Source of the DNA: Candidatus Eiseniibacteriota bacterium | GTDB lineage: Bacteria > Eisenbacteria > RBG-16-71-46 > DASYSL01 | Direction of reading: 5' to 3' | Assembly: GCA_046598045.1 (NCBI GenBank) | Contig: JBKJJJ010000162.1 | Coordinates: 17 to 64,016, forward strand | Length of the DNA: 64,000 bases | In this document: positions 1 to 64,000 of the stretch, one piece after another | How positions within the stretch are numbered: the first letter of the stretch is position 1 | Layout: every line of letters starts with the position of its first letter | The notes under the pieces: generated by a model | The model's database searches: none | Seen by the model: only the letters and a program-made list of their open reading frames with translations | Told to the model about the DNA's origin: nothing | Translations under genes and position numbers: made by a program

Positions 1-173
1 TTTCCAAACACGAATTCGACCGGGCGCGCCGCCGGAAGGCTCCGGCATGACGACTCGGTCGACGGGAGGAAATCCATCGTGTCTTACGTCTTGGAGGATA
101 CCACCCGGGTGAATGGCCGGTTCCCCCGAATTCCTGAAGTCCCGGCGACCTCGGCGTTGCGAAATGCAATTGC

Positions 174-497
174 TCAGCTTTGCGCTGCCCCCCAGCGGTG
201 TCGCGCCAGATCCACCCGGCCCGCGCGCGTAAAGCCTACGCCCTCCCGCTCGAGCCGCAGGCGCTGAGTGCGCGCGGCGTGCGGCGCAAAGCGGCCCACG
301 CTCAGCACCCCACCCGCGCCGACGACGCGGTGCCACGGCAGCGCTGTGCCTTCGGGCGACATGCCGAGCACGGTGCCGACGAGCCGCGCGCGGCCCGGGA
401 GGCCGGCCCTTGCCGCGACGTCGCCGTAGGTGGCGACGCGTCCGCGCGGGATGCGGCGCACCACCACGCGGATTCGGTCGTGCACCGCGGTGTTCAT
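174..497 (-). CDS. Alkyltransferase-like protein (MGMT/Ogt DNA-binding domain family, Trp replaces active-site Cys: PWHRVV)
   Basis: 107 aa ORF; motif 'LPWHRVVGAGG' matches O6-alkylguanine-DNA alkyltransferase C-terminal domain with PCHR->PWHR substitution typical of ATL proteins. Confidence 0.75.
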   Translation of the reverse strand: MNTAVHDRIRVVVRRIPRGRVATYGDVAARAGLPGRARLVGTVLGMSPEGTALPWHRVVGAGGVLSVGRFAPHAARTQRLRLEREGVGFTRAGRVDLARHRWGAAQS

Positions 498-498
498 C

Positions 499-2028
499 TC
501 AGACGTCGAAGTGCACGCCCTGGGCGAGCGGGAGTTCCTTGCCGTAGTTGATCGTCACGGTCTGCCGGCGCATGTAGAGCTTCCAACTGTCCGAGCCCGC
601 CTCGCGCCCGCCGCCGGTGTCCTTCTCGCCGCCGAACGCGCCGCCGATCTCCGCACCGGAGGTGCCGAGGTTGACGTTCGCGATCCCGCAATCCGATCCG
701 GCCGCCGAGAGGAAGCGCTCCGCCGCGAGCACGTCGCGCGTGAAGATCGCCGAGGACAGCCCCTGCGGCACGCCGTTGTTGACCGCGATCGCCTCGTCCA
801 CGTCCGCCACCTCGATGACGTAGAGGATGGGCGCGAACGTCTCCTCCTGCACGATCTTCATGTCCGCGCGCGCGGCCACGATCGTGGGCTCGACGAAGTG
901 GCCCGGGCGATCGATCTTCCTGCCACCGTAGAGAATCGTGGCGCCCTCGGCCTTCGCCGCCGCCAGCGCCTTCTCGTAGTCGGCGACCGCGTGCTCGTCG
1001 ACCAGCGGGCCCATCAGCGTGTCCGGGTCGAGCGGATCGCCGATCCTGACCGAGGCGTAGACCTTCTTGAGGCGCTCGACCACGTCCTTCGCCACGCCCT
1101 TCTGCACCACGAGGCGGCGCGTGGTCGTGCAGCGCTGGCCGGCCGTGCCGCAGGCGGCGAACGTGACCGCGCGCACCGCGAGGTCCAGGTCCGCGTCGTC
1201 GAGCACGACGATCGCGTTGTTGCCCCCCAACTCGAGGATCATGCGGCCCATGCGCGGCCCGACCACCTCGGAGATGTGGCGGCCCATGCGCGTCGAGCCC
1301 GTGGCGGAGATCAGCGGCACGCGCGGGTCCTTGAGCATGCGCTCGCCGACCTCGTCGACCGAGCCCATCACCATGCCGAACAGGCCGGGCGTGTCGAACT
1401 CCTCCATCAGCTTGTGGCAGAGGTTCTGCACCGCGATCGCCGTCAGCGGCACCTTATGCGAGGGCTTCCACACCACCGGATCGCCGCACACGATCGCGAG
1501 CGCCGCGTTCCACGCCCACACCGCGACCGGGAAGTTGAACGCCGAGATCACGCCGACCACGCCGAGCGGCTGCCACTGCTCGTACATGCGGTGGCTCGGG
1601 CGCTCGCTGTGCATCGACAGCCCGTAGAGCTGGCGCGAGAGGCCGACCGCGAAGTCGCAGATGTCGATCATCTCCTGCACCTCGCCGAGGCCCTCGGAGA
1701 CGATCTTGCCGTTCTCGAGCGCGACCAGGCGGCCGAGGTCATCCTTGTGCTCGCGCAGCAGGTTGGCGAGCGCGCGGATGATCTCGCCGCGGCGCGGCGC
1801 GGGGACGGTGCGCCAGGTCGCGAACTGCCGGGTCGCGGCCTGCATCACGGCCTCGTAGTCGGCGGCGAGCGCCTGGCGCACGCGCGCGATCGGCTCGCCG
1901 GTCGCGGGATTCGTGGAGACCAACTCGGGGCCCTGGGTCTCGAGCCAGCGGCCGTGCGCGGCGCCCGCGTTGACGGGGCGCACGCCGAGCCGGTCGAGCA
2001 CTGCCGAGGCGGACGTCATGGTGGACAT
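499..2028 (-). CDS. Aldehyde dehydrogenase, ALDH7 (alpha-aminoadipic semialdehyde / piperideine-6-carboxylate dehydrogenase)-like
   Basis: 509 aa; ALDH catalytic motifs (ELGGNN, ...CTTTRR) and C-terminal 'GAFGGEKDTGGGREAGSDSWKLYMRR' characteristic of antiquitin/ALDH7 family. Confidence 0.85.
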   Translation of the reverse strand: MSTMTSASAVLDRLGVRPVNAGAAHGRWLETQGPELVSTNPATGEPIARVRQALAADYEAVMQAATRQFATWRTVPAPRRGEIIRALANLLREHKDDLGRLVALENGKIVSEGLGEVQEMIDICDFAVGLSRQLYGLSMHSERPSHRMYEQWQPLGVVGVISAFNFPVAVWAWNAALAIVCGDPVVWKPSHKVPLTAIAVQNLCHKLMEEFDTPGLFGMVMGSVDEVGERMLKDPRVPLISATGSTRMGRHISEVVGPRMGRMILELGGNNAIVVLDDADLDLAVRAVTFAACGTAGQRCTTTRRLVVQKGVAKDVVERLKKVYASVRIGDPLDPDTLMGPLVDEHAVADYEKALAAAKAEGATILYGGRKIDRPGHFVEPTIVAARADMKIVQEETFAPILYVIEVADVDEAIAVNNGVPQGLSSAIFTRDVLAAERFLSAAGSDCGIANVNLGTSGAEIGGAFGGEKDTGGGREAGSDSWKLYMRRQTVTINYGKELPLAQGVHFDV

Positions 2029-2195
2029 TGGGTTCCTCCGGGTGGGGGCGAAATCGTCGGCCTCAGGATATCAGATGCGGTCCGGCCGTGAATTGTCACA
2101 GGACGGACATCCGGACCGGGGCCCGCGGGGAAGCCGCCAGGACGGTGCGCCCCGGCGGTCTTGCCGCGCGCGGCGCGAGATCCTAGTATCGGCCC

Positions 2196-5100
2196 GTGAT
2201 CGAAACCGGTGCGACGCTCGGCCCCTACGTCATCCTCGGCCAACTCGGCGAGGGCGGCATGGGCACCGTCTTCCGCGCGCGCGACACCCGGCTCGATCGC
2301 GAGGTCGCGCTCAAGATGCTGCCGCCCGAGTTCGCGGCCGATCCGTCGCGCCTCGCGCGCTTTCGCCAGGAAGCGCTCGCGATCGCCGCGCTCAATCACC
2401 CCAACGTCGCGACCATCTACGGCTTCGAGGAGCCCGCCAAGGGCGCGCTCTTCCTCGTGCTCGAGAAGGTCGAGGGCGAGTCGCTCGCCGAGCGCCTCGA
2501 GCGCGGCCCGCTGCCCGTCGAAGAATCACTTCGTGTGTGCGCGCAGGTCGCCGAGGCACTCGAGGTCGCGCACGAGCGCGGCGTGATCCACCGGGACATC
2601 AAGCCGGGCAACGTCATGCTCGGCCCGCGCGGCCTGGTCAAGGTGCTCGACTTCGGCCTCGCCGAGGACACGCGCGCGCACCCGTCCGCGGCGCCTCCCG
2701 CGTCCGGCACACCGCCCCCGCCCCCGGCTTCGCCCACCTCCGCCGCGGCGGGCTCATCCGGGGCCCCGGCGAGCTCGCCGATGATGCCGGGCATGACGAT
2801 CGGCCCCGGTCTCTTCGATCGCACGATCGCCCCGGGCGCGCCGCTGCCGGCAGACGCCACGATCGTCCCGCGCGATCCCGACGCGACGATCGCCGGGTCG
2901 TCGGGCTCGGGCGGCACGTCCGCGCTCGGCGGGGTTTCGGGCACGCCGGGCTACATGAGCCCGGAGCAGATCAGGGCCGCGCCGCAGGACGCGCGCACGG
3001 ACGTGTTCGCGTTCGGCTGCGTGCTCTACGAGTGCCTGACCGGGCAGCGCGCGTTCCCGGGCGACATGATCGGCGCGATGAAGGCCGCGCTCCAGCTCGA
3101 GCCCGATTACGCCGCGCTGCCCGAGCGCACCCCATCGCGCGTACGCGCGCTGCTGGTCCGCACGCTCGCCAAGGACCCGGCCGGCCGCCTCGCCGACATC
3201 AGGAGCGCACGCCTCGAGATCGAGGACGCACTCGGCATCCGGCGCGCCTCGGCGCTCATGGCGGGCGAGGCGCCCGACGTCGCGCCCAACAACCTGCCGC
3301 GCCAGACCTCGAGCTTCGTCGGACGCCAGGGCGAGATCGCCGCCTGCGTGCGGGCGCTCGGCACGACGCGCCTGCTCACGCTCACGGGCGTCGGCGGCAG
3401 CGGCAAGACGCGTCTCGCGCTCAAGGTCGCCGAGGTCCGCCTCGCCGAGGCGCCCGACGGCGTCTGGTTCGTCGACCTCGCGCCGGTGACCGATCCCGAG
3501 CGCGTGGCGCTGACCATCGCCGCCGCGGTGGGCGTGCGCGAGGAGCCCGGCCAGTCGCTGATCCAGTCGCTGTGTTCGCACTTCGCGACCCGCAACGCGC
3601 TGCTCGTGCTCGACAACTGCGAGCACCTCGTGACCGCGAGCGCGGCCACGGTCGAGATCCTGCTCGACGCCGCGCCCGACTTGCGCGTGCTCGCGACCAG
3701 CCGCGAGGCGCTCTCGATCCCCGGCGAGACGCTGCACGGCGTGCCCACGCTCGCCCTGCCGCCGAGCGACGCGAAGCTCACCGCCGAGGCGCTCGTCGAG
3801 TACGAGGCGGCCCGCCTGTTCGTCGACCGCGGCAAGCAGGTGCGGCCCGACTTCCAGGTGAAGGACACCGAGGCGCCGATCATCGCGGACCTGTGCCGCC
3901 GCCTCGACGGCATCCCGCTCGCGATCGAGCTCGCCGCCGCGCGCCTGCGCGTGCTCGGCGTGACCGAGATCCGCGCGCGCCTCGATGACCGTTTCCGCCT
4001 GCTCACGGGCGGCAGTCGCACCGCCCTCCCGCGCCACCAGACGCTGCGCGCGACCATCCAGTGGAGCTACGACCAGCTGGTGCCCGAAGAACAGCGCTTC
4101 CTCCGCGCGCTCGCGGCGTTCACCGGCGGATGGACGCTCGAAACCGCGACCGCGGTGTGCGACGAGAACGGCGACGAGTTTGAGACGCTCGACAACCTCA
4201 CGCGCCTGGTCGACAAGTCGCTCGCCGTGGTCGAACGCGGCGAGAGCACCTCGCGCTACCGCTTCCTCGAGACCGTGCGCCAGTACGCACTCGAGGAACT
4301 GAACTCGGCCGGCGAAGGCGCGGCGGCGCGCGACCGCCACCTCGCCACGTTCGAGCGCATCGCGGGCGAGGCCGAGCGCGGACTGCTCGGACACGAGCAG
4401 GCGCAGTGGCTCCGCCGGCTGGAGCTCGAACACGGCAACCTTCGGGCCGCGCTCGACTGGTGCGGCACCGCCGACAACGGCATCGAGCGCGGGCTCGCAT
4501 TCGCCGCGGCGGTGTCGCGCTTCTGGACGACGCTCGGCTACTACGAACTGGGCTGGAGCCTGCTCAAGGCGGCGCTCGACCGCGACGCCGCGCGCGCGCC
4601 GACTGCCGCCCGCGGCAAGGCGCTCGTGCGCGCCGGCGGCCTCGCGCTCTATCGCGGCGACTACGCGACCGCGCGGCCGCTGATCGAGGAGAGCCTCGCG
4701 ATTCACCGCGCGCAGGGCGACACCAAGGGCGAGGCGCGCGCGCTCTCGGGCCTGAGCACGGTCGCGACCTACGAGGGCGACTATGCGGCCGCGCGCGCGT
4801 TCAGCGAGGAGAGTCACGCGCGCTACCAGAAGCTCGGGGACCGTCGCGGCGAGGCGGTGGCGCTGCACAACCTGGGCTATGTCGCCGTCCGCCAGGGCGA
4901 CGCCAGCAGCGCGCGCGCGCTGTTCGACGACTCGCTCGCGATCCTGCGCGCGGTCGGGGACCGGGAGCTGATGGCGCTCACGCTGTCGGACCTCGCGCTC
5001 GTCGCGCTCCGGCTCTCCGACCCCGCCCGGGCCCGCGCGGCGCTCGCCGAGGCGCTCGACCTGGTCGCCGACCTGGGCGCCAAGCGCGAGGGCGCCTATG

Positions 5101-5357
5101 CGCTCGAGGCCGCCGCCGAGCTTGCGCTCACGGGCGGCGACGGGGCGCGGGCGGCCCGGCTCGGCGCCGCGGCGGAGGCCCTGAGGGAGGCGATGGGCTC
5201 CCCGCTCGTGCCCTCCGAGGAGTTGGAGCGCCAGGGCTTCCTCGCCCGGGTCGAGCAAGCGCTGGAGCCTTCGGATTGGGCGGCGGAGCGGGCCCGGGGC
5301 AAGGCGCTGTCCTTCCCGGACGCCGTCGCGGATGCCCGCGCGGGCCTCGGGACCTGA
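2196..5357 (+). CDS. Ser/Thr protein kinase fused to NB-ARC/AAA ATPase and C-terminal TPR repeats (STAND-type signalling kinase)
   Basis: 1053 aa; N-terminal Hanks kinase motifs ([32 protein letters not shown]), Pro-rich linker, Walker A 'GVGGSGKT', LLVLDNCEH, then multiple TPR-like repeats; GTG start. Confidence 0.8.
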
Positions 5358-5423
5358 GGGTGCCCAAGCCGGGGCTTGATTCGGGGCCCCGAATCCCGTA
5401 AGCTCTTCGAGTTCCTGAATCTG

Positions 5424-5442
5424 CGTTCCACGGAATGGAACG
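5424..5442. promoter_or_regulatory. Inverted repeat CGTTCCA-n5-TGGAACG upstream of the first secreted-protein gene (candidate operator)
   Basis: Perfect 7-bp arms with 5-bp spacer seen in intergenic region 5358-5549, ~110 nt upstream of start at 5550. Confidence 0.3.
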
Positions 5443-5549
5443 CGGCTCCGCGGTCGTCTGCGCTCATTCGATCCCTCCGAAGCGCGCCGGGCCGGTTCGA
5501 TCAGTACCGTCGAGTGGGTATTCGGTGACTCCCCTGCTCCCCCATTGAG

Positions 5550-6248
5550 GTGCACCACATGAAGCATGTTGCGATCGCGCTGTTCCTGGCGGTCCTGGGC
5601 CTGGTGGCTCCGCGGCCGCATGCCGCACAGGCGCAGACGCTTTTTGTCGACTACTTCGGCTACGACTACGAGTCGCCGAACCCGAACCCGTCGACGTTCG
5701 GCGAGCCGGGGAGCATCTACAACAGTCTCGGCCCCGCGCCGAACCTGTTCGCTCCGCTGGTGCCCGACACGGCGAACAACCAGTACACCTACTACATGAC
5801 CGCGCTGTCGCCGATCAACGTGCAGAATTTCGGCACGTACGTCGTGATCGACTACGCGCCGGGCGGCCTCTTCCAGGTTTGGGAGGACGCGAAGTCGAGC
5901 GGCACGCCGTACGATTACGGCGTGAATCCGCCCAATGCCACGGCGCCCGGGACGTTCACCGACGGGACCAAGTTCGTCGAGGGCTCGCTCGACCAGTTCC
6001 AGATCGTGCTCAACACGGCCACGGGGAGCGGCAGTTTCAACGCCATCTTCACGTTGACCGGCGGCTCGCAGCTGGTCAACGTCCCGGCGAATCAGCGCGC
6101 CGGCTGGACGTTCGCCGGCACGACCGCGAACGAATTGCGACGTCCCTCCGGCTACGACCACCAGGTCGACGGTCAGGTCTTCCTTAACGAACCGTCTCCC
6201 GCGCGGGCTTCGAGCTGGGGTTCGGTCAAGGCTCGCTACCGTCAGTAG
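5550..6248 (+). CDS. Secreted protein of unknown function with C-terminal ...SSWGSVKARYRQ tail (family member A)
   Basis: 232 aa; clear N-terminal signal peptide (MHHMKHVAIALFLAVLGLVAPRPHAAQAQ); paralog of next gene; ends with W-G-x-[LIV]-K-x-x-Y-R motif. Confidence 0.6.
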   Translation: MHHMKHVAIALFLAVLGLVAPRPHAAQAQTLFVDYFGYDYESPNPNPSTFGEPGSIYNSLGPAPNLFAPLVPDTANNQYTYYMTALSPINVQNFGTYVVIDYAPGGLFQVWEDAKSSGTPYDYGVNPPNATAPGTFTDGTKFVEGSLDQFQIVLNTATGSGSFNAIFTLTGGSQLVNVPANQRAGWTFAGTTANELRRPSGYDHQVDGQVFLNEPSPARASSWGSVKARYRQ

Positions 6249-6281
6249 CCGGCCCGCACACGGCCGATCCTGGAGGAACGT

Positions 6282-6983
6282 ATGAAGCTTCGAAACCTGA
6301 TGACCAGCGCCCTGCTGCTGGGCGCCCTTGCGGCGGTGCCGGCGTTTGCCGGCCCGGCGATCGATTGGGATCCCGCGTTCGTGTATGGCCCCGGCGCAGC
6401 CGTCGGGGTCGTGACTCCCGGCACGGAGCTCCGTGGCGTGGGCATCGTGAGCGCGTTCGGCGGATCCCTCGCCGACCTCGACGCCAACGATCCAACCACC
6501 GAGTACACGTTCATCTTCCGTGGACTGATCGCGCAGCCGACCGCAGTCAGCGGTACGCCGGCGTACACGTTCTGGACGACCAACTACACGGGCGGGATCA
6601 TCGAGCTGTACGCGGGTTCGCCGCGCAACTCGTCGTTCGCCCCGAACCCGGAGAACGCGATTGTTCCGTCCACCTTCGAGGACGGTTCGTTGCTGCTCAA
6701 GGGCGTGTTCACGTCGTTCTACGTGCAGACCAACAACTTCACCGCCTTCCAGACCGGTAACATGGAGGGCAACGTGACCTGGACGGGCGGATCGCGGCTG
6801 GCCGCTGCAACCGGCGGCAGCAACGAGCCCTGCCCGGGCCTGTTCACGGGTGGCATCACGTGGCGGCCCTCGGTCCTGATTCCGGGCTACGTGTTCCGCC
6901 ACGATGGCAAGATCGACTTCAATTGCCCGGCGCCGGCAGCGCCGTCGACCTGGGGCAAGCTGAAGGCGCAATACCGCGACTGA
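6282..6983 (+). CDS. Secreted protein of unknown function with C-terminal ...STWGKLKAQYRD tail (family member B)
   Basis: 233 aa; signal peptide MKLRNLMTSALLLGALAAVPAFAG; RBS GGAGGA upstream; shares internal blocks with 5550..6248; same C-terminal motif. Confidence 0.6.
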   Translation: MKLRNLMTSALLLGALAAVPAFAGPAIDWDPAFVYGPGAAVGVVTPGTELRGVGIVSAFGGSLADLDANDPTTEYTFIFRGLIAQPTAVSGTPAYTFWTTNYTGGIIELYAGSPRNSSFAPNPENAIVPSTFEDGSLLLKGVFTSFYVQTNNFTAFQTGNMEGNVTWTGGSRLAAATGGSNEPCPGLFTGGITWRPSVLIPGYVFRHDGKIDFNCPAPAAPSTWGKLKAQYRD

Positions 6984-7028
6984 CCGGCCGGGGCATTTGC
7001 CCCACCGATCGGGAGCAGAGCACACGAA

Positions 7029-7059
7029 ACGCCCCCGGGTTCGTCCCGGGGGCGTTTTC
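7029..7059 (+). terminator. Rho-independent terminator candidate (GCCCCCGGG-ttcgt-CCCGGGGGC + GTTTTC)
   Basis: 9-bp perfect GC stem, 5-nt loop, U-rich tail immediately after stop of 6282..6983. Confidence 0.6.
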
Positions 7060-7263
7060 GCATCGACCAAGGGCCCGATTGACAAGCATTCCTCTGTCTG
7101 GCATACTTTGGTGGCTCTGGATGCTGCTCGTGTCCTTAGGTGGCGCCGCATCCATTTGATGAAACAGATTTTATCATCCTTCCGGCTCGCAACCCTCCTG
7201 CGACACCGTGACATTTCTCAGCCCGGTCCCGGACTTCGTGTCCGAATCGTCGGAGAGGCCATC

Positions 7264-8175
7264 ATGCAGACTAAATTGCTTCGAATGTTGACGGCGGCGC
7301 TGCTCAGCGTGGCGATCTCGAGCGGCTCGGCCGCTGCCGACGAGCTCAGTATTCCCGCGGTGAACGCGGTGAACGCGAAGCCCTCGACGGTCCGGATCCA
7401 GATCAGGGCCGGCGCGACCGGGGCCCAGCAGGGCTTCACGGCCCAGTGGATGAAGCAGGCCGACTTCTACGCGCTCGGCGGCTGGCCGGTCCTCCCGAAC
7501 CCGGCGCTCAAGTCGGGCAACTTCATCGGCGTCCCGGTCTGGACGACCGATGGCGACGCGGGCGACTACACGCTCGAGCCCCAACAGTGGATCGAAGTCG
7601 AGCTCGGCCAGCTGTTCGACGAGACCGGGGTCGCGGCCACCTCGACGAGCGAGCTCGAGCCCGCCACGACGTATGTCGTGCGCGTCTTCGCCCGCGCGGC
7701 CGGCGGCTTCACACAGAGCCAGTTCAGCCCGACCGCGGCCGTCAACACGCTGGTCCAGACCCAGAACTGCACGTACACGCAGGGCTACTGGAAGAACCAC
7801 GCCAGCGCATGGCCGGTGACCAGCCTCACGCTCGGCACGGTGACCTACACCAAGGCCCAGCTGCTCGGGATCCTGAACGAGCCCGCCCGCGGCAACGGGC
7901 TGCTGATCCTGGCCCATCAGTTGATCGCCGCGAAGCTGAACCTCGCGATGGGCGCGAACGGGAGCTACATTGCGCCGACGATTGCGGCTGCCGACGCCCA
8001 GATCGGGTCGTTGATCATCCCGCCGACCGGTGGGGGCTATCTCCCGCCGTCCTCGACGAGCGCGAACGCGCACATCCTCGACGACTGGAACAACGGCATC
8101 ACGGGACCGGGACACTGCGGCACGACGCCGGCCCAGCCCTCGACCTGGGGCTCGCTGAAGGCTCTGTACCGCTAA
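7264..8175 (+). CDS. Secreted protein with FN3-like N-terminal domain, conserved 'NCTYTQGYWKNH' block and C-terminal ...PSTWGSLKALYR tail (family member C)
   Basis: 303 aa from internal ATG of ORF 6997..8175 (signal peptide MQTKLLRMLTAALLSVAISSGSAAA); ~65% identical paralog of 9213..10127. Confidence 0.65.
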   Translation: MQTKLLRMLTAALLSVAISSGSAAADELSIPAVNAVNAKPSTVRIQIRAGATGAQQGFTAQWMKQADFYALGGWPVLPNPALKSGNFIGVPVWTTDGDAGDYTLEPQQWIEVELGQLFDETGVAATSTSELEPATTYVVRVFARAAGGFTQSQFSPTAAVNTLVQTQNCTYTQGYWKNHASAWPVTSLTLGTVTYTKAQLLGILNEPARGNGLLILAHQLIAAKLNLAMGANGSYIAPTIAAADAQIGSLIIPPTGGGYLPPSSTSANAHILDDWNNGITGPGHCGTTPAQPSTWGSLKALYR

Positions 8176-8200
8176 CCTCTCGTCCAGCCCGGTAGACCGC

Positions 8201-8237
8201 GACCACCGCCACCCGATTGGCGGTGGTCGTCTGCTTT
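8201..8237 (+). terminator. Rho-independent terminator candidate (GACCACCGCC-loop-GGCGGTGGTC + GTCTGCTTT)
   Basis: 10-bp perfect stem 26 nt after stop at 8175; lies between convergent genes 7264..8175(+) and 8257..8784(-). Confidence 0.55.
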
Positions 8238-8256
8238 GGCGGCCGGGTTCCCCGGG

Positions 8257-8784
8257 CTACCAGCCGCGCGCGGACCGCAGGGCCGTGACCTGGGCCGTGT
8301 GATGCTTCCCGTGCCACGCGTAGAGCCCGAGCGTGCGCTCCAGCGTCAGGGGCGCCGCGCTCGCGGGGTGGCGGTACTGCCGCGCGAGGTCCGCCGGCGT
8401 CAGCGCGCGCAGCAGCCGCACCCAGCGCACGTGCAGGTTCTCGAGCAACGCGAGCGAGGGCTCGACCGATCCGCTGCGGGCATCCGGCAGCTCGGCCCAG
8501 CGGCTCTCCTCGTAGTCCTTGACCAGGGGAGCCTCCTCGGTCAGCGCCAGCTTGAAGCGCACGTAGGCGTTCATGTGACTGTCCGGGACGTGGTGCGCAA
8601 CCTGCCGCAGCGTCCAGCCGCCTTCGCGGTAAGGGGTGTCGAGCTGGGCATCGTCGAGGCCCTGGACGGCCGCCCGGAGGCGGGCGGGGGCGGCCGCGAT
8701 CTCGTCGATCCAGCCGGCGATCGTGAAAACATCCGGCGAGGCGACGGCGACGTATGGACCAGTAGGATAGCGCGGGTCAGGCAT
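8257..8784 (-). CDS. DinB/YfiT-like metal-dependent hydrolase (DinB_2 superfamily, putative thiol transferase)
   Basis: 175 aa; conserved His triad context (HHVPDSHMNAY ... WHGKHHTAQV) typical of YfiT/DinB_2 proteins. Confidence 0.75.
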   Translation of the reverse strand: MPDPRYPTGPYVAVASPDVFTIAGWIDEIAAAPARLRAAVQGLDDAQLDTPYREGGWTLRQVAHHVPDSHMNAYVRFKLALTEEAPLVKDYEESRWAELPDARSGSVEPSLALLENLHVRWVRLLRALTPADLARQYRHPASAAPLTLERTLGLYAWHGKHHTAQVTALRSARGW

Positions 8785-8788
8785 CTCT

Positions 8789-8935
8789 CCCCTTGTGGGC
8801 TGAAGATTGGGTACGGGGCCGAAAAGGGCTCCTGAAAGGCCCCGGCGCAGGGGCCGGGGGACAAAAAGTCCCGCGTCCTCAGGGTTGGTCCCGGGTGTCC
8901 TCAGACCATACCCAATCTTCAGCCCACAACGGGGG
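8789..8935. repeat. Large inverted repeat (~26-bp arms CCCCTTGTGGGCTGAAGATTGGGTAC / revcomp, ~94-nt spacer) in divergent intergenic region
   Basis: Arm 8789-8814 and arm 8909-8935 are near-perfect reverse complements; spacer itself GC-rich and partly palindromic; no ORF. Confidence 0.5.
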
Positions 8936-9212
8936 GGAACCCCGGAACGCAGCTATTGACGAGGGATTCCGGTTCGGGCAGTTTTCCGGGATTGCGGATT
9001 TGCCACATTGGCTCGAGGCACCCCGCTCGCTTTCGTTTCCAGGTTTTTCACGTCCCCCCGGCTCGCACTCCCCTGCGACACCGTGCGGCCTCTTCCGCGG
9101 CCTTTGGCCTTCGTGCCGAGCCCGCTGGGTGGAGTGCACCCGACGGGGCTTCCTCGAGGGTCGTCCGGCCGAGACTTCGGCCTCGGTGGCCATCGAATCA
9201 CAAGGAGAAGTC

Positions 9213-10127
9213 ATGAAGTTTGGTATCGGTCGAATGGTGTTGGCGGCGCTGGTCGGCTTGGCATTCGCGGGTGGCCCGGCTGCGGCCCAGAAACTCGATT
9301 CCCCGACCCTCAGCACGATCAGCGCGAAGCCGTCCACGGTGCGTGTGCGGGTCAACGCGGGAGCGAGCGGAGCGCAGCAGGGCTTCACGGCGCAGTGGAT
9401 GAAGAAGTCCGACTTCGACGCGATGGGCGGCTGGCCGGCAGGGCCGAGCGCGCTCGTCCGCTCGGGCGACTTCGAAGGCATGCCGGTGTGGACGACCGAC
9501 GGGAACGGCGGCGACTACACGATCGCGGCCTCGGAGTGGATTGCGATCGAGCTCGGCCAGCTGTTCGACGAGACCGGCGTCTCCGCGACATCGACCGACG
9601 AGCTCGAGGCCGGTACCGACTACGTCGTGCATGTCACGGCGCGTGGTGGCGCGGGCTCTGCCGATAGCCAGCCTTCGAGCGACCTGATCGTCAGCACGCT
9701 GACGGCGGCCCGGAACTGCACGTTCACGCTCGGCTACTGGAAGAACCACACGGGTGCGTGGCCGGTGCTCAGCCTGACGCTCGGCACGGTGACCTACAAC
9801 CAGGCGCAGCTGCTGTCGATCCTGAACCAGCCCTCGGGCGGCAATGGGCTGATCATCCTCGCGCACCAGCTGATTGCGGCGAAGCTGAACCTTGCAAACG
9901 GCGCGAACCCGTCCTTCATCTCGCCGACGATCACGGCCGCGGATGCTCAGATCGGCGCGCTGGTCGTGCCGCCGGTTGGATCGGGCTACCTCTCGCCCGC
10001 TTCGACGAGTGCGAACGCGCACACGCTGGACGACTGGAACAACGGCATCACGGGTCCGGGACACTGCGCCTCGACGCCGGCGGCGAACTCGACCTGGGGC
10101 TCGATCAAGTCGCTCTATCGCCACTAG
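9213..10127 (+). CDS. Secreted protein, paralog of 7264..8175, C-terminal ...NSTWGSIKSLYRH tail (family member D)
   Basis: 304 aa from internal ATG with AAGGAGAAG RBS; signal peptide MKFGIGRMVLAALVGLAFAGGPAAAQ; shares NCTFTLGYWKNH and GPGHC blocks. Confidence 0.7.
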   Translation: MKFGIGRMVLAALVGLAFAGGPAAAQKLDSPTLSTISAKPSTVRVRVNAGASGAQQGFTAQWMKKSDFDAMGGWPAGPSALVRSGDFEGMPVWTTDGNGGDYTIAASEWIAIELGQLFDETGVSATSTDELEAGTDYVVHVTARGGAGSADSQPSSDLIVSTLTAARNCTFTLGYWKNHTGAWPVLSLTLGTVTYNQAQLLSILNQPSGGNGLIILAHQLIAAKLNLANGANPSFISPTITAADAQIGALVVPPVGSGYLSPASTSANAHTLDDWNNGITGPGHCASTPAANSTWGSIKSLYRH

Positions 10128-10165
10128 GCGGGACTCGCCTGCGGGCGAATCGCGGCAACCAACGC

Positions 10166-10207
10166 GGCGGGCGGGGGGCTTCGGCTCCCCGCCCGCGCTC
10201 GTTTTCA
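10166..10207 (+). terminator. Rho-independent terminator candidate (GCGGGCGGGGGGC-ttcg-GCTCCCCGCCCGC + GCTCGTTTTC)
   Basis: 12/13-bp GC stem with tetraloop and U-rich tail ~40 nt after stop at 10127. Confidence 0.6.
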
Positions 10208-10266
10208 GGGGCGGGACCGGTTATAGTGCGGAGGTCGCTCGAACTTCCCCCCTCCCTCGCGTGGAG

Positions 10267-11337
10267 ATGCTCGACGTGTCCTCCCCTGCCGACCCCCGGG
10301 CGGCGCTCCATCCGAGCGTCGATTCGGTGTTCATGCGCGCCTGCCGGCGCGAGCCCGTCCCCTACACGCCGATCTGGCTGATGCGCCAGGCCGGGCGCTA
10401 CATGGCCGAGTACCGCGCCGTGCGCGCCAAAGTCTCGATGCTCGAGCTCTGCAAGTCGCCCGACCTGGTCGCCGAGGTGACCACGTTCGCGCGCAATCGC
10501 ATCGGCGCCGACGCCGCGATCCTGTTCGCCGACCTCCTGCTGGTGGTCGAGCCGCTCGGCCTCACGCTCACGTTCGCCGCCGGCGAGGGCCCCGTGATCG
10601 ACCCTCCCGTGCGAGGCGGCGGGGACGTCGACGCGCTGCGAGAGGTCGAGCCCGACGCGCTCGCCTACGTCTACGACGCCGTGCGCGCGACCCGGGCCGC
10701 GCTCGAGCCGGAAATCCCGCTGATCGGCTTCGCGGGCGCGCCGTTCACCGTGGCCTCCTACCTGATCGAGGGCCGGGGCTCCCGCCAGTACGAGCACACC
10801 AAGGCCCTCATGTACGGCAACGAGGGAGCCTGGAACGCGCTGATGGAGAAGATCGTGCGCGCGCAGGTCGGCTACCTCAATCGCCAGGTCCAGGCCGGCT
10901 GCCAGGCGCTGCAGTTGTTCGACAGCTGGGTGGGCGCGCTCTCCCCCGCCGATTACCGCCGCTACGTCCTGCCGCATGTCGCGCGGCTGATCGCGGGCAT
11001 CACACCCGGCGTGCCGGTGATCCACTTCGGCACCGGGACGGGCGCGCTGCTCCACGACATGAAGGCCGCGGGCGGCGACGTGATCGGACTCGACTGGCGC
11101 GTCGAGCTGGGATCCACGTGGGACGCGCTCGGCGCGGATGTCTCGGTCATGGGCAACCTCGATCCGCTCACGCTGCTCGGGCCGCCCGAGGTGATGGAGC
11201 GCGAGGCGCGCCGCATCCTCGACGAGGCGAACGGCCGCGCGGGGCACATCTTCAACCTCGGACACGGCGTGCTGCCGCAGACGCCTGTCGAGAACGTCGT
11301 CCGCCTCGTGGACTTCGTGCACGAGGCCACGCGATGA
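10267..11337 (+). CDS. hemE: Uroporphyrinogen decarboxylase
   Basis: 356 aa; 'PIWLMRQAGRY' signature and full-length similarity to HemE/UroD. Confidence 0.9.
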   Translation: MLDVSSPADPRAALHPSVDSVFMRACRREPVPYTPIWLMRQAGRYMAEYRAVRAKVSMLELCKSPDLVAEVTTFARNRIGADAAILFADLLLVVEPLGLTLTFAAGEGPVIDPPVRGGGDVDALREVEPDALAYVYDAVRATRAALEPEIPLIGFAGAPFTVASYLIEGRGSRQYEHTKALMYGNEGAWNALMEKIVRAQVGYLNRQVQAGCQALQLFDSWVGALSPADYRRYVLPHVARLIAGITPGVPVIHFGTGTGALLHDMKAAGGDVIGLDWRVELGSTWDALGADVSVMGNLDPLTLLGPPEVMEREARRILDEANGRAGHIFNLGHGVLPQTPVENVVRLVDFVHEATR

Positions 11338-12302
11338 GCGCGGCGCCGATCGACTCGGTGCTGTTCCTCGGCTTCGGCGGTCCCGAGAAGCCCGAGCAGA
11401 TCATGCCGTTCCTGCGCAACGTGGTCTTCGGCCGCGGCATCCCCGACGAGCGCCTGGCCGAGGTCGAGCACCACTACCACGACGTCGGGGGCCGCTCCCC
11501 CTACAACGAGCTGACCGGGCGCCAGCGCGCCGGCGTCGAGCGCTTCCTGCGCGCGCACGGCGTCGACCTGCCGGTCTACACGGCGATGCGCAACTGGGAC
11601 CCCTACATGGAGGCCGTGATCGGGCAGATGAACCGGGACGGCCGCCGCCATGCGCTCGGCGTGATCCTGGCGGGGCATCGCTCCGAGGTCAGCTGGCAGC
11701 GCTACATGGGCGACGTCACGTGCGCGATCATGGGCAACGGCGGCATCGGGCCCGAGGTCACCTACCTCGACGCCTGGTACGATCACCCGCGCTTCCTCGA
11801 GGCGAACGCGCAGTTGCTCGAGCAGGCGTCGGGCCGCGTGCGGGGCGCGTGGCCGAAGGACCTGCCGGTGCTGTTCACCGCGCACTCGATCCCGACCGCG
11901 ATGGCCGAGGCGTCGCCGTACGTCTCCGACCTGACCGCCTCGTGCGCGGGCGTGGCGCGGATCCTCGGCGTGAGCGACTGGGAGCTGTGCTACCAGAGCC
12001 GCAGCGGCAGCCCGCGCACGCCGTGGCTCGAGCCCGACATCAGCGACGTGCTGCGCCGCCGCGCGGCCGAGGGCGTACACGAGGTCGTGGTGCAGGCGAT
12101 CGGGTTCCTCTCGGATCACGTCGAGGTGCTGTTCGACCTCGACATCGAAGCCAAGGCGACCGCGCGCGAGCTCGGGATGACGCTCCACCGCGCCCCGTGC
12201 GTCAACGACCACCCCGAGTTCACGGCCATGCTCGGCGAACTGCTGATCGCCCGGCTCGAGAGCGCGCGTTTCGAAGCGGCGCGGACCACCCCGCGCGCGT
12301 GA
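11334..12302 (+). CDS. hemH: Ferrochelatase (likely coproporphyrin ferrochelatase type)
   Basis: 322 aa; 'MSAAPIDSVLFLGFGGPE', conserved His/Glu ferrochelatase blocks; ATGA overlap with hemE stop. Confidence 0.9.
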   Translation: MSAAPIDSVLFLGFGGPEKPEQIMPFLRNVVFGRGIPDERLAEVEHHYHDVGGRSPYNELTGRQRAGVERFLRAHGVDLPVYTAMRNWDPYMEAVIGQMNRDGRRHALGVILAGHRSEVSWQRYMGDVTCAIMGNGGIGPEVTYLDAWYDHPRFLEANAQLLEQASGRVRGAWPKDLPVLFTAHSIPTAMAEASPYVSDLTASCAGVARILGVSDWELCYQSRSGSPRTPWLEPDISDVLRRRAAEGVHEVVVQAIGFLSDHVEVLFDLDIEAKATARELGMTLHRAPCVNDHPEFTAMLGELLIARLESARFEAARTTPRA

Positions 12303-13753
12303 GCCGCCGCGTCGCGATCGTCGGCGGCGGGATCACCGGCCTCGCCGCCGCGCACCATCTCGGCGAGCTCGCAGCCGCGGCCGGCTCCGCCCCGCCGGAG
12401 GTCGTCGTGTTCGAGGCCGCGCCCCGCGCGGGAGGCATCGTCTCGACCGCGCGCCGCGGCGACCTCGTGTTCGAGGAGGGGCCCGACTCGTTCATCACCG
12501 ACAAGCCCGAGGCGCTCGCGCTCGTGCGCCGGCTCGGACTCGAGCCCGCCGTGCGCGGCACGCGGCCCGAGTTCCGCAGGAGCTACGTCGTGCGCAACGG
12601 GCGGCCGGTCCCCACGCCCGAGGGCTTCTACCTGCTCGCGCCCACGCGGCTCGGGCCCGTATTCCGGAGCCCCCTGTTCAGCCCGCTCGGCAAGCTGCGC
12701 ATGGCGCTCGAACCGTGGGTGCCCGCGCGCAGGACGCACGGCGAGGACGACGACGAAAGCCTGGCCTCGTTCGTCACCCGGCGACTCGGCCGGGAAACGC
12801 TCGAGCGCATCGCGCAGGCGATGGTCGGCGGCATCTACGGCGCGGCGCCCGAGGAGCTGTCGCTCGGCGCCACGTTCCCGCGCTTTCTCGCGCTCGAGCG
12901 CGAGTACGGGAGCGTGGTTCGCGGGCTCCAGCGGACGCGGCCCGGGGCAGCAGGCACGATCGGAGTCGGCGACTCGGGCGATGCCGGCGTAAGCGGGCCG
13001 CGCTACGGGCTGTTCGCCACGCTCGAAGGCGGGCTCGAGGCGCTCACGGATGCACTGGTCGCGCGACTTCCTGCCGGCGCTCTGCGGCTCGGGTCGCGCG
13101 TGGAGTCGCTCGCTCCTGCGCCGGGCGGTGGTTGGGCGGTGCACGCGAAGGGCGAGAGCGAGTCGTTCGACGCGATCATCCTCGCGCTGCCCGCCGCAGC
13201 CGCGGCTCGCCTCGTAGAGGGATTCGATGCCGATCTCGCAACCCTGCTGGGCGCCTTCTCGAGTGCATCTTCGATCACGCTCTCGCTGGCCTACGACGCG
13301 CGCGCGATCGCGCACCCGATGGATGGCGCCGGGCTCGTCGTCCCGCGCAGCGAGTCGGCCGCGCTGTCGGGCCTGATCGGGCTGTCGTTCACGCACCGCA
13401 AGTTCGACCACCGCGCGCCGGCGGGGACGGCGCTGCTCCGGTTGTTCTTCGGGGAGTCGGCGATCGCGCTCGACGATGCCGAGCTGCGGCGCCGAGGCCA
13501 CGACGCGGTGGCGCGGGTACTTGGGGCGGGCGCACCGCCGACGGCGACGCATGTGGCGCGCTGGCCGGGCGGGATGCCGCGTTATCGGGTGGGACACCGG
13601 GCGCGCGTGCGGGCGACGTACGAGGCAGTAGCGAGGCACGCCGGGCTGGCGCTGGCAGGTAATTCTTACGGGGGCGTCGGCCTCCCCGATTGCATCCGCA
13701 GCGGAGAAGCCGCAGCGACTGCGGTGCGCGAATGGACCGCAGGTGACGAGTGA
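12299..13753 (+). CDS. hemY: Protoporphyrinogen/coproporphyrinogen III oxidase (FAD-dependent, HemY family)
   Basis: 484 aa; GTG start overlapping hemH stop; N-terminal FAD motif 'VAIVGGGITGLAAA'; hemE-hemH-hemY order typical of coproporphyrin-dependent pathway. Confidence 0.8.
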   Translation: MSRRVAIVGGGITGLAAAHHLGELAAAAGSAPPEVVVFEAAPRAGGIVSTARRGDLVFEEGPDSFITDKPEALALVRRLGLEPAVRGTRPEFRRSYVVRNGRPVPTPEGFYLLAPTRLGPVFRSPLFSPLGKLRMALEPWVPARRTHGEDDDESLASFVTRRLGRETLERIAQAMVGGIYGAAPEELSLGATFPRFLALEREYGSVVRGLQRTRPGAAGTIGVGDSGDAGVSGPRYGLFATLEGGLEALTDALVARLPAGALRLGSRVESLAPAPGGGWAVHAKGESESFDAIILALPAAAAARLVEGFDADLATLLGAFSSASSITLSLAYDARAIAHPMDGAGLVVPRSESAALSGLIGLSFTHRKFDHRAPAGTALLRLFFGESAIALDDAELRRRGHDAVARVLGAGAPPTATHVARWPGGMPRYRVGHRARVRATYEAVARHAGLALAGNSYGGVGLPDCIRSGEAAATAVREWTAGDE

Positions 13754-13805
13754 GCGATGGGCGGCAAGGCGCTTCGGATCTCACCACGATCCGATGAGAA
13801 ACCAA

Positions 13806-13821
13806 GGTGCCGGCCGGCACC
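13806..13821. terminator. Perfect 16-nt palindrome GGTGCCGGCCGGCACC between convergent hemY and Kelch gene (candidate bidirectional hairpin)
   Basis: Seen in 126-nt convergent intergenic region; no strong U-tract. Confidence 0.3.
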
Positions 13822-13879
13822 TGCCGACCGGCATCGAGTTTGTGGAAGCTCGCTGTGACCAAGCAACCAGGACGTGAGG

Positions 13880-16800
13880 CTACGACCCGCCGAGCAGGAT
13901 CAACTTCTTGCGGCTCGTCCACTCCCCCGCTTCCATGCGATAGAAGAACATTCCGGAGCCCAGGCGGCGTCCGTCGTCGTTCGTCCCGTCCCACACGACC
14001 TCATCGGGACCCGCAGCCGCGTTGCGGTCGACCAGCGTGCGTACCAGCCGCCCTGCCACGTCGTAGACCCGGATCCGAACGCGTGCTGAATGCGCCAACG
14101 AGTACTCGATGGTCGTACGCCCGATCGCCGGATTGGGCCGGCCCACGCCGAGCGAGAACTGGAACGCCTGGATCGTCGCGCGATTGCCGTTCTCCGCCTG
14201 CGCGATCGCTGCCGATGCGAGCGAAACGGTCGAGCTCTTCGCGCGCACGAAGGTGGTCCGAACGACCGTGCTCGCCTGCGTGGCGGGCGCGCTCCAGCGC
14301 GCGATCAGGACCTCGGTGGCCCCAATACTCGCTGCGACACCGTCGGCCGAGGCGAGATCGGTCATCGAGACCGTTTTCGATCCCTCGCTCGCGGAGGACA
14401 GTAGGAGGGTCGAGACCTTCGGATCGGCGCCGGTGACCTCCACGTGGCCGGCAGCACGCACCTGGAACGGGGCCTCTGAGTAGAGCCGCATGCGGGTCAC
14501 GCACGAGTCGAACACGGCCTCGGCAAAGTTCAGGCGAGGTTCGAACTGGCCGGCGGCGCGCCAGCCGCCGCCCGGGGCAGGCGTCTCGACGAACACCGTG
14601 CGGTTCTCGCCGGCTTGCGGCAGGTCTCGCGAGGCACGGCGTGCCACGACGAAGCCGGGCACAGTGGTCCCCTCCGCCTTCCCGTCGAAGGTAACCACGA
14701 GCGTGTCCTGCGCTTCCACCTCGAACATCATCCCCGCCTCACCCATGGCCTGCGAAGTGACCTCGCCGGCCATACTCTCGACTCGAGCCGCAGGGACGGC
14801 CTGCCCGAGGTAGTTATGCCCGGCGCTCGCAAAGGCGTCCTCGCTCGCCGCGTGATCGACCGTCCAGAGCTGGAGTTGGTCGAGGCTCGTGACGGCTTGC
14901 CCGGTCTGGGACACCTTGAGGGCGTAGCTGCCGTCGCTCGCCAATGGCGTTGCCGCAAGCTTGAGGGGCATCGCGTCCCCGGAGGAGGTCGCAAGCGCGT
15001 TCACCTCCTGCCACCCGCTGCCGGAGCCACCCGCCATCATCGCCCCCAGGCCTCCGCCGCCACAGCCATTGACGCAGATCGGCTCCTCGGGCGTAGCCGT
15101 CGAGCCGAGACGGATCCACTTGCCGATCGAGGGCGTCTGGTCTCCCCGCACCGCAAACACGAGGTAATCCCCGGGCGGGGCGATGCTGCTGTTGGCAGGC
15201 GCCGTCGCGTAGAGCTCGCGCCCGTTGCACGAACTCTGGAACGCCAGCGGGATGAAGCGCTGGTCCATATTCCAGGCGTGGGTCGAGGCCGCGGGGCGCA
15301 GGAGGTTGACCTGGATCACCGAGGGCGCGGTGCCGAAGTTGTCGACACAGATCTTGAACGTGACGCCGTAGTTGACGTCGTTGGTCGGGGTGATCACCGG
15401 CCGGGTCTTCAGCCCCCCGCTGGCCGAGAAGAGATACGGCGGGCAATAGACGTTCGCCTTGATCGCGTCCTGGCCCGCGACGTCATCGCGATAGTTCGAA
15501 AACCCGCTGGTCGAGAGCACGCGGCCATCGGGCAACAGGATCGCATTCGAGTGATAACCCCGGATCGCGTCCTGGGAGGCGAGCGCGTCGCTGCCGCCCA
15601 CCGAGGTCCAGAGATTGGTCGCGGGGTCCCACATCTGGGGCGTGTACTGGGGCTGCAGATTGCCGTCGTTGTCGACGACCCCCGTACCGCCCACCGCGAG
15701 CACCTTGCCATTGGGAAGGATCACGTAATTGCAGTTCACGCGGCCGCCGAGGCTGTCGGTCGCAACCCACGTTGGGCTCGAGGCAAGGTTGTTGAGGTTG
15801 ATGCGTTGAGCCATGCCGCGTGCGGCCAAGTCCTGTGCGTCGGTATCGCGTCCACCGACCTTGAGGATCTGGCCCGGGAGGAACATCACGGCTGACCCGC
15901 CGCGGAAGCGTGCCAGCGCACTCGGAATGGTCTCCGGGAACGGGCGCCAGTAGCCCTTGGTCGGGCTCCCCGGCTTGAGCACCAGCAACATGGTGGTGTC
16001 ATTGGGTCCGGCATAGAAGATCCGCGTCGAGTCGGTCTGCGGCAGGACGAAATGAAACGGGTACCAGTCCTGGCGCTTTTTCGTCTCGATGTCGGTCCAG
16101 TGGTGGGTCGTGGGATCGAAGATCTCCTGCTTGCGCGCCCACAGGTTCTGGCCATAGATCATCGAGTGCCCGACGGCAGAGCCCTTGGGGTCAGCGGGCA
16201 ATGCGGTCCAGGATTGGACGCTTGGTGTCGTCAGCCGATAGATCGGCAGCGCCCAGGTCTCCGCGCTCGCGGTGCCGCCCACGTCCCCGCCCGAGATGAT
16301 GATCTGTCCGCCCGCCGCGTCCAACTGCGACGCGAAATGATATCGACCCGAGGGCATCGTGGCCCCGGGAATGTGCACGCGCTGCCAGCGATAGGGCGCC
16401 CCGGAGCCCGGCACGGGGAACCACAGCACCCACACGGTGTCGGGAGCGCACATCCCGCTGACTCCCTTGCCGCCCCACATGATGGCCCGATGCTCATAGT
16501 TGGGGTTGGGCGCCCCCTCCTGGAGCAAGTATTCGTGCGGGTCCAGCAGAAACGCGTGACCGTGGCGGATCGAGGGGACGCTCTGCGTGGCCGAGTCGGG
16601 CGCCACGCTCAGTTCGCTCCACGCGGTGTCGGGGCTGACGTCGAGCGCATACACCTTGCTATCGATCGGGGCGTCGCTGGCATTCGCTCCGCCGTAGACC
16701 ACCATGCGAAGATTGTCGTTGTCCCAGAGCGCGGTGTGCCCGTGACGGGCCGAAGGTGGGGTTCCGCTCGGCGTGAGCTGACGCCAGAACCAGTTGGTAT

Positions 16801-17791
16801 TTGGTGGGCCGGAGGGTACGTCGAGCTTCCAGAGATCTTGGAGCACAACGGTTCCAGAAAACCGGCCGCCGAACAGGAGTACTGTGCCGTTACCGGGGAC
16901 GAGCGTTGCATGATTCCAGCGCTTCGGGGGCTTCTGTGTGTGAGCAACCTGAATAGCGGCGTAGTTCTCTACGTCGTCAAAGTCTTGATTGCGATACATA
17001 AACCAAGTGTCATCCTTCGGACCGGTCGCGTCTTGCCCGCCAAAGATCGTCCACTCGTTGTTGGTATTGTTGAATGACGAGCTATGCCCTTCCCGCGCAC
17101 TTGGCCATGCCAACGGGTTGGTTGACACCTCGCGCCCCGCGGGCTCCCAGGTGCCGCCGGGGATCAAGCCAAGACGCCTGAGGCTATCCGGAAGTAGCGA
17201 ACCGCCCGAGGGCGCACTGCGCCCTCCGAACAGTTCCATGTCGATGTAGCGCGAACCCGAGGAGACGAGCACGCGGCCATCCGGCAGTATCGTGTTCGTC
17301 GGATACCACCGGCGCTCCGCCATGTGATCCTGCGATTGCCACGTGTTGGTCAAGGGATCCCAGATGGCGCTTTGCGTGATGCCGGTCTCGCCGGCCTCGG
17401 TTCCGCCTGCGATCAGGACGCGGCCATCGGCGAGCACCGTGTGCGCGGTGCAAAAAATGTTGTCTGGCGGCGTCGGAAGCACGCCTGCGACAAAGCAGTT
17501 TGTGGGATAGACATTGCAGTTCAGACTGTCCGTCGCGCTCGCGGGACGCCACTTCCAAATGCCCCCCAAGAATCCACCGTTCGGCAGCGGGTGTCCCTCG
17601 TACCAAAGGATGTCGCTGTGTTCCCCGCCGTACCCGCGCGTGAGGACCATGTGCACCGCCTCCACGCCCCAGAGCGCACCGATATCGCTTTTGGAGGTCC
17701 ACTTGCCGTGGAGCGAGGTCTGCCCCCAGGCCGGCGTGGTGCAGGCTAGGAAGGCCAGCAGGGGCGGCGCACAACGTCGAAACAGGCGCAT
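13880..17791 (-). CDS. Large secreted Kelch/galactose-oxidase-like beta-propeller repeat protein with T9SS-type (Por_Secre_tail/FlgD-Ig-like) C-terminal sorting domain
   Basis: 1303 aa; signal peptide MRLFRRCAPPLLAFLACTTPAWGQ; repeated Kelch-like blocks; C-terminus '...VYDVAGRLVRTLVD...VVWDGTNDDGRRLGSGMFFYRMEAGEWTSRKKLILL' matches T9SS CTD pattern. Confidence 0.8.
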   Translation of the reverse strand: MRLFRRCAPPLLAFLACTTPAWGQTSLHGKWTSKSDIGALWGVEAVHMVLTRGYGGEHSDILWYEGHPLPNGGFLGGIWKWRPASATDSLNCNVYPTNCFVAGVLPTPPDNIFCTAHTVLADGRVLIAGGTEAGETGITQSAIWDPLTNTWQSQDHMAERRWYPTNTILPDGRVLVSSGSRYIDMELFGGRSAPSGGSLLPDSLRRLGLIPGGTWEPAGREVSTNPLAWPSAREGHSSSFNNTNNEWTIFGGQDATGPKDDTWFMYRNQDFDDVENYAAIQVAHTQKPPKRWNHATLVPGNGTVLLFGGRFSGTVVLQDLWKLDVPSGPPNTNWFWRQLTPSGTPPSARHGHTALWDNDNLRMVVYGGANASDAPIDSKVYALDVSPDTAWSELSVAPDSATQSVPSIRHGHAFLLDPHEYLLQEGAPNPNYEHRAIMWGGKGVSGMCAPDTVWVLWFPVPGSGAPYRWQRVHIPGATMPSGRYHFASQLDAAGGQIIISGGDVGGTASAETWALPIYRLTTPSVQSWTALPADPKGSAVGHSMIYGQNLWARKQEIFDPTTHHWTDIETKKRQDWYPFHFVLPQTDSTRIFYAGPNDTTMLLVLKPGSPTKGYWRPFPETIPSALARFRGGSAVMFLPGQILKVGGRDTDAQDLAARGMAQRINLNNLASSPTWVATDSLGGRVNCNYVILPNGKVLAVGGTGVVDNDGNLQPQYTPQMWDPATNLWTSVGGSDALASQDAIRGYHSNAILLPDGRVLSTSGFSNYRDDVAGQDAIKANVYCPPYLFSASGGLKTRPVITPTNDVNYGVTFKICVDNFGTAPSVIQVNLLRPAASTHAWNMDQRFIPLAFQSSCNGRELYATAPANSSIAPPGDYLVFAVRGDQTPSIGKWIRLGSTATPEEPICVNGCGGGGLGAMMAGGSGSGWQEVNALATSSGDAMPLKLAATPLASDGSYALKVSQTGQAVTSLDQLQLWTVDHAASEDAFASAGHNYLGQAVPAARVESMAGEVTSQAMGEAGMMFEVEAQDTLVVTFDGKAEGTTVPGFVVARRASRDLPQAGENRTVFVETPAPGGGWRAAGQFEPRLNFAEAVFDSCVTRMRLYSEAPFQVRAAGHVEVTGADPKVSTLLLSSASEGSKTVSMTDLASADGVAASIGATEVLIARWSAPATQASTVVRTTFVRAKSSTVSLASAAIAQAENGNRATIQAFQFSLGVGRPNPAIGRTTIEYSLAHSARVRIRVYDVAGRLVRTLVDRNAAAGPDEVVWDGTNDDGRRLGSGMFFYRMEAGEWTSRKKLILLGGS

Positions 17792-17901
17792 GGGGGGATC
17801 CTTCTGTGGATTTGGAGGTTGCGGCGCGGGGGTGGTTCAACGCGGGGGGCTGGACGAGGAGGACTCTCGCACACTTGAAAAACAAGCGTCAAGGCGGGAT
17901 A

Positions 17902-19992
17902 ATGGATGTGTTCAGTTCTTTAAGGTTGGTCAAGCATCTCCTGCATTACCCCATCCGAGGGCGCAATATCGTGGGCGATCATCGGCACGCGCCGGCTTTC
18001 TGGAAGCAACTCGCGGGGCTCATGAGCGCATCATTGCTCTCGTGCACAACCGTTGCCAGCGCGCAGTGGTTGCCAGGCGGGGTCGCAGTTGCCCCAGGCA
18101 GCGACGCCGAAGACGGCCCACTCGTTACGGTCGACGGCAATCATGGTGCGTTCGTGGCCTGGCGTGATTACAGATCCGGTATCGGAAATGCTTATCTCAA
18201 ACGGATCACTGCGGCCGGACCGGCAACGCCCGGATGGCCGACCAGCGGCCTCGCGCTCTCAGCGAGTACTTTTTATGCCTCACCGTATTACATCGAGAAG
18301 GACGCCCAAGGCGGGGCAATCGTGGCCTGGGTAGACCTCGTCCGCTCGGGGTACGACATTTATGCGCAACGCACCCTGCCGAACGGTGCGTTCGCCAATG
18401 GCTGGCCGGCTGCCGGATTCCCCGTCGTTGTCCGGCCGGGTTACCAGGACCCGATGGGGATTGTCGCGGACGCCGACGGCGGTGCCTACTTCGTTTGGAG
18501 CGACGAGATCAAGCCGGATTCCATCGACATCTACGTCCAGCGACTGACCTTCGATGGACAAGTCGCACCGGGATGGCCCGTCGGCGGCCGCACGGTCGAA
18601 GCCGCGGCCGCGATGCGCAATCTCGCCTATGTCACGTCCGACGGCACGGGCGGCATGGTCGTGATCCACACCGATTCGCGTCTTTCCGCCACGCCGTTTC
18701 CGGTCAAGGGAGCAAACTTCTACGCCGCCAGGATCTTGCCCGATGGCTCCATGGCGCCCGGGTGGCCCGTGGCGGGGCTCGAGGTCGTGCGCTCCCAGAG
18801 CGCGATCACGAACTTCGCGATCTGCAGTGACGGGGCAGGCGGAGCGTACTTCGCCTGGAATGACAACCGTCTGGGCACCATGCCGCCCAACCCCTCCGAC
18901 TACAGCGTCTACGCCCAGCATGTGCTCGGCGAGGGGCGGCTCGATTCACGCTGGCCGATCGATGGCCTGCCGGTGTGCACGGCGCCAGGGATCCAGTTCA
19001 ATCTCGATCTCGAGGCCGATGGATCCGGCGGGATGTTGATTGCGTGGGAAGATCAGAGGAACGGCTACTCGAGGATTTTTGGCCAGAGGATTCGTCCCGA
19101 CGGTTCCCTCGCCCCGGGCTGGCAGGACCAGGGCAACCTGCTCTCGACTCGGGTCATGAGCCAGATCCTTCCGAGCATCGTGCCGGACGGGGCGGGTGGA
19201 ATGTTCACATTTTGGACTGTTTTCCCAAATGGGGACTACGACATCTATGGGCAGCACATGCGCGGCGACGGCACGCCCGCGGAGGGATGGACCGCCGAGG
19301 GCAGAACCATCTCCGCAGACCCCACGGCCAATGAGGACTACGCCGTCGCTGCGACCGATGGCGCAGGCGGCGCATATGTTGCGTGGCCTCGGAGCAATTT
19401 TACGGCCCAGGAGATCTACGCCACCCGCATCTTCGGCGACGGCCCCACGTCGACCCGCGTCTCCCTCGCTCAATCCGAGGTCGCCGGCGGCGAGGTTCGC
19501 CTCCGCTGGTCCGCACCGGGGATCGACGGAGTCGGCTCCTCGGTCTATCGCCGCACCGAGACCAGCGAGTGGCTCCAACTCGGCCCGGCGACGCGCCTCT
19601 CCCCCGAGCTGCTCGAGTTCGTGGATACGGGCCTCCAGCCCGGGCGATACGCCTATCGCCTCGTCTACCAGGACGGCGGGCAGGAATCCTTCACCGAGGA
19701 GAGTTGGGTCACCGTGACGGGGTCGAGCGAGCTGGCGCTCGCCGGCTTCCGCCCCAACCCCGCCCAGGGCGCGGCGAGCATGCACTTCAGCCTGCCCGAC
19801 GCGGCACCCGCGCACCTCGAGATTCATGACGTGCGCGGCCGCATGATCGACTCGCGCGAGGTCGGGAGTCTCGGGCCCGGGGAGCACAGCCTCGCGATCG
19901 CGGGTGGCCGCGCCTTGCCGGCGGGCGTGTACTGGCTCCGGCTCGTGCGGGCAGATCGCGTGCTCACGGCGCGCGGCGTGGTCGTGAACTGA
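17902..19992 (+). CDS. Secreted repeat protein (seven ~48-aa 'PGWP...DGxGG...DIYAQR' repeats) with T9SS-type C-terminal domain
   Basis: Internal ATG of ORF 17806..19992 with GGCGGG RBS; repeats ending DIYAQR/DIYVQR/SVYAQH/RIFGQR/DIYGQH/EIYATR; C-terminus '...HLEIHDVRGRMIDSREV...ALPAGVYWLRLVRADRVLTARGVVVN'. Confidence 0.65.
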   Translation: MDVFSSLRLVKHLLHYPIRGRNIVGDHRHAPAFWKQLAGLMSASLLSCTTVASAQWLPGGVAVAPGSDAEDGPLVTVDGNHGAFVAWRDYRSGIGNAYLKRITAAGPATPGWPTSGLALSASTFYASPYYIEKDAQGGAIVAWVDLVRSGYDIYAQRTLPNGAFANGWPAAGFPVVVRPGYQDPMGIVADADGGAYFVWSDEIKPDSIDIYVQRLTFDGQVAPGWPVGGRTVEAAAAMRNLAYVTSDGTGGMVVIHTDSRLSATPFPVKGANFYAARILPDGSMAPGWPVAGLEVVRSQSAITNFAICSDGAGGAYFAWNDNRLGTMPPNPSDYSVYAQHVLGEGRLDSRWPIDGLPVCTAPGIQFNLDLEADGSGGMLIAWEDQRNGYSRIFGQRIRPDGSLAPGWQDQGNLLSTRVMSQILPSIVPDGAGGMFTFWTVFPNGDYDIYGQHMRGDGTPAEGWTAEGRTISADPTANEDYAVAATDGAGGAYVAWPRSNFTAQEIYATRIFGDGPTSTRVSLAQSEVAGGEVRLRWSAPGIDGVGSSVYRRTETSEWLQLGPATRLSPELLEFVDTGLQPGRYAYRLVYQDGGQESFTEESWVTVTGSSELALAGFRPNPAQGAASMHFSLPDAAPAHLEIHDVRGRMIDSREVGSLGPGEHSLAIAGGRALPAGVYWLRLVRADRVLTARGVVVN

Positions 19993-20040
19993 TCAGCCGC
20001 CGCAGCACGTATCACAAGTTCGAACGCCCCGCCCCGGGGC

Positions 20041-20089
20041 CTGGCGCTGGCAGGTAATTCTTACGAGGGCGTCGGCCTCCCCGATTGCA
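20041..20089 (+). repeat. 49-bp direct repeat of hemY 3' end (copy of 13646..13694, 1 mismatch)
   Basis: CTGGCGCTGGCAGGTAATTCTTACG[G/A]GGGCGTCGGCCTCCCCGATTGCA present at both sites; flanking similarity extends ~25 nt further. Confidence 0.8.
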
Positions 20090-20226
20090 GCGGTGAGGCG
20101 GCGGAAGCCGCCGTGCTCGCGGGAATCGCGCTCGGCGCGCTCGGCGATTGACCCCCGGGCCGCAAGGCCTTATCCTTGTCCGGCGATCCCTTACTCACCC
20201 TTTCCGCATTTTCGGAACGACGACCC

Positions 20227-22671
20227 ATGTTCACCTCCCCCTCGCGACTGCGCCTCGTGCGCGGATTGCCCTCACTTGCCCTGCTCGCGCTCCTGGCGCG
20301 TCCGGGCGCGGCGGCCGGATATGACCCGTGGCCGCTCAGCCTCGACCCCGTGCGCGCGGCCGGGCTACACGCGCGCCTGAGCGGCGAGGAACTCCCGTTC
20401 GCGCTCGTGGCACCGTACGCGCAGGTTCCGATCGCGCCCGAGGCCGACGTACCGGCGACCACCCTGTCCGGATCCGGCTGGGAGGCGATCCCGCCACCCG
20501 CGCGCTGGGTGCACTCGACGATCTACGACCCGCTGCGCGACCGGCTCGTGGTGTTCGGCGGGCAGAGCTACACCGGCAACTCGAACGAGACCTGGGCGTT
20601 CTACCTGGGCGGCATTCCGCACTGGCAGAAGCTCTCGCCCTCCGGCACGCCGCCGTCGCCGCGCGGGTTCCAGAGCGCGATCTACGATTCGCTGCGCGAC
20701 CGCATGATCATCTTCGGCGGATCGGACGCATCCAGCGTATCCAAGAACGAGGTCTGGGCGCTGTCCTTCGCGGGCAACCCGACGTGGTCCTTGCTCGCGC
20801 CGACCGGCGCGTCACCCGCGCCGCGGACGTGGCACAGCGCGGTCTACGATCGCGCGCGCGACCGCATGCTGGTCATGGGCGGCCAGGTGGGCGGGGTCAG
20901 CGTGGGCGACGTGTGGGCGATGTCGCTCGCGGGCACGCCGGCGTGGACGCAGCTCGCGCCCACCGGGCCGGCCCCCGGGGGCCGCTCCGCGCACGCCGCG
21001 GTGTATGACGCCTCGGCCGACCGGCTGGTGATCTTCGGGGGGCTCGACGCGGCCGGGCAGCCGAGGAACGACGCCTGGTCCCTCGCGCTCGCGGGAACGC
21101 CCACGTGGAGCCAGCTCCTGCCGGCCGGCGCGCCCCCGTCCGCGCGCTACGGCGTGGCCGGGCTGTACGACCGCGTGCGCCAGCGCATGGTCGTGTTCGC
21201 CGGCGGAACCGGGGCGCCGAACCAGAACGATGCGTGGACGCTCTCGCTCGGCGCCAGCCCGGCGTGGACCGCGCTCGCGCCCTTGAATGCGCCGCAGGGG
21301 CGGCAATTCCACAGCGTCTCCTACGATCCGATCGGCGACCGCATGCTCGCGTTCGGCGGCTCGAGCGGGACGATTCTCTCCGACACGTGGGCGCTGCCGC
21401 TGGCGGCGCCGACCGCGTGGGTGCCGCTCTCGGGTACGCGACGCAAGGGCCACAGCGCTCTCTACGACAGCGCGCGCGGCCGCATGATCGTGTTCGGCGG
21501 CGAGAATGCGACCCCGCTCAACGACGTCTGGGATCTGTCGCTCGGCACCGTCTCAACCTGGTCGCGGCTGGCCCCCAACGGTACGCCCCCCACGCCGCGG
21601 ACGCTCCAGGGCGCGATCTACGAGCCGACGCGCGACCGCATCATCATCTTCGGCGGCCGCGACTCGGCGCCGCTGAACGATGCCTGGGAGCTTTCCCTCT
21701 CGGGTGAACTGGCGTGGCTCCCGCTCGCCCCGTTGGGCACGCCGCCCACGCCGCGCGAGGACGTCGCGACGGCCTACGACGAGCAGCGTAGCCGCCTGAT
21801 GGTGTTCGGCGGCGCCGACCTCGGAGGGGTGTACAACGAAGTCTGGGCGCTGTCGCTCTCCGGCACGCCGACCTGGACGAAGCTCACGCCCGCCGGCACC
21901 GCGCCCTCCGCGCGCGGCGGCGCGCACATGATCTACGACCATGCCCGCGACCGGCTCGTGGTCTACGGCGGCTTCGACCGCCTGTTCCTGCCGATCGGCG
22001 ACGTCTTCGCGCTCACGCTCTCGGGCACGCCGACGTGGACGAAGCTCCTCCCGACCGGCACCGCGCCCGCGCCGCGCTTCGCCGGCGCGGCGATCTACGA
22101 CCCGACGCGCGACCGCTTCCTGGTCTCGGGCGGGACGGACTTCGACCAGTACTTCAGCGACACGTTCGCGATCAATTTTTCGGGCGCGACCGGCGCAGGC
22201 TGGACCCCGCTGACGTTCGCGGGCACGATTCCCAGCTCGCGCTCCGACCACCGCGCGATCTACGACGTGGCGAGCGACCGCATGGTGTGCTTCGGCGGGC
22301 AGAGCCTGGGCGGTATCCTGCACGAGACCTGGGCGCTCGACTTCGCGAACACGGTCGACGTGCCGCCTGCGCCTGCTGCGCCCGCGCGCGTCACGCTCGA
22401 GGCCGCGCGGCCGAATCCCGCGCGCTCAGGCTCCGGCACGACGCTCGGCTTCGCGCTCCCCCGCGCGATGTCGCGGGTCGAGCTCGCGCTGTTCGACGTG
22501 TCGGGGCGGCGGGTTGCCGTGCTCGCGCGCGGCGCGTTCGAGGCGGGCCCTCACCCGGCGCGCTGGGACGGCAATGACGAAGCCGGCCGGCGGGTGCCGA
22601 CCGGCGTGTACTTCGCGCGGCTTCAGACCGAGGATGGGGTGGCGACCGGGAAGATCGTCGTCGCGCGCTAG
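20227..22671 (+). CDS. Secreted Kelch-repeat protein (>=12 Kelch-like repeats) with T9SS-type C-terminal sorting domain
   Basis: 814 aa from internal ATG (signal MFTSPSRLRLVRGLPSLALLALLARPGAAAG); repeated 'W..L.P.G..P.PR..H.AVYD...DR...FGG' units; C-terminus '...ELALFDVSGRRVAVLARG...ARWDGNDEAGRRVPTGVYFARLQTEDGVATGKIVVAR'. Confidence 0.8.
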   Translation: MFTSPSRLRLVRGLPSLALLALLARPGAAAGYDPWPLSLDPVRAAGLHARLSGEELPFALVAPYAQVPIAPEADVPATTLSGSGWEAIPPPARWVHSTIYDPLRDRLVVFGGQSYTGNSNETWAFYLGGIPHWQKLSPSGTPPSPRGFQSAIYDSLRDRMIIFGGSDASSVSKNEVWALSFAGNPTWSLLAPTGASPAPRTWHSAVYDRARDRMLVMGGQVGGVSVGDVWAMSLAGTPAWTQLAPTGPAPGGRSAHAAVYDASADRLVIFGGLDAAGQPRNDAWSLALAGTPTWSQLLPAGAPPSARYGVAGLYDRVRQRMVVFAGGTGAPNQNDAWTLSLGASPAWTALAPLNAPQGRQFHSVSYDPIGDRMLAFGGSSGTILSDTWALPLAAPTAWVPLSGTRRKGHSALYDSARGRMIVFGGENATPLNDVWDLSLGTVSTWSRLAPNGTPPTPRTLQGAIYEPTRDRIIIFGGRDSAPLNDAWELSLSGELAWLPLAPLGTPPTPREDVATAYDEQRSRLMVFGGADLGGVYNEVWALSLSGTPTWTKLTPAGTAPSARGGAHMIYDHARDRLVVYGGFDRLFLPIGDVFALTLSGTPTWTKLLPTGTAPAPRFAGAAIYDPTRDRFLVSGGTDFDQYFSDTFAINFSGATGAGWTPLTFAGTIPSSRSDHRAIYDVASDRMVCFGGQSLGGILHETWALDFANTVDVPPAPAAPARVTLEAARPNPARSGSGTTLGFALPRAMSRVELALFDVSGRRVAVLARGAFEAGPHPARWDGNDEAGRRVPTGVYFARLQTEDGVATGKIVVAR

Positions 22672-23222
22672 AGCATCCCCAACTGCAACTTCGCCGCCTC
22701 GGACATGCGGTCTCTGTCCCACGCCGGCTCCCACACGATCTCGACGTTGACCTCGCTCACGCCGGGCACGTGCCCGATCTTCTCCTCGACGTCGGTCTTG
22801 AGGTACTCGCCCATGCCGCATCCGGGCGCGGTCATGGTCATCGCGATGTCGACGCGATTGCCGCCCGTCGGGATCGGCACGATGTCGCACTTGTAGACCA
22901 GGCCCAGGTCCACGATGTTGACCGGGATCTCGGGGTCGTACACGGTGCGCATCTGGTCCCACACCAGTTCCTCGTCCACGGGGCCGCTCGCCGTCGGATG
23001 CGCGAGGCGCGGGTCGGCGGCCTTGATCTCGTGGCCGAGCGCGTCCGCGTCCTTGCCGTCGACGCGGTACAGGTAGCCATCGACGGTCATGACGGTGTAG
23101 TTGCCGCCGAGCGTCTGGGTCACCAATACGTGCGCGCCCGCTGGCAGCTTGGCCTTCGTGCCCGCGGGAATCTCCACCACTTCGACGTCGCGCACCAGCG
23201 CGACCGGTTCGCTCTCACGCAC
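22668..23222 (-). CDS. sufT: Fe-S cluster assembly protein SufT (DUF59/MIP18 family) with N-terminal extension
   Basis: 184 aa; DUF59 core 'VDLGLVYKCDI...VDIAMTMTAPGCGMGEY...VEIVWEPAWD'; last gene of suf operon. Confidence 0.75.
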   Translation of the reverse strand: MRESEPVALVRDVEVVEIPAGTKAKLPAGAHVLVTQTLGGNYTVMTVDGYLYRVDGKDADALGHEIKAADPRLAHPTASGPVDEELVWDQMRTVYDPEIPVNIVDLGLVYKCDIVPIPTGGNRVDIAMTMTAPGCGMGEYLKTDVEEKIGHVPGVSEVNVEIVWEPAWDRDRMSEAAKLQLGML

Positions 23223-23228
23223 CTGGCA

Positions 23229-23680
23229 TCACTCCGTGGAAACGGGCGCGTGGGCGCCCTCGAGCGCGGCCCTGAGCGTGTGCCACGCCAGGCTCGCGCA
23301 CTTGACCCGTACCGGGAACTCGGACACGCCCGCGAACACCGCGAGCTTGCCCATCGCTTCGGGATGCTCGCCGGCCGCCGCGGACTCGCCCGTGACCAGG
23401 CGGTGGAACGCGGTAAACAGTATTTCGGCCTCGGACTTCGTCAGGCCCTTGACCGCCTGCGTCATCATCGACGCCGATGCCTTGCTGATCGCACAGCCGT
23501 CGCCGGTGAAGCTCACGTCCTCGACGCGGTCGTTCTCGAGTCGCGCCCAGACGTGCACCTGGTCGCCGCACAGCGGGTTGAAGCCCTGCGCGTCGCCCGT
23601 GGCGCCGTCCAGCGCGTGAAAGTTGCGCGGCGCCTTGCTGTGGTCGAGCACGACCTCCTGGTAGAGATCCCGCAGGTCGC

Positions 23681-23684
<4 letters not shown>
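23229..23684 (-). CDS. sufU: Fe-S cluster scaffold SufU/NifU-like
   Basis: 151 aa in 3' part of ORF 23229..24641; 'LYQEVVLDHSKAPRNF...NPLCGDQV...GDGCAISKASASMM...RVKCASLAW'; GTG start overlapping sufS stop (GTGA). Confidence 0.8.
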
Positions 23685-24933
<1,249 letters not shown>

Positions 24934-24937
<4 letters not shown>

Positions 24938-26181
24938 GACGCGGCCCCGGCGGTGAGCGACTCCATGCGGGCCGCGACCAGCGCGTCGATCTCGGCGCGC
25001 AACGCGGGCGGCGAGACGCGCTCGACCACGGCGCGCGCGAACGCGTGGGTGAGCATCGCGCGCGCGGCCGCCGGGTCGATGCCGCGGGCGCGCAGGTAGA
25101 ACAGCGCGTCGTCGTCGAGCTGCCCGACGGTCGCGCCGTGCGCGCACTTGACGTCGTCGGCGAAGATCTGGAGCTCGGGCTTGGTGTCGATCATCGCGTC
25201 CTCGGACAGGAGCAGGTTCTGGTTCTGCTGCCGGGCGTCGCTCTTCTGCGCGTTCGGGCGGATGATCACCGCGCCGTTGAACACCGCGCGCGAGCGCCCC
25301 GCGAGCACGCCCTTGAACAGCTCGCGGCTCGTGCACTTCGGCACCGCGTGGTCGGCGATCGTGTGGTGGTCGACGAGGTCGTCGCCGGCGCAGACGTACA
25401 GGCCGTCGAGGTCGGCCTCCCCGCCCTCGCCGGCAAACGTGACGTGCACGTCACGGCGTGACAACCGTCCGCCGAGCGCAAACGAGCGCGACGCGAAGCG
25501 CGCCCCCGCGCCGAGGCGCGCGAATGCCGCGCCCACATGCAGCGACCCGGGCACGTCGCCGAGCAGCGAGACGTGCTCGACCACCGCGCCCTCCTTGATC
25601 TCGAACTCGATCACGGAGTTGACGAGATTGCCCGCGGCCTGGCTCGCGCGGAAGTCCTCGACCACGGTCAGGCGTGCGCCGCGCTCGGCGATCACGAGTA
25701 CGCGCGGGTGGGACGCCACGGGTACGTCGCCCGCGGGCGGGGACCGGTGGACGATGCGCACCGGCGCCTCGAGCGTGACGCCGGGCGCGACGTGCACCAG
25801 GACGCCGTCCTCGATCAACGCGGTATTGAGCGCGATCAACGCCCGCTCCTGCCACGCGGCGACGCGGCCGAGCGTGCGCGCGATGCCGTCCGCCAGGATC
25901 GGGTTCGCGAGCGCGGCGGCGAGACCGCCGACCCACGCGCCGCCGGGCAACGCGGGCGCGTCCGTGGTCGGCACGAACGCGGCATCGGTGAACGCGGCCT
26001 GGGTGATCGGCGCCGGATTCGTGAAGCGCCAGTCCTCGAGCCGGGTGTGCGGCGGGCCGAGCACGCCGAAGCGCTCCCACGCGTCGCGCCTCAGCGAGGT
26101 CAGCCAGAGCGGCGCGGACCTGGACTCGCGGCGCGCGTATGCCGCCGCCCAGTCGGTCTTCTGGGTGGCCAGGGTGCTCAT
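24934..26181 (-). CDS. sufD: Fe-S cluster assembly protein SufD
   Basis: 415 aa; SufD/SufB beta-helix family similarity; position between sufC and sufS. Confidence 0.85.
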
Positions 26182-26936
26182 CGCGTCTCCGCCGGCGCGT
26201 CGTGCACCCAGCCGTAGCCCTTCTTCTCGAGCTCGAGCGCGAGTTCTTTCGGGCCGGACTCGACGATGCGACCGTCGGACAGGACGTGCACGAAGTCGGG
26301 CACGATGTGGTCGAGCAGGCGCTGGTAGTGCGTGATCACGACCATCGCGCGCTCCGGGCCGCGCAGCGCGTTGACGCCGCCGGCGACGGTCTTGAGCGCG
26401 TCGATGTCGAGGCCGGAGTCGGTCTCATCCAGCAGCGCGAGCCGCGGCTCGAGCATGGCCATCTGGAAAATCTCGTTCTTCTTCTTCTCGCCGCCCGAGA
26501 AACCCTCGTTGACCGAGCGCTCGAGCAGCGCCTGCGGCATGCCCAGGAGCTTCATCTTGCTGCGCGCGAGCGCGAGGAAGTCGACCGCGTCGAGCGGCTC
26601 CAGGCCATGCTCCTTGCGCGCCGCGTTGACCGCCGTGCGCAGGAAGTACAGGTTGCCCACGCCCGGAATCTCGATCGGGTACTGGAACGCGAGGAACACG
26701 CCCTTGCGCGCGCGCACCTCGGGCTCGAGCCCGAGCAGATCCTGCCCGTCGTACGTCACCGAGCCCTTCGTGACCTCGTAGCCGGGGCGGCCGGAGAGCA
26801 CGTGCGCGAGCGTGCTCTTGCCCGAGCCGTTCGGCCCCATGATGGCGTGCACCTGGCCTGCGTCGACCGTGAGGTCCACGCCCTTGAGCACGGCCTTGCC
26901 GCCCACCGCGACGTGCAGGTTCTCGATCTTCAGCAT
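26178..26936 (-). CDS. sufC: Fe-S cluster assembly ATPase SufC
   Basis: 252 aa in 3' part of ORF 26178..27692; Walker A 'GPNGSGKST', ABC signature 'FSGGEKKKNEI', Walker B 'LLDETDSGLD'. Confidence 0.9.
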   Translation of the reverse strand: MLKIENLHVAVGGKAVLKGVDLTVDAGQVHAIMGPNGSGKSTLAHVLSGRPGYEVTKGSVTYDGQDLLGLEPEVRARKGVFLAFQYPIEIPGVGNLYFLRTAVNAARKEHGLEPLDAVDFLALARSKMKLLGMPQALLERSVNEGFSGGEKKKNEIFQMAMLEPRLALLDETDSGLDIDALKTVAGGVNALRGPERAMVVITHYQRLLDHIVPDFVHVLSDGRIVESGPKELALELEKKGYGWVHDAPAETR

Positions 26937-26959
26937 GGACCTCTCCCCATTGGCGCCGC

Positions 26960-28408
<1,449 letters not shown>

Positions 28409-28412
28409 CGCG

Positions 28413-28910
28413 CTACACCACCTTCCCGTGCGCCGCTTCCGCCGCGGCGAGACGCAACTGCAGGAACCCGTGCATGGCCGGCTCGGAGCGCACCAGCGAC
28501 TTGAGCGACACGCGCGCGAGCGCGTCGTGCACCAGCCGATCGAGCCCCACCAGCACCGGGCGGATCGAGCAGTTGCCGTCGTGCGCGCAGCGGCCGCTCG
28601 CGCCGGCCATCGCCTGGATGCCCGCGTGCTCGCCGCAGAATTTGTTGGAGTAGAGTCGCCCGCCCAGCGCCACGATCACCTCGGAGAGGTCGATCGCATC
28701 GGCCGGCCGCGCCAGCGCGTAGCCACCCTTCTGCCCGCGGCTCGCCGTCACCAGCCCGGCGCGCTTGAGGACGCCCATGAGCTTCGCGACGTATGCGGGG
28801 GTCAGACCCTCGGCCTTCGCGATCTCGTGGATGGTCCCGAGCGCGTCGGGGTGGTGCGCCAGCCGCACGAGGCAGCGCATGCCGTATTCTTCCTGGGAGG
28901 AGAGCTTCAT
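28413..28910 (-). CDS. Rrf2-family transcriptional regulator with CX12CX5C cluster-ligand motif (IscR/SufR-like)
   Basis: 165 aa from internal ATG of ORF 28413..29015; wHTH '[18 protein letters not shown]...'; C-terminal '[23 protein letters not shown]'; first gene of suf operon. Confidence 0.8.
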
Positions 28911-28917
28911 GCCCTGA

Positions 28918-28938
28918 TTTTGTCCAAAGTGGACAAAA
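28918..28938 (-). promoter_or_regulatory. Perfect palindrome TTTTGTCCA-aag-TGGACAAAA immediately upstream of Rrf2/suf operon start (candidate Rrf2 operator)
   Basis: 9-bp arms, 3-bp spacer, 8 nt from start codon. Confidence 0.45.
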
Positions 28939-29015
28939 CAGTCAAGTACCCCGCGGACCGGCCTCGCGAAACCGAATTCGGTGTAAATCGTTGCGGTGCA
29001 ACGGCAAAATGTCAT

Positions 29016-29039
29016 CGAACGTGCCAGGTGGCACGTTCG
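29016..29039 (-). promoter_or_regulatory. Perfect palindrome CGAACGTGCCA-gg-TGGCACGTTCG upstream of suf operon (second candidate operator)
   Basis: 11-bp arms, 2-bp spacer, ~110 nt upstream of Rrf2 start. Confidence 0.45.
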
Positions 29040-29087
29040 ATTGGGTCAAGTGATGTAATTGCAGCAGATTAAGGAAGAGGGGACTCC

Positions 29088-29732
29088 CTAGCGATACAGC
29101 CCCTTCACCCGCCCCCACGTCCCGCTCAGGGTCGGTGTTGCGGCCTCGCAGTACCCCATCCCCGCCAGATTGATCGTGTACGGGTTGAGCGGCTGGACGT
29201 TTGGCGTTCCCGCCCAGCCGGTCAGGGTGCCGGCCGCGCCCGGGCCGTCCGGGGAGCGCTGACCGAGCGGGCCGGACAGCCAGATCGCGCCGCCCGCCGA
29301 TTGCGCGTCGAAGCCCGAGTAGGACACCGCGACGTAGTAGGTCCCCGCGGGGAGCGAGGTGTTCGGGGCGACGATCGTCTTGCTGCCGAACTGGCAATTC
29401 TGGTTCAGGAAGACACCGTTCCCGAGCGCGTCGAACAGCCAAATGTTCGGCCCGCTGATCACGACGCACTGGAGCTGGACGATGGGCTGGCCGGCCGGCG
29501 GGACCGACAGGAGGTTGACGCAGTACAGGTCGACGTCCGTGGGCGAGCCGAGCGCGCCGGTGATCTTTTGCAGGGGGCCGTTCCCGACCGTGCTCTGCGC
29601 GGAGGCGACGAGGTCCCCCGCGTCCCCGGATTCGGCCCAGGTCTGGGCGCGGGCGACGGGGGGGGCAGCCAGCGTGAGCAGCAGGGCGGCGGCGAACGCC
29701 AGGAGGCGGGAATGCTGTTGAATCGTGGCCAT
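29088..29732 (-). CDS. Secreted PPC (pre-peptidase C-terminal)-like domain protein with C-terminal ...GTWGRVKGLYR tail (family member E)
   Basis: 214 aa from internal ATG; signal peptide MATIQQHSRLLAFAAALLLTLAAPPVARAQ; 'DVDLYCVNL...GTYYVAVSYSG' resembles PPC domain; ends with W-G-x-V-K-x-x-Y-R. Confidence 0.65.
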   Translation of the reverse strand: MATIQQHSRLLAFAAALLLTLAAPPVARAQTWAESGDAGDLVASAQSTVGNGPLQKITGALGSPTDVDLYCVNLLSVPPAGQPIVQLQCVVISGPNIWLFDALGNGVFLNQNCQFGSKTIVAPNTSLPAGTYYVAVSYSGFDAQSAGGAIWLSGPLGQRSPDGPGAAGTLTGWAGTPNVQPLNPYTINLAGMGYCEAATPTLSGTWGRVKGLYR

Positions 29733-29798
29733 GGGGGCTCCCGAATCGATCTGCGGCCGGGGGGATCCCGGCCGCGGCCAACGAGCATAGCACAAACC

Positions 29799-29897
29799 CC
29801 GGTGCGATCGGCGCTCGCCCCCGACGCCCCGCCCCGCCCGCCGCGCCCGCCCCGCCCGCCGCGCGAGCAGCGCCAGCCGAAAACAGGACGCAGCCTC
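29799..29897. repeat. Duplicated segment (copy of 31899..31969, with internal 21-bp tandem duplication of CCGCCGCGCCCGCCCCGCC)
   Basis: ~70 nt shared string ...CGACGCCCCGCCCCGC...CGCGCGAGCAGCGCCAGCCGAA[AA/GG]CAGGACGC[A/G]GCCTC...; second copy lies inside 3' coding part of 31794..32780. Confidence 0.7.
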
Positions 29898-29951
29898 ACG
29901 GTGTGGAGCGGCGTCGGCCCGCGGGGCGGGTGGGTGGCGCCCTGGAACTGG

Positions 29952-30557
29952 TTAGAGCACTCGCCGCATGATCGCCCGCCCCTTCGACACGCGCTTGACC
30001 TCGACGAAGCCCGCTCTCACGAACGCACTCACCGTGCCCTGGTAGGCATAGGCGTCGGGCCAACGCGCCTTGGGGTCGCTCGGGTAGCCCTCGAGAATTC
30101 TGCCCTTCCTGCGGCGGACGAACCTCGCGGCAGCCTCGAGCAGCGCGACGGTGACCCCCTGCCTGCGATACGGCCGCGCGACGTAGAAGCACGTGATCGA
30201 CCACACCGGCTGGTCGTCGATCGGCTGGAGCGTGCGCGAGCGCGCGAGCCCGCCGTACTCCTCGCGCGGGGCGAGCGCGCACCAGCCGACAGGCGTCCTG
30301 CCGACGTAGGCGAGCAGGCCGGGCTCGTCGCCGTCCTTTGCGAGCTTCTTGAACGCACGCTTGTTGCCTTTGCCGCCGTCGGCGCAACCGGCGGCCCACT
30401 CCGCGCGCGAGCGGCGAAAGAACATGCACCAGCAGCCGCCGTACGCGCCCTTGGGACCGAACACGGTCTCGAGGTCGGGCCAGCGCTCGGGTGTGAGTGG
30501 GCGGACCATGACGCGGACCGGCGGGGCCTTCGGCTTCGCGGCTCGCGGGGAGGGCAT
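29952..30557 (-). CDS. GNAT-family N-acetyltransferase
   Basis: 201 aa from internal ATG of ORF 29952..30779; 'GWCALAPREEY...RRQGVTVALLEAAARF' acetyl-CoA binding-like block. Confidence 0.6.
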   Translation of the reverse strand: MPSPRAAKPKAPPVRVMVRPLTPERWPDLETVFGPKGAYGGCWCMFFRRSRAEWAAGCADGGKGNKRAFKKLAKDGDEPGLLAYVGRTPVGWCALAPREEYGGLARSRTLQPIDDQPVWSITCFYVARPYRRQGVTVALLEAAARFVRRRKGRILEGYPSDPKARWPDAYAYQGTVSAFVRAGFVEVKRVSKGRAIMRRVL

Positions 30558-30567
30558 CGCTTCTGGC

Positions 30568-31500
30568 CTAACGGTAGGCGGACTTGATCCGGCCCCATGT
30601 CGCCACGCGTGCGGGCACGGGAGCGGCACCGAACACCTGGACCCGGTTGTTGCCCTTGTCGACGACGTAGATCCGGCCATCAGGCCCGACCGCAAGATCC
30701 TCGACCCTGTTGAATTGCCCGGGGCCCGAGCCCGCTGATCCGAATTGCCCCAGGAAAACACCGTTGTTGTCGTAGACACGAACGACGTTTCCGAGCTGAT
30801 CAGCTCCGTACACGTTGCCCGCCAAGTCGACCGCGAGACGGCCCGAGGCCGCGGGCCACCGCATGATCACCGCAAAGTTGGCATCGCGCTTGACGATCTG
30901 GGGCTGGGTCGCCCCGGGCGGATAATACTGCACGTGAAAGAGGTTTCCGGCGGCATCGTAGACGGCGCCGAAAAACGGATTTCCATCGCAGCGCTCCGGA
31001 GATACGAAGGCTCCGCCCGACGTGAATTTTCGAATGCATCCCGCGTTGAACTCGTACTTGAAGCACACGTTTCCGGCTGGATCCATGGTGACTTCCTGGC
31101 CGTACGAAGAAGTCGTCGCGGCGTTCCAGTAGTACTGATAGGTGCCATTCCCGTCGTACTTTTGGATGGTATGAGCCGCCTGCACGAATACGCTGCCATC
31201 GGCCGCGACGGTGAGATCCCCGATTTCGGTCATGGATCGCGCGTTGTTCCACTTCGTCACGAAGTGACCGCCCGCGTCGAACTTTTCGATGCGCTGATTG
31301 CCCCCGTCGAGCACGTAGACGTCGCCCGTGGGCCCGATCGAGATACTGCTCGGCGACGAGAACTGCCCGTCGCCTGAACCGAATGACCCGAAGCTGAACA
31401 GGAAATCGGTCGCGACCGCGTGCGCGGCGGTGAGCGGCAAGGACACCGTCACAACGACGGCCAACATACCGATCATGCGAGGCAACGCTCGGTGACCCAT
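30568..31500 (-). CDS. Secreted NHL-repeat beta-propeller protein with C-terminal ...ATWGRIKSAYR tail (family member F)
   Basis: 310 aa; signal peptide MGHRALPRMIGMLAVVVTVSLPLTAAHA; NHL-like repeats (GSGDGQF, GSGPGQFNRVEDLAVGPDGRIYVVD); same tail motif. Confidence 0.75.
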   Translation of the reverse strand: MGHRALPRMIGMLAVVVTVSLPLTAAHAVATDFLFSFGSFGSGDGQFSSPSSISIGPTGDVYVLDGGNQRIEKFDAGGHFVTKWNNARSMTEIGDLTVAADGSVFVQAAHTIQKYDGNGTYQYYWNAATTSSYGQEVTMDPAGNVCFKYEFNAGCIRKFTSGGAFVSPERCDGNPFFGAVYDAAGNLFHVQYYPPGATQPQIVKRDANFAVIMRWPAASGRLAVDLAGNVYGADQLGNVVRVYDNNGVFLGQFGSAGSGPGQFNRVEDLAVGPDGRIYVVDKGNNRVQVFGAAPVPARVATWGRIKSAYR

Positions 31501-31570
31501 GCTTCGGCCCTCCTGATGGATCGATGATGCGGGGACTGAGGATAGCGGAACTCAGCGCAGCAGCGACTGC

Positions 31571-31783
31571 CTAAATGCCTCTGCCGGATCCGGCAAAGTG
31601 ACCGCCATCGAACTGCTCGAAAGAAGTGGGACCTGCCTTGAACATGCACCAGCAGCAGCCGTCGGCGCCCTTCAGGCCGAAGGCGGTCTCGAGGTCAGGC
31701 CAGCGTTCGGGGGTGAGCGGGCGGACGGTGACGCGAAGACGTTTCGCAGGCGGACGCGGTGCGGCTGCTTTCGGGGCGGGCAT
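31571..31783 (-). pseudogene. Truncated duplicate of GNAT acetyltransferase N-terminus (remnant)
   Basis: First ~48 aa (MPAPKAAAPRPPAKRLRVTVRPLTPERWPDLETAFGLKGADGCCWCMF) ~70% identical to N-terminus of 29952..30557, then diverges to stop; ~150 nt nucleotide similarity to 30421..30557. Confidence 0.5.
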
Positions 31784-31793
31784 CGCGATTCGC

Positions 31794-32780
31794 TTATCGG
31801 TAGCCGGCCGCCAGCTCGCCGGCGATCGCCTCGAGGGCGAGGGCGCGGCGCTCGGCCTCGGCCGGGCCGCTCGGGAGCGCCGGGACCCACTCGAGGTTGC
31901 GCTCGCCCTCGACGCCCCGCCCCGCGCGCCGCGCGAGCAGCGCCAGCCGAAGGCAGGACGCGGCCTCCCAGGTCGCCACATGGCGCGGGGTGGCGAGCCC
32001 GCCGGCCAGGCGGTACGCCTCGAGCACCGCCGTCCCGTCGAAGCTCCCGCTCCCGTTCCTCAGCGCGCGCAGCCGCTCGTGGGCGAGCAGGTTCCCGAGG
32101 TCGAGCCCGATCGGCGCCAGCGCGGCCTCGTCCCAATCGATCCATCCCACCGGCGCGGCGGCCTCGGCCGGCGCCTCGGCGGGAGGCGCGATCACCTGTT
32201 CCTCGTTGAGATCGCGGTGGGCCGGCGCCGATCCAAGGGCATGCTCACTCTCGGCGAGCCGGGCGAAGAGCGCGGGCGTGAACGGCGGCAAGGCGCACGC
32301 GAGTTCCTCCGCGAGGTTCGTGAGCCCCTCGGCTTCGTGGTCAGCGGTCCACTCCCGGGACGGCCAGAGGGCACGCGCGGTGTCGGAACGTTCGAGCGCG
32401 GCCAGCGCGGCCACGCTCCTCGCCAGTTCGCTGGCGCGCCGGGGGCCTTCCGGGAGCGCGGAGAGCGCGGCGCCCGGAAACGCGCCCAGGACCAGGCGGC
32501 CCTCCGCGGCGCACGAATCAACCAGCGGCGGGACGCGCGGAAGGCGGGGCGCGTCGGGGCCACCCTGGGCGAGCGCCGCGGCCAGCGCCTGGTAGTGCGC
32601 GATCAGGCGCGCGGCGCGCTCGGGGCGGACGGTCTTGACGAACCAGCCCTCCTCCACCTCGCGCCGCCCGTCCACCAGGCGGGTTCGCCCGAGGAACATC
32701 GCCTCGCGGCGCCCGGGCCGGCGCTTGATCACGTGCTGCTCGAACGGGACGCCGCCCCGGTCCAGCGTGGGAAGGTTCAC
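31794..32780 (-). CDS. Phosphotransferase-family (APH/choline-kinase-like) protein
   Basis: ~328 aa; 'HRDLNEEQV' catalytic-loop-like and 'IDWDEAALAPIGLDLGNLL' motif; GTG start overlapping stop of upstream ABC gene (GTGA). Confidence 0.55.
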   Translation of the reverse strand: MNLPTLDRGGVPFEQHVIKRRPGRREAMFLGRTRLVDGRREVEEGWFVKTVRPERAARLIAHYQALAAALAQGGPDAPRLPRVPPLVDSCAAEGRLVLGAFPGAALSALPEGPRRASELARSVAALAALERSDTARALWPSREWTADHEAEGLTNLAEELACALPPFTPALFARLAESEHALGSAPAHRDLNEEQVIAPPAEAPAEAAAPVGWIDWDEAALAPIGLDLGNLLAHERLRALRNGSGSFDGTAVLEAYRLAGGLATPRHVATWEAASCLRLALLARRAGRGVEGERNLEWVPALPSGPAEAERRALALEAIAGELAAGYR

Positions 32781-34552
32781 GAGGCGCTCTCGGTCGTCCA
32801 CGCCCGCGCCTCCCAGAGCGCGCGGTACGGCTCCGACGTCGCGAGCAGCGTCTCGTGCCGGCCCTCGGCGACGACCTTTCCGCGCTCGAGCACGAGGATT
32901 CGGTCGGCTCCGGTGACGGTCTCCAGCCGGTGTGCGATCGTCAGGCAGGTGCGGCCCTTCGCCAGGCGGGCGAGTGCCTCGTGCAGGGCGCGGTCGGTCG
33001 TCGGGTCGAGCCCCGTCGAGGGCTCATCGAGCAACAGGATGGGCGCATCCCGGAGGAACGCGCGCGCGATCGCAAGGCGCTGCCGCTGGCCGCCCGAAAG
33101 CGTTGCGCCCCGTTCGCCGACCACCGTCTCGAGCCCGCGCGGCAGGGCGCGGACGAACTCATCGGCCTGCGCCTCGGCGAGCGCGTTCCACAAGGCCGCC
33201 TCGCTCGCCGCCGGATTGCCGACGAGCAGGTTCTCGCGAATCGTGGCGCCGAACAGCGCGGCCTCCTGCAGCACGAGCGCGATCTGCGCGCGCACGCTCT
33301 CGATGGTGAACGCCCGCGCGTCGCTGCCGTCGAGGCGGACCAATCCGCTCTCGGGATCGAAGAAGCGGCCGACCAGCCCGAACAGCGTGGTCTTGCCGGC
33401 GCCGGTGCGGCCGACCACCGCCACGTGCTCGCCCGGTCCGATCCGGAAGGACACGTGATCGAGCGCCGGCCGGTTCGGCTCGTAGCCGAACGACACGTCC
33501 TCGAACTCGATGCGCCCGAGCAGCCGGGGTGCCGGCACCGCGCCCGGGCGATCGGCCACCCCGGGCTCGGTGTCGAAGAGATCCTGCACCCGGCGCGCGC
33601 ACGCACTCGCCTTGGCATAGCGCTGCGCGGACTGCGCGAGATCGCGCATCGGCTTTTGCAGGCTGCGCACGTAGGACAGGAACACGACCAGGTCGCCCGC
33701 CGAGAGCGCACCGGCCCGCACGCGCATGACGCCCAGGTAGAGGACGAGCCCCGCCCCAAGGGCGGTCACGATCTCGACCGCGCGCGCCAGCAGCGCCTCG
33801 GCCCGGTTCGAGCGCAGCCCCGCCTCGAGGAAGCCCTCGCCCTCCATCTGCAGGCGTCCCGCAGCCAGGTCCTCGGCGCCGAACGCCTGGACGACCTGGA
33901 TCAGCTGGAGGCTTTCCCCCGCGACCGCGGAGAGCCGCCCCTCGCGCCGCCGCTGCGCGCGCGTGGCCTCGCGGATCGAGCGCACGTGGCGCAGCACGAC
34001 CAGCGCGAGGGCCGGCAGGAACACCAGCGCGGCGACGGTCAGCAGGGGGTCGAGCAGGGCGAGCACGACCACCATGCCGAGCACGAACGCGCCCCGCGCG
34101 ACGATCTGTCCCGACTGCGTGATCAGGAAGTCGCTCAGGACATTGAGGTCGCCGACCAGGTGGACGAGCAGCTCGCCCGAATGCCGTCTGCGGTGAAACG
34201 CGAGCGAGAGCCGCTCGAGATGGCGGAACAGGCGCAGCCGCAGCTCGAGGATCGCCTGCTGACCGGCGCGGGCGAGCACGATCGCCTGGACGTAGGCGAG
34301 CGCCCCGCCGACCGCGGCCACCAGCACGAAGCCGAGCGCGATCGCGAGCATCGCCTGGGACTCCGGCCAGTGCGCGAGGAACGCGAACGGCCCGAGGCGC
34401 GGGGGGTGTCCGTGCGGCGGCACCAGGAAGAGGTCGATCGCGAGCTTGAGCGGCCAGGGCTTGAACAGCTCGACCAGGCCTGCGCCGAGCAACGCCAGCG
34501 CGCTGGTCGCGAGCGCGCCGCGGTGCCGCCCCACGACGGGGCGGAACAGCAT
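32777..34552 (-). CDS. ABC transporter, fused permease/ATPase (MsbA/lipid-exporter type)
   Basis: 591 aa from internal ATG; 6-TM region then Walker A 'GRTGAGKTT', signature 'LSGGQRQRLAIARA', Walker B 'ILLLDEPSTGLD'. Confidence 0.85.
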   Translation of the reverse strand: MLFRPVVGRHRGALATSALALLGAGLVELFKPWPLKLAIDLFLVPPHGHPPRLGPFAFLAHWPESQAMLAIALGFVLVAAVGGALAYVQAIVLARAGQQAILELRLRLFRHLERLSLAFHRRRHSGELLVHLVGDLNVLSDFLITQSGQIVARGAFVLGMVVVLALLDPLLTVAALVFLPALALVVLRHVRSIREATRAQRRREGRLSAVAGESLQLIQVVQAFGAEDLAAGRLQMEGEGFLEAGLRSNRAEALLARAVEIVTALGAGLVLYLGVMRVRAGALSAGDLVVFLSYVRSLQKPMRDLAQSAQRYAKASACARRVQDLFDTEPGVADRPGAVPAPRLLGRIEFEDVSFGYEPNRPALDHVSFRIGPGEHVAVVGRTGAGKTTLFGLVGRFFDPESGLVRLDGSDARAFTIESVRAQIALVLQEAALFGATIRENLLVGNPAASEAALWNALAEAQADEFVRALPRGLETVVGERGATLSGGQRQRLAIARAFLRDAPILLLDEPSTGLDPTTDRALHEALARLAKGRTCLTIAHRLETVTGADRILVLERGKVVAEGRHETLLATSEPYRALWEARAWTTESAS

Positions 34553-34602
34553 TGCGAGTGCGCGATCCTCCCCGCGATCCGCGCCGTGCGGCTTGCCGCC
34601 AC

Positions 34603-35754
34603 TCAACACCGCTCTCCCGGCAGCGCGCGGGGCCGCGCGACCCAGCCCAGGATCGCGCGCGCCACCCCGCTCCAATCGAACTCCCGGCGCGCCCGCTGCC
34701 GCGCGGCCGCGCCCAGGCGTTCCCGCAGCGCGGGATCTTCCGCCAGCTGCACGAGCCCGTCCGCCAGGCCCGCGGCGTCGCCCGGCGACACCAGGAACGC
34801 GTCCTCGCCGTGCACGAAGCGCGCCGCCACCTGGCCGGCGCGCGGCGCGAGGATCGCGCACCCCGCGGCCGCGTACTCGTAGATCTTGAGCGGCGAGAAG
34901 TAGTAGTCGAGTGCATCGGGTGCGGCCACGATCGCGATGTCGACGTGGCGCAGGAACTCCGCCACCTCGGCGTGCGTCCGCGCGCCCTCGAATCGCACGT
35001 GCGGAGACAGTCCGCGCGCCGTGACATCGCCTTCGAGGCCTGCCCGCAGCGGACCGTCGCCCACGAGTTCGAGCTCGACGTTCGCGCCCCGACCCCTCGC
35101 CTGCGCGAGCGCCTCGACCACGAGTTCGAGGCCATGCCACGGCCTGAACGTCCCGACGAAACCCCCGCGCACAGGCCCTGCGGGATCGGCGGCGATGCGC
35201 GGCCGGTCGAACGCCGCGACGTCGACGCCGTTCGGCAGGACGCGCACGCGCGCGGGATCGGCGCCGCGCCGGATCGCGTAGTCCGAGAGCGCGTCGGAGA
35301 CGACATAGACGATCTCCGCGGCGGCGAGCAGCCGCGCCTGGCGCGCGGTCGTTTCCGCCGTGAGCTCGCGCCCGCGGAATCGTCGCGCTTCCTCATCGAG
35401 CGGCGAGTTGATCTCGACGATCAGGGGAACGCCGAGGCGGCGCGCCAGCTCGAGGCCGGCCTCGCTGTCGAGCGCGAGCCGCTCCAGCACCGCGTCGGGC
35501 GCCGGGCCGCGCGCGGCGGCGGAGAGCGCCGCCGTGAGCACGCGCGCGGGCAGGTCGCCGGGCCCGGTCACCGGCACCGCGTGCACTTCGACGCCGGGAA
35601 GCTCAGGGATCGCTCCCGGCCCGCAGGGCGCGACGCCGGTGACCTGCGCCTGCGCGCGCGCGAGCGCGCGCCAGAGCTCCGTGACGTGAATCGTGGCGCC
35701 CTTGACGGCATCCAGCCGAACGCCGGGATCCGCGCACAGCGCGAGGATTTTCAC
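34603..35754 (-). CDS. Glycosyltransferase family 4 (GT-B)
   Basis: GT4 C-terminal 'EGFGL'-type region (LKIYEYAAAGCAILAP) and N-terminal 'VKILALCADPG'; start set at GTG overlapping upstream stop, ATG at 35784 also possible. Confidence 0.75.
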   Translation of the reverse strand: MKILALCADPGVRLDAVKGATIHVTELWRALARAQAQVTGVAPCGPGAIPELPGVEVHAVPVTGPGDLPARVLTAALSAAARGPAPDAVLERLALDSEAGLELARRLGVPLIVEINSPLDEEARRFRGRELTAETTARQARLLAAAEIVYVVSDALSDYAIRRGADPARVRVLPNGVDVAAFDRPRIAADPAGPVRGGFVGTFRPWHGLELVVEALAQARGRGANVELELVGDGPLRAGLEGDVTARGLSPHVRFEGARTHAEVAEFLRHVDIAIVAAPDALDYYFSPLKIYEYAAAGCAILAPRAGQVAARFVHGEDAFLVSPGDAAGLADGLVQLAEDPALRERLGAAARQRARREFDWSGVARAILGWVARPRALPGERC

Positions 35755-36971
35755 GCGGCTCCCGCGAACCATGCGGCCAGGCACTCGACGTTGGTCGCGA
35801 GATCGAAGCGCTCCTCCGCACGCTGACGCGCGGCGAAACTCATGCGCGCGAGCGTCTCCGGGTCCCCCAACAGGTCGCCCAGCGCCCTGGCGAGCGCAAC
35901 CGCATCGCCGGGCTCGACCAATCGTCCCTCGATTCCGTCGCGAACGATTTCCGGATTGCCGGTGACCGGGGTCGTGACGCAGGGCACGCCCGATGCCAGG
36001 GCCTCGAGCAGGACGGTCGGCAGGCCGTCGCGATTCCCGTCGGCGGCCACGCGGCAGGGCAGGCAGAACACGGCAGCCTCCGCCATCAGTGCGCGCACGC
36101 GATCCTGGGATTGCGGACCCTCGAAGGTGACGGAGTCCGCGATGCCTTGATCGCGGGCGAGCGCGCGCAGGCGTGCGTCCTCCGGCCCGTCCCCCACCAG
36201 CACCAGCCGGGCGCGCGGGATCCGGACGCGCACCGCGGGCCAGGCCCTGAGCAGGTCGTCGAAGCCCTTCTTCTCGACCAGGCGTCCGACCGCGAGCACG
36301 ACGGGGTCGCGGGTTTCGATCGAAGCCCCCGCGGGCCGAAACTCGCGCAGGTCGACACCGTTGTAGAGCCGGCGCAGGTTGCCGTTCGCACCCGGGCCGT
36401 AGAGCTGCGCGAGGTAGGCCCGGTTGAAGTCACTCACCGTCACCACGAAGCTCGCCGCGCGCATCTTGTCGCGCAGGAGGTCGAGGTCGGTGCTGTCCTG
36501 GTAGATGTCCTTGGCATGCGCGGTGAACGAGAACGGCGTGCCCGTCAGCTGCGACGCGAACATGGCAACGCGCGAGGGCGCGCTCGCGAAGTGTGCGTGC
36601 ACGTGCTGCACGGGGTGCGCCGCCAGGTCCCGCGCCATCGTCGCCGCCTGGAAGTAACGCTTCCACGCCTGGTGCGTGCCGCGCGAGGCCACGTAGGAAA
36701 GCAGCGGAAACCCCCGTACTGCGTCCTGCCCGAGATAGGGAAGGATCGCGCCGACGCCCCGTGAGAGCCAGTGGATCGGGCGTTCGGGCAGGTACACCAC
36801 GCGCGCGCGCAGGCGCGCGAGCGCCGGATGGGTCGGGCTCGAGGCCAGCGGATGCTTGAGCGAGTAGACCGTGAGCGTGTGCCCGCGACTCTCGAGCTCG
36901 AGCAACTCGTTCAGGATGAAGGTCTCGGAGAACCGGGGGAACATCTTGACGACGTACGCGAGGGCACTCAT
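35751..36971 (-). CDS. Glycosyltransferase family 4 (GT-B)
   Basis: 406 aa from internal ATG (MSALAYVVKMFPRFSETF...); 'VGRLVEKKGFDDLLRAW...LVLVGDGPE...LPCRVAADGNRDGLPTVLLEALASGVPCV'; ATGA overlap with upstream gene. Confidence 0.8.
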   Translation of the reverse strand: MSALAYVVKMFPRFSETFILNELLELESRGHTLTVYSLKHPLASSPTHPALARLRARVVYLPERPIHWLSRGVGAILPYLGQDAVRGFPLLSYVASRGTHQAWKRYFQAATMARDLAAHPVQHVHAHFASAPSRVAMFASQLTGTPFSFTAHAKDIYQDSTDLDLLRDKMRAASFVVTVSDFNRAYLAQLYGPGANGNLRRLYNGVDLREFRPAGASIETRDPVVLAVGRLVEKKGFDDLLRAWPAVRVRIPRARLVLVGDGPEDARLRALARDQGIADSVTFEGPQSQDRVRALMAEAAVFCLPCRVAADGNRDGLPTVLLEALASGVPCVTTPVTGNPEIVRDGIEGRLVEPGDAVALARALGDLLGDPETLARMSFAARQRAEERFDLATNVECLAAWFAGAA

Positions 36972-38188
36972 CCGACGCGGGCCTCCATCCGCACGCCGCG
37001 CTCGGCCAGGAGATCGCGAATCTCGAGGCTGACCTGCGCCGCGCCGTCCGTGCCGAACGGCAGGTCGTCGCTGCGCGGGCCGAGTTCGAGCGCGAGCGCG
37101 ATCTCGGCGGCGAGCCGCTCCGGCGTGGCGTGGTCGGGATGTACGACCCGGCACAGGCCGCGCTCGGCCATGGCCTGGGCGCGAATCCACTGCTCGAGCC
37201 GCGGGGTCACCCGCGGCACGACGACGGCAGGCACGCGCGCCGACAGGATCTCGGTCATCGAGTTGTATCCCGCCATCGAAACCACCACGTCGGCGGCGTG
37301 GACCAGCCGCGGCAGGTCCGGCTCGAAGTCGATGACGTGCACGCGCTCGAGGCCGGCAGCGCGGTCCTTGAACGACTGCGCCTGGACGGCCGACATCAGC
37401 GGCCCGGTCACCGCCAGCAGGGTCGCATCCGGGGGCACGGGGGCCGCCCAGGCATCGAGCAAGGCCCCGATCACCCGCTCCCCGTCGCCGCCGCCGCCGA
37501 TGGTCGCGACCACGAGGCGTTCGCCCGGATCGATCGCGTGGTGGAGCCGCAGGTCCGAAGCCGCGGCGCACGGTTCGGACCACAGCACGTACTGCGTGAA
37601 GCGCACGCGCCCGTTGAGGCGCGGCGACAGGCCGTATTCCTCGGGCGAGGGGCCGACGCCGGGCGCGCCGTAGACCAGCACGCGGTCATAGGTGCGGTCC
37701 ATCCAGTCGAGCAGGCCGTCCCGCTCCCAATCCAGGCGCACGCGCACGGGATCGTCGATCACGTCGCGCAGGCCGAGCACCAGGCCGGCGGCGGGCTGCG
37801 CCTGGCGCAGGTGATCGAGCGGAACGCGCAGCTCGCCCGACATCCCGGCCGGTGCGTGGTCGACGATCAGGACGTCGGGCCGGAACGAGGACAGCGTCTG
37901 GTCGATCAGGCGCGAGCGGAAGTCCGCGACCTCGGCGAGCGACATGTCCAGCGAGCGCGCGCGGTAGGCGCCGTCCTCCGACTTGGTCACCGAGGGCACC
38001 TTGACGAAGTCGAAGCGCGGCGGCAGGGCAAACGCGTGCGCCTGGGGGGAGCCGGTCAGCGCCAGCAAATGCGCGTCGGGAAAGTCGCGCGCGAGCCGGT
38101 GAGCCAGCGTCAGGTTGCGGCGCAGGTGGCCCAGACCGAAGGTGTCGTGTCCGTAGAGCGCGATCCGAGGTCCGCGTCGCACGGTCAC
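36968..38188 (-). CDS. Glycosyltransferase, GT-B fold (GT28/MGT-like)
   Basis: 406 aa in 3' part of ORF 36968..39151; 'RIALYGHDTFGLGHLRR' N-terminal Gly-rich motif, C-terminal 'VVSMAGYNSMTEILSARVPAVVVPR' donor-binding-like region; GTG start overlapping upstream stop. Confidence 0.6.
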   Translation of the reverse strand: MTVRRGPRIALYGHDTFGLGHLRRNLTLAHRLARDFPDAHLLALTGSPQAHAFALPPRFDFVKVPSVTKSEDGAYRARSLDMSLAEVADFRSRLIDQTLSSFRPDVLIVDHAPAGMSGELRVPLDHLRQAQPAAGLVLGLRDVIDDPVRVRLDWERDGLLDWMDRTYDRVLVYGAPGVGPSPEEYGLSPRLNGRVRFTQYVLWSEPCAAASDLRLHHAIDPGERLVVATIGGGGDGERVIGALLDAWAAPVPPDATLLAVTGPLMSAVQAQSFKDRAAGLERVHVIDFEPDLPRLVHAADVVVSMAGYNSMTEILSARVPAVVVPRVTPRLEQWIRAQAMAERGLCRVVHPDHATPERLAAEIALALELGPRSDDLPFGTDGAAQVSLEIRDLLAERGVRMEARVG

Positions 38189-38868
38189 TCCAGCACCAGC
38201 ACACGAACACGGCTGGCGGCCTGCACGCCGGCGGGGAGCCGCAGCTTGACGCGCCAGGCATAGCGGCCGGCAGGCACCGGGGCGCCAACATAGGAGCCCT
38301 GGTTGCCGAGGCCGTTCCACCCCGCCTGGGACTGCGTCCCCTGGGGCGAGGCCCACGCCAGGACGCCCAGCGAGTCGTCCACGCGCGCACTCGACCAGAG
38401 ATAGGTGCCCTGGTATGCGCTCCACTGGAAAGTCAGCGCGCTCGAGAACGTGGGGCGCGCCTGGACCGTCGAATCGGCCGGCGCCACGAGATCGAAACCG
38501 CGCGCATCGACGTCGAACGGCGGAATCGCCACGGACTGGCCGGCGGTCGTGATGTCGAAGAAGAAGCGGACGTAACCCAGGTCCGAGGCCAACGTCGGCG
38601 AGACCTTGACCAGCCAGTGCCCCGGCCCGACGCCGGCGAATCCATACGCGCCCGCGCCGTCGGTCAGGGTCGAGTCGACCTGCGACTGTTCGAGATCGTC
38701 GTAGAGCTTGACCTTCATCCCGGGGACCGCCACGCCCGCGCGCACGACGGTGCCGCTCACGGTCTCGGGCGGCGACGGCCCGGCGACCTCGCGCGACGCG
38801 CCGCAACCGGCGAGCACGACCGCCAGGACGAGTGCGCCGGTCGCGCGGCCGCGATCGTTCAGCGTCAC
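38185..38868 (-). CDS. Lipoprotein with carboxypeptidase-regulatory-like (CarbopepD_reg) domain (cassette copy 1)
   Basis: 227 aa from GTG overlapping PQQ gene stop; lipobox-like 'LVLAVVLAGC'; 'GTVVRAGVAVPGMKVKLYDD...TDGAGAYGF'; 228-aa paralog at 47239..47925. Confidence 0.6.
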   Translation of the reverse strand: MTLNDRGRATGALVLAVVLAGCGASREVAGPSPPETVSGTVVRAGVAVPGMKVKLYDDLEQSQVDSTLTDGAGAYGFAGVGPGHWLVKVSPTLASDLGYVRFFFDITTAGQSVAIPPFDVDARGFDLVAPADSTVQARPTFSSALTFQWSAYQGTYLWSSARVDDSLGVLAWASPQGTQSQAGWNGLGNQGSYVGAPVPAGRYAWRVKLRLPAGVQAASRVRVLVLE

Positions 38869-40298
38869 GGCAGCACCACCAGGGCGCGGGCCACGCTCGC
38901 GCCGTCGGCGGACAGCCGCACCCGGTAGACGCCGGGAGCGACGCGCTGCCCGCGTCCATCCTCGAGATCCCACGACGCGGACTGTTCCGCGCCGGTGGCG
39001 TCGCCCTGCCACAACCACGCGACGATGCGGCCGCGCACGTCGAACACTTCAAGGCTCGCCGGGGCGCCGGCCGGAGCGCGGAAGGAGACGGAAGCACGCG
39101 TGCGCGCCGGCTGCGGGAACGGCGCGGCAAGCGCGACCCGCGCGGCCGCACCCGGCGCGCGCCCCACGCCGACCAGCGGCGGGCCGAGCGCGAACAGCTT
39201 GCCGTTCTTGGCGCCGAAGAACACCGCGCCGTCGGCCGCGATCGCGGCCGAGGAACGCACGGCCGCTCCGGCAGCGAACTTCCAGCGCAGGCTCCCCCCC
39301 GCGTTCAGGCAATAGAACGTCGAGTCATCCGACCCGAAGTAGACCGTGCCGTCGGCGGCGACGACCGGCGACGAGCGAATCACGTTACGCGCATAATAGC
39401 GCCACAGCACCGCGCCGTTCGCCGGCGCGAGCGCGGCCACGTGGGAGCCGGTCGCGACCACGATCGAGCCGTCGGCGCGGATCGCCGGCGTGGTGTCGAC
39501 GTTCGCGGTGTCGCTGAAGACCCACTTCAGGGCCCCCGTCGGCCGCAGGGCATAGAGGAAGCGGTCCTCGCTCCCCTGGTAGATCGTCGAATCCTCGGCC
39601 ACGGCCGGAGACGCCAGGTCGATGATGGCGCCGGTGGTCCCGAACCAGAGCTGCGTCCCCGCCGGCGTGATCGCGTAGATGCGCGCGTCGTAGGACCCGA
39701 CATAGATGTCCCCGAGCGGTCCGAGCGCGGGCGAGGAGCGCACGTTGCCTCCCGTGGGGAACGACCACACCGGGGCGCCGGCCGCGGTGAAGCGGTACAG
39801 CAGGTTGTCGCCATTGCCGGCCAGGACGTCCCCCGAGGGGAGGATCAGCGGCGAGGACCGGAACGTGCTCCCGCCGCGAAATTTCCAGCGCAGGGTGCCG
39901 CTCACGTTGACCGCGTAGAGCGTTGAATCCATCGAACCGACGTAGATCGTCCCATCGGCGGCCACCGCGGGGCTCGAGAACCGGATCGGCCCGTTGGTGG
40001 CGAACGCCCAGTGCAGCACACCGTCGGGCTGCACGGCATAGAGCTTTCCGTCGTCGCAGCCCACGTACACGGTCCCGTCCGCGCCGAGCGCGGGTGAAGA
40101 GCGGTCGATCGAGTCCGCCGCCTGGAAGATCCAGCGCAACTGCGGGGATGCCAGCCCCGGGGCGCTCGAGCGGCCCCGGTGCGCGGCACCGCCGTGAAAC
40201 ATCGGCCAGGGCGAGGGCGCGAGCTGCGCCTTCGACGGGGAGGCCGCCGCACTGAGCAGCAGGGTCAGCAGGACAATGGAGTTCCATCGGGATCGCAT
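38865..40298 (-). CDS. Secreted PQQ-like beta-propeller repeat protein with T9SS-type C-terminal domain (cassette copy 1)
   Basis: 477 aa from internal ATG (signal MRSRWNSIVLLTLLLSAAASPSKAQ); repeated 'DGT.Y.GS.D..LYA' PQQ/BamB-like units; C-terminus '...LEVFDVRGRIVAWLWQG...APGVYRVRLSADGASVARALVVLP'; paralog of 47922..49370. Confidence 0.75.
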   Translation of the reverse strand: MRSRWNSIVLLTLLLSAAASPSKAQLAPSPWPMFHGGAAHRGRSSAPGLASPQLRWIFQAADSIDRSSPALGADGTVYVGCDDGKLYAVQPDGVLHWAFATNGPIRFSSPAVAADGTIYVGSMDSTLYAVNVSGTLRWKFRGGSTFRSSPLILPSGDVLAGNGDNLLYRFTAAGAPVWSFPTGGNVRSSPALGPLGDIYVGSYDARIYAITPAGTQLWFGTTGAIIDLASPAVAEDSTIYQGSEDRFLYALRPTGALKWVFSDTANVDTTPAIRADGSIVVATGSHVAALAPANGAVLWRYYARNVIRSSPVVAADGTVYFGSDDSTFYCLNAGGSLRWKFAAGAAVRSSAAIAADGAVFFGAKNGKLFALGPPLVGVGRAPGAAARVALAAPFPQPARTRASVSFRAPAGAPASLEVFDVRGRIVAWLWQGDATGAEQSASWDLEDGRGQRVAPGVYRVRLSADGASVARALVVLP

Positions 40299-40305
40299 GT
40301 GCGCC

Positions 40306-41241
40306 TCAGCGGGTTGCAGTGATCGCGAGTCCGATTTCGCGGACGGAATAGTCCTTGGAGCTGCGCGTCGAGGTCCGCCGGCGCCCGGCGCCGCGGACCT
40401 CCGCCCGCACGGGGCCGGCGAGGGCGTGGCCGATCGCGAATTCGCCCCGCCAGCGGTCGTCTTCGCGCCCGAAGTTGGACGCAAAGGGGCGGCCGGTCCG
40501 GTAATCCCGCAGCGCGAATTCGCCGAGGGCGCGCACCGAGATCTCCGCGACGGGTACGAACTCGCCTTCGAGGCGCACCGCATTTTGCGCGTAGGTGTAG
40601 AGGTCGGTCACGGAGTTCGCGTGCCGATAGACGTAGGACAGCGCGAGCCGCTTGCCCGGGTCGAAGCGGCGCTCGACCACGGAACGAAGGGTGGTTCTCC
40701 GGTCGTCGCGCTCGTTGGCGATCGGTATGAAATCCTCGTGGTCGCGGGTGAAGACGAACTGCGCCATCCATCCCGGGGCGGGCTCGTACCGGCCCTCGAA
40801 ACCCCAGTGGTCGCGATCGAGGCGGACATCGCCCCCGCTCCTGGGAAAGTACAGCTCGTCGCGCGTGAATCCGCCGAAGCCCCGCAGGCGAACCGGGCCG
40901 CGCCGCACGTCGAGGCCGAACTCCCAGCGGTCCAGGTTGCGTGCGCTCCAGGTGTCGTAGCGCTCTGCCGTCCAGCTCACCCAGGGCTTGACGCGCAGGC
41001 CGTGGGCCAGGCGGAACGTGACCTCGGGCTTGAGGACGAGACGCAGCCCGTTGTCCGATTCGAGCTCGGGCCCACCCGGGAACAGGTCGGTGGTGTGGAA
41101 GCCCGCGAGGGCGAGATCTCCGCCCCATGTCACCGCAGCCGCCGAAGCCGCCCTGGCCTGCGCAGGAAACATGGCTCCGCCCAAAAGGATGGAAACCCCG
41201 AGAATCAATGCAAGATGCGATCCGGGCAGGCGCAAGGCGAC
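40306..41241 (-). CDS. Putative outer-membrane beta-barrel protein (cassette copy 1)
   Basis: Alternating hydrophobic pattern, many Y/W/R; paralog of 49388..50335; start uncertain (GTG at 41241 gives signal-like LRLPGSHLALILGVSILLGGAMFPAQARA). Confidence 0.5.
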   Translation of the reverse strand, partial: VALRLPGSHLALILGVSILLGGAMFPAQARAASAAAVTWGGDLALAGFHTTDLFPGGPELESDNGLRLVLKPEVTFRLAHGLRVKPWVSWTAERYDTWSARNLDRWEFGLDVRRGPVRLRGFGGFTRDELYFPRSGGDVRLDRDHWGFEGRYEPAPGWMAQFVFTRDHEDFIPIANERDDRRTTLRSVVERRFDPGKRLALSYVYRHANSVTDLYTYAQNAVRLEGEFVPVAEISVRALGEFALRDYRTGRPFASNFGREDDRWRGEFAIGHALAGPVRAEVRGAGRRRTSTRSSKDYSVREIGLAITATR

Positions 41242-41308
41242 CTCATGAGCTGGTGTACAAACTAGTAAGTGGTTATCGCCTGCGATCAGATACAGCTTCA
41301 GCAGGAAA

Positions 41309-41527
41309 TCATGGCCACGTGGGGTTTTTTCGAATGGCGGGGTCGGACCCGGGGGAGTCGCCGGAAATCTCGGGCCGGAGAGCGGCCGCCAGGTCGAGGA
41401 TGCCCGCACCATCGTCCCGCGTGGCCTCCGGGACCGACGGGTCGATCGGCGCCGTGGTCAGGGACAGGCGCTCCAGTACTTGCGACGGCGACCAGTCCGG
41501 GTGCAGCGCGAGCCGCGCAAACACCGG
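41309..41527 (-). pseudogene. Remnant of subtilisin (S8) C-terminus, diverged copy of 3' end of 50517..51854
   Basis: '...LALHPDWSPSQVLERLSLTTAPIDPSVPEATRDDGAGILDLAAAL...' aligns with '...AAHPDWSRTKVLARMQQTATPIEPTVPGATTLFGAGILNLGAAL...'; no upstream catalytic domain. Confidence 0.45.
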
Positions 41528-41864
41528 AATGCGGCGATCCGTCGAGACCGATCCCCTCATGAATTTCCTCCTCGATGGGCGCGTTGCTCGGCCTTTGAGG
41601 TTACCACGGATTCGCCCGCCAGACGCGTCGGGCGATCCCTGATCCCGGAGCGCACCTCGAGCCGGTCGCCCGCGTCTCCCAACCATGTCCACGCGCCCGC
41701 GTTCCAGCGTTCGAAGGTCCTGCGCAGGCAGCGGTTGCGCGCGGACGCCAGGGCCTGACGGAGCGTTGCACCCTGCACGAGCCCTCCTGGAGAGAGCCCG
41801 GCCGTGGATCCAAGATGACAGCAGGACGCCCTGTCGGCTGCCGGTCCCGGATGGCGGCGGCACG

Positions 41865-43685
41865 TCAGAGGATCGGCACGCTGGCGGCGGTCTGCATCGC
41901 GCACAGGCGCGCGTACTTGCCGTTGCGCGCGAGGAGCGCGTCGTGACCGCCCTGTTCCACGATCCGGCCGTGCTCGAGGACCACGATGCGATCGGCGAAT
42001 CGAACGGTGGCGAGGCGATGGGCGATGATCAGCGTCGTCCGCCCGGCTGCGGCGCGTTCGAGCGCGTCGATGACGATCCGTTCCGAGGCGACATCGAGCC
42101 CGCTCGTCGGTTCGTCGAGGATGACGATCGGGGCATCGCGAAGGACGGCCCGGGCGATCGCGATGCGCTGCTTCTGTCCGCCCGAGAGGCTGGCACCGCG
42201 CTCGGCCACCGGCGACTGGTACCCGTTCGGCATCCGGGTGATGAATTCCTCGGCGTTCGCCATCCGGGCCGCGGATGCGATTTCCTCGGCGCTGGCGGTC
42301 GGGCGACCGAACGCGATGTTCTCACCGACGGTGCCGCTGAACAGGAGGGCGTCCTGGAGCACGAGGCTGATCTGATCGCGAAGCGACTGCAGTTCCAGGT
42401 CGCGGACATCCTCGCCGTCCAGGTGGACACTGCCCTCCGTCGCGTCGAAGAATCTGGGGATCAGTCCGACGAGCGTGCTCTTGCCCGCCCCGGTGGCGCC
42501 GACGATGGCAACGCGTTCCCCCGGCGCGATGTCGAGGTCGAGTGAGGTCAGTACGGGTTGTCCCGGCGCGTAAGCGAAGGACACGTTTCGGAATTCGATC
42601 CGACCCTTGAGGCGGGACACACGACGCGCGCCCGGTCGGCTCGCGACCTCCGTCCGTACCTGGAACACGTCCTGGATGCGCTCGAGCGCAATTGCCGCGC
42701 GGCTCACCGAGGTGGAGAGGCGCGCAAGCGCCTTCATCGGCGCGTAGAAGTTCGTCACATAGGCGAAAAAGACGATCAGGTCCCCGGTGGTCAGCTCGTT
42801 CGCGAGCACCCGCGTGGCGCCGTTCCACATCACGATCACCAGCCCGATGGCGGCGAGCACATCCACCAGCGGTGCGACTCGCGCCTGGTAGCGCACGCCC
42901 TCGAGATACGCGCGCAGGCTGTTCTCGCCCTGGAGTTGAAACCGCTCGTCCTGTTGCTGCTCCTGGGCGAGGCCTTGCACGATGCGGATCGCGACGAAGG
43001 TCTCCTGCGCGACGGACGCCAGCACGCCGTCGCTCATGCGCGCCGCGCGCGCAGCGATCTTGATCCGCCGCGTGTAGCGCACGACGATCCAGAACAGGAT
43101 CGGCGCCACGGACAGGGACGCCAACGCGAACTGCCAGTTGAGCCAGAACATGAGCCCCAGCATGGCGACCAGGAGGCAGGCGTTGCTCAGGAGCAGGATG
43201 GAGCCGTTGGCGACGAGGTCCTGGAGTGCACTGACGTCGCCCGTCAGGCGGGACATCAGGTCGCCGGTCCGCTGCTGGTCGTGGTAGCGAAGCGAGAGCC
43301 GCTGGATGTGGGCGAACAGCCGGCAGCGCAACTGGAACGCGAAACGCTGGGCGACGACGCCCACCGACCGCGTGAAGGCGTAGGTCAGGAGGCCCGTGAT
43401 GACCGCGATGAACAATGTGGTCGCGCAGGCGCCGAACAGGACACGCATGGGATCGTGGGCCGACTGGTTGACCCACTCCCCGATGAACGGGACGCGCGTG
43501 TGCCTGTGCGAAAGCACGGTGTCGATCACGACCTTGAGAGGCCACGGGCGCAGGGCGGTGAGCAGCGCATCGAGGATCATGGCGAGCGCGGCCCAAAGCA
43601 GCGGCGTTCGAAATGGCCGGAGGAGCGGAAGAAAGTGCGCGGACCAGCTGTCGGACGACTTGTCCCCGGGCGCTCGTTCAGCCAT
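41865..43685 (-). CDS. ABC transporter, fused permease/ATPase (MsbA-like exporter)
   Basis: 606 aa from internal ATG; TM region then Walker A 'GATGAGKST', 'LSGGQKQRIAIARA', 'IVILDEPTSGLD'. Confidence 0.85.
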   Translation of the reverse strand: MAERAPGDKSSDSWSAHFLPLLRPFRTPLLWAALAMILDALLTALRPWPLKVVIDTVLSHRHTRVPFIGEWVNQSAHDPMRVLFGACATTLFIAVITGLLTYAFTRSVGVVAQRFAFQLRCRLFAHIQRLSLRYHDQQRTGDLMSRLTGDVSALQDLVANGSILLLSNACLLVAMLGLMFWLNWQFALASLSVAPILFWIVVRYTRRIKIAARAARMSDGVLASVAQETFVAIRIVQGLAQEQQQDERFQLQGENSLRAYLEGVRYQARVAPLVDVLAAIGLVIVMWNGATRVLANELTTGDLIVFFAYVTNFYAPMKALARLSTSVSRAAIALERIQDVFQVRTEVASRPGARRVSRLKGRIEFRNVSFAYAPGQPVLTSLDLDIAPGERVAIVGATGAGKSTLVGLIPRFFDATEGSVHLDGEDVRDLELQSLRDQISLVLQDALLFSGTVGENIAFGRPTASAEEIASAARMANAEEFITRMPNGYQSPVAERGASLSGGQKQRIAIARAVLRDAPIVILDEPTSGLDVASERIVIDALERAAAGRTTLIIAHRLATVRFADRIVVLEHGRIVEQGGHDALLARNGKYARLCAMQTAASVPIL

Positions 43686-44826
43686 GCAAGCCGTCCCCGT
43701 GCCCGTCGCGAGTCCCGGGAGACGGAAGTTCCAGGGTGCCGCCCAGGTCGTCGATGTGGAGGAGGTCGTGCAGGCCCGACCTGTCGGCCAGGCGCGTGAG
43801 CAACCGCGCCGACGCGGCGCCTCGCAGGAGCTTCGGCTGATAGTGGGCGCGCAGGTCACGGTTCTTCACGTAGGTCGGATAGAGATGAAGCACGGTGCGG
43901 CGTTCTTCGAATCGAATCCCAAGCAGCATCGACTCGGCACGGCTGTTCGCGGAGCCGAACGCGAAGTTTCCGAGGCTGTAGATGATGGGACGGCCGCGAT
44001 GCAGTTCGATCGGCTGGATCACGTGGGAATGGTGGCCGATCACGGCGTCCGCCCCGCAGTCGATCGCGAAGCGGGCCTTGGCGCGATCCTCGGCGGTCGG
44101 CTCGGCCTCGTACGGCAATCCCCAATGCACGGTGACGACGATCCGATCGGCGCGACCGCGCAGCGCCCGAATGTCCCGGACGAGATCATCCGGCGTGTCC
44201 ATCGCGCTCCCCGGCCGGGTTGACGTCGCCGCGGTCCGGCGATTCCAGTAGTAGCCGAGCAGGCCGATGCGATATGGCCCCGCCTCGAGGATGACCGGCG
44301 CGTGCGCCGCAAGCTCGTTCTCCCCGCCCCCAATGGCAAGCACGCCGGCGGTCGCCAACGCTTCGAGCGTCTCGAGCACACCCTCCACACCGCAATCGAG
44401 CAGGTGATTGTTCGCCAGGTTCACGACGTTGATTCCCGCCCGCTTGAGCGTGGATGCCGTCCGCGGATGGACCCGGTAGGAAAAGTGGCGATCCTGCTTC
44501 TCCGCGTATTTCGCGAGCGGCCCCTCGAGGTTTGCGAGCACGATCGGCGCCTGGCGGAGCAGCGGGGCCACCCCCTCGAACGGGTACTCCGGCCCATACT
44601 TTTCGATCGCCTTCCGGGCCCGTCCGCCGAGCATGACGTCGCCGCCGGCAAGGAGTGAGAGTCCCAGCGGTTCCGCACTGGCCAGGTACGCCTCGAGCGC
44701 CGGCCCCGAGACCAGGTCCTCGTCCGCCGGAATCTCCTCCGGGTGCACGTGATTCAGCATGACCTGGTGGGCCGCCAGGATCGCCCGGCGGGAAGTCGTC
44801 GGCAGGCGTCCGGCCTCATCCTTCAT
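43678..44826 (-). CDS. CapA/PGA_cap-family metallophosphatase (poly-gamma-glutamate synthesis/capsule family)
   Basis: 382 aa from internal ATG; 'GDVMLGG...NLEGPL...NVVNLANNH...GHHSH...SLGNFAF' CapA blocks. Confidence 0.7.
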   Translation of the reverse strand: MKDEAGRLPTTSRRAILAAHQVMLNHVHPEEIPADEDLVSGPALEAYLASAEPLGLSLLAGGDVMLGGRARKAIEKYGPEYPFEGVAPLLRQAPIVLANLEGPLAKYAEKQDRHFSYRVHPRTASTLKRAGINVVNLANNHLLDCGVEGVLETLEALATAGVLAIGGGENELAAHAPVILEAGPYRIGLLGYYWNRRTAATSTRPGSAMDTPDDLVRDIRALRGRADRIVVTVHWGLPYEAEPTAEDRAKARFAIDCGADAVIGHHSHVIQPIELHRGRPIIYSLGNFAFGSANSRAESMLLGIRFEERRTVLHLYPTYVKNRDLRAHYQPKLLRGAASARLLTRLADRSGLHDLLHIDDLGGTLELPSPGTRDGHGDGLHG

Positions 44827-44857
44827 GGGTTCGCGCACGAGGGCGACCTCCCGAAAT

Positions 44858-46096
44858 TCAAAGCGCCGCCATGCCACGCGCGGCGAAGACCTGTGCGATG
44901 AGAGCGCCATGACGCCCGGATTGGAGGAGCTGGTCGGCGGAGAGCAGCGCCGACAGGCCCGTCTCGAACCCGTCTCGCGCCCGGCAGGTGCCTGCCACGG
45001 TCGCCGGGCTCGCTTTCCCGCTCCGCCGACCCAACTCGAGAAGCATGCCGAGGACGAGTCGATCAGTGATGCGGGAGCCGCACGCCGGGTCCGCGGTGAT
45101 CCGTGTCCGCAGGTCCCAGAGCGCGGCGCCCCAGATCGTGCCATTCGCGTGCGGGTCCGCGCGGGGACCCGGGTCGAAGTCCGCCATCGTCCGCGGCGAG
45201 ACCAGGCTTCGGGCGTGAGGCGGCCGCCCGTCATGGCCATGGTGCCAGGCCCAGATGTGCGGCACGCCGAGCATCGTGGCCGCCCAGTAATCGCTCGTCC
45301 CTTCGTCCAGCGCGGTCTTGCGATTGTCCTGGCGATCGGGACGCCGCAGGGAATTGGCCCGAAGATCGGCCGTGTGACGCGCGATGTGATGTCCGTACTC
45401 GTGGTAGAGAATGCCGGCGTTATGCGACGCATTGGCCCGGTACTTCTCGCCGACGGCCCTCACGATCGCCCCCGCCTCGAGTAACTGCCGGCCGGGCCCG
45501 AGATGAATCTCGCCCTGGGTCGAGAGCGGCACGGGTTCGGGAATGTCGTACCTGCGAGCGGGCAGGCGGTAGTGCCCGCCCTGAAACGCCAGCCATCGCT
45601 CCCCGCGCCGGACTCCGTTGCGCTTGCCGGCACAGTCGGTCGCCGCGTGATGCGCATTGACGACGGCGACCACACGGGGAAGAGACGGCGCGCCGAGTTC
45701 GTGGAGCAGCTCGTCCACGTAGGAGGCGACGCGATCGAGGTGATGGTAGGTGTTGGTTTCGCCGAAGTGGGATGCACCCACGTAGCGCTCCCGCCAGTGC
45801 GCTTTGGCGCTCGAGTGCGTGTCCATCCGTCCCCCGCCGCGGCCCGGTTCGAACAGGAAGTCCCCCGCCTCATTGGGCCTCGCGTTTCCGATGGCGAGCG
45901 CTTCCGGCTCCCCCCGGTCGGTTCCCAGCCCGGGGAGCTCGCCCCCGTTGCGCACCTCGACGAAGCGGCCGACGAGGCGCGGGACGCCGTCCGCCTGGGG
46001 TTCGAGCCGCAGAAGCGGTTCGACTCCAAGGACGACGCTGCCGCTCGACGCCTCTGCGCCATCGGGCCGCCAGAGGTAGACCCGGCCGCGGCTCAT
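44858..46096 (-). CDS. Zinc metallopeptidase, thermolysin-like/gluzincin (HEYGHH ... EGTSDYW)
   Basis: 412 aa from internal ATG overlapping upstream stop (ATGA); 'ILYHEYGHHIARH' then 'ALDEGTSDYWAATM'; no obvious signal peptide. Confidence 0.55.
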   Translation of the reverse strand: MSRGRVYLWRPDGAEASSGSVVLGVEPLLRLEPQADGVPRLVGRFVEVRNGGELPGLGTDRGEPEALAIGNARPNEAGDFLFEPGRGGGRMDTHSSAKAHWRERYVGASHFGETNTYHHLDRVASYVDELLHELGAPSLPRVVAVVNAHHAATDCAGKRNGVRRGERWLAFQGGHYRLPARRYDIPEPVPLSTQGEIHLGPGRQLLEAGAIVRAVGEKYRANASHNAGILYHEYGHHIARHTADLRANSLRRPDRQDNRKTALDEGTSDYWAATMLGVPHIWAWHHGHDGRPPHARSLVSPRTMADFDPGPRADPHANGTIWGAALWDLRTRITADPACGSRITDRLVLGMLLELGRRSGKASPATVAGTCRARDGFETGLSALLSADQLLQSGRHGALIAQVFAARGMAAL

Positions 46097-47235
46097 GCGG
46101 CAGGGGGCATGCTCGGGGCCGACCCGACGGCCCCCGACCCGGTCCTCTGACGCGCGAGTTGCTCGAGGCGCTCGTTGAGCTTGCCGCGCTCCAGTTCCTG
46201 CGCCGTGATGCAGCGCACGCCGGAACCCGCGTGCGCTTCCCGCATGGCGAGCGGGCTCATGCTCAGGAGTCCGGAGATCGCCTCGGGAACGATGCCCCAG
46301 TCGCGCAGCGTCCACACGCCGCCCAGCGCTCCGAGCGGATCGCTGGTGGCGAAGACCCATGCGTCGACGGTGCGTGTGAATGCGGGGGATTGCAGCAGGG
46401 CCGCCGTCTCCTTCTGGAGCAGGCCGTCGGCAATCTCGATCACGACCCACTCGGCGCCGTGCGACGCCGCGTTCGAGACCAGGACCCGATGGAGATCGAG
46501 CAGCTCGTCGAGCGTGCAGAGGTACGTCGATGGATGCCCACCGTCGACGAAGTCGAGGGCAACGCACGCGCCCGTGTCCTTGACTTTCCAGAGATCCCGC
46601 CCGGTGGCAGTGCCGGTCAGCTTGATCGCCGCCACGCGATGGTTTCCCCTCTGCAATCCGACGATCAGGCTCGCTGCGGTGTGGGTCTTGCCCGCGTCCA
46701 TGGAGGATCCGCACACGACGACGACGTGGGGCCGGTGCGCATGCGGCTGCGCCTCGAGCGCGAACTGACGGAGGTTCAGCGGTTGCCCCTGGGCATTGCC
46801 GAGCGCGCCGAGCTGGCGGAGACGGGTCGGTTCGACGATCCCGTCACACTTGCTGACGACCATTCCGCAGACGCCCCCCACCGAGAGCAGGTCGCAAAAC
46901 GTGCCATCGGAACGCGCGTACCCCTCGAACTGCTGGGTCGCGTACCGGTTTCCGAAAGCCACCGCGATCAGGTCCCCCTCGTGCAGGTTGCAGATGCGCC
47001 CGGACGCGAGTTCGAGTCGCGTGTTCTTCCCGATCCTCTCCACTTGTGCCAGGACGATGTCCCCCGCACGCGCGGATGTCGGCGTCGGCAGGAGCGTCCC
47101 GACGGCGGCTTCGGGCACGCGTCGCAGGGCGTACGGGAAGCGGATCGTCGCCCTCATGCAGTCATCGAGGCGGCGGATCCCGTTGGTCGAGTTGATCCCG
47201 TTCTGGTTCAAGAAACCTCCCGGATGCTTGGCCAC
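46093..47235 (-). CDS. P-loop containing protein of unknown function (DUF1611-like)
   Basis: 380 aa; Walker-A-like 'GSSMDAGKTHTA'; weak recollection of DUF1611 family, low confidence in family name. Confidence 0.4.
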   Translation of the reverse strand: MAKHPGGFLNQNGINSTNGIRRLDDCMRATIRFPYALRRVPEAAVGTLLPTPTSARAGDIVLAQVERIGKNTRLELASGRICNLHEGDLIAVAFGNRYATQQFEGYARSDGTFCDLLSVGGVCGMVVSKCDGIVEPTRLRQLGALGNAQGQPLNLRQFALEAQPHAHRPHVVVVCGSSMDAGKTHTAASLIVGLQRGNHRVAAIKLTGTATGRDLWKVKDTGACVALDFVDGGHPSTYLCTLDELLDLHRVLVSNAASHGAEWVVIEIADGLLQKETAALLQSPAFTRTVDAWVFATSDPLGALGGVWTLRDWGIVPEAISGLLSMSPLAMREAHAGSGVRCITAQELERGKLNERLEQLARQRTGSGAVGSAPSMPPAA

Positions 47236-47238
47236 GGT

Positions 47239-47925
47239 CTATTGGAGATACAGCGTTCGCAGGTGCGTCGCAGCCTGCACGGAGTTTGGGAGTTGCAGCT
47301 TGACGCGCCAGTTGTAGGCCCCGGGCGGCAGCGCCTGGCCTGTGTACGAACCGCGGTTTCCGGTGCCGTTCCAGTCCGCCTGTGTGCTTCGGCTCCGGAT
47401 CGAGGTCCAGGCGATCACGCCATCGACGGAGAGCCGCGCACTGGCGGTCAGATAGGGCGCGCGGGACTCGCTCCACGTGAACCGGAGGGGCGCCGAGAAG
47501 GAGGGCAATGGTGCCACGGCGCCGTCCCCCGGTGTGAGGAGGGCCAGCCCGGCCGCGTCGACGTCCAGCGGCACGATCGCGATGGCATCCCCGGAATGGA
47601 GGACGTCGAAGAAGGCGCGCACATAGCCCAGATCTTCGGGGGCCGTCGGGGAGACCCGGATGACCCAGCGGCCAGGCGGAACGGCCTGGAAGCCATAGCC
47701 CCCCGAACCATCGGTCACGGTGGAGTCGATCGCGGCCTCGAGCGAGTCATGGACGGCAAGGAGGATGGTCATCCCCGCCGCAGCCACGCCGGCGCGCAAG
47801 ACCCGTCCCGTGACCTGCGGGCTGCCCGGCGGAGCCGTGACCGCCTGCTCACGGGCCAGTCCGCATCCGACGGTCGCGATCAGCATCGCTGCCACCGTCC
47901 AGCCTGCCGTGCGCCCGGGTCTCAC
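47239..47925 (-). CDS. Lipoprotein with CarbopepD_reg-like domain (cassette copy 2)
   Basis: 228 aa; lipobox 'LIATVGC'; paralog of 38185..38868; ATGA overlap with PQQ gene. Confidence 0.6.
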   Translation of the reverse strand: MRPGRTAGWTVAAMLIATVGCGLAREQAVTAPPGSPQVTGRVLRAGVAAAGMTILLAVHDSLEAAIDSTVTDGSGGYGFQAVPPGRWVIRVSPTAPEDLGYVRAFFDVLHSGDAIAIVPLDVDAAGLALLTPGDGAVAPLPSFSAPLRFTWSESRAPYLTASARLSVDGVIAWTSIRSRSTQADWNGTGNRGSYTGQALPPGAYNWRVKLQLPNSVQAATHLRTLYLQ

Positions 47926-49370
47926 GGGAGGACCACGAGCGCCCGCAGGGCGCGCGCGGACCCTGCCGACAGCCGAACGCGGTACACCCCGGGCGCAACC
48001 CGGCTACCGCTGGAATCGTGCAGGTCCCACGCGATCGCGAGCTCGTTCCGTTCGCCCACGCCGCTCCACAGCGTCGCCACCTTGCGGCCTGCGACGCTGA
48101 AGACTTCGAGCCGGCCCCGGAGCGACTCGGCCACGCGAAACCGCAGGGTGACCGACGTCGTCGCCGGCGTGGGTGTCGGCGGGAGTAGCGCCACACCTTC
48201 GACTCCGACCGGCTCGCCGACCCCGACCAGCGCGTCGCCGATCGCGTAGAACCTGCCGTCTTCGGCGCCGAAATACACCGTGCCGTCGGCGCCGATCGCC
48301 GGCGAGGTGCGGATCGAGGAATTCGCCAGGAACTTCCAGCGCACAGTTCCGTTCGGATTTGCGCAATAGAGTGTCGAGTCGTCGGAGCCGAAATAGACCG
48401 TGCCATCTCTCGCCACCGCCGGGGACGAGCGGACCTCGTGCCGCGCCGAGACCCGCCACAGCTTGACGCCCGTCGCGGGGTCGAGTCCCACGATGTGCGA
48501 CCCCATGCCCGCCACGACAACGCCGTCGGCGCGCACGGCCGGGGTGACGTCGATGTTCGTCGTATCCGTGTAGGTCCAGCGGATGGAGCCGTCGGGGCGC
48601 AGCGCGCGAAAGATCCGGTCCCGGCTTCCGCAGTAGATCGTCGAGTCGGGTCCGACCGTCGGGGAAGCGAGGTTGATCACTCCGCCCGTCGTGCCCGACC
48701 ACCTCAATCCCCCGGCGTTGGTGACCGCATAGATGTTGGCGTCCCAGGATCCGACGTAGAGATCCCCGGAAGGGCCCACCGCGGGAGAGGAACGCACGAA
48801 GTTGAACGTGGGGAACGCCCACACCGGCGCGCCCGCGGCGGTGAAGCGGTAGAGGTTGTAGTCGCTGCTGCCCACCACGACATCGCCATTCGGCAGGATC
48901 AGCGGCGACGACCTGAAGTTGTTTCCCCGGGTTGCGCTCCAGCGCAGCGTGCCGTTCGAGCGCACGGCGTAGAACGTGCTGTCCATCGCCCCGAAGTAGA
49001 CCGTGCCGTCCGCGGCGATCGCGGGACTCGAATAGCGCAGCGGAGCGCCCGCGAGAAACGACCAGCGCAACGCGCCGTTGGGCTCGAGCGCGTAGAGCCG
49101 GCCGTCGATGGCGCCGAAGTAGATCGCGCCGTCGGGTCCAATCGCCGGCGACGATTCGATGATCGAATCCGCTGCCAGGAAGGACCACTTGACGAACGGA
49201 ACATTGATGCCGGGGGCGGCGGACAATCCCCGGTGCGCAGGACCCCCGTGGAACATGGGCCAGGGGGAGGTCGCAAGCTGAGCATGGGAGATCGTGGGTG
49301 CGGCGAGCAGGAGGAGAGCTCCCGCAGCAATCGCCCGCGTGATCACCACCGGGCTGCGATGTCGTGGCAT
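47922..49370 (-). CDS. Secreted PQQ-like beta-propeller repeat protein with T9SS-type C-terminal domain (cassette copy 2)
   Basis: 482 aa; signal MPRHRSPVVITRAIAAGALLLLAAPTISHAQ; same repeat units; C-terminus '...LEVFSVAGRKVATLWSG...APGVYRVRLSAGSARALRALVVLP'. Confidence 0.75.
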   Translation of the reverse strand: MPRHRSPVVITRAIAAGALLLLAAPTISHAQLATSPWPMFHGGPAHRGLSAAPGINVPFVKWSFLAADSIIESSPAIGPDGAIYFGAIDGRLYALEPNGALRWSFLAGAPLRYSSPAIAADGTVYFGAMDSTFYAVRSNGTLRWSATRGNNFRSSPLILPNGDVVVGSSDYNLYRFTAAGAPVWAFPTFNFVRSSPAVGPSGDLYVGSWDANIYAVTNAGGLRWSGTTGGVINLASPTVGPDSTIYCGSRDRIFRALRPDGSIRWTYTDTTNIDVTPAVRADGVVVAGMGSHIVGLDPATGVKLWRVSARHEVRSSPAVARDGTVYFGSDDSTLYCANPNGTVRWKFLANSSIRTSPAIGADGTVYFGAEDGRFYAIGDALVGVGEPVGVEGVALLPPTPTPATTSVTLRFRVAESLRGRLEVFSVAGRKVATLWSGVGERNELAIAWDLHDSSGSRVAPGVYRVRLSAGSARALRALVVLP

Positions 49371-49387
49371 GTCGGCCTCCTAACGGT

Positions 49388-50335
49388 CTACTTGCGAGTT
49401 GCGCTCAAGGCGATGCCGAACATCGAAACGTCATAGCTCTTGCCCGGTCGCGTGGAGACGCGTCGCCGCCACGACCCGTAACATTCGGCGACCACGGGCC
49501 CCGCGATGGCGTGCCCGAGCGTGGTCGAGGCCAGCGCTCGCGTATCACCCCGGCCGAAATTTTCGGCGAACGACTGCCCGGTGCGGTAGTTGCGCAATCC
49601 AAGCTGAAGTTCCAATTCCCCGGTGACTCCCGCCGGAAGCGGCCAGTCCACGAGGGCGCGCAGAGCGTTCTGCTGATAGCTGAACAGCCGCGTCACCGAG
49701 TCCCCCCGCCGGTACTCGTGGGCGAGGCTGACCATTCGCCCCCCGGAGAGGTTTCGCTCCAGGCCGGTCCGGAAGGACCAGCGATGGCCGTCGCGCTCGT
49801 CGTACGTGGGAACGAAATCGTCACGCTCGTATTCCGCCCGCGCGTTCACCCGCCAGCCGGGGGTCAGGTCGATCCTGACATCTCCGCCGAGCGCGGAGCG
49901 ATCGAGCAACGCCCCATCCGAATCCCGGGCGGGAAACGACAACTCGCCGTCCGTGCGTTCTCCGTAAATCCGAAGACGATAGCGGCTCGCCCTGAGGTCC
50001 GTCCCGACGGTCCATTGCTCGAGGTTGCGTGCGGACCACCTGTCATAGCGTTCCGCGACGAGCTTCCCCCAGGGCAAGATCCGGAGCCCCTTCCCCACCG
50101 ATGCGCGCACGGACATCTTCAGCGACACCCTCGTGCCCCAATCAGGCCGGGGTTGGGCGACGCCGGGAAAGAGGTCCTCGGTGTGGAAGCGCTCGATACG
50201 GGCCGTGCCGCCCCAGGTGTGCTCCAACGCGGTCTCGGCATGGCAGAGCCGGGGGCTGAGGAGCATCGAGGCCACACCCCACGAAGCGAGGACTGCATTT
50301 CTGTGTCCCGGAACCGCCCGGCGCAACGGCCGCAT
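49388..50335 (-). CDS. Putative outer-membrane beta-barrel protein (cassette copy 2)
   Basis: 315 aa from internal ATG (MRPLRRAVPGHRNAVLASWGVASMLLSPRLCHA signal-like); paralog of 40306..41241. Confidence 0.5.
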   Translation of the reverse strand: MRPLRRAVPGHRNAVLASWGVASMLLSPRLCHAETALEHTWGGTARIERFHTEDLFPGVAQPRPDWGTRVSLKMSVRASVGKGLRILPWGKLVAERYDRWSARNLEQWTVGTDLRASRYRLRIYGERTDGELSFPARDSDGALLDRSALGGDVRIDLTPGWRVNARAEYERDDFVPTYDERDGHRWSFRTGLERNLSGGRMVSLAHEYRRGDSVTRLFSYQQNALRALVDWPLPAGVTGELELQLGLRNYRTGQSFAENFGRGDTRALASTTLGHAIAGPVVAECYGSWRRRVSTRPGKSYDVSMFGIALSATRK

Positions 50336-50446
50336 TCGAGTCTCCACTCGCAGGGAACCCCCCGACCGCTTCGCGCCGGATGACGGCGACCGGCAGAGGC
50401 TGTCCCGTAGGTGGATCGAAGGGGGTTGGAAATACAAGACTCTCGC

Positions 50447-50474
50447 GGGGAGGAGAAGCGGGGAGGAGAAGCGG
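50447..50474. repeat. Tandem direct repeat GGGGAGGAGAAGCG x2 upstream of cassette copy 2
   Basis: Seen in 180-nt intergenic region between subtilisin stop and OMP start. Confidence 0.4.
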
Positions 50475-50516
50475 GGAGGGCCGGTTCCGGGCGGGGATCC
50501 CGGGCCGGCGATCGGC

Positions 50517-51854
50517 TCAGGGAGTCGCGCGCCGCAATTCCGTCCCCCCGGGTTCCAAATCTCCGGAGGCGACCGGGCCGAGGGCGGCCCCGAGGTTGAG
50601 GATGCCGGCCCCGAAGAGCGTCGTGGCTCCGGGAACAGTCGGTTCAATGGGGGTTGCGGTCTGCTGCATGCGGGCAAGGACCTTGGTGCGCGACCAGTCG
50701 GGGTGCGCGGCGATCAGGAGGGCCGCACCGCCGGCGACCCACGGCGCCGACATCGAGGTTCCGCTCCAAACCGCGGTGTTCCCGTTCCAGAACGCACTGC
50801 GAATCCCCTGCCCCGGAGCACACAGGGCGACCTGGCTGCCGAAGCTCGTGAACGAAGCGGGACGATTGTCCGTCCCCGACGCCGCGATCGCGACCGTGGG
50901 GTCATTTTCCGCCGGATACTCTTCCGGCCATTCGGCGCCCCAGTTTCCCGCCGACGCGACGACCACGATTCCGACGGCATGCGCGCGGCCGATGGCGTCC
51001 GCGAGAAGTTGATCGTCGACCAGCATCCCGAGGCTGAGGTTGATCACGTCCGCCCCGCGAAGCCGGGCGTAGTCGATCGCGCGTGCAATCGTGAAGGCAT
51101 CGCCGCGCCCGTCATTGTCGAGCACCCGCAGCGGCAGGATCCTGGCGGCAGGGGCGACGAGCGCAACGATCCCGGCGACGTGACTGCCATGGCCGAGGGC
51201 CTCGTCGATCAGGCCGTCGCCGTCGGAATCGATGCCATCGGGAACCTCGCGCGGATCACTATCGTTGTCCACGAAGTCGTAGCCGCTGACGAGGTGCGTC
51301 ACCAGCAAAGGGTGGGTGGGGTCCACGCCGGTATCGAGCACGGCGACCATGGTGCCGCGACCGGTCGAATTGACGTGGGCTTGCGAGAGGCCGACGCGTG
51401 CTGCGGCGAATTGGTCGGAGTAACCGGAGCGGTCCGGGAAGCCGTCGTCGAACGCGAAGGAGTGTCCGCGCGACTCGGCGGTTTCCGCATACTGGTTGGG
51501 CTCGGCCCACGCCACTCGTGCGTCCCCGCGCAGCGCCGCCGAGCTCGAGTCCGGATCCGCCCCTGCCGGCAGGACGCAGAGGATGGCCGAGCCGACCTGG
51601 CCGATGCGGCTGAGCGAGTACTCCGTCTCGACCTGGTTCTCGTTGCTCGCGTCCCTAGCCGACCAGACGAGCTGCCCGGGAAGTGACTGAGCGACGACGA
51701 CCGGCGGAGCGGCGGCGTCGACCCGGTACGCCGCCCCGAGGCGCGTCTGCGGCGACATGGGGGCGCTCGACGGAGCGCACGCCGCGCCGGAGCAAGCGAA
51801 TGCAAGCAGGAGCGCGAGTCGCAGGAGAGGGTGTGAATGCACGTGAACCATCAT
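50517..51854 (-). CDS. Subtilisin-family serine peptidase (S8), lipoprotein-type signal
   Basis: 445 aa from internal ATG (MMVHVHSHPLLRLALLLAFACSGAAC); catalytic triad blocks 'VAVLDTGVD', 'HGSHVAGIVA', 'GTSMSAPWVAGGAALL'. Confidence 0.85.
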   Translation of the reverse strand: MMVHVHSHPLLRLALLLAFACSGAACAPSSAPMSPQTRLGAAYRVDAAAPPVVVAQSLPGQLVWSARDASNENQVETEYSLSRIGQVGSAILCVLPAGADPDSSSAALRGDARVAWAEPNQYAETAESRGHSFAFDDGFPDRSGYSDQFAAARVGLSQAHVNSTGRGTMVAVLDTGVDPTHPLLVTHLVSGYDFVDNDSDPREVPDGIDSDGDGLIDEALGHGSHVAGIVALVAPAARILPLRVLDNDGRGDAFTIARAIDYARLRGADVINLSLGMLVDDQLLADAIGRAHAVGIVVVASAGNWGAEWPEEYPAENDPTVAIAASGTDNRPASFTSFGSQVALCAPGQGIRSAFWNGNTAVWSGTSMSAPWVAGGAALLIAAHPDWSRTKVLARMQQTATPIEPTVPGATTLFGAGILNLGAALGPVASGDLEPGGTELRRATP

Positions 51855-51886
51855 GACTCCGCTCCGGGGTGTGGGATCGATTCCGT

Positions 51887-54739
51887 CTAGGATTCTACCA
51901 TGGACCGACCCACCCCCGGCAACCGGAGAGCCGCCCGCGCGCCGGGGATCGACAGCCGCGCTTCGGCATCCCCGAGCAGGGTCCAAGCGTTCGCACTCCA
52001 ATGGGTTGCCGGATCCGCGGGCGCGTCCGCGCGTGCTCCCGCGAGGGCTTCGCCGAGCGCTTCGCCCCGGATGAGGCGCTCGTAAATCGCGGCGCTCAGG
52101 GCAAATGTGGCACCATCGTCCGCATCCCAGAGGCTCGCGAGCACGGTGCGGGTGTTCGCCCGGAGGAGCCCTCCCGCCAGTCCCTGCCAGTCGTTCCGGA
52201 ATCCGCCGACGAGCTCGCCGGTCCGACAGGCCGCGAGCACCACGGTGCGCGGGGCGTGTCCTCCCGGCGCGAGATCAGGCAGGTACGCCCAACGATCCGC
52301 GAGCCGCACGCCGGAGAGCACGGGCCGATCGCCATCGTGACGCCCGTGCCCCGAGAGGTGCAACCAATCGGCTCCCGCCACGGCCGCGCGCACCCGCGCC
52401 GCGGTCGCATCCCGGCCGAGCAGGACGCGCGCACCGGGCAGCAGTTGCGCAAGGTGACCGATCTCGCGCTCGACGGCCGGCATGTGTTCATCACCGAGGC
52501 CGACGAGCACCACCGGTCCCGGGCCGAGCCTGTGGGTCGAGGCGGCGGACGCCGGTCGTCGCGCCGGGCGCACTCGACCGGCTTGCAGAAACGCCACGCT
52601 CGGCAACACCGACACCATGGCGGGAGCAAGCGACGACCACGGCAGCGTGACGAGCGGCCCCGAGGGCACGACCACGAGGTGCGCCGGCTCGACGCCCCGT
52701 TCGCGCGCCGCACGCAGCGGTTCTGCCAGCAGGACGCGTCCGAGTTCCGCAAGGGCCTGCTCGAGCGCCGGCCCGGCGCCCGGGAGACGGCCTGCGGCCC
52801 CACGCGCAAGGTATCGAATCTCGTCGAGCGCGGTCTCGAGCGCCGTCGGCGAGAGCAGCCACTCGTGGACGGCGCAACCGTTCGCATCGAGCGCGAAAAC
52901 CCCGACGCGGCCGGGGAGCACGAAGTATTCGAGGACCAGCTCGTGGGGTCCGAGCACGGCCCGGGCCGCGGCGAGCGTCGGCGGGGCGGGCGCGTGCCGG
53001 CCGCGCCGGCCCAGCGCTTCGCGTTCGACCTTGTCGAGGAGCCGCGCGACCTCGCGTCGCTCCTGCTGCTGGGGCGCGACAAACGGCTCCGGAACCGCGG
53101 CGCGGGGCGAACGCCCGAAGCTCCGCACCTCGAGCCGACACGCCAGCGCACGCAAGCGGGCCTCGAGCTGCGGCGGGAAGCGCCCATGGGTGAGGGCCCC
53201 GGGGGTTCCCGGGTCGAAGCGCTCGAACGCCCGCGCGCGCGCGCGCTCGAGCGCGCGAAACACCCCCGCGGGCCGTCCCGCCGCGAGTTCGAGCGCGACC
53301 ATCCCCGGATACGCGTCCTCCCACGCGGTCCAGTCCGTGGCGCGAAAGAGTTCGCCCTGCACGCGGCCCGCCAGGGACTCGCTGATGCGCATGGCGCGGG
53401 CATACGCCCTCCGCGCACGGCCCAGATCCTGAGCCGCCACGGCCGCGTCCCCCTCGAGACAGGCGACGCGAAACGCCAGAAACGTCGCGTCCGCGCGCCG
53501 CGCCCGTTCCGCGGCGCGCGCGATCAGCCGCGCGGTCGGGCGGCCGAGCGCGAGTGCGGCCCGACCCGCGAGGACCCACGCGAGTCCGGCGCGCACGCGG
53601 TCGCCGGCGCGCTCGAATCTCGCCGCCGCGAGCCGGGCTCCACGGAGAGCGCGCGCGCCGCGGTGCTGCGCCAGATCGCATTCGGCCCGAGCGAGCTCAC
53701 ATTGCCCGATCCAGACCTGGTTGTTCTCGCGTACGAAACCTCGCCGCGCGTTCGCCAGGCAACCGCGGGCCCCGGAATACTCCCCGCGCGCCGCGTGGGC
53801 CACGCCTTCGAAGTACTGGCTCTTGGCCCGCTCGTAACGCATGCCGAGCTCCCCCGCACGCGCCGCGGCTCGCGCGGCGGCGGTCGCTGCATCGGAGGGG
53901 CGTCCCAACCGCAGATGAATCTCGCTTGCGTCCGCGTCGAGCAGGACGCGGTAGTCCTCGGCGCCCAGGCCCGCGAAGCGCGGCTCGAGTGCGGCCAATG
54001 CGAAAAGGGCCTCGGCGTAGCGATGCTGCAGGAACAGGAGGTAGGCGAGGGCGTAGTCGCAACCGGCGGCCTCGAGCGCGCGCCCCGACTGTTGGAACGC
54101 GTTCCCGGCATGGCGCAACAGGCGGGCCGCATCCCCGGGCCGGCCTCCGAGGGCCAGGCAATTTGCACGATTGGCGTCCACGCGCGCGAGGACCGCACGG
54201 TTGGCTCCCCCCGCCGCTTTCAGGCCCCTGCGAGCACGGGTATAGAGCGCGAGCGCCTGGCGCGGGCGATCGAGCCGGTATTCGAGGTTGGCGACGTTGT
54301 TCAGCAGGCGGGCCGCAGCCGAGCGCTCCCCGGCGCGCACGAAGCGCGGCAGCGCCGAAGCGGCAGTCCGACGCGCCTGGGAATAGCGACCGAGGTACAT
54401 CAGCGCGTCGACCCATCCGATCGCGCAGCGGGCGGATTCGAGGGGCAGGCCAGCGGCCTCGAACAGGTCGGTTGCAGCCCGGTAGTCCCGCGATGCCTCC
54501 GCATGGCGGCCGAGCCCCCGGAGCGCATGGGCCTGCACACGCAACAGGCGCGCACGCAACACCAGTCCGGTGCCGCGGTTGGTCCCCGATCCGATGCGGC
54601 CGAGGGCGCGCGCGGCCGCGGCCAGGCCCGCCTGTGCCGAGCGAGCACGCGCGCGTTCGACGCGTTCGATTTGCGCGTCCGCAGGGGATGGATTCTTCTC
54701 CGATCGGGAGGTGCGAGGCAAGGGAGAGCCCGGCATCAT
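51887..54739 (-). CDS. TPR-repeat protein with C-terminal CHAT (caspase-like) protease domain
   Basis: 950 aa from internal ATG of ORF 51887..55510; many TPR-like Ala/Leu/Arg-rich repeats; C-terminal 'ADWLHLSGHGRHDG...VVLAACRTGE' His/Cys dyad of CHAT domain. Confidence 0.7.
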   Translation of the reverse strand: MMPGSPLPRTSRSEKNPSPADAQIERVERARARSAQAGLAAAARALGRIGSGTNRGTGLVLRARLLRVQAHALRGLGRHAEASRDYRAATDLFEAAGLPLESARCAIGWVDALMYLGRYSQARRTAASALPRFVRAGERSAAARLLNNVANLEYRLDRPRQALALYTRARRGLKAAGGANRAVLARVDANRANCLALGGRPGDAARLLRHAGNAFQQSGRALEAAGCDYALAYLLFLQHRYAEALFALAALEPRFAGLGAEDYRVLLDADASEIHLRLGRPSDAATAAARAAARAGELGMRYERAKSQYFEGVAHAARGEYSGARGCLANARRGFVRENNQVWIGQCELARAECDLAQHRGARALRGARLAAARFERAGDRVRAGLAWVLAGRAALALGRPTARLIARAAERARRADATFLAFRVACLEGDAAVAAQDLGRARRAYARAMRISESLAGRVQGELFRATDWTAWEDAYPGMVALELAAGRPAGVFRALERARARAFERFDPGTPGALTHGRFPPQLEARLRALACRLEVRSFGRSPRAAVPEPFVAPQQQERREVARLLDKVEREALGRRGRHAPAPPTLAAARAVLGPHELVLEYFVLPGRVGVFALDANGCAVHEWLLSPTALETALDEIRYLARGAAGRLPGAGPALEQALAELGRVLLAEPLRAARERGVEPAHLVVVPSGPLVTLPWSSLAPAMVSVLPSVAFLQAGRVRPARRPASAASTHRLGPGPVVLVGLGDEHMPAVEREIGHLAQLLPGARVLLGRDATAARVRAAVAGADWLHLSGHGRHDGDRPVLSGVRLADRWAYLPDLAPGGHAPRTVVLAACRTGELVGGFRNDWQGLAGGLLRANTRTVLASLWDADDGATFALSAAIYERLIRGEALGEALAGARADAPADPATHWSANAWTLLGDAEARLSIPGARAALRLPGVGRSMVES

Positions 54740-54768
54740 GGCATGCGGATCGCGGGAGCGGGGCGGAC

Positions 54769-55434
54769 TCAGCGCGGCGGAGCGCGCCGGGCACGCCGCG
54801 CCGGGGGAACCCATGCGGAACGAAATGAGCGCGCCTTGCTCTCGAGGGTCACCCGGACCTCCGGGCTGAGCAGCGCGACCGGGCCAAAGAATCCGCGCGG
54901 TCCCGGGACCACGCGCCGCGGGCGCCCGTGTCGGGTCTCGAAGAGCAGCCGGGGGGCCGCCACTTCCTTCGCCACGGCGACACGACCACGCAGGCTCCAG
55001 GCATCTCCTTCGGGCAGCCATTCCAGGTCGATGCGAAATGGGCCGCCCTCGAGCGTGCAATTGCGGGTTCGAGGCTCGCCGCGCACCGCGGCGCCGGGGC
55101 TGGACATACGCTCCCGGTGAAAGGCGCCCGAATCCATCAGGAGCCGCAGGCGCGCGAATCCCGCCGGGGCCGTCGCGCGAGCCGGCACCATCGCGAAGGC
55201 CGCCTCGGCCCGGCGACGAACCGCTTTCGGCACCGGTTCGAATGCGCCGGGCAGCGCGGCCAGTCTCACGAGGCGGGCGGCCTCCTGGATCCGCCGGCAC
55301 GGCGTACATGCGCGAGCGTGGCGCTCGTGGGCACGGGCCGCGTCCGCCTCGAGCACACCCAGGGACCAGAGCATCCATTCCCCGGCCGCGGGGTGGGTCG
55401 CTTGCTTGTCCATCGTCGGCTGACGTCGTTTCAT
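54769..55434 (-). CDS. Putative anti-sigma factor (zinc-finger type, HxxxCxxC)
   Basis: 221 aa from internal ATG overlapping sigma stop (ATGA); 'AHERHARACTPCRRIQEAARL' ZAS-like motif; position directly after ECF sigma gene. Confidence 0.5.
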   Translation of the reverse strand: MKRRQPTMDKQATHPAAGEWMLWSLGVLEADAARAHERHARACTPCRRIQEAARLVRLAALPGAFEPVPKAVRRRAEAAFAMVPARATAPAGFARLRLLMDSGAFHRERMSSPGAAVRGEPRTRNCTLEGGPFRIDLEWLPEGDAWSLRGRVAVAKEVAAPRLLFETRHGRPRRVVPGPRGFFGPVALLSPEVRVTLESKARSFRSAWVPPARRARRAPPR

Positions 55435-56040
55435 CGGACACTCCGCGTTTGAACACGCGAAGGGCGCGTGTTCGACTCCAAGGTGGACTTTGCGGGGCCC
55501 GTGATACCACGATTCTTGAGCAGTTCGAACATCCGGGCCAGGCAGCGGCGGCGTGTCGGTCCGAGGGAGCCCAGGGGCTCCGAGACGCGCTTCGCGATTT
55601 CGGCGTACGAGGGCGTGGGATCGCTCAGGAAGAGGAGCGTGAGGAGTTCGCGGCAGCGCGGCGACACCTGCGCGAGGGCTGCTTGCACGTCCCGCCGGGC
55701 TTCGAAGGCGGTGAGAACCTGGTCCACTTCTGGCTCCGAGGCCACGACATTCTCCCAAAATGCCCCGTCCGGCGGGCGCACCTCCCGGCGGCTGCGGGCG
55801 CGCTTGTCACGCGCGATGCGGAACGCGGTTTGTGCCAGCCAGCGGGGCAGCGTGCGGGAATCCCGCAGCCGGGGGAGCCCGCTCAGGAACGCGACGGCGA
55901 CATCCTGGAACACGTCCGCCGCGTCATCCGCGTCGAACCCCATGCGACGGGGCACCGAGTAGATCAGGCGCTCGTAGCGATCGAGGAACGTGACCCATGC
56001 GCGCTCGTCTCCCTGCCTCAGGCGCGCGACGAGTTCCCGG

Positions 56041-56057
<17 letters not shown>
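55431..56057 (-). CDS. ECF-type RNA polymerase sigma factor (sigma-70 family regions 2 and 4)
   Basis: 'DRELVARLRQGDERAWVTFLDRYERLIYSV' (region 2) and 'SYAEIAKRVSEPLGSLGPTRRRCLARM' (region 4 HTH); start placed at internal TTG because ORF start at 56165 would overlap mnmA by 125 nt; start uncertain. Confidence 0.65.
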
Positions 56058-57210
<1,153 letters not shown>

Positions 57211-57216
57211 GCGCGT

Positions 57217-58182
57217 CTAGTGGTCTTCGGTCTTCTTCTCGGTCTGCTCGGCCTTCTCGGTCTTGTTCTCGGTCTTCTTCGCGGACTTGCCGCCGGCCTT
57301 CCCCGGCGCGCTGCCGTTGCCCGGGGCCATCGAGCCCTTGCTTCCGGTGTTCATCATGCCGCCGCCGGGCAGGACCGTGCTCGGGCCGCCCGAGCCGAGC
57401 GCGATCCCCGGCGTGACCACCGGCTGGTTGAGCGCGTCCTGCGGGCCGAGGTACTCCTTGAGCAGCTTGATGCTCTCGCCCGCGCTCTCGGCCTCGGGCG
57501 ACTTCGGCGCATTCTCCACCACCTGATTCCAGGCGCGGATCGCCTCGCGAAACATGCCCGCGTCGGCGTACGCGACGCCGAGCGTGAAGTAGGCGCAATG
57601 CGACTTCGGATTGTTCGCGATCGCCTCGCGCAGCACGGTCATCGCGGAATCCTTGATCCCGACCGCGTAGAACGACGAGGCGAGGCGGCAGGTGGCGATC
57701 TCGTCTCCCGGGCGCAGGCTGAGCGCCTGGCGGTAGCGCGTCCGCGCCTGGCCGCTGTGGCCATTCGCGTCTTCGGCTGCGCCGAGGTTGACCCACGCCT
57801 CGACATAGTCCGGCTTGGCTTCGGTCGCCTTCTGGAACATGCCCGCGGCATCCGCCGGGCGATCGCGATCGAGGTACGCAATGCCAAGGCGATAGAGCGC
57901 CTTCGCGTTGGTCGAGTCCCTCCTCACCGCCTTCTCGAGCCCGGGCAGCGAATCGGGCAGCGCCTTCGCAGTCTTCGCGGCCATCTTCGCGGCCGGCTTC
58001 GCGGCGACCGTGGGCGACGGCTTCGAGGCGGCGGTCGCTGCGGGCGCGGGATCGGCGGCGCGGGCGGCGTCGGGCGTGAGCCCGAACACCGTGCTCAGCG
58101 CGAGCGCGCAGGCGGCGGCAAGCACGAGGGACAACACGCGCGAACGCACGGCTGAGGCGGCATCAAGGGGCGGACGGACCAT
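57217..58182 (-). CDS. Secreted TPR-repeat protein with Lys/Glu-rich C-terminal tail
   Basis: 321 aa from internal ATG (signal MVRPPLDAASAVRSRVLSLVLAAACALALS); 3-4 TPR units (AKALYRLGIAYL..., AWVNLGAA..., AYFTLGVAYADAG). Confidence 0.6.
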   Translation of the reverse strand: MVRPPLDAASAVRSRVLSLVLAAACALALSTVFGLTPDAARAADPAPAATAASKPSPTVAAKPAAKMAAKTAKALPDSLPGLEKAVRRDSTNAKALYRLGIAYLDRDRPADAAGMFQKATEAKPDYVEAWVNLGAAEDANGHSGQARTRYRQALSLRPGDEIATCRLASSFYAVGIKDSAMTVLREAIANNPKSHCAYFTLGVAYADAGMFREAIRAWNQVVENAPKSPEAESAGESIKLLKEYLGPQDALNQPVVTPGIALGSGGPSTVLPGGGMMNTGSKGSMAPGNGSAPGKAGGKSAKKTENKTEKAEQTEKKTEDH

Positions 58183-58235
58183 GGACACGAATCTCCTCGA
58201 GAGGCGGGTGCGGGTGAAGACGGAACGCGCGCGCA

Positions 58236-59444
58236 TCACGCACGCACGGCGGCGACGTTGGACGCGGCGGCGGCGAGCGCCTGCGCGAGATCGTCGATCA
58301 GGTCGCGGGCATCCTCGATGCCCACGGAAAGGCGGACCATGCCCTCGGTCACGCCGGCTTCGGCGCGCTCCTCGGGGGTCAGGGCGAAGTGCGACGACGC
58401 GGCGGGCACCGAGACCAGCGACTCGACACCGCCGAGGCTGGCCGCGAGCTGGAACACGGTCAGCGAATCGACGAAGCGCGCGGCGGCCGACAGGTCGCCC
58501 GCGAGCTCGATCGTCACCATCCCGCCGGAGTCCTTCATCTGCGACTTCGCGAGCGCGTGGTCCGGGTGCGACGTCAGGCCAGGGTAGTGGACACGCTCGA
58601 CGAACGGGTGCTTCGACAGGAACTCGGCGACGGCGCGCGCATTCTGGCACGAGCGCTCGACGCGCACGGTCAGCGTCTTGATCGAGCGCTCGAGCAGCCA
58701 CGCCGCGTGCGGATCGATGCAGCCGCCGAGGATCTTGCGCACCTTCCACAGGTCGACCATGTGGTCGCGCGAGCCCATCGCGCACCCCGCGATCAGGTCC
58801 GTGTGGCCCGCCAGGTACTTGGTCGCGCTGTGCACGACGATGTCGGCACCGAGGTCGAGCGGCCGCTGCAGGAGCCCGGTGGCGAACGTGTTGTCGACCA
58901 CGAGCGCCGCGCCTGCGGCGTGCGCGCGGTCGGCGAGACGCGCCAGGTCGATCAGGCGAAGCGTCGGGTTCGTTGGCGACTCGGCGTAGACCACGCGCGG
59001 CTTCGCGTCGAGCATGACGTCGAGCGAGTCGACCTCGCGAATCGAGAACCAGTCCACCTTCCAGCCCACGCGCTCGGCCCAGTGCGACAGGAACTCGAAC
59101 GTGCCGCCGTAGATCTCGCGCTGGCACAGGATGCGGTCGCCGGGGCCGCACAGGGAGAAGAACGTCGAGGTGATCGCCGCCATGCCCGAGGCGAACGCGA
59201 GCGCCGCCTCGGCGCCCTCGAGGTTGGCCAGCTTCTGCTCGACCGCCGCGACGGTGGGATTCGCGTAACGGCTGTAGACCATGGCCTCGGGGCCGGCATG
59301 GAACGCCTCGAGCATGGTGGCAAGCGAGCGGAATCGGAACGTCGAGGTCTGGTAGATCGGCGAGGACACGCCACCGAACGGATTCGACAGGTGGCCCGCG
59401 TGAACCGCGCGCGTGGCCGGCCCCGGACGCGGGTCGGACGACAT
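58236..59444 (-). CDS. PLP-dependent Cys/Met metabolism enzyme (cystathionine gamma-synthase / methionine gamma-lyase family)
   Basis: 402 aa; 'VVHSATKYLAGHTDLIAG' PLP-Lys block and overall CGS/CBL-family similarity. Confidence 0.8.
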   Translation of the reverse strand: MSSDPRPGPATRAVHAGHLSNPFGGVSSPIYQTSTFRFRSLATMLEAFHAGPEAMVYSRYANPTVAAVEQKLANLEGAEAALAFASGMAAITSTFFSLCGPGDRILCQREIYGGTFEFLSHWAERVGWKVDWFSIREVDSLDVMLDAKPRVVYAESPTNPTLRLIDLARLADRAHAAGAALVVDNTFATGLLQRPLDLGADIVVHSATKYLAGHTDLIAGCAMGSRDHMVDLWKVRKILGGCIDPHAAWLLERSIKTLTVRVERSCQNARAVAEFLSKHPFVERVHYPGLTSHPDHALAKSQMKDSGGMVTIELAGDLSAAARFVDSLTVFQLAASLGGVESLVSVPAASSHFALTPEERAEAGVTEGMVRLSVGIEDARDLIDDLAQALAAAASNVAAVRA

Positions 59445-59531
59445 GCTTCCTCCGGTGAACGAGTGCGGGTTCTTGGCAAGCGGGATGGGAGTCGTTAGAG
59501 TCCCGTGAGAAGGCCCAAGTCTAAGGAACCC

Positions 59532-60611
59532 ATGCCCCTACCGTCAAGCCACCCCCCCATCGACCCCGCGGCCATCGGGTCGGTCCTCGTGATCCGGCCC
59601 CGCTTCGTGGGGGATGTGTGCCTGAGCACCCCGGTCCTGACGAACCTGCGCCGGCTGGCCCCCCAGGCCGCCCTGCACTACCTGACCGAGGAGGAATCGG
59701 CCCCGCTGCTGGTCGATGACCCCCGGCTGGCCCGGCTGTGGACCAGCTCGCGGAAGGCGGGCGCCCTCGACCAGGCCCGGCTCGCCGGCGAGCTCAGGGC
59801 GCAAAAATTTGACGTCGTGCTCGACCTGTTCTGCAATCCGCGCACCGCGTTGTGGACCGCGCTCAGCGGGGCGCGCTGGCGCGTGGGCTATCCGCACAAA
59901 AAACTCCGCAGCGCGGCCTACAACGTGCCCGTCCGGCCGACCGAGAAGAGCGCGATCGAGTTCCACCTCGCCTCGCTGCGCGCGCTCGGCTGGGAAACGC
60001 GCTACGAGCTGCCCGAGATCACGCTCGCGCCGGCCGAGCTTACGGCGGCGCGCAACCACCTCGCCGAGCGCGGCGTGACCGCGGGCGCCGCGATGATCGG
60101 CTTCCACCCGGGCGCGCGCTGGCCGACGCGGCGCTGGGGCGCGGAGGACTTCTCGGCGCTCGGCCGGATCCTCCTCGCAGAGCGCCCACGCGACTGGCTG
60201 CTCGTGTTCGCCGGCCCGGGCGAGGAGGAGCTCGCGCGCAGCATCGCGCTGGACGTGGGCAGCCCGCGCGCGCTCGCGATCACCGACGTCGCGCTGCGGC
60301 GCTTCGCCGCGCTCGCAAAGCTCTGCCGCGCGTTCGTCGCCGGCGACACCGGGCCGACCCACGTCGCGGTGTCGGTCGGCACGCCGACGGTCGGCATCTT
60401 CGGCCGCAGCGAGCCGGAGCGCACGTTCCCCTACCCCGAGTCGGCCGGGCACCGCTCGATCTACTCGGGCGTGTGGTGCTCGCCGTGCGTGCTCGACGTG
60501 TGCGACCACATGTCGTGCATGCGCGCGATCTCGCCGGACTGGGTCTGGGACGTGCTCAAGAAGACGCTCGCGTTCGCGGATGCGAACTCCGCCCCGGCAG
60601 GCGTGGCGTGA
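59532..60611 (+). CDS. Glycosyltransferase family 9 (ADP-heptose:LPS heptosyltransferase-like)
   Basis: 359 aa from ATG with AAGGAA RBS (GTG at 59505 also possible); 'VLVIRPRFVGDVCLSTPVL', 'IGFHPGARWPTRRW', 'FVAGDTGPTHVAVSVGTPTVGIFG' GT9 blocks. Confidence 0.75.
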   Translation: MPLPSSHPPIDPAAIGSVLVIRPRFVGDVCLSTPVLTNLRRLAPQAALHYLTEEESAPLLVDDPRLARLWTSSRKAGALDQARLAGELRAQKFDVVLDLFCNPRTALWTALSGARWRVGYPHKKLRSAAYNVPVRPTEKSAIEFHLASLRALGWETRYELPEITLAPAELTAARNHLAERGVTAGAAMIGFHPGARWPTRRWGAEDFSALGRILLAERPRDWLLVFAGPGEEELARSIALDVGSPRALAITDVALRRFAALAKLCRAFVAGDTGPTHVAVSVGTPTVGIFGRSEPERTFPYPESAGHRSIYSGVWCSPCVLDVCDHMSCMRAISPDWVWDVLKKTLAFADANSAPAGVA

Positions 60612-61836
60612 GCACGACCCTCGACCTCGCCTGGGTGCGCGCCCAATTCCCCGCGTTGTCCGACGAGTGGGCGCTGTTCGACAACGCGGGCGGCAGCGTG
60701 CCGCTGCGCTCCGTCGTCGAGCGCGTGCACGATTACATGACGCATTGGCAGGTCAACCTCGGCGCGAGTTACGCGCCGTCCGCCCATGCGACCGCGCTCG
60801 TCGCCGAGGGCACGCGCGCGATGGCGACGCTGGTCCACGCCGATCCCGACGAGATCGTGCTCGGGCCGTCGAGCACGATGCTGATCCGCCTGCTCGCGGC
60901 CGGCCTCGCGCACGGGTGGCAGGCCGGGGACGAGATCGTGGTCACGAACCTCGACCACGAGGCGAACATCGGCCCGTGGCGCGAACTCGCGGAGCGCGGG
61001 ATCGTGGTGCGCGAGTGGCGCTTCGATCTCGAGCGCGGCGAACTGACCGCCGAAGGGCTCGCACCGCTGCTCAACGCGCGCACGCGGCTGGTCGCGTTCA
61101 CGCAGGTGTCGAACCTGTACGGCACGGTGCACGACGCGGCCGCGCTGGTGCGGATGATCCAGGCGGCGGGCGCGCTCGCGTGCGTCGACGGGGTCGCGTT
61201 CGCGCCCCACCGCCGCGTCGACGTGCGCGCGCTCGGCGCAGACTTCTACGCGCTGTCGCTCTACAAGCTGAGCGGGCCGCATGTCGGGCTGCTTTACGCG
61301 CGCAGGGACGCCCTGCAGCGGGCGAAGAGCCTCAACCACTCGTTCCTGGGCGAGGACCTCGGCCCCTACAAGCTCCAGCCCGGGAACGTGAATCACGAGT
61401 TGGCCGCGTCGCTGCCCGCGCTGCTGGAATACTTCACCGAGCTCGGCGCGCACCACGCTTCCAACGGCGAGAGCGGCGCGCCGGCGGAACCGCTCGACCG
61501 CGCGTTCGAGGTCATCGCGCAGCACGAGGCGCAGCTCGCCCAGCCCGTGCTCGACTTCCTCTCGGCGCGCCGGGGCGTGCGGCTGCTCGGCCGCGCGTGG
61601 CATCCATGCGCGTGCCCACGATCTCGTTCACGGTGGAGGGGCGCGACTCGCGTGCGGTCGTGGAGGCTCTCGATCGCGAGCAGATCGGCACGCGCTACGG
61701 GCACTTCTATTCGTACCGCGCGGCGGAAGCGCTGGGGCTGCTCGGGCAGAACGGCGTGGTGCGGATCAGCCTGTTCCACTACAACACGCCGGCGGAGATC
61801 GCGCGGCTGCTCGCGGCGCTCGAGCGGGCGCTCTAG
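60608..61836 (+). pseudogene. Class-V aminotransferase / cysteine-desulfurase-like gene with apparent -1 frameshift near 61600
   Basis: N-terminal ~330 aa in frame 2 from GTG 60608 (FPALSDEWALFDNAGGSVPL...LSLYKLSGPHVGLLY), C-terminal 77 aa in frame 1 from 61606 (MRVPTISFTVEGRD...RYGHFYSY...ISLFHYNTPAEI); a single missing base around 61600-61606 would restore 'GRAWHPxRVPTISF'. Confidence 0.6.
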
Positions 61837-64000
61837 CGCAGGTTATCGACCAGGTAGAGATCGTCAAGCTGGACCAGGTAGGTGTAGCCGTAGGTCTGGC
61901 CGTCGGGCAGGAAATGGAAGCCGCGCATGCTCCACACGCCGGAGGAATCCGGCGGCGCGATCTCCCGATAGACCGTGCGGGCGCCCGTCGCGAGGTCGAT
62001 GCGCTGGATCTTCGCCGGCATCTCGCCCTCGACCGCGACCAGGATCGCGCCGCTCTCCCCGCGCCAGCTTTGGATCATGTCGTCCGGGCGGACACCCGGA
62101 ATCGCGACCGGCTCGCCCCCTTCGACGGGGTAGAGCAAGAGCGGGCGATCGCCGGCCTTCGCCGCGACGTAGCGCGCATCGGGGGAAATTTCGAAGCTCG
62201 TGCCCACGTTCTCGGTCGGGCCAATCGGTGTGCGCCGCCCGGACTCGAGATCCACGCGATGCAGCCCCAGCGGCCCCTCCCCCTCCGAGGCGAGCACGAG
62301 GATCGACTTCCCATCGGGAAACCACTTCGCGACCCGGCACTCCATGGCGCCGATCTCGATGTTGCGCGGCTCGCCGACACCGGTCGGCAGCAGCACGACC
62401 GCGCCCGGTAGTCCGGGGGTCCGCTGCAGCGCGAGCACCCACAGCCCGTCCGGCGAGAATTGCATCGCGTTGCCCTCGCCCAATTGCACCGCCCCGGAGC
62501 CGTCCGTCGGACGGATGCAGATCGCTCCGTGCGGGCCGCCGCCCTCGCCGCTCTCGACGATCAGCAGCCACTGCCCGTCCTGCGAGATGTCGCGCAGGAT
62601 CGACCAGTCGAGCCATGACAGGTCGCGCTCGGTCGCCTCCCCCGGCACCTGCACCATGATCGCCTGGCGCTCGACCGAGTGCGTGAGCAGCACGCGGCCA
62701 TCCGGGAACACATCCTGGATGCAGAGCTGGCCCGGCACCTGGTGGAGCGGGCGCAGCCGTCCGTCGAGGTCGACGGCGTAGAGGTTTCGACCGGCGCTCT
62801 CGAGGTGCCCCGTGAACCAGACCTCGCGCCCATCGGCCGACCATGCGAGGCCGCGGATCGTGCCCCAGCCCTCCGACAGCACGCTCACGCGCCGCTCGGA
62901 GTCGACCACGGTCACGCTGCCGCCGTCGTTGCCGATGTACTCGTGATGGAGGAACGCGACCTGCCTGCCGTCGCGCGAGACGCGGGGGTGGCTGATCCAC
63001 CCCGCCGTCTGGAACAGCACCTTGCCGATCGGGTACTCCAGCCGGTTCAGGCCGTCGACCTCGCGCACGACGGCGAGTTGCGTGCCGTCCGGGCTCCAAT
63101 CGGCCTCGTCCACGTTCTGCAGCAATTGCCGGGGCGCCCCGCCGCCGACCGGCATGCGAGCGAGCGTCCCGGAGACGAGGAACGGTCCCCGGGTGCGGCG
63201 CTTGAGGCAGACCGCCATCTCCCCGGTCGGGGCGACGCTGAAGACGTCGGTGCCGGGGTGGCCGATCGAGCGGCCCTCGGGGTTTCCGAGGTGCATCCAG
63301 AACGGCTCGACGGGTTGGCCCTCCCACGAGCCGCCGTACATGACGGAGTGGCCGTCGGGTGTGAAGCGCGCGCGCAGGATCGAACCTCGGCGAAACGTCA
63401 GGCGCCGAAACGCGATCCGGCCGTCGTCGTTCCCGGCCGGCGCTCGGGTGTCGGGCGACGGCTCGGCCGCTGCCTGCTCCCCGCCCGCGGCGAGCGTGAG
63501 CGCGAACGCGAGATCCCGCGTGGACTCGAAACGCTGTGCGGGGTCCTTCTCGAGCGTGTGCCCCACGATCCCGACCAGAGCCGGGAACTCGGAGCGCACG
63601 CGCGCTGGGAGCGGCGAGGGGTCCTCGTGGAGGATCGCCGACATGGTCTCGACCGGGGAATCGCGCTTGAACGCGCGCGCTCCGGCGAGCATCTCGTAGA
63701 GCACGCAGCCGAGCGCAAACAGGTCCGACGCCGGCGAGGCGGGCAGGCCGCGCACCTGCTCGGGCGCCATGTAGCCGACCGTGCCCATCACGAGCCCGGC
63801 GCTGGTCATCGTGCCCGCGAGCGAATCCTCCGCGGCGGCAGGCGCGCCCAGCTCCTTGAGCTTGGCGAGCCCGAAGTCGAGGATCTTGACGCCGCCGCCC
63901 GCGGTGACGAACAGGTTCTCGGGCTTGAGGTCCCGGTGCACCACGCCGCTGGCGTGCGCGGCGGCGGGCCCGCGCGCGACCTGCGCGGCGAAGTCCGCGG
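61833..64000 (-). CDS. Ser/Thr protein kinase with C-terminal WD40/TolB-like beta-propeller (5' end outside window)
   Basis: Kinase subdomains VIb-XI (HRDLKPENLFV, DFGLAK, GTVGYMAPE, DLFALGCVLYEML) then PD40-like repeats; reading frame continues past 64000 (ADFAAQVARGPAAAHASGVVHRD). Confidence 0.8.
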   Translation of the reverse strand, partial: ADFAAQVARGPAAAHASGVVHRDLKPENLFVTAGGGVKILDFGLAKLKELGAPAAAEDSLAGTMTSAGLVMGTVGYMAPEQVRGLPASPASDLFALGCVLYEMLAGARAFKRDSPVETMSAILHEDPSPLPARVRSEFPALVGIVGHTLEKDPAQRFESTRDLAFALTLAAGGEQAAAEPSPDTRAPAGNDDGRIAFRRLTFRRGSILRARFTPDGHSVMYGGSWEGQPVEPFWMHLGNPEGRSIGHPGTDVFSVAPTGEMAVCLKRRTRGPFLVSGTLARMPVGGGAPRQLLQNVDEADWSPDGTQLAVVREVDGLNRLEYPIGKVLFQTAGWISHPRVSRDGRQVAFLHHEYIGNDGGSVTVVDSERRVSVLSEGWGTIRGLAWSADGREVWFTGHLESAGRNLYAVDLDGRLRPLHQVPGQLCIQDVFPDGRVLLTHSVERQAIMVQVPGEATERDLSWLDWSILRDISQDGQWLLIVESGEGGGPHGAICIRPTDGSGAVQLGEGNAMQFSPDGLWVLALQRTPGLPGAVVLLPTGVGEPRNIEIGAMECRVAKWFPDGKSILVLASEGEGPLGLHRVDLESGRRTPIGPTENVGTSFEISPDARYVAAKAGDRPLLLYPVEGGEPVAIPGVRPDDMIQSWRGESGAILVAVEGEMPAKIQRIDLATGARTVYREIAPPDSSGVWSMRGFHFLPDGQTYGYTYLVQLDDLYLVDNLR

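Follow-up and report, generated by a model that had tools for sequence, protein, structure and literature searches.

The stretch of DNA analysed here (the window, 64,000 nucleotides of a Candidatus Eiseniibacteriota bacterium) contains ∼45 genes, about a quarter of which end in what may be counted as a C-terminal sorting module (five in a T9SS-type domain and six in the short tail described below). Two of the six tail genes are the minus-strand open reading frames P_E and P_F (Table 1), which an earlier note, made without database searches, had described as secreted PPC-like and NHL-repeat proteins with an identical type of ending, interpreted there as a portable sorting or anchoring signal. 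Both frames and the shared tail are indeed present, the translations terminating in ...CEAATPTLSGTWGRVKGLYR (P_E) and ...FGAAPVPARVATWGRIKSAYR (P_F), in each case followed directly by the stop codon. The longest version of the P_E frame starts with a TTG at 29795. Signal peptides and a Pro/Ala linker had also been claimed for both and held: as read from the sequence, the N-termini resemble Sec signals (...APPVARA/QTW in P_E, LTAAHA/VAT in P_F) and lack a lipobox.

Table 1. Tail-bearing genes of the window and their parts (positions counted from the first nucleotide of the window).
Feature	Position	Strand	Remarks
Tail of protein A (gene 5550-6248)	6213..6245	+	SWGSVKARYRQ
Tail of protein B (gene 6282-6983)	6948..6980	+	TWGKLKAQYRD
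Tail of protein C (gene about 7264-8175)	8143..8172	+	TWGSLKALYR
Tail of protein D (gene about 9213-10127)	10092..10124	+	TWGSIKSLYRH
Gene P_E	29088..29732	-	secreted PPC/collagen-binding-like beta-sandwich protein, 214 aa from MATIQQ, tail-bearing
P_E signal peptide	29646..29732	-	residues 1-29, MATIQQHSRLLAFAAALLLTLAAPPVARA; read from sequence; AF2 helix at residues 3-22 ahead of the domain
P_E pre-linker Cys and Pro/Thr linker	29121..29150	-	C195 EAATPTLSG 204; pLDDT <50 at residues 200-204
P_E tail	29091..29120	-	TWGRVKGLYR, then stop 29088-29090; predicted helix 206-213
Gene P_F	30568..31500	-	secreted six-bladed NHL beta-propeller, 310 aa, tail-bearing
P_F signal peptide	31417..31500	-	residues 1-28, ...VSLPLTAAHA; read from sequence; low-pLDDT N-terminus ahead of the propeller
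P_F linker	30601..30630	-	GAAPVPARVA, residues 291-300; coil between last propeller strand (286-291) and tail helix
P_F tail	30571..30600	-	TWGRIKSAYR, then stop 30568-30570; predicted helix 302-309, pLDDT about 77
Tail as synthetic-peptide sequence			PVPARVATWGRIKSAYR

The assignment of P_E to a PPC-like domain is supported by its fold: the AF2 model (pLDDT 88, core residues 31-194) has as its top Foldseek matches in the PDB the collagen-binding and pre-peptidase C-terminal domains of clostridial collagenases (3jqw, E 5.7e-5; 5sv5). The NHL identity of P_F was confirmed both by Pfam (E 4e-16) and by an AF2 propeller of 24 strands spanning residues 32-291 (pLDDT 90). In both models the passenger ends at high confidence and is followed by a ∼10-residue linker (pLDDT ≤50 in P_E, about 76 in P_F), after which the segment from W to Y forms a separate helix of eight residues. 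Structure prediction had been proposed in the earlier note as a check, and according to the models the tail is not a strand of either upstream domain; in both proteins it stands apart from the fold, a short helix held by a flexible linker, although contacts between helix and passenger were not inspected. The evidence for the helix rests on AF2 only (pLDDT 51-77), as an analysis of the hydrophobic moment did not separate helix from strand (moment 0.40-0.47, mean hydrophobicity near zero). On a helical wheel drawn from the sequence logo with our own geometry, W, [IVL], [LIM] and Y fall inside a 120-degree arc, with K and R flanking it.

A six-frame search of the 64 kb with the expression WG..K..[YFW] returned exactly six matches, every one located 0-1 residue before a stop codon (gene ends 6248+, 6983+, 8175+, 10127+, 29088- and 30568-), while a mean of 0.04 matches per window would be expected by chance and a terminal match never occurred in 100 dinucleotide-Markov simulations. 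Codon choice differs among the six tails (GGT/GGC/GGG, TAC/TAT, CGT/CGC, ACC/ACG/ACA/AGC), so that conservation is at the level of the protein and not that of a repeated piece of DNA. Nothing conserved was found 3' of the tail stop codons of the six window genes, and the window gave neither an Rfam match nor a terminator or promoter pattern of note.

Further instances are abundant outside the window. In a DNA scan of species-representative genomes the tail was found in at least 118 loci, mostly from Eisenbacteria and also from Krumholzibacteriota, Latescibacterota, Zixibacteria, MAGs labelled Gemmatimonadota, Fibrobacteraceae and Poribacteria, the latter bearing a variant tail; the distribution covers several phyla and 43-74% GC. 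Several tail loci occur per MAG, for which no whole-genome count is available. When 884 kb were searched in six frames, [ST]WG.[ILVM][KR]..[YFW] stood 1-2 residues before a stop in 145 of its 148 occurrences. A 30-position profile made from the six window tails alone retrieved 321 distinct proteins (E≤1e-3) among 1.84 billion cluster representatives, and 141/146 of the retrieved matches end with the motif. The 122 complete carriers fell into 66 BLAST clusters after signal peptide and tail had been removed. A signal-peptide-like N-terminus was detected in 118/134 carriers by a hydrophobicity/charge heuristic, most of the 16 others being among the 17 ORFs cut by the end of a locus, and a lipobox-like site was present in just 4/122.

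With the tail outside both folds and with this number of additional instances (>118 genomic loci, 66 unrelated passenger families, 321 profile matches), neither of the two outcomes that the earlier note named as refuting was observed, and the claim that it is a portable module and not part of one fold can be regarded as shown. The reading that there is no module at all, i.e., that the tails are alike by chance, stem from a DNA element present in several copies or belong to each fold as one of its strands, is all but excluded: six observed and exclusively terminal matches stand against 0.04 expected, the codons are synonymous but not identical, neither fold includes the tail, the passengers belong to 66 unrelated families, and no evidence supporting this reading was found.

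Across unrelated carriers only the W, G, K and Y columns are invariant, with T and R at ≥90% and the Lys at 100% in the scanned set. These figures are inflated because the scan pattern itself demanded T, W, G, K, Y, R and a stop. An unbiased check is offered by the family of P_E, which was gathered without using the motif as a criterion (220 homologues, of which the top match with a name belongs to Candidatus Eisenbacteria, at 81% identity). Here W (119/119), G (116/119), the hydrophobic residue at +3 (119/119) and Y (119/119) are retained, the Lys column contains K in 114 and R in 5 of 119 sequences, and a pre-linker Cys stands at -11 in 117/119 and a Pro at -6 in 97/119. Since the identity of residues and not only their amphipathicity is conserved in this family, specific recognition is favoured over a generic affinity for membranes. 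Between 0 and 2 residues follow the Tyr, and the final Arg is missing in part of the family; this variable register and the partial dispensability of the Arg make it less likely that the last residue is read in a lock-and-key manner. The module can be written as an optional Cys, a linker [PA]-[VT]-P-[VTA]-[ERK]-x-x and the terminal T-W-G-x-[IVL]-K-[SA]-[LIM]-Y-R-COOH.

Two further ideas were not upheld. The pre-linker Cys might have been a free residue for lipidation, which is unsupported, as an upstream Cys partner is always present and Cys counts are mostly even. A lineage-specific co-variation of an "...IRYGx" ending was considered as a hint of a co-evolving receptor, and no pattern could be drawn because the neighbouring tail gene in one locus (L124) is canonical while P0117 is degenerate. 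The neighbourhoods of P_E orthologues share no genes among the four loci compared; additional tail genes lie ≤10 kb away in 3/4 of these independent loci.

The conservation data also bear on two readings that do not involve recognition of the helix for sorting. One is covalent attachment, in which peptidoglycan or some other polymer would become cross-linked to the tail through its invariant Lys or its C-terminus. Braun lipoprotein would be the parallel, with L,D-transpeptidases joining its C-terminal ...YRK to peptidoglycan. Only a superficial resemblance speaks for it, namely the terminal Tyr-Arg and the fully conserved Lys of the scanned set. Against it, the Lys is four residues from the end and not terminal, and it is replaced by Arg in 5/119 P_E homologues that otherwise keep the tail and in more cases among the matches of the profile search; this replacement by Arg fits a role of the Lys in charge rather than one as nucleophile. 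Furthermore, no YkuD-type gene was seen adjoining tail genes in the neighbourhood survey. We therefore consider this reading very unlikely. The tail likewise does not pass as an Lpp-type attachment end, its terminal residue being Arg or variable and its conserved Lys internal and replaceable, unlike the terminal Lys of Lpp, which is the linkage site.

Also very unlikely is the second reading, a C-terminal degron or stress-sensor ligand for a PDZ-domain protease of the DegS/Prc type, serving turnover or signalling and not sorting. The strictly C-terminal position of the motif would fit. However, PDZ recognition needs the last residue and the residue at -2, yet the register after the Tyr varies by 0-2, and more than 60 unrelated binding and hydrolase modules of extracellular type are unlikely all to keep a degradation tag under purifying selection. 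Known ligands of Prc (nonpolar) or of DegS (YxF-type) are also unlike the polar ...YR end.

The passengers belong to families which elsewhere bear known C-terminal anchors. Among their NCBIfam matches are choice-of-anchor V/L/J/Y, ExeM-GG, rhombosortase- and myxosortase-dependent metalloproteases, an MXYO-CTERM-anchored family and the ScyF PEP-CTERM NHL family, and Pfam finds LTD, beta-helix, CBM20, TED and Cleaved_Adhesin domains. Within the NHL family, anchor swapping occurs: 28 of 120 NHL homologues have the same tail ending, others carry a FlgD_ig T9SS-type domain at the C-terminus (P0132, P0143, P0153), and further ones a C-terminal TM anchor in place of the tail (P0139, P0155, P0199).

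The tail itself appears to be uncatalogued. No model of Pfam-A 2025 or NCBIfam 20.0 covers it, either in the six full proteins (E≤1) or in seven isolated tails (E≤10). Full-text searches for spellings of the motif (WGxxK, WGxIK and similar) returned two irrelevant matches only, and nothing on the tail was found in the literature on Eisenbacteria, Latescibacteria, Krumholzibacteria, T9SS and sorting domains. Neither a receptor nor a sortase-like enzyme nor a translocon was found near tail genes (8-20 kb windows). In an all-vs-all BLAST survey of 2,482 ORFs from 118 loci and the window, the only recurrent neighbours were FlgD_ig-CTD proteins, Ser/Thr kinase-TPR proteins, ABC ATPases and aminotransferases, and Pfam annotation of 20 window ORFs gave no sortase-like, PDZ-protease or YkuD candidate.

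We compared the tail with the hallmarks listed for small tripartite C-terminal sorting signals (Haft, 10.1101/2023.06.07.544157), five of which, out of seven, are met. The first is met by 6/6 tails in the window, 145/148 occurrences in the 884 kb and 141/146 profile matches ending with the motif, the second by six copies in the 64-kb window, several loci per MAG and the extra copies near P_E orthologues, and the third by the invariance of W, G, K and Y, with which the unbiased P_E family agrees. The signal peptide expected on most carriers (the sixth) is found in 118/134 by the heuristic, and the many carrier pairs similar only in the signal (the seventh) are represented by 66 clusters among 122. 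Not met are the fourth, a strongly hydrophobic TM segment after the motif, as the protein ends 0-2 residues past the Tyr, and the fifth, a cluster of 2-5 basic residues at the end, as there is a single terminal Arg that is partly missing in the P_E family.

Like the tripartite signals (PEP-CTERM/exosortase, GlyGly-CTERM/rhombosortase, MYXO-CTERM/myxosortase, PGF-CTERM/archaeosortase, LPXTG/sortase), the tail is a short module at the extreme C-terminus with a near-invariant signature, present in many copies per genome on carriers that have N-terminal signal peptides and are alike only in the module. Even the kinds of passengers are the same and include homologues of PEP-CTERM, GlyGly-CTERM and MYXO-CTERM proteins. 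Unlike these signals, it has no hydrophobic TM segment, no Arg cluster after the motif and no NCBIfam match, and it ends in ...YR. Without a transmembrane segment it is not a classical tripartite signal, and an intramembrane protease is excluded as its reader because nothing keeps the tail in the membrane. No candidate for a cognate sorting enzyme was found in the 8-20 kb windows around tail genes.

The T9SS C-terminal domain (CTD; TIGR04183 Por_Secre_tail/FlgD_ig-like type A), a signal for export and attachment, resembles the tail in being TM-less and C-terminal on Sec-exported proteins of FCB-type bacteria, and the two are used side by side within single genomes and also within the NHL family. 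The CTD differs in that it folds into a beta-sandwich of 70-100 residues; the tail consists of ∼10 residues plus linker and is predicted to be helical. Tests for a type A CTD (TIGR04183, PF18962, PF13860-like) were negative for the tail, and an HMM of the CTD built from neighbouring genes matched 0/122 tail proteins as compared to 51 ORFs in 35 of the same loci, five of them in the window. The median length of tail proteins is 240 aa versus 635 aa for CTD proteins. In the scanned loci, tail and T9SS-type CTD are thus mutually exclusive on a protein.

It could still be argued that the tail amounts to a type IX signal of minimal or indirect kind, either read by the T9SS or docking onto CTD cargo that passes through the large SprA-type translocon. 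In favour of this, the carrier genomes are rich in FlgD_ig/Por_Secre_tail CTD proteins (35/119 loci, five genes in the window) and the passenger repertoire is like that of T9SS cargo. But the T9SS signals known so far fold into Ig-like domains some 70-100 residues long, the CTD HMM does not match a single one of the 122 tail proteins, and the T9SS models of NCBIfam and Pfam do not reach the tail. Moreover, variant tails are borne by genomes of Poribacteria, which are not known to use the T9SS, and we infer that CTD genes near tail genes are no commoner than their general abundance predicts. This explanation has very little in its favour overall.

A receptor-free alternative is that the amphipathic helix with its Trp/Tyr and Lys/Arg residues inserts directly into a membrane interface, that of the inner membrane's outer leaflet or that of the outer membrane, as an in-plane membrane or LPS anchor. 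Its model would be the C-terminal amphipathic helix of E. coli PBP5/PBP6, where an exported soluble domain is likewise followed by a terminal amphipathic helix. The AF2 helix on its flexible linker, the hydrophobic arc flanked by K and R, and the fact that no partner gene was found nearby are compatible with such an anchor. However, a helix of only ∼9 residues is far shorter than known in-plane anchors (those of PBP5/PBP6 are about twice as long), and its hydrophobicity is near zero with a moderate moment. Generic membrane helices keep their character and not their identity, and those of PBP5/PBP6 are poorly conserved, whereas the tail has five near-invariant positions across unrelated families, with W, G, K and Y near-invariant over 66 of them and several phyla. 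The limit of 0-2 residues to the C-terminus would also be left unexplained, and we regard this possibility as unlikely.

The tail is not a beta-signal of outer-membrane proteins either. The BAM-read ...GxxΦxΩ signal and the ...YRK of Lpp are, like the tail, C-terminal envelope motifs with aromatic and basic residues. The beta-signal test was not met by the tail, as the passengers are soluble (PPC-like sandwich, NHL propeller), the terminal Arg is not aromatic and G+3 is a Lys; the spacing from Gly to the aromatic residue does not fit and the passengers are not barrels. By analogy, a parallel in logic may be seen in docking peptides and domains such as the secretin S-domain/pilotin, dockerin-cohesin and PTS1 (-SKL-COOH)/PEX5 TPR systems. 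There, many different cargoes have in common a short C-terminal element that is disordered in the unbound state, and a single receptor reads it and sets the location. PTS1 also requires a free C-terminus. Unlike in these systems, the tail has neither sequence similarity nor a known receptor, and its setting would be the bacterial periplasm or surface and not the peroxisome or cellulosome.

Taken together, modularity, strict C-terminal position, pairing with signal peptides, exclusivity with the CTD and spread over several phyla are shown, while the helical conformation (from AF2 only), recognition by a receptor and a destination at the envelope or surface are inferred. That the tail is a sorting or anchoring signal, as the earlier note had proposed, also remains an inference, although a well supported one, given that five of the seven published hallmarks are met, that the passenger families carry known sorting signals elsewhere and that the tail is exclusive with the T9SS-type CTD. 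Neither destination nor machinery is established, and since all carriers are metagenome-assembled genomes, data on localisation or processing do not exist.

We lean, without great certainty, towards a portable C-terminal module of ∼20 residues by which Eisenbacteria and allied uncultured diderm phyla tag their Sec-exported proteins for sorting or docking. In this model, the N-terminal signal peptide would carry the protein over the inner membrane, and the passenger (PPC-like, NHL, beta-helix, LTD or others) would fold in the periplasm, in many cases with a disulfide stapling its end. The flexible Pro-rich linker would then present an amphipathic helix of nine residues with an S/T N-cap, W, [IVL], [LIM] and Y forming its hydrophobic face and K and R lying on its flanks, which would need to be 0-2 residues from the free C-terminus. 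A dedicated envelope component, not yet identified, would read the helix, and the outcome might be tethering at the envelope or cell surface or hand-over to an export route across the outer membrane. Such a route would run in parallel, and as an alternative, to the T9SS-type C-terminal domain of the larger proteins in the same genomes.

A bolder reading, which we find attractive but for which the balance of evidence does not yet suffice, is that the tail represents the address label of an undescribed sorting pathway peculiar to Eisenbacteria, Krumholzibacteriota, Latescibacterota and uncultured phyla close to them. The TM-less 10-residue helix would have a dedicated reader, a receptor in the periplasm or outer membrane (or a transpeptidase), which would deliver small proteins to the surface, on the order of a hundred per genome by rough extrapolation. 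If true, the C-terminal sorting signals of bacteria would comprise three classes, the tail joining the T9SS domain and the tripartite signals of the sortase type.

Prediction of the proteins that a bacterium displays on its surface relies mainly on C-terminal sorting signals, among them LPXTG, PEP-CTERM and the T9SS CTD, and every such signal discovered to date has pointed the way to a sorting enzyme or secretion machine that was new. Once its partner has been identified, the tail may also be of use for compact display or docking, being only ∼10 residues long and free of a membrane segment. As a simple motif or HMM it can be used in annotation pipelines, and it offers a clean target for phylogenetic profiling towards the missing machinery. 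Soil, sediment and groundwater are common habitats of Eisenbacteria and their relatives. In these and allied uncultured phyla the tail is carried by hundreds of unrelated secreted proteins, for which its most plausible role, with receptor and destination still to be identified, is on balance that of an address or docking label of the cell envelope; its recognition would assign a probable envelope or surface location to hundreds of proteins now listed as "hypothetical".

P_E and P_F, two of the six tail-bearing proteins in the window, end in TWGx[IVL]KxxYR, and both start with a Sec signal peptide of typical form (positive n-region, hydrophobic core and AxA-type site), and no lipobox is present at either N-terminus. 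P_F matches the Pfam NHL family (E 4e-16) and, more weakly, the NCBIfam family "ScyF, PEP-CTERM protein", and its AlphaFold2 model, computed from 50 aligned sequences, is a six-bladed propeller of 24 strands (residues 32-291, mean pLDDT 90). No Pfam domain was found in P_E, for which NCBIfam returned only the DVUA0089/FDP family below threshold; its model (74 sequences) is a beta-sandwich (residues 31-194, pLDDT 88) whose best PDB matches are collagen-binding/pre-peptidase C-terminal (PPC) domains of clostridial collagenases (3jqw, E 5.7e-5, followed by 1nqd and 5sv5). On this basis the labels given in an earlier note, PPC-like for P_E and NHL for P_F, both held, and the passengers, i.e. the domains preceding the tail, are predicted to have unrelated folds (the NHL assignment resting also on Pfam). 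Both models place a coil between the passenger and a helix formed by the tail. In P_E this coil follows a final strand that stops at residue 194 and spans residues 195-205 (pLDDT <50 at 200-204), and the helix (W206-Y213) has a pLDDT of about 51; in P_F the final strand of the propeller extends to residue 291, the coil covers 292-301 and the helix (W302-Y309) has a pLDDT of about 77. The tail is thus predicted to lie outside both folds, with packing of the helix on the passenger surface not excluded, and is not the integral strand with fold-specific contacts that would have refuted the earlier reading. That it represents an artefact or an integral fold element can be practically ruled out.

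A search of the whole window in six frames with the expression WG..K..[YFW] returned exactly six matches, each 0-1 residue short of a stop codon (Table), while 100 dinucleotide-Markov simulations of the window gave a mean of 0.04 matches, never terminal. Synonymous codons differ among the six tails at Thr/Ser, Gly, Tyr and Arg and no conserved sequence was found 3' of their stops, which indicates that the peptide, and no DNA or RNA element, is under selection; an Rfam scan of the window gave no matches.

Along the minus strand, a GNAT 5' remnant is followed in order by P_F, an intact GNAT gene, P_E, an Rrf2-family regulator and the suf operon. The remnant is 85% identical over 96 nt to the intact GNAT gene start, and a GC-rich 52-nt direct repeat (92% identity) is also present on both sides of P_F, so the P_F region seemingly arose by local duplication or insertion; the P_F-GNAT arrangement is also found in a second assembly. 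The tail genes A and B, which have no Pfam domain and are distant relatives of each other, form a tandem pair here and in at least six other genomes (loci L009, L012, L030, L046, L078 and L115), and a Ser/Thr kinase-TPR gene adjoins the pair in the window and in L012, L046 and L115. Elsewhere in the window, a barrel matching SlipAM (Slam-like surface-lipoprotein assembly modulator, E 5.5e-6) adjoins S8 subtilase, CarboxypepD_reg and CTD-bearing proteins, which may together form a cluster for surface export without relation to the tail, and a homologue of CapA/PGA_cap (poly-gamma-glutamate capsule synthesis) with a GT28-type glycosyltransferase, located between ABC exporters, might represent an envelope-polymer locus.

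Table. Window positions of tail genes and of other features discussed.
Feature	Position	Strand	Remarks
Ser/Thr kinase-TPR gene	2196-5357	+	adjoins A/B pair
A	5550-6248	+	tail gene; six-frame search
B	6282-6983	+	tail gene; six-frame search
C	gene end 8175	+	tail gene; six-frame search
D	gene end 10127	+	tail gene; six-frame search
CTD-bearing large protein	13880-17836	-	FlgD_ig/Por_Secre_tail-type, T9SS type-A-like
CTD-bearing large protein	17806-19989	+	as preceding
CTD-bearing large protein	20152-22671	+	as preceding
SufB (suf operon)	26960-28408	-	after Rrf2-family regulator
Rrf2-family regulator	28413-29015	-	between P_E and suf operon
P_E	29088-29732	-	tail gene; six-frame search; 214 aa counted from MATIQQ..., end ...GYCEAATPTLSGTWGRVKGLYR and stop
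Cys195 of P_E	29148-29150	-	pre-linker Cys
52-nt direct repeat	29846-29897, 31916-31967		GC-rich
Intact GNAT	29952-30557	-	between P_F and P_E
Intact GNAT gene start	30420-30515	-	matched by GNAT 5' remnant
P_F	30568-31500	-	tail gene; six-frame search; 310 aa, end ...VQVFGAAPVPARVATWGRIKSAYR and stop
GNAT 5' remnant	31640-31735	-	duplicated fragment
CapA/PGA_cap homologue and GT28-type glycosyltransferase	43678-45459, 36968-39304	-	between ABC exporters
CTD-bearing large protein	38868-40583	-	as other CTD proteins
CTD-bearing large protein	47925-49370	-	as other CTD proteins
SlipAM, S8 subtilase, CarboxypepD_reg neighbourhood	49388-50713, 50517-52274, 47239-48003	-	Pfam

A collection of 5.8 billion proteins contains 220 homologues of P_E, the best named one, from Candidatus Eisenbacteria, being 81% identical. 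Since these were gathered through the passenger and not the tail, they form an unbiased set: Trp, Tyr and a hydrophobic residue at +3 are conserved in 119/119 and Gly in 116/119, while the Lys position holds Lys in 114 and Arg in 5. Tyr is followed by no residue in 6 proteins, by one in 71 and by two in 42. Lpp-like covalent attachment via the tail Lys is very improbable given these Lys-to-Arg replacements and the internal position of the Lys, and a PDZ-read degron or sensor ligand, against which speaks the variable register past Tyr, is no more probable.

Scanning one genome per species (GTDB) with a back-translated DNA pattern including the stop codon yielded at least 118 loci and 127 matches, nearly all of the matches being ends of long ORFs. 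As deposited, most carriers are labelled Eisenbacteria, others Krumholzibacteriota, Latescibacterota and Zixibacteria; further carriers are MAGs labelled Gemmatimonadota and Fibrobacteraceae, two complete Poribacteria chromosomes, and a small number of single occurrences on short contigs from other bins, for which mis-binning is possible. GC content of the loci ranges from 43 to 74%. One Poribacteria locus (L002, 295-3472, Candidatus Poribacteria chromosome OZ251518.1) encodes small secreted proteins in tandem with degenerate tails (...TTWGSLKKAYR, ...TTWGKLKQAR, ...TTWAGIKAAY) and no Pro-rich linker, a divergent variant of the tag outside FCB-type phyla. When 1.84 billion representatives at 50% identity were searched with a 30-position profile built solely from the six window tails, 321 proteins matched at E<=1e-3, and the motif is at the end in 141 of the 146 retrieved and followed by short extensions in 4. 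The remaining one (P0249, 653 aa) is spurious: its sequence translates a tandem DNA repeat (ASPSSWGRVHRG... / RPLPGGEFIEA...), and the ORF was probably mis-called over a repeat array. A lack of further instances, which would also have refuted the earlier reading, is therefore not observed. Rare motif copies are followed by 4-30 extra residues (locus L116 at ~1786 on the + strand; proteins P0152, P0286, P0358 and P0383; e.g., ...TWGGLKSRYRRERGAAQNATQGR); they could be lost stop codons or decaying tags, and may be useful as natural "extended-terminus" variants.

In the 118 loci and the window (884 kb, six frames), 145 of 148 occurrences of the relaxed motif [ST]WG.[ILVM][KR]..[YFW] end 1-2 residues ahead of a stop. 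A signal-peptide-like N-terminus is present in 118/134 tail ORFs, most of the other 16 being among the 17 ORFs truncated at a locus end, and just 4 of the 122 complete tail proteins have a lipobox-like site; the median length of tail proteins is 240 aa. Once trimmed of their signal peptide and of 22 C-terminal residues, these 122 proteins fall into 66 BLAST clusters, and W, G, K and Y are the sole invariant columns in a joint alignment of carriers. The tail behaves as a portable module. With one representative per cluster and positions numbered from Trp, the logo extends upstream into a linker, [PA] at -8, [VT] at -7, P at -6 (54%), [VTA] at -5 and [ERK] at -4, followed by two variable residues and T-W-G-x-[IVL]-K-[SA]-[LIM]-Y-R-COOH. 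Because the scan pattern imposed T, W, G, K, Y, R and the stop, unbiased evidence comes solely from the remaining positions and from the P_E family. A Cys lies at -9 to -12 in 38/66 families (58%), or anywhere within 22 residues upstream of Trp in 42/66 (64%), and in 117/119 P_E homologues, corresponding to Cys195 in P_E. An upstream Cys partner is always present and the Cys total is even in 57/80 carriers, which disfavours MYXO-CTERM-like lipidation of a free Cys; the pre-linker Cys is probably half of a disulfide stapling the passenger end.

Small C-terminal sorting signals have been characterised by seven hallmarks (Haft, 10.1101/2023.06.07.544157), five of which the tail meets: C-terminal location, several copies per genome, at least three near-invariant residues, signal peptides on the carriers, and carriers that are otherwise unrelated. 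The two it fails are the transmembrane segment and the basic cluster. Tripartite sortase-type signals have both, and with both tested and absent this identity was rejected for the tail, as were those of T9SS CTD, OMP beta-signal and Lpp-type end. The tail is not covered by any model of Pfam-A (2025) or NCBIfam 20.0, which was also the case for isolated tails at E<=10, and full-text literature searches, both on the motif and on sorting signals of the carrier phyla, returned nothing on it. Among the 122 tail proteins, NCBIfam matches include choice-of-anchor V, L, J and Y domains, the GlyGly-CTERM nuclease ExeM, rhombosortase- and myxosortase-dependent metalloproteases, an MXYO-CTERM-anchored family and ScyF; the name "choice-of-anchor" denotes families that occur with alternative C-terminal anchors. 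Pfam adds LTD (9), beta-helix (7), NHL (5), NosD, CBM20, TED, Cleaved_Adhesin, CHRD and M10/M12B peptidases. This repertoire is typical of surface or extracellular proteins, and its families bear known anchors in other lineages. Within the NHL family the C-terminus of the propeller protein varies: 28 of the top 120 homologues have the tail there, other members of the family a FlgD_ig T9SS-type domain (P0132, P0153 and, from Krumholzibacteria, P0143) or a C-terminal transmembrane anchor (P0139, P0155, P0199), and some no C-terminal addition. We infer that the tail is a C-terminal protein-sorting signal of undescribed architecture; the carriers are all MAGs without experimental data, so that the sorting or anchoring role proposed in the earlier note, whose claim of portability held, is supported by inference and not shown experimentally.

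Tail-using genomes also make heavy use of T9SS-type CTDs (FlgD_ig/Por_Secre_tail). In the window five large proteins bear one, two of them with Kelch/galactose-oxidase-like propellers; with the six tail genes added, C-terminal sorting modules are encoded by about a quarter of all genes there. An HMM derived from CTDs detects 51 ORFs spread over 35 loci and matches no member of the set of 122 tail proteins, indicating that tail and CTD are alternative signals; CTD proteins have a median of 635 aa, compared to 240 aa for tail proteins. A minimal or piggy-back T9SS signal is accordingly an unlikely identity for the tail.

On balance we favour, with moderate confidence, a docking or sorting tag read by a receptor; recognition by a receptor is inferred, and the helical form of the tail is predicted by modelling. 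Sec export and folding of the passenger would precede presentation of the tail, and the Pro-rich linker would hold out a 9-residue amphipathic helix with an S/T N-cap ahead, one face formed by W/[IVL]/[LIM]/Y, and K and R flanking that face. The helix would have to end no more than two residues from the free C-terminus, and its binding by an unidentified envelope component would lead to tethering or export of the protein. Specific recognition is favoured because residue identity, and not just amphipathicity, is conserved across unrelated families and phyla together with a strict position. Secretin S-domain/pilotin, dockerin/cohesin and PTS1/PEX5 pairs follow similar logic; the likeness to the tail is one of logic, without homology. 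A less likely alternative is that the helix serves as a direct in-plane anchor in membrane or LPS; against this stand its small length, a mean hydrophobicity close to zero and the excessive invariance of the tail sequence.

The number of tail genes per genome may be on the order of a hundred, an extrapolation from six per 64 kb and the density near P_E orthologues, and not a count. Neighbourhoods of P_E orthologues are unrelated to one another, often with further tail genes within 10 kb. Genes found repeatedly next to tail genes encode only CTD proteins, Ser/Thr kinase-TPR proteins, ABC ATPases and aminotransferases; no sorting machinery for the tail was found among these neighbours, and no sortase-like gene among 20 further window ORFs annotated with Pfam. 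We lean slightly against the existence of a dedicated sorting pathway for the tail; if there is one, it would add a third class to the C-terminal sorting systems of bacteria.

Follow-up and report, generated by a model that had tools for sequence, protein, structure and literature searches.

The Pgl pathway of Campylobacter contains glycosyltransferases of the GT4 family and a PglK-type ABC flippase, and Escherichia coli carries its own waa and msbA genes; Actinomycetota and Chloroflexota have no LPS. In addition, some lanthipeptide clusters contain APH-like kinases together with glycosyltransferases, and MurG, MGD1, UgtP and the GT1 enzymes all act on acceptors that are lipids or small hydrophobic molecules. 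ABC exporters of type IV accept varied substrates, which are not readable from sequence. The window, i.e., the whole 64,000-nucleotide stretch analysed, comes from an uncultured Eisenbacteria genome, in which the minus-strand genes were delimited by GC3 frame plots and ORF analysis (Table 1).

Table 1. Features of the window, all on the minus strand, listed in the direction of transcription
Feature	Position	Evidence or remark
Upstream regulatory/proteolytic unit, kept in relatives	50517-56165	Pfam Sigma70_r2, CHAT, TPR_12, Peptidase_S8
ECF-type sigma factor	55431-56165	Sigma70_r2
Zinc anti-sigma factor	54769-55434	HxxxCxxC (ZASD) motif; ATGA overlap with sigma gene; both read directly
TPR-CHAT protein	51887-~54740	CHAT, TPR_12
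S8 subtilase	50517-51758	Peptidase_S8
Cassette copy 2 with second payload	41865-50435	inserted between S8 and cassette 1
Copy 2 motif	50408-50435
Barrel2	49388-50335
Propeller2	47922-49370
Lipoprotein2	47239-47895
DUF1611 protein	46093-47235
M36-like protein	44858-46096
PGA_cap protein	43678-44877
ABC2	41865-43580
Relic of S8 gene 3' end, in ABC2-barrel1 gap	41311-41510	tblastn
Promoter-like bipartite motif	41266-41293	GTATC-N16-CCACTTA, 31 nt upstream of barrel1 TTG start
Barrel1, 14-strand outer-membrane beta-barrel	40306-41235	signal peptide; 309 aa; start TTG 41235
Propeller1, secreted PQQ_2/BamB-like beta-propeller	38865-40298	Beta-prop_ACSF4 1.2e-44, PQQ_2 4.1e-27; C-terminal domain ~80 aa
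Overlap propeller1/lipoprotein1	38865-38868	GTGA; absent from the original prediction
Lipoprotein1	38185-38868	LAGC lipobox, CarboxypepD_reg-like Ig domain, conserved C-terminal domain
Overlap lipoprotein1/GT28-like	38185-38188	GTGA; seen in sequence
GT28-like/GT1-like GT-B glycosyltransferase	36968-38188	Pfam Glyco_tran_28_C 5.7e-11
Overlap GT28-like/GT4a	36968-36971	ATGA; seen in sequence
GT4a, retaining	35751-36971	Glycos_transf_1 1.5e-39, Glyco_transf_4 1.9e-11
Overlap GT4a/GT4b	35751-35754	GTGA; seen in sequence
GT4b	34603-35754	Pfam Glycos_transf_1 and Glyco_transf_4, 1.2e-19
Overlap GT4b/ABC1	34603-34609	GTGTTGA; absent from the original prediction
ABC1, half-size type IV (ABCB/MsbA-like) exporter	32777-34609	ABC_membrane 1.5e-39, ABC_tran 2.5e-30
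Overlap ABC1/APH-like kinase	32777-32780	GTGA; seen in sequence
APH-like phosphotransferase, eukaryotic-like kinase fold	31794-32780	Pfam APH 1.5e-6, 28.6 bits (cut-off 23.2)

Organisation of the operon and its outer-membrane cassette

From the propeller gene through the lipoprotein, GT1/GT28-like, two GT4 and ABC genes to the kinase gene (40298 to 31794), the start codon of each gene overlaps the stop codon of the one before by 4-7 nt. Of these six overlaps in a row, four were listed in the original prediction and two are additional; barrel1 is separated from propeller1 by a 7-nt spacer. The kinase gene itself falls outside the range 32777-38188 that had been given as covering it. Short overlaps abound in the genome, with 13 of 40 same-strand neighbour pairs sharing 1, 4 or 7 nt, so that a single overlap carries little weight; the unbroken run of six is also preserved at the orthologous loci of relatives. 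Scanning 15.5 kb revealed two terminator-like sites, compared with 6.1 expected from shuffles, both within the propeller gene and none inside the glycosyltransferase genes. A conserved element, GTATY-N16-CCACYTR, precedes both barrel genes of the window as well as the barrel gene in L001, L002/L003, L009, L090, and L093; the exact pattern occurs in none of 88 other loci, and its chance expectation within the window is 0.22 with one mismatch allowed. This conservation points to a likely promoter. The predicted single transcript stands as a co-directional, translationally coupled unit, but its start, formerly placed at the PQQ/propeller gene, is probably at barrel1, which has its own copy of the motif. 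Read-through from ABC2 over the 629-nt gap into cassette 1 may also occur. The sequence confirms the predicted gene arrangement; the enzymes and the ABC exporter appear transcriptionally tied to the outer-membrane barrel and the lipoprotein, and this coupling recurs in relatives rather than being an accident of one genome.

Barrel1, for which the NCBI annotation uses ATG 41172, has a GAGG Shine-Dalgarno sequence 5 nt ahead of its TTG start. The AlphaFold2 model of barrel1 (20 sequences; pLDDT 87.8, pTM 0.80) has a single N-terminal helix followed by 14 strands and most resembles the sugar channels OmpG and CymA; the best solved matches were OmpG (TM 0.62-0.68), CymA and FadL, although fold similarity between barrels is mostly a matter of how many strands they have. 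A 14-strand barrel may serve as a porin for uptake instead of export. Barrel1 has no match in Pfam, and its paralogue barrel2 matches SlipAM (27.8 bits, cut-off 22). Only 19 homologues make up the family, all at least 44% identical, one of them named Candidatus Eisenbacteria. The N-terminus of propeller1, MRSRWNSIVLLTLLLSAAASPSKA, is signal-peptide-like. Its C-terminal domain had been read as a T9SS tail, a label we do not retain, as the scores against TIGR04183 (1.5e-4, 21.6 vs 23) and FlgD_ig (3.4e-4, 21 vs 27) are both below the curated cut-offs. In lipoprotein1, the LAGC lipobox with its invariant Cys is kept in 8/8 aligned orthologues, and the CarboxypepD_reg domain scores slightly below its cut-off (3.7e-7, 30.8 bits vs 32.3).

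Copies 1 and 2 of the cassette share 42% (barrel), 59% (propeller) and 50% (lipoprotein) identity. Copy 1 is 68-79% identical to the single cassette of L001, compared with 41-56% between copy 2 and the cassette of every relative compared, and copy 1 is the orthologue of the relatives' single cassette. The arrangement with copy 2 is also present in L090, and L091 carries the copy 2 payload, with M36 and PGA_cap fused, without the cassette. The S8 relic upstream of barrel1 is 53-59% identical (tblastn) to the S8 C-termini of L001, L004, L005, L090 and of the window's own S8 (50520-50705), and is a scar of the rearrangement that put cassette 2 upstream. A small ORF at 41309-41560 was considered as a peptide precursor and rejected as this same relic. 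Further upstream, the order sigma/anti-sigma/TPR-CHAT/S8 is shared with L001, L003, L004, and L093 and is divergent in L091. A CHAT-S8 pair lies upstream of the glycosyltransferase module in L083, from another Eisenbacteria lineage, and in other phyla 12-13 loci have a histidine-kinase/response-regulator pair at the corresponding place.

Glycosyltransferases, exporter and kinase

Pfam backs each of the three glycosyltransferase assignments of the original prediction, one GT28-like and two GT4. The family profile of the GT28-like protein matched MurG (3.8e-15) and then the GT1 enzymes YjiC and OleD, MGD1 and UgtP, covering only the C-terminal donor-binding half, whereas its AlphaFold2 model (pLDDT 91.2) is closest to the GT1 enzymes OleI, CalG1, and UGT94 (TM about 0.6). 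Sequence is nearest to MurG, MGD1, and UgtP and fold nearest to GT1. An exhaustive search collected 2,509 clusters (50% identity) at E<=1e-30, and the protein belongs to a large, unnamed subfamily. For GT4a, the nearest solved relatives are BshA, PimB', PimA, MshA, and WaaG, and no NCBIfam equivalog cut-off was reached (best EpsE, 180 bits vs 400); those of GT4b are the sucrose-phosphate-synthase-like Tll1590, PimA and MshA. Several of these proteins are fused elsewhere: GT28-like+GT4+GT4 form one 1,332-aa protein and GT28-like+GT4 another, the GT28-like part also follows an NDP-sugar epimerase/dehydratase or a receiver domain, and GT4b is fused to the APH-like kinase in some phyla (called independently in L007, 726 aa, with single stop-to-stop ORFs covering both parts in L015 and L019).

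Among NCBIfam models, ABC1 matches the MsbA_lipidA equivalog best, but its 401.7 bits fall short of the 602 required, and it reached no other equivalog cut-off either. Sav1866, TmrAB, TM287/288, MsbA, and BmrA are its nearest bacterial structures, with no discrimination among the five. ABC1 can be assigned to the type IV/ABCB-like exporters; it is not demonstrably MsbA. The phosphotransferase fold recognised earlier was borne out by Pfam APH, which is matched by 23/24 module-linked kinase homologues, compared with one weak match to Kdo/WaaP (1/24). The profile of these 24 homologues matches APH(3')-VIII (3.3e-16), the corramycin and capreomycin kinases, maltokinase, and choline kinase. The catalytic residues are intact (HxD, DxD), with H188, D190, and D215 invariant and D217 nearly invariant, and the kinase would be of the small-molecule type.

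Distribution of the module

The cassette-to-glycosyltransferase order is kept in all barrel-clade relatives whose context was read (L001, L002/L003, L004/L005, L009, and L093). In relatives, the locus lies at a stable chromosomal position with mnmA on one side and the suf operon on the other. In L094, the barrel and lipoprotein genes, adjacent here as always, lie between the GT28-like and GT4 genes; the propeller, an optional and dispensable member of the cassette, is absent. A search for the same operon in relatives, as the original prediction had proposed, also recovered the enzyme core in other phyla. Of 80 species-representative loci, at least 21 have the GT28-like, GT4, GT4, and ABC genes in collinear order (among Nitrospirota, Acidobacteriota, Chloroflexota, Zixibacteria, Ignavibacteria, Actinomycetota, Cyanobacteria, Planctomycetota, and Alphaproteobacteria), and 5 more have them rearranged (Myxococcota and Binatia). 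The core is thus found in at least 11 phyla, LPS-free monoderms among these, and 30 loci have 1-3 APH-like domains beside it. Besides, it occurs in 18 of 5,426 complete E. coli genomes, on an IS-bounded 10-kb plasmid island.

None of the non-Eisenbacteria versions includes the propeller. Instead, 8 loci have Alginate_exp/DUF5666 barrels downstream of the kinases, 5 have CarboxypepD_reg proteins alongside the core, and a UDP-Glc/GDP-Man dehydrogenase accompanies it in 5 and in E. coli. Outside Eisenbacteria, the usual partners are a porin of the alginate-export type, a CarboxypepD_reg protein, a nucleotide-sugar dehydrogenase and a two-component regulator, and the glycosyltransferase-GT4-GT4-ABC-kinase set is an autonomous unit. 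In the Eisenbacteria version, the lineage-specific 14-strand barrel and lipoprotein fill the outer-membrane role.

Proposed function and rival explanations

We lean, if only slightly, towards a regulated operon that makes a phosphorylated glycan and exports it across both membranes; this product might be an oligosaccharide, a short polysaccharide or a glycolipid. We infer the following reaction order and, with it, the direction of transport. On the cytoplasmic face, the inverting GT1/GT28-like and the two retaining GT4 transferases would work together as a single line, assembling a short saccharide on an acceptor. This acceptor would most probably be a lipid, or else a different small molecule that is hydrophobic or phosphorylated. 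The APH-like kinase would add phosphate either to the acceptor or to the product as it grows. The type IV exporter, as a homodimer, would carry the product across the inner membrane, and the periplasm-facing lipoprotein and the barrel would bring it to or through the outer membrane, a job that a CarboxypepD_reg protein and an alginate-export-type porin would do in other phyla. The nine genes that begin with barrel1 and end with the kinase (41235 to 31794; ~9.5 kb with the motif) would be one transcription unit, probably with the GTATY-N16-CCACYTR element as its promoter and the ECF sigma factor encoded at the locus in control. The operon contains no gene for a priming phosphoglycosyl transferase, a polymerase, a Wzx-type flippase, an acyltransferase or nucleotide-sugar synthesis; therefore, "lipid-linked" and "polymer" are guesses. 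The exported glyco-product originally predicted agrees in kind with the porin and CarboxypepD_reg protein that follow the core elsewhere.

Its suggested attachment to, or requirement by, the propeller is not supported. Transfer of the glycan to the secreted propeller or lipoprotein would fit the position of both genes directly upstream of the glycosyltransferase genes in most clade relatives, the Pgl-like layout, and weak matches to PglH, PglJ, and SdgA models. It is nevertheless unlikely: neither the operon nor its conserved neighbourhood showed an oligosaccharyltransferase of the PglB, PglL or O-antigen-ligase type, L094 has barrel, lipoprotein and enzymes without a propeller, the propeller is likewise missing in all other phyla that keep the module, and the lipoprotein family is restricted to the Eisenbacteria barrel clade while the module is far wider. 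Somewhat more thought must be given to meaningless adjacency, in which barrel, propeller and lipoprotein would be a surface-protein system of their own (Slam/T11SS-like) that happens to lie upstream. An entirely different payload (DUF1611, M36-like, PGA_cap, ABC2) is found with the cassette as well, barrel2 matches SlipAM, and the glycosyltransferase module functions without the cassette elsewhere. We find this reading doubtful in view of the interleaved genes of L094, the GTGA overlaps from propeller through lipoprotein to the GT28-like gene, and the separate barrel and CarboxypepD_reg protein in an equivalent role in other phyla; moreover, both payloads end with paralogous ABC exporters (41% identity), which is consistent with ABC-exported products sharing one outer-membrane device.

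Housekeeping LPS assembly, in which the GT4 enzymes build core oligosaccharide on lipid A, the kinase is WaaP/WaaY-like and the exporter is MsbA, follows the same logic of GT4 enzymes, kinase and MsbA-like flippase, and could draw on the MsbA_lipidA ranking and on WaaG among the relatives of GT4a. It is extremely improbable given the sub-cut-off MsbA score, the APH rather than Kdo/WaaP affiliation of the kinase, and an operon without a GT9 or Kdo transferase (Pfam). The original prediction had linked this reading to occurrence irrespective of the cassette; the module does occur so, but its presence in LPS-free monoderms such as Actinomycetota and Chloroflexota, and on an accessory E. coli island despite that host's own waa and msbA, means that it is not LPS-core housekeeping. 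A modified-peptide (RiPP-like) pathway, with S8 cleaving a leader, kinases and glycosyltransferases decorating the peptide and the ABC protein exporting it, would account for the S8 subtilases adjoining the module in L007, L066, L083, and the Eisenbacteria clade, and has a parallel in the lanthipeptide clusters mentioned above. However, no conserved small precursor ORF and no lyase, cyclase or C39 peptidase domain (Pfam, NCBIfam) was found, and the E. coli island has neither protease nor peptide gene, which leaves this reading very unlikely. A small-molecule product or a detoxification role may be suggested by the kinase, whose best matches include APH(3')-VIII and the corramycin, capreomycin, and viomycin kinases, by the macrolide glycosyltransferases OleI and OleD among the best structural matches of the first glycosyltransferase, and by the similarity of ABC1 to multidrug exporters; a macrolide-glycosyltransferase-like enzyme and an APH-type kinase would then inactivate a toxic compound that the ABC protein expels, conferring resistance or self-resistance. 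We regard this as quite improbable, as two extra GT4 enzymes always accompany the first glycosyltransferase and can occur fused with it in one protein, the core is recurrently linked to nucleotide-sugar dehydrogenase/epimerase, alginate-export porin and CarboxypepD_reg genes, no resistance-type NCBIfam model was met (OleI, Mgt and MGT at 17-34 bits vs cut-offs of 260-700), and the locus keeps its place between mnmA and the suf operon in relatives.

Export of a phosphorylated glycan thus remains our preferred reading. A literature search found no paper on this module, and the enzyme core is apparently unstudied. Its wide occurrence, including on E. coli plasmids, means that the sugar product could be determined in the laboratory.

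Architecture of the operon and its enzymes

The window has a G+C content of 66-75%, and raw ORF lists are therefore crowded with shadow ORFs; genes were called by third-position GC frame plots together with a codon-usage gene caller. The genes of cassette 1 (barrel1, propeller1 and lipoprotein1) are followed on the reverse strand by those of a GT28-like enzyme, two GT4 enzymes (GT4a and GT4b), an ABC protein (ABC1) and an APH-like kinase. Direct reading of the junctions recovered all four start/stop overlaps listed in the original prediction, and two further ones were found (GTGA at 38865-38868 and GTGTTGA at 34603-34609), with a spacing of 7 nt between barrel1 and propeller1. The extent of about 8 kb likewise holds, as 8.5 kb lie between the propeller1 start and the kinase stop. 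Short overlaps are frequent in the window (13 of 40 same-strand neighbour pairs), so that the run of six is meaningful mainly because relatives keep it. A consensus scan, which may miss terminators at 70% G+C, found no terminator-like site within the GT genes, and no Rfam family reaches its gathering score anywhere in the window. Comparative evidence supports a predicted operon that is coupled to an outer-membrane barrel and would make an exported glyco-product, for which a putative lipid linkage and a putative phosphorylation are plausible. The predicted protein labels stood at the level of fold or family in Pfam and NCBIfam; the kinase, by contrast, lies outside the interval assigned to the operon, and the MsbA and T9SS-tail scores stay below their cut-offs.

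Features of the window and of compared loci
Feature	Sequence	Coordinates	Strand	Remark
barrel1	window	40306-41235	-	309 aa
propeller1	window	38865-40298	-	477 aa; tail-bearing
lipoprotein1	window	38185-38868	-	227 aa
GT28-like	window	36968-38188	-	406 aa
GT4a	window	35751-36971	-	406 aa
GT4b	window	34603-35754	-	383 aa
ABC1	window	32777-34609	-	610 aa
APH-like kinase	window	31794-32780	-	328 aa
Copy-2 block	window	41865-50335	-
Upstream sigma unit	window	50517-56165	-
S8 3'-end relic	window	41311-~41510	-
ORF in S8 relic	window	41309-41560		83 aa
Tail-bearing protein	window	13880-17836	-
Tail-bearing protein	window	18322-19992	+
Tail-bearing protein	window	20227-22671	+
Tail-bearing protein	window	47922-49370	-
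Motif upstream of barrel1	window	41266-41293	-	exact
Motif upstream of barrel2	window	50408-50435	-	exact
Motif in sigma-gene 3' end	window	55480-55507	-	one mismatch
Motif upstream of barrel gene	L001	6875-6902		exact
Motif upstream of barrel gene	L002 (of L002/L003)	3453-3480		exact
Motif upstream of barrel gene	L009	1201-1228		exact
Motif upstream of barrel gene	L090	1438-1465		exact
Motif upstream of barrel gene	L093	9967-9994		exact
Full GNAT gene	window	29952-30560
GNAT copy 3' of kinase	window	31590-31783		meets stop
GNAT duplicated stretch	window	30420-30515; 31640-31735		96 nt, 85% identity
NHL-repeat gene	window	30568-31476	-
Direct repeat	window	29846-29897; 31916-31967		52 nt, 92% identity
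ORF at repeat	window	29088-29951
Paralogous gene pair	window	7285-8175; 9234-10127	+; +	66% identity over full length, 296 aa
E. coli island	L097 (NZ_CP012498.1)	1547-11578
E. coli island	L098 (NZ_CP012500.1)	9001-19179		plasmid positions 152739-162917

In the GT28-like protein, Pfam detects the C-terminal domain with which GT28 enzymes bind the nucleotide sugar (Glyco_tran_28_C, 43.2 bits; cut-off 22) and no N-terminal Glyco_transf_28 match, and the protein does not reach the murG equivalog (37.4 against 250). Its family profile matches MurG (3.8e-15) and also GT1 enzymes, MGD1 and UgtP, while PDB profile matches are confined to the donor-binding half (residues ~220-399) and the whole-protein fold of its model (pLDDT 91.2) is nearest to GT1 enzymes. 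The acceptor domain is its own. Since only the C-terminal half is GT28 by sequence and the fold is GT1-nearest, we filed the protein as GT1/GT28-like, in an unnamed subfamily. Known members of the MurG, GT1, MGD1 and UgtP families act on lipid or small hydrophobic acceptors. For CAZy family GT4, defined here by a Glyco_transf_4/Glyco_trans_4_4 N-terminal and a Glycos_transf_1 C-terminal half each above the Pfam cut-off, GT4a (44.7 and 135.7 bits) and GT4b (62.8 and 71 bits) score above it in both halves, and neither reaches a specific NCBIfam equivalog. Nearest to them are BshA, PimB', PimA, MshA, a sucrose-phosphate-synthase-like protein and WaaG; all of these use small acceptors, often phosphorylated or lipid-headgroup ones.

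The kinase matches Pfam APH (PF01636; 28.6 bits against a cut-off of 23.2), as do 23 of 24 module-linked homologues, whereas Kdo/WaaP (PF06293) matches a single one of the 24, weakly (0.0031), and not the window kinase. Residues H188, D190 and D215 do not vary, and D217 is conserved to at least 90%, which covers the HxD loop and the metal-binding Asp; in most members the loop reads HRDxxxxQ, with Gln where many kinases carry Asn. A single-sequence PDB search gave no match and a profile was required: that of the 24 members matches APH(3')-VIII (3.3e-16), and also corramycin, capreomycin, choline and MTR kinases as well as maltokinase. The kinase is thus predicted to be of a small-molecule or sugar type with its active site intact. 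In the 3' part of its gene lies one copy of a 52-nt direct repeat, which encodes EAASCLRLALLARR; the other copy stands at the start of an ORF with a weak kinase-HMM match (E 1.7e-4) and no Pfam domain.

ABC1 is a generic type IV exporter and consists of ABC_membrane and ABC_tran domains, as does ABC2 of the copy-2 block; against the MsbA equivalog (TIGR02203, cut-off 602 bits) they score 401.7 and 479 bits, respectively, and neither NCBIfam nor PDB similarity discriminates a substrate for ABC1. As to what is exported, the kinase, GT and ABC1 families together lean to a short phospho-oligosaccharide or glycolipid over a long polymer, whereas the AlgE-type partner and the uronic-acid gene found in other phyla lean to an acidic polysaccharide. 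From sequence we would rank neither above the other; we infer the chemistry of the putative product throughout, and it is the main uncertainty of the analysis.

Distribution and partners of the enzyme core

A pattern scan with one genome per species gave at least 593 relatives of the GT28-like protein, and an exhaustive profile search assigned 2,509 clusters at 50% identity to its family (E<=1e-30). The nine window proteins were compared with 80 loci drawn from the pattern scan. In at least 21 of the 80, the genes for the GT28-like enzyme, GT4a, GT4b and the ABC protein are collinear, in Nitrospirota, Acidobacteriota, Chloroflexota, Zixibacteria, Ignavibacteria, Actinomycetota, Cyanobacteria, Planctomycetota and Alphaproteobacteria; five more loci, including Myxococcota and Binatia, hold a rearranged core. 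The core occurs in at least 11 phyla, monoderm and diderm. The kinase is too divergent for BLAST; a small HMM, used instead, located one to three APH-like domains in 30 loci, immediately behind the gene for the ABC protein or GT4b. The pattern is borne out in three of the loci by gene calls made independently and annotated with precomputed Pfam matches: L006 reads CarboxypepD_reg, GT28-like, GT4, GT4, ABC, APH and Alginate_exp barrel, then a sulfatase-family protein; L007 (GCA_040961345.1) has a GT4::APH fusion; and L008 encodes a protein with two APH domains, together with an Alginate_exp barrel and a CarboxypepD_reg protein.

In E. coli, a collinear version with eight genes, among them three GTs and two APH-like kinases, was found in 18 of 5,426 complete genomes, in the order GT family, GT4, GT4, ABC, APH family, phosphotransferase, alginate export family protein and nucleotide sugar dehydrogenase. 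It forms an IS-bounded 10-kb island on plasmids of 167-242 kb, and its proteins are 31-38% identical to those of the window. The enzyme core is an autonomous and very widespread module. On the plasmids bearing the island there are, in addition, F4-like fimbrial genes and a gene for an S6 peptidase, and the carriers came from cattle, food and a crow.

Partners were counted over loci with the full core, after all ORFs of the loci had been clustered and the recurrent clusters annotated. The most frequent is a PAS histidine kinase with an OmpR-type response regulator located upstream (12-13 loci), followed by an Alginate_exp/DUF5666 barrel (8 loci), a CarboxypepD_reg protein and a UDP-glucose/GDP-mannose dehydrogenase (5 loci each), and an NDP-sugar epimerase/dehydratase (4 loci). 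Within the wider family, all three GTs are fused in one 1,332-aa polypeptide, and fusions of the types GT28-like+GT4, epimerase/dehydratase::GT28-like, receiver domain::GT28-like and GT4::APH also occur. Together, partners and fusions give the module the look of a regulated assembly line fed with nucleotide sugars, which are often uronic, 6-deoxy or epimerised, and where an outer membrane exists the module looks as if it delivers something through a dedicated barrel.

A shorter version with GT28-like and GT4 genes and other partners dominates in the Roseobacter group, Azospirillum and rhizobia. In this divergent alphaproteobacterial sub-type, the GT28-like and GT4 pair of rhizobia (Rhizobium johnstonii pRL11 and S. 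meliloti pSymB) is joined by another GT28-like paralogue, an ABC protein of 904 aa, an adenylate cyclase, a protein that binds cyclic nucleotides and an ABC importer of the opp type, whereas that of Roseobacter sp. MED193 is accompanied by a histidine phosphatase and a methyltransferase, together with a divergent MscS channel. The sub-type may be a cytoplasmic or osmolyte-type variant.

The Eisenbacteria locus and its putative control

Among the matches listed, the closest species-representative genome is a MAG of Candidatus Eisenbacteria, in which the GT28-like protein is 71% identical, and one barrel homologue is also named Candidatus Eisenbacteria; no cultured Eisenbacteria were among the records found, where every match is metagenome-derived. 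Relatives with the same barrel clade, at 61-86% identity, have a single cassette. Their gene order runs from a TPR protein, MnmA, an ECF-type sigma factor, a protein of ~225 aa, TPR-CHAT and an S8 subtilase through barrel, propeller, lipoprotein, GT28-like, GT4, GT4, ABC and APH-like genes to GNAT, and in L001 and L002 an Rrf2-suf operon comes next. This order is kept in L001, L002/L003, L004/L005, L009 and L093, and the window has the same flanks; the locus is a stable chromosomal one and not an island. Cassette copy 1 is orthologous to the one cassette that the relatives have (68-79% identity to L001). Copy 2, which shares 42% (barrel), 59% (propeller) and 50% (lipoprotein) identity with copy 1, shows just 41-56% identity to each of the relatives' cassettes compared and is thus the orthologue of none.

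Behind the genes of copy 2 stand those for DUF1611, M36-like and PGA_cap proteins and for ABC2 (41% identical to ABC1). The same arrangement was found on the metagenomic contig L090, and in another locus, L091, DUF1611, an M36::PGA_cap fusion and ABC genes stand divergent to sigma, anti-sigma, CHAT and S8 genes without a cassette. The DUF1611 protein is 60-70% identical across phyla, and the PGA_cap protein is CapA-like. Between ABC2 and barrel1, a gap of 629 nt holds an S8 3'-end relic that is 53-59% identical to S8 C-termini, both those of relatives and that of the S8 gene in the window itself. We regard the relic as a rearrangement scar, the copy-2 block having been set ahead of cassette 1 while the ancestral junction upstream of cassette 1 was preserved. 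An ORF with a strong ribosome-binding site is read from the relic and does not look like a precursor peptide.

On the 3' side of the module, a stretch covering the first ~50 GNAT codons occurs twice, and the copy directly 3' of the kinase gene meets a stop. The duplicates flank an NHL-repeat gene, which is absent at that position in relatives and looks like an insertion with target duplication. Elsewhere in the window, a pair of paralogous genes is encoded on the forward strand.

The barrel1 family comprises 19 homologues only, all at least 44% identical, and is confined to Eisenbacteria. An AlphaFold2 model built on them (pLDDT 87.8) consists of a signal peptide and a 14-strand barrel nearest to OmpG and CymA, which are monomeric sugar channels, and to FadL. 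In SlipAM, barrel2 scores 27.8 against a gathering score of 22 and its orthologue in L090 is marked 'weak', while barrel1, 42% identical to barrel2, has no match. No periplasmic TPR domain precedes the barrel in the barrel1 model, only the signal peptide, and no Slam structure is among its solved structural matches; as Slam proteins have an N-terminal TPR domain, the barrel was not filed as a Slam. Lipoprotein1 has an invariant lipobox Cys and a CarboxypepD_reg-like domain, which is also the domain type of the larger periplasmic partner in other phyla. Profile searches of PDB sequences with the barrel and with the lipoprotein were uninformative.

The original prediction had further proposed that the product might be attached to, or required by, the propeller, and this is contradicted by L094 as well as by every other phylum. 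This Eisenbacteria-type contig encodes GT28-like, barrel, lipoprotein, GT4, GT4, ABC and APH-like proteins, with the propeller absent, and is the strongest single evidence that the barrel and lipoprotein, not the propeller, would belong functionally to the GT module. In L083, from another Eisenbacteria lineage, CHAT, S8, GT28-like, GT4, GT4 and double-APH genes are accompanied by an Alginate_exp barrel instead, so the two barrel solutions are alternatives within one phylum. The proposed T9SS tail of the propeller falls just under both cut-offs, with 21.6 bits against 23 for TIGR04183 (residues 394-475) and 21 against 27 for FlgD_ig. A C-terminal tail of this FlgD_ig/T9SS type, ~80 aa long, is common to five secreted-looking window proteins at 27-40% identity (two Kelch/galactose-oxidase-like proteins, one without Pfam domains and the two propellers), FlgD_ig being above cut-off in two, which suggests a common sorting signal in this organism.

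Upstream of the cassettes, an ECF-type sigma factor (Sigma70_r2), a 221-aa anti-sigma factor with HxxxCxxC, a TPR-CHAT protein and an S8 subtilase form a four-gene unit conserved in Eisenbacteria. The anti-sigma start overlaps the sigma stop (ATGA), and the TPR-CHAT protein is cytoplasmic-looking, with no evident signal peptide or membrane helix. Alignment of the regions upstream of barrel genes revealed the bipartite motif GTATY-N16-CCACYTR, which occurs exactly upstream of both window barrels and of the barrel genes of five compared loci, and with one mismatch just upstream of the anti-sigma/CHAT genes. The exact motif is absent from 88 other loci, and even with one mismatch allowed, 0.22 copies would be expected by chance in the window. 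The motif probably acts as an ECF-type promoter, and we infer that the cassette and GT operon, with a start near 41258, is a putative member of the regulon of the sigma factor of this locus.

In Myxococcus xanthus, DdvS recognises GTAA-N16-CGT promoters (PMC11506125, PMC6061681), and anti-sigma factors with TPR-CHAT have been reported only in Myxococcota and one Comamonas species (PMC11506125). As for DdvS/DdvA (PMC11506125, PMC6061681) and craspase-linked pairs, sigma factor, HxxxCxxC anti-sigma factor and TPR-CHAT are encoded together here, and the motif shares the bipartite form and 16-nt spacer of DdvS target promoters. Unlike DdvA, a zinc anti-sigma factor that itself carries TPR-CHAT, the anti-sigma factor and TPR-CHAT are separate genes in the present locus, an S8 subtilase is always present as a fourth member, the downstream half-motif is CCACYTR and not CGT, and the putatively regulated genes serve envelope and export, not defence. 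The resemblance is one of layout and not of detail.

Known systems, alternative readings and significance

The best mechanistic analogue for the GTs, kinase and exporter is LPS core synthesis with MsbA, with which the module shares GT4s (WaaG), protein-kinase-fold kinases (WaaP/WaaY) and a half-size type IV ABC protein (MsbA). There, kinases phosphorylate the growing glycan, and MsbA moves the finished glycolipid across the inner membrane. An LPS-core reading, which was the refuting condition of the original prediction if the GTs were housekeeping ones, is nevertheless excluded by the equivalog scores (the MsbA score is not reached), by kinases of the APH and not the Kdo/WaaP family, and by occurrence in LPS-free monoderm phyla (Actinomycetota, Chloroflexota) and as an accessory island on E. 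coli plasmids. GT9 and Kdo enzymes are also lacking here, and a dedicated outer-membrane barrel accompanies the module, unlike in LPS export via the Lpt bridge. Protein glycosylation is a weaker reading too. Several GT4s and an MsbA-like ABC protein in one cluster recall Campylobacter Pgl/PglK and Helicobacter Wzk, where a short undecaprenyl-PP-linked oligosaccharide is flipped by the ABC protein. However, neither a priming phosphoglycosyl transferase nor an oligosaccharyltransferase or ligase is encoded within or close to the operon, the scores for PglK, PglH and PglJ stay far under the cut-offs of these models, and kinases are part of the core. With NdvA/ChvA (cyclic beta-glucan) and HepA (heterocyst envelope polysaccharide) the module shares an MsbA-like, putatively glycan-dedicated ABC exporter, and with AlgE-type alginate export an Alginate_exp barrel (in E. 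coli and the eight loci of other phyla) and a nucleotide-sugar dehydrogenase. Yet the NdvA and HepA equivalog scores are not reached, there is no Cgs/Alg8-type synthase, and in the window an unrelated 14-strand barrel with a lipoprotein replaces the AlgE-type one. Neither the nine genes nor the conserved neighbourhood in relatives contain Wzx+Wzy, Wzm+Wzt, a processive GT2 synthase or OPX/PCP. As in Slam/T11SS (DUF560, SlipAM), a 14-strand barrel gene adjoins lipoprotein and secreted-protein genes, but its neighbours here are glycan enzymes and ABC exporters, and T11SS has been described for Proteobacteria (PMC8406197, PMC5449769), while the barrel1 family is restricted to Eisenbacteria.

Anti-phage defence, suggested by CHAT and by 'GT4-conflict', was rejected, as PADLOC-DB gave only generic subtilase and ABC-ATPase matches and the GT4-conflict score is 23.4 against a cut-off of 26. 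A RiPP reading was rejected as well, the only small ORF with a strong ribosome-binding site being the S8 relic. Resistance-type and mere-adjacency readings are weaker. A further reading, somewhat short of probable, is that the core and its dedicated barrel may constitute a distinct, unrecognised route for synthesis and export of a phosphorylated glycan or glycolipid, apart from Wzx/Wzy, ABC-2 and synthase pathways, mobile and spread over at least 11 phyla. In Eisenbacteria, it would have been rewired to a 14-strand barrel/lipoprotein cassette, with or without the propeller, that also serves a second, unrelated ABC-exported payload, and to an ECF sigma/zinc anti-sigma/TPR-CHAT/S8 switch.

A GT/ABC-exporter operon as such is ordinary. 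What is unusual is a very widespread module of five to eight genes with obligatory APH-like kinases and a barrel of its own; none of its proteins is captured by a curated equivalog model, and no study of it was found in the literature. Also unusual is the private 14-strand barrel/lipoprotein cassette of Eisenbacteria, which occurs with a second ABC-exported payload as well and under the sigma/anti-sigma/TPR-CHAT/S8 unit. A DdvS/DdvA-like layout outside Myxococcota, putatively placed over envelope genes, is a new setting for such switches, and one barrel/lipoprotein cassette with two ABC-exported payloads in the window hints at a shared outer-membrane conduit. The E. coli island, being 10 kb, self-contained and IS-bounded, makes the module genetically and chemically testable. 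If the module is a common pathway for glycoconjugates of the envelope or the extracellular space, with kinases of its own, it would close a gap among the catalogued glycan pathways, and its product could matter for biofilms, desiccation tolerance, or interactions with phage and host in soil bacteria.

Follow-up and report, generated by a model that had tools for sequence, protein, structure and literature searches.

Six minus-strand open reading frames in the window (the whole 64-kb stretch of DNA analyzed) form two collinear triads, in each of which the gene for an outer-membrane (OM) β-barrel is followed by the gene for a PQQ-type β-propeller and then by that for a lipoprotein. Operon 1 reads barrel-PQQ-Lipo-GT28-GT4-GT4-ABC-APH and operon 2 reads barrel-PQQ-Lipo-X-Y-CapA-ABC. 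Their features and immediate surroundings are as follows.

41309..41560, minus: 83-codon ORF, remnant of an S8 protease C-terminus; strong Shine-Dalgarno sequence; upstream edge of the duplicated segment
40306..41235, minus: OMP1, copy 1 barrel; signal peptide, then a predicted 14-strand OM barrel from a rare, TPR-less family resembling DUF560; homologous to the modeled OMP2
38865..40298, minus: PQQ1, PQQ/BamB-like β-propeller of 477 aa; SPI signal peptide, Gln at +1; FlgD_ig-type sorting-like domain (~90 aa) at the C-terminus
38185..38868, minus: Lipo1, lipoprotein of 227 aa; lipobox LAGC; CarboxypepD_reg sandwich, then a second Ig-like sandwich; start overlaps the PQQ1 stop (GTGA)
36968..38182, minus: GT28_C/MurG-like glycosyltransferase; begins 2 nt past the Lipo1 stop
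35751..36971, minus: EpsE-like GT4 glycosyltransferase; ATGA overlap with the GT28 stop
34603..35754, minus: second GT4 glycosyltransferase; resembles the PEP-CTERM-system stp3 family
32777..34609, minus: ABC1, fused TMD-NBD MsbA-like exporter; shares 40% identity with ABC2 and 38% with its counterpart in Acidobacteriota-type loci
31794..32780, minus: APH-family kinase-like protein; closes operon 1
51887..55510 (ORF bounds), minus: CHAT-TPR protein; upstream of type A operons (see below) here, in L001 and in L005
50517..52001 (ORF bounds, start uncertain), minus: S8 subtilase directly upstream of OMP2; source of the remnant upstream of OMP1
49388..50335, minus: OMP2, copy 2 barrel of 315 aa; 14 strands in the AlphaFold2 model; Pfam SlipAM match above cutoff
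47922..49370, minus: PQQ2, PQQ/BamB-like propeller of 482 aa; C-terminal domain as in PQQ1
47239..47925, minus: Lipo2, lipoprotein of 228 aa; start overlaps the PQQ2 stop (GTGA); modeled as two β-sandwich domains
46093..47235, minus: protein X, cytoplasmic; P-loop GSSMDAGKT; weak CbiA match and no other family; kept in all type A loci
44858..46096, minus: protein Y, cytoplasmic; HExxH motif; weak likeness to M36/fungalysin; overlaps the X stop through ATGA
43678..44838, minus: PGA_cap (CapA) family protein; sub-threshold likeness to the peptide epimerase MslH
41865..43685, minus: ABC2, MsbA/HepA-like fused ABC exporter; closes operon 2

An earlier note on this DNA had described the three genes as a cassette present twice as diverged paralogs, and this is borne out: the genes lie in the same order on the same strand, and BLASTP detects homology in all three pairs, with 41% identity between the barrels (E 9e-71), 60% between the propellers (E 0.0) and 50% between the lipoproteins (E 2e-70). 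Protein identity hence spans 41-60%, not the ~50-60% first given; the DNA of the two copies is 65% identical over 2060 nt. The resemblance between the two triads far exceeds chance. Several finer points needed correction. The lipoprotein start does overlap the propeller stop in both copies, through GTGA in copy 1 as described, but copy 2 also has GTGA, not ATGA. The barrel-to-PQQ spacers, thought to be identical, differ (7 nt vs 17 nt), and the lipoproteins measure 227 aa (copy 1) and 228 aa (copy 2) rather than 228 codons each. Position 41241, taken as the start of OMP1, holds GTC, not a start codon; translation probably begins at an in-frame TTG (41235), giving 309 aa with a good signal peptide. 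The domain calls agree with ours: the propellers match Beta-prop_ACSF4/PQQ_2 and end in FlgD_ig with a weak Por_Secre_tail match, and the lipoproteins combine CarboxypepD_reg with a lipobox Cys. As the note had supposed, the arrangement appears undescribed; we found no account of it in the literature searched.

Start/stop overlaps of 4-8 nt recur along both operons and couple their genes translationally. The two triads had been placed in different operon contexts. Their enzyme sets do differ, but both operons share a common frame of S8 protease or S8 remnant, barrel, PQQ, Lipo, enzymes and a paralogous ABC exporter, the exporters being 40% identical, similar to the 41% between the barrels. The 83-codon ORF upstream of OMP1 is 53% identical over 62 aa to the 3′ end of the S8 protease preceding OMP2, and the duplicated segment therefore extends beyond the limits previously drawn. 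ABC1 and ABC2 have the fused ABC_membrane + ABC_tran architecture of exporters, score best against MsbA and are each 35-38% identical to the exporter of the type D loci described below. The GT4s of operon 1 resemble EpsE and PEP-CTERM-system glycosyltransferases. For operon 2 we rejected a poly-γ-glutamate reading: X has no PgsB/Mur-ligase match, and the CapA-like protein scores best, below threshold, against MslH. PDB sequence searches with X, alone and as a profile, gave no match. The spacer separating the two clusters yielded neither sigma-70 promoters nor terminators; we likewise detected no convincing sigma-54 elements upstream of either barrel, and no Rfam family anywhere in the 64-kb window.

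Structure prediction indicates that the putative OM protein is a true barrel. The AlphaFold2 model of OMP2 (pLDDT 79.5, pTM 0.74) has 14 strands behind a signal peptide, the first strand starting ~5 residues past the cleavage site. The family is very rare (39 clusters in 1.84 billion), and nearly all of its members are ~300 aa long. SlipAM (PF04575, DUF560) is the top Pfam family for OMP2, at 27.6 bits against a cutoff of 22, and OMP1 has no match. Of 37 family members, 8 match this model; the consensus sequences of the four subgroups all do so too, in one shared register (best E 4e-8), but cover only profile positions ~125-245 of 288. A domain search returned no TPR match in the OMP barrels. 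By these profile comparisons, the family appears to be remotely DUF560/Slam-like; it is TPR-less and found outside the Proteobacteria. Weak matches also connect it to the exopolysaccharide-associated barrels TIGR03016 (23.2 bits, cutoff 90.85), EpsL (17.6 bits, cutoff 275) and BBP2_2. We rejected membership in the FadL/PorV/BamG family because the OMP2 model has no long N-terminal tail or hatch; Pfam and NCBIfam searches gave no FadL-family sequence match and, at E 0.05-0.1 or better, no PorP/SprF match, and we rejected that family as well. PDB sequence searches with the barrel profile and with a SlipAM-annotated relative gave no match, and no solved Slam was found for comparison. The conserved motifs of the barrel sit in predicted extracellular loops. 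Because their key residues persist in type D barrels, which have neither propeller nor lipoprotein, these motifs are independent of both partners.

The propeller had been taken for a type IX secretion system (T9SS) cargo with a T9SS-like tail. Against TIGR04183 the tail scores 21.6 bits in copy 1 and 14.3 bits in copy 2, below the type-A cutoff of 23, and against PF18962 it scores 14.7 bits (cutoff 27); FlgD_ig is a better match than the T9SS models. Searched with an HMM of the PQQ tails, three further window ORFs prove to carry the same domain at their C-termini (E 6e-16 to 4e-11), two of which are Kelch or galactose-oxidase-like. Rather than marking T9SS cargo, the tail is probably a genome-wide FlgD_ig-type C-terminal tag, carried also by these three unrelated window proteins. 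No T9SS core genes occur among the window proteins scanned, which represent 64 kb of the genome. The propeller is not BamB either: it scores 84 bits against TIGR03300 (cutoff 285) and has an SPI signal peptide with cleavage between A and Q and no lipobox. The lipobox of its neighbor reads LAGC (copy 1) or TVGC (copy 2), and its Cys is present in all eight full-length sequences of a 10-sequence alignment, the other two being N-terminally truncated. The N-terminal domain of the lipoprotein is CarboxypepD_reg, and AlphaFold2, confident in only one of five models, predicts two Ig-like sandwiches overall, not the 8-stranded barrel of a Slam cargo. Homology of its C-terminal domain with the PQQ tail was rejected (E 0.8).

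The comparative evidence consists of about 20 loci, many on short metagenomic contigs; a broad barrel alignment (A3) was too divergent to search for loci, and the scan of reference genomes gave one locus, in a Candidatus Eisenbacteria MAG. The triad recurs in other metagenomic lineages. In L011/L012 the barrel is 28%, the PQQ protein 51% and the lipoprotein 37% identical to copy 1, the whole triad or part of it is present in L001, L003, L005, L010 and L021, and among loci L013-L018, which were anchored on the lipoprotein, all five with upstream sequence have PQQ ahead of it. The three genes can thus be regarded, as proposed, as a conserved envelope module; that they never co-occur elsewhere, the counter-case raised in the earlier note, fails because the triad is found outside this genome. 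Type A loci (window copy 2, L001, L013) read barrel-PQQ-Lipo-X-Y-CapA-ABC, and the type C locus L011 reads GT28-GT4-barrel-PQQ-Lipo-GT4-ABC. In type D (L006, L007, L009) the order is GT28-GT4-GT4-ABC-APH-barrel, with the barrel 13 nt past APH and the same five-gene series that follows the triad in operon 1, and no PQQ or lipoprotein gene lies within 10 kb of these distant barrels, one of which comes from an Acidobacteriota MAG. A SlipAM-annotated relative (L023) ends a locus of GT4, Wzx-type flippase, APH, GTs and sugar-modifying enzymes; in L022 two tail-bearing proteins directly follow the barrel; and P0033 is either a GT28-barrel fusion or a merged gene call.

In the barrel and lipoprotein trees, A and B are sister clades, joined by C and then D, and the ABC tree is compatible with this topology, less robustly. 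By these trees, the duplication is ancient. Since the distant barrels keep GT28-GT4-GT4-ABC-APH without PQQ or lipoprotein, the deepest and most constant association of the barrel is with a biosynthetic operon and its flippase-type transporter rather than with the propeller. The proposal of a T9SS cargo with its own OM partner is not supported: the distant barrels have no PQQ or lipoprotein, the propeller tail lies below the T9SS cutoffs and is a genome-wide tag, and the two operon contexts have one frame in common.

We tentatively favor, at somewhat less than an even chance, that the triad is the outer-membrane end of an undescribed ABC-exporter-dependent export pathway with a swappable enzyme block. 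This reading starts from the homology, 14-strand fold, synteny and co-divergence described above; which way transport runs, what the products are and what propeller and lipoprotein do are what we infer. Cytoplasmic enzymes of the operon would build the product, those of operon 1 (GT28-like, two GT4s, APH-type kinase) a glycoconjugate, probably lipid-linked or a glycolipid, and those of operon 2 (P-loop X, HExxH Y, CapA/MslH-like) a different one, probably peptide or amide based. The fused MsbA-like ABC exporter would carry it across or into the inner membrane, and the 14-strand DUF560-related barrel would handle it at the OM, as a channel or a flippase-like translocon. The lipoprotein and the propeller, which the C-terminal-tag pathway of the organism would deliver, may be accessory or surface-cap subunits of the barrel. 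Historically, a core of barrel, transporter and GT/APH enzymes would be old and common to Acidobacteriota, the propeller-lipoprotein pair would have joined it in Eisenbacteria-like lineages, and the scaffold (S8, barrel, PQQ, Lipo ... ABC) would then have been duplicated and its enzyme block exchanged. In the locus types compared, the barrel always appears inside a biosynthetic operon with a flippase-type transporter, which argues for export, as do the translational coupling, the MsbA-like exporters, the concordant trees and the barrel motifs that are kept where propeller and lipoprotein are absent. Its weak affinities to TIGR03016, EpsL and BBP2_2, together with the EpsE/PEP-CTERM-like GT4s, fit a glycan role, and PF04575 also captures PgaA polysaccharide porins (PMC8406197). 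On the other side, no periplasm-spanning adaptor, OPX protein or Lpt-like bridge is encoded in the operons; a polymer would find a barrel of 14 strands narrow; the sole curated family within reach of the barrel is SlipAM, whose characterized members move proteins; glycosyltransferases are missing from operon 2; and an exporter of the MsbA type is a generic component. The evidence is wholly comparative, and the organisms are uncultured.

The barrel might instead be a T11SS/Slam-like protein translocon, a TPR-less DUF560 relative that surfaces the lipoprotein and perhaps the propeller, with the GT and ABC genes as loosely related neighbors. We consider this unlikely, while acknowledging that SlipAM is the only curated family that the barrel reaches at or above threshold and that all four subgroup consensuses match it in register. 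The 14-strand fold agrees with that predicted for Slam, and the lipoprotein gene two genes downstream of the barrel in types A to C recalls the roughly half of Slam genes that adjoin lipoprotein genes (PMC5449769); both kinds of barrel plausibly handle lipid-anchored molecules at the OM. However, every Slam found by Hooda et al. has an N-terminal TPR domain, and they found no DUF560-only protein (PMC5449769), whereas the barrel here has no such periplasmic domain. Its neighboring lipoprotein is predicted to be two Ig-like sandwiches rather than the 8-stranded barrel common to Slam cargo, no lipoprotein adjoins the barrels of type D and L023, and the Pfam match is weak and partial (the ~125-245 stretch) to a family that takes in PgaA porins as well (PMC8406197). 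Unlike Slam, which occurs in Proteobacteria, this barrel belongs to Eisenbacteria-like and Acidobacteriota lineages and sits within glycosyltransferase/ABC-exporter operons. It is improbable, in our judgment, that the propeller is a T9SS cargo, the barrel its dedicated OM partner, like PorP/SprF (type-B cargo) or the PorV shuttle, and the lipoprotein an anchor, as the earlier note had it. The ~90 aa Ig-like propeller end does weakly match TIGR04183 and the PorU and PorZ C-termini, it behaves as a sorting tag on five window proteins, the barrel gene adjoins that of a tagged protein (two of them in L022), and the organism belongs to the FCB group, in other phyla of which T9SS may occur (PMC11285876). 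Yet the tail is under the T9SS cutoffs and better fitted by FlgD_ig, and the barrel shows neither an N-terminal tail of the kind defining the FadL/PorV/BamG family (PMC12611786) nor any PorP/SprF or FadL-family sequence match. Moreover, three other tail-bearing window proteins have no barrel of their own, and type D barrels have no tail-bearing neighbor.

T9SS cargo become attached to anionic LPS, and by analogy the operon might make a dedicated glycolipid anchor like Porphyromonas A-LPS, to which the propeller would be covalently attached after tail cleavage, with the barrel as the site where glycolipid and protein meet. The recurrence of tail-bearing proteins beside the barrel within glycan and flippase operons and the MsbA-like exporters are in keeping with this idea, which we nonetheless think has a poor chance of being right: it is wholly inferential, operon 2 retains the triad without glycosyltransferases, the loci contain no sortase-like (PorU) gene, and type D has no tail-bearing protein. 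We think it very improbable that the barrel is a substrate-specific uptake porin of the CymA or OmpG kind, which would play no part in export and share these loci solely for co-regulation. The architecture of the linked ABC proteins is that of exporters, the enzymes encoded beside them are glycosyltransferases of biosynthesis, neither a solute-binding protein nor catabolic enzymes occur in the loci, and structural likeness among 14-strand barrels is generic.

The export reading that we favor has a more specific form, which we put forward as speculative and doubtful: the TPR-less DUF560 branch would be the OM translocon of an Lpt-independent route for an MsbA-like-flipped, lipid-anchored glycan or glycolipid in FCB-group bacteria and Acidobacteriota, with propeller and lipoprotein as a surface cap, and swapping of the enzyme block would let a second product use the same scaffold. 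To our knowledge, T11SS barrels have been described in Proteobacteria only, and as protein secretors only; if this form were true, Slam/T11SS-type barrels would not be protein translocons alone. For most bacterial phyla, little has been learned about the passage of non-LPS glycolipids, oligosaccharides and further envelope products through the OM. A rare DUF560-related barrel that goes with glycosyltransferase operons and MsbA-like exporters among uncultured Eisenbacteria-like bacteria and Acidobacteriota is a testable candidate for a new OM export route, and the second copy of the scaffold, which carries other enzymes, serves as a natural experiment in export-operon enzyme-block swapping.

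Among known systems, the exopolysaccharide barrels (PgaA, BcsC, PelB; EpsL and the TIGR03016 PEP-CTERM-associated OMPs) likewise place an OM barrel inside a glycan-biosynthesis operon, and the GT4s and the weak EpsL, TIGR03016 and BBP2_2 matches point the same way. By contrast, the barrel here has 14 strands to their 16-18, it is accompanied by no TPR scaffold, synthase, Wza/OPX or PCP, the inner-membrane step falls to an MsbA-like ABC exporter, and all sequence matches are far under the family cutoffs. The MsbA-Lpt-LptDE pathway also combines cytoplasmic glycosyltransferases, an MsbA-type flippase and an OM barrel with a lipoprotein, a likeness of analogy only: the loci have no Lpt bridge genes, we detected no homology to LptD or LptE, and the LptD barrel has 26 strands to the 14 here. 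BamG-BamH of the Bacteroidota/FCB BAM complex differs further, in that BamG is a FadL-family protein with a threaded N-tail and part of BAM, with no sequence relationship to the barrel described here, which is operon-linked to transport and biosynthesis genes.

Two collinear triads of an outer-membrane barrel, a PQQ propeller and a lipoprotein, together six ORFs on the minus strand, lie in the window, whose GC content is ~70%:

Barrel: copy 1 (OMP1), 40306-41235 (-); copy 2 (OMP2), 49388-50335 (-); protein identity 41%, E 9e-71
PQQ propeller: copy 1, 38865-40298 (-); copy 2, 47922-49370 (-); protein identity 60%
Lipoprotein: copy 1, 38185-38868 (-); copy 2, 47239-47925 (-); protein identity 50%, E 2e-70

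All six proteins carry signal peptides, and the copies share 65% DNA identity across 2 kb. The three-gene cassette that the earlier note had seen twice in this DNA is real and conserved (collinear triads, 41-60% protein identity), and several of its details need correction: the PQQ/lipoprotein junction reads GTGA in both copies, not GTGA in one and ATGA in the other; the codon at 41241, taken as the OMP1 start, is GTC, and the start is probably the TTG at 41235; the barrel-to-PQQ spacing is 7 nt versus 17 nt rather than equal; and the lipoproteins differ in length by one residue (227 and 228 aa).

Each triad forms the head of a long operon with translationally coupled genes:

Operon 1 (-): barrel, PQQ, lipoprotein, GT28-like, GT4, GT4, MsbA-like ABC exporter, APH-type kinase
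Operon 2 (-): barrel, PQQ, lipoprotein, P-loop protein X, HExxH/M36-like protein Y, CapA/MslH-like protein, MsbA-like ABC exporter
41309-41560 (-): S8-remnant ORF of 83 codons upstream of OMP1, with a strong Shine-Dalgarno sequence, GAGGAGGAAATTCATG

Between the operons, the exporters share 40% identity. Ahead of the operon 2 barrel lie genes for an ECF sigma factor, a CHAT-TPR protein and an S8 protease (50517-52001), and the short ORF ahead of OMP1 is what remains of the C-terminal end of that S8 gene (53% identity over 62 aa to the S8 preceding OMP2, 59% to that of the related locus L005). It is still in frame at a DNA divergence of ~35%, and may be either a gene fragment in decay or a small protein that has been kept. 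The remnant and the paired exporters indicate that both operons share one frame of S8 or its remnant, triad, enzyme block and exporter. The operon 2 enzyme block (41865-47235, -) is kept as a unit, also in L001, L003 and L013; X is a P-loop protein, Y is cytoplasmic and HExxH/M36-like, and the PGA_cap protein has the lasso-peptide epimerase MslH as its best match. Together with the upstream S8 and CHAT proteases, the block hints at a peptide-derived product, for which we identified no precursor gene.

Searches anchored on the barrel and on the lipoprotein recovered ~20 related loci, which fall into four main architectures and several variants:

Type A (window copy 2, L001, L003, L005, L013): triad, X, Y, CapA, ABC
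Type B (window copy 1, L010, L014, L015, L017, L019): triad, GT28, GT4, GT4, ABC, APH
Type C (L011/L012): GT28, GT4, triad, GT4, ABC
Type D (L006-L009): GT28, GT4, GT4, ABC, APH, barrel; propeller and lipoprotein absent within 10 kb
L021: barrel, then PQQ propeller
L022: APH, barrel, then two CarboxypepD_reg proteins with the propeller-type tail
L023: Wzx-type polysaccharide locus, last gene a SlipAM-annotated barrel

The triad thus occurs outside this genome, for example in type C (28%, 51% and 37% identical to copy 1 in barrel, PQQ and lipoprotein, respectively), and the earlier proposal of an envelope module placed in more than one operon context was right. The type D barrel subgroup includes one sequence from an Acidobacteriota MAG, and a reference-genome scan gave one match, a Candidatus Eisenbacteria MAG. 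The lipoprotein family is tiny (9 database matches), and each of the 8 aligned sequences that are full-length has the lipobox cysteine; PQQ lies upstream in 5/5 lipoprotein-anchored loci having upstream sequence. Barrel and lipoprotein trees concur in placing A and B as sister clades, followed by C and then D, which argues that the triad co-diverged as one unit; the ABC tree is compatible with both and less robust. Because the A and B clades each include orthologs from other samples, the duplication is ancient. The glycosyltransferase context looks ancestral, and the propeller and lipoprotein appear to be a later, lineage-restricted addition. In L022 (616-4666), a very distant barrel behind APH is followed by two CarboxypepD_reg-rich proteins with overlapping stop and start codons, both ending in a FlgD_ig tail that shares 42% identity with that of PQQ; the locus would be an alternative solution to the barrel-plus-tagged-proteins arrangement.

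The AlphaFold2 model of OMP2 (pLDDT 79.5, pTM 0.74) has 14 strands, which makes the protein a predicted beta-barrel. Its first strand begins almost at the mature N-terminus, so that it has none of the N-tail that threads the barrel of the FadL-family proteins BamG and PorV (PMC12611786). OMP1 and OMP2 belong to a very rare family: when 1.84 billion representatives were searched exhaustively with its profile, the search yielded 39 clusters at E <= 1e-3, nearly all with members of ~300 aa. The sole curated family that it reaches is Pfam SlipAM/DUF560 (PF04575), matched by OMP2 (27.6 bits, cutoff 22), by 8/37 family members and by all four subgroup consensus sequences in one register (best E-value 4e-8); matches to the exopolysaccharide-associated barrels TIGR03016, EpsL and BBP2_2 are all sub-threshold. 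Conserved motifs, among them FHTSDLFPG, DFVPxxDERD and NYRTGxxFAxNFxRxD, map to predicted extracellular loops, and their key residues are kept in type D barrels, that is without propeller or lipoprotein.

The genes most constantly found with the barrel encode a flippase-type transporter and biosynthetic enzymes of the cytoplasm. This partnership, and loop residues conserved independently of propeller and lipoprotein, lead us to favor, tentatively and at somewhat less than an even chance, an envelope-spanning export pathway linked to the ABC exporter. The enzymes of operon 1 would make a glycoconjugate, probably lipid-linked, and those of operon 2 another product, possibly peptide based; the exporter would carry it over the inner membrane, the presumed direction of transport, and the barrel would handle it at the outer membrane, with propeller and lipoprotein as putative accessory or surface subunits. 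That the barrel is an uptake porin is the least probable reading that we considered. That the barrel is instead a T11SS-like translocon moving the lipoprotein is unlikely, although the strand count fits and DUF560 is matched, if borderline. Slam/T11SS proteins combine DUF560 with an N-terminal TPR domain, have a proteobacterial range and move cargo with an 8-stranded barrel (PMC5449769), and Hooda et al. found no DUF560-only Slam (PMC5449769), whereas the barrel here lacks a TPR domain and the lipoprotein is not an 8-stranded barrel like the cargo. PF04575 also picks up some PgaA exopolysaccharide porins (Grossman et al., PMC8406197), so the DUF560 match fits protein and glycan export alike.

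The propeller, a PQQ_2/BamB-like repeat protein scoring far under the cutoffs for both BamB and the quinoprotein equivalog, ends in a ~90 aa domain matching FlgD_ig. The tail HMM also matches the extreme C-terminus of three further, unrelated ORFs of the window, all large secreted proteins (two Kelch or galactose-oxidase-like, one without known domains), giving five tagged proteins with both propellers:

13880-17791 (-), 17806-19992 (+) and 20176-22671 (+): FlgD_ig-type C-terminal domain as in the propellers

The tail therefore behaves like a genome-wide sorting tag rather than a cassette-specific one, and suggests a C-terminal-tag sorting pathway heavily used in this organism. T9SS may exist in further FCB phyla (PMC11285876), and the earlier note had read the propeller as a T9SS cargo that has a dedicated outer-membrane partner. 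We consider this improbable: the tails score 21.6 and 14.3 bits against T9SS type-A, under the cutoff of 23, they are not cassette-specific, and type D barrels lack a propeller. Equally improbable is a glycolipid anchor made to serve the tail-bearing proteins. We see the module rather as the outer-membrane component of a modular export operon that is linked to an ABC exporter and has a rare DUF560-like barrel at its core. In the literature we found no paper tying DUF560 to glycosyltransferase/ABC loci or Eisenbacteria to T9SS and, as the earlier note had supposed, no description of the triad arrangement.

Glutamine is the first residue past the predicted cleavage site in 3/3 propellers (A|QLA, A|QLA, A|QPA; window 38865-40298 and 47922-49370, L011 3537-4973), recalling the "Bacteroidetes Q-rule", named in the title of a paper that PMC11285876 cites. 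Barrel C-termini also differ: the type D consensus ends in a canonical aromatic beta-signal (...VVFVF) and the Eisenbacteria-type alignment in ...SATR(K), which may reflect different BAM recognition rules between lineages. P0033, a 790 aa barrel-family protein from the representative search, has Glyco_tran_28_C at 225-368 followed by the barrel-family domain at 560-747; it is either a topologically odd GT28-barrel fusion or a merged gene call, and in both cases its domain order places a GT28 gene and a barrel side by side. Elsewhere, type A operons have Ser/Thr kinase-TPR genes upstream (L001, L003), joined in L003 by a sigma-54 activator; we found no sigma-54 promoter motif. Signaling genes are dense in the window (2196-5357, +; 61833-63998, -; 51887-56165, -): one fusion joins a Ser/Thr kinase to STAND NTPase and TPR, another joins a kinase to PD40 propeller repeats, and a CHAT-TPR gene is accompanied by an ECF sigma factor gene. 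Operon 1 is followed immediately downstream (29088-31500, -) by a gene for an NHL-repeat propeller protein (30568-31500) and by a 235 aa ORF (29088-29795, -) with weak matches to CarboxypepD_reg and CHU_C, the T9SS type-B tail.
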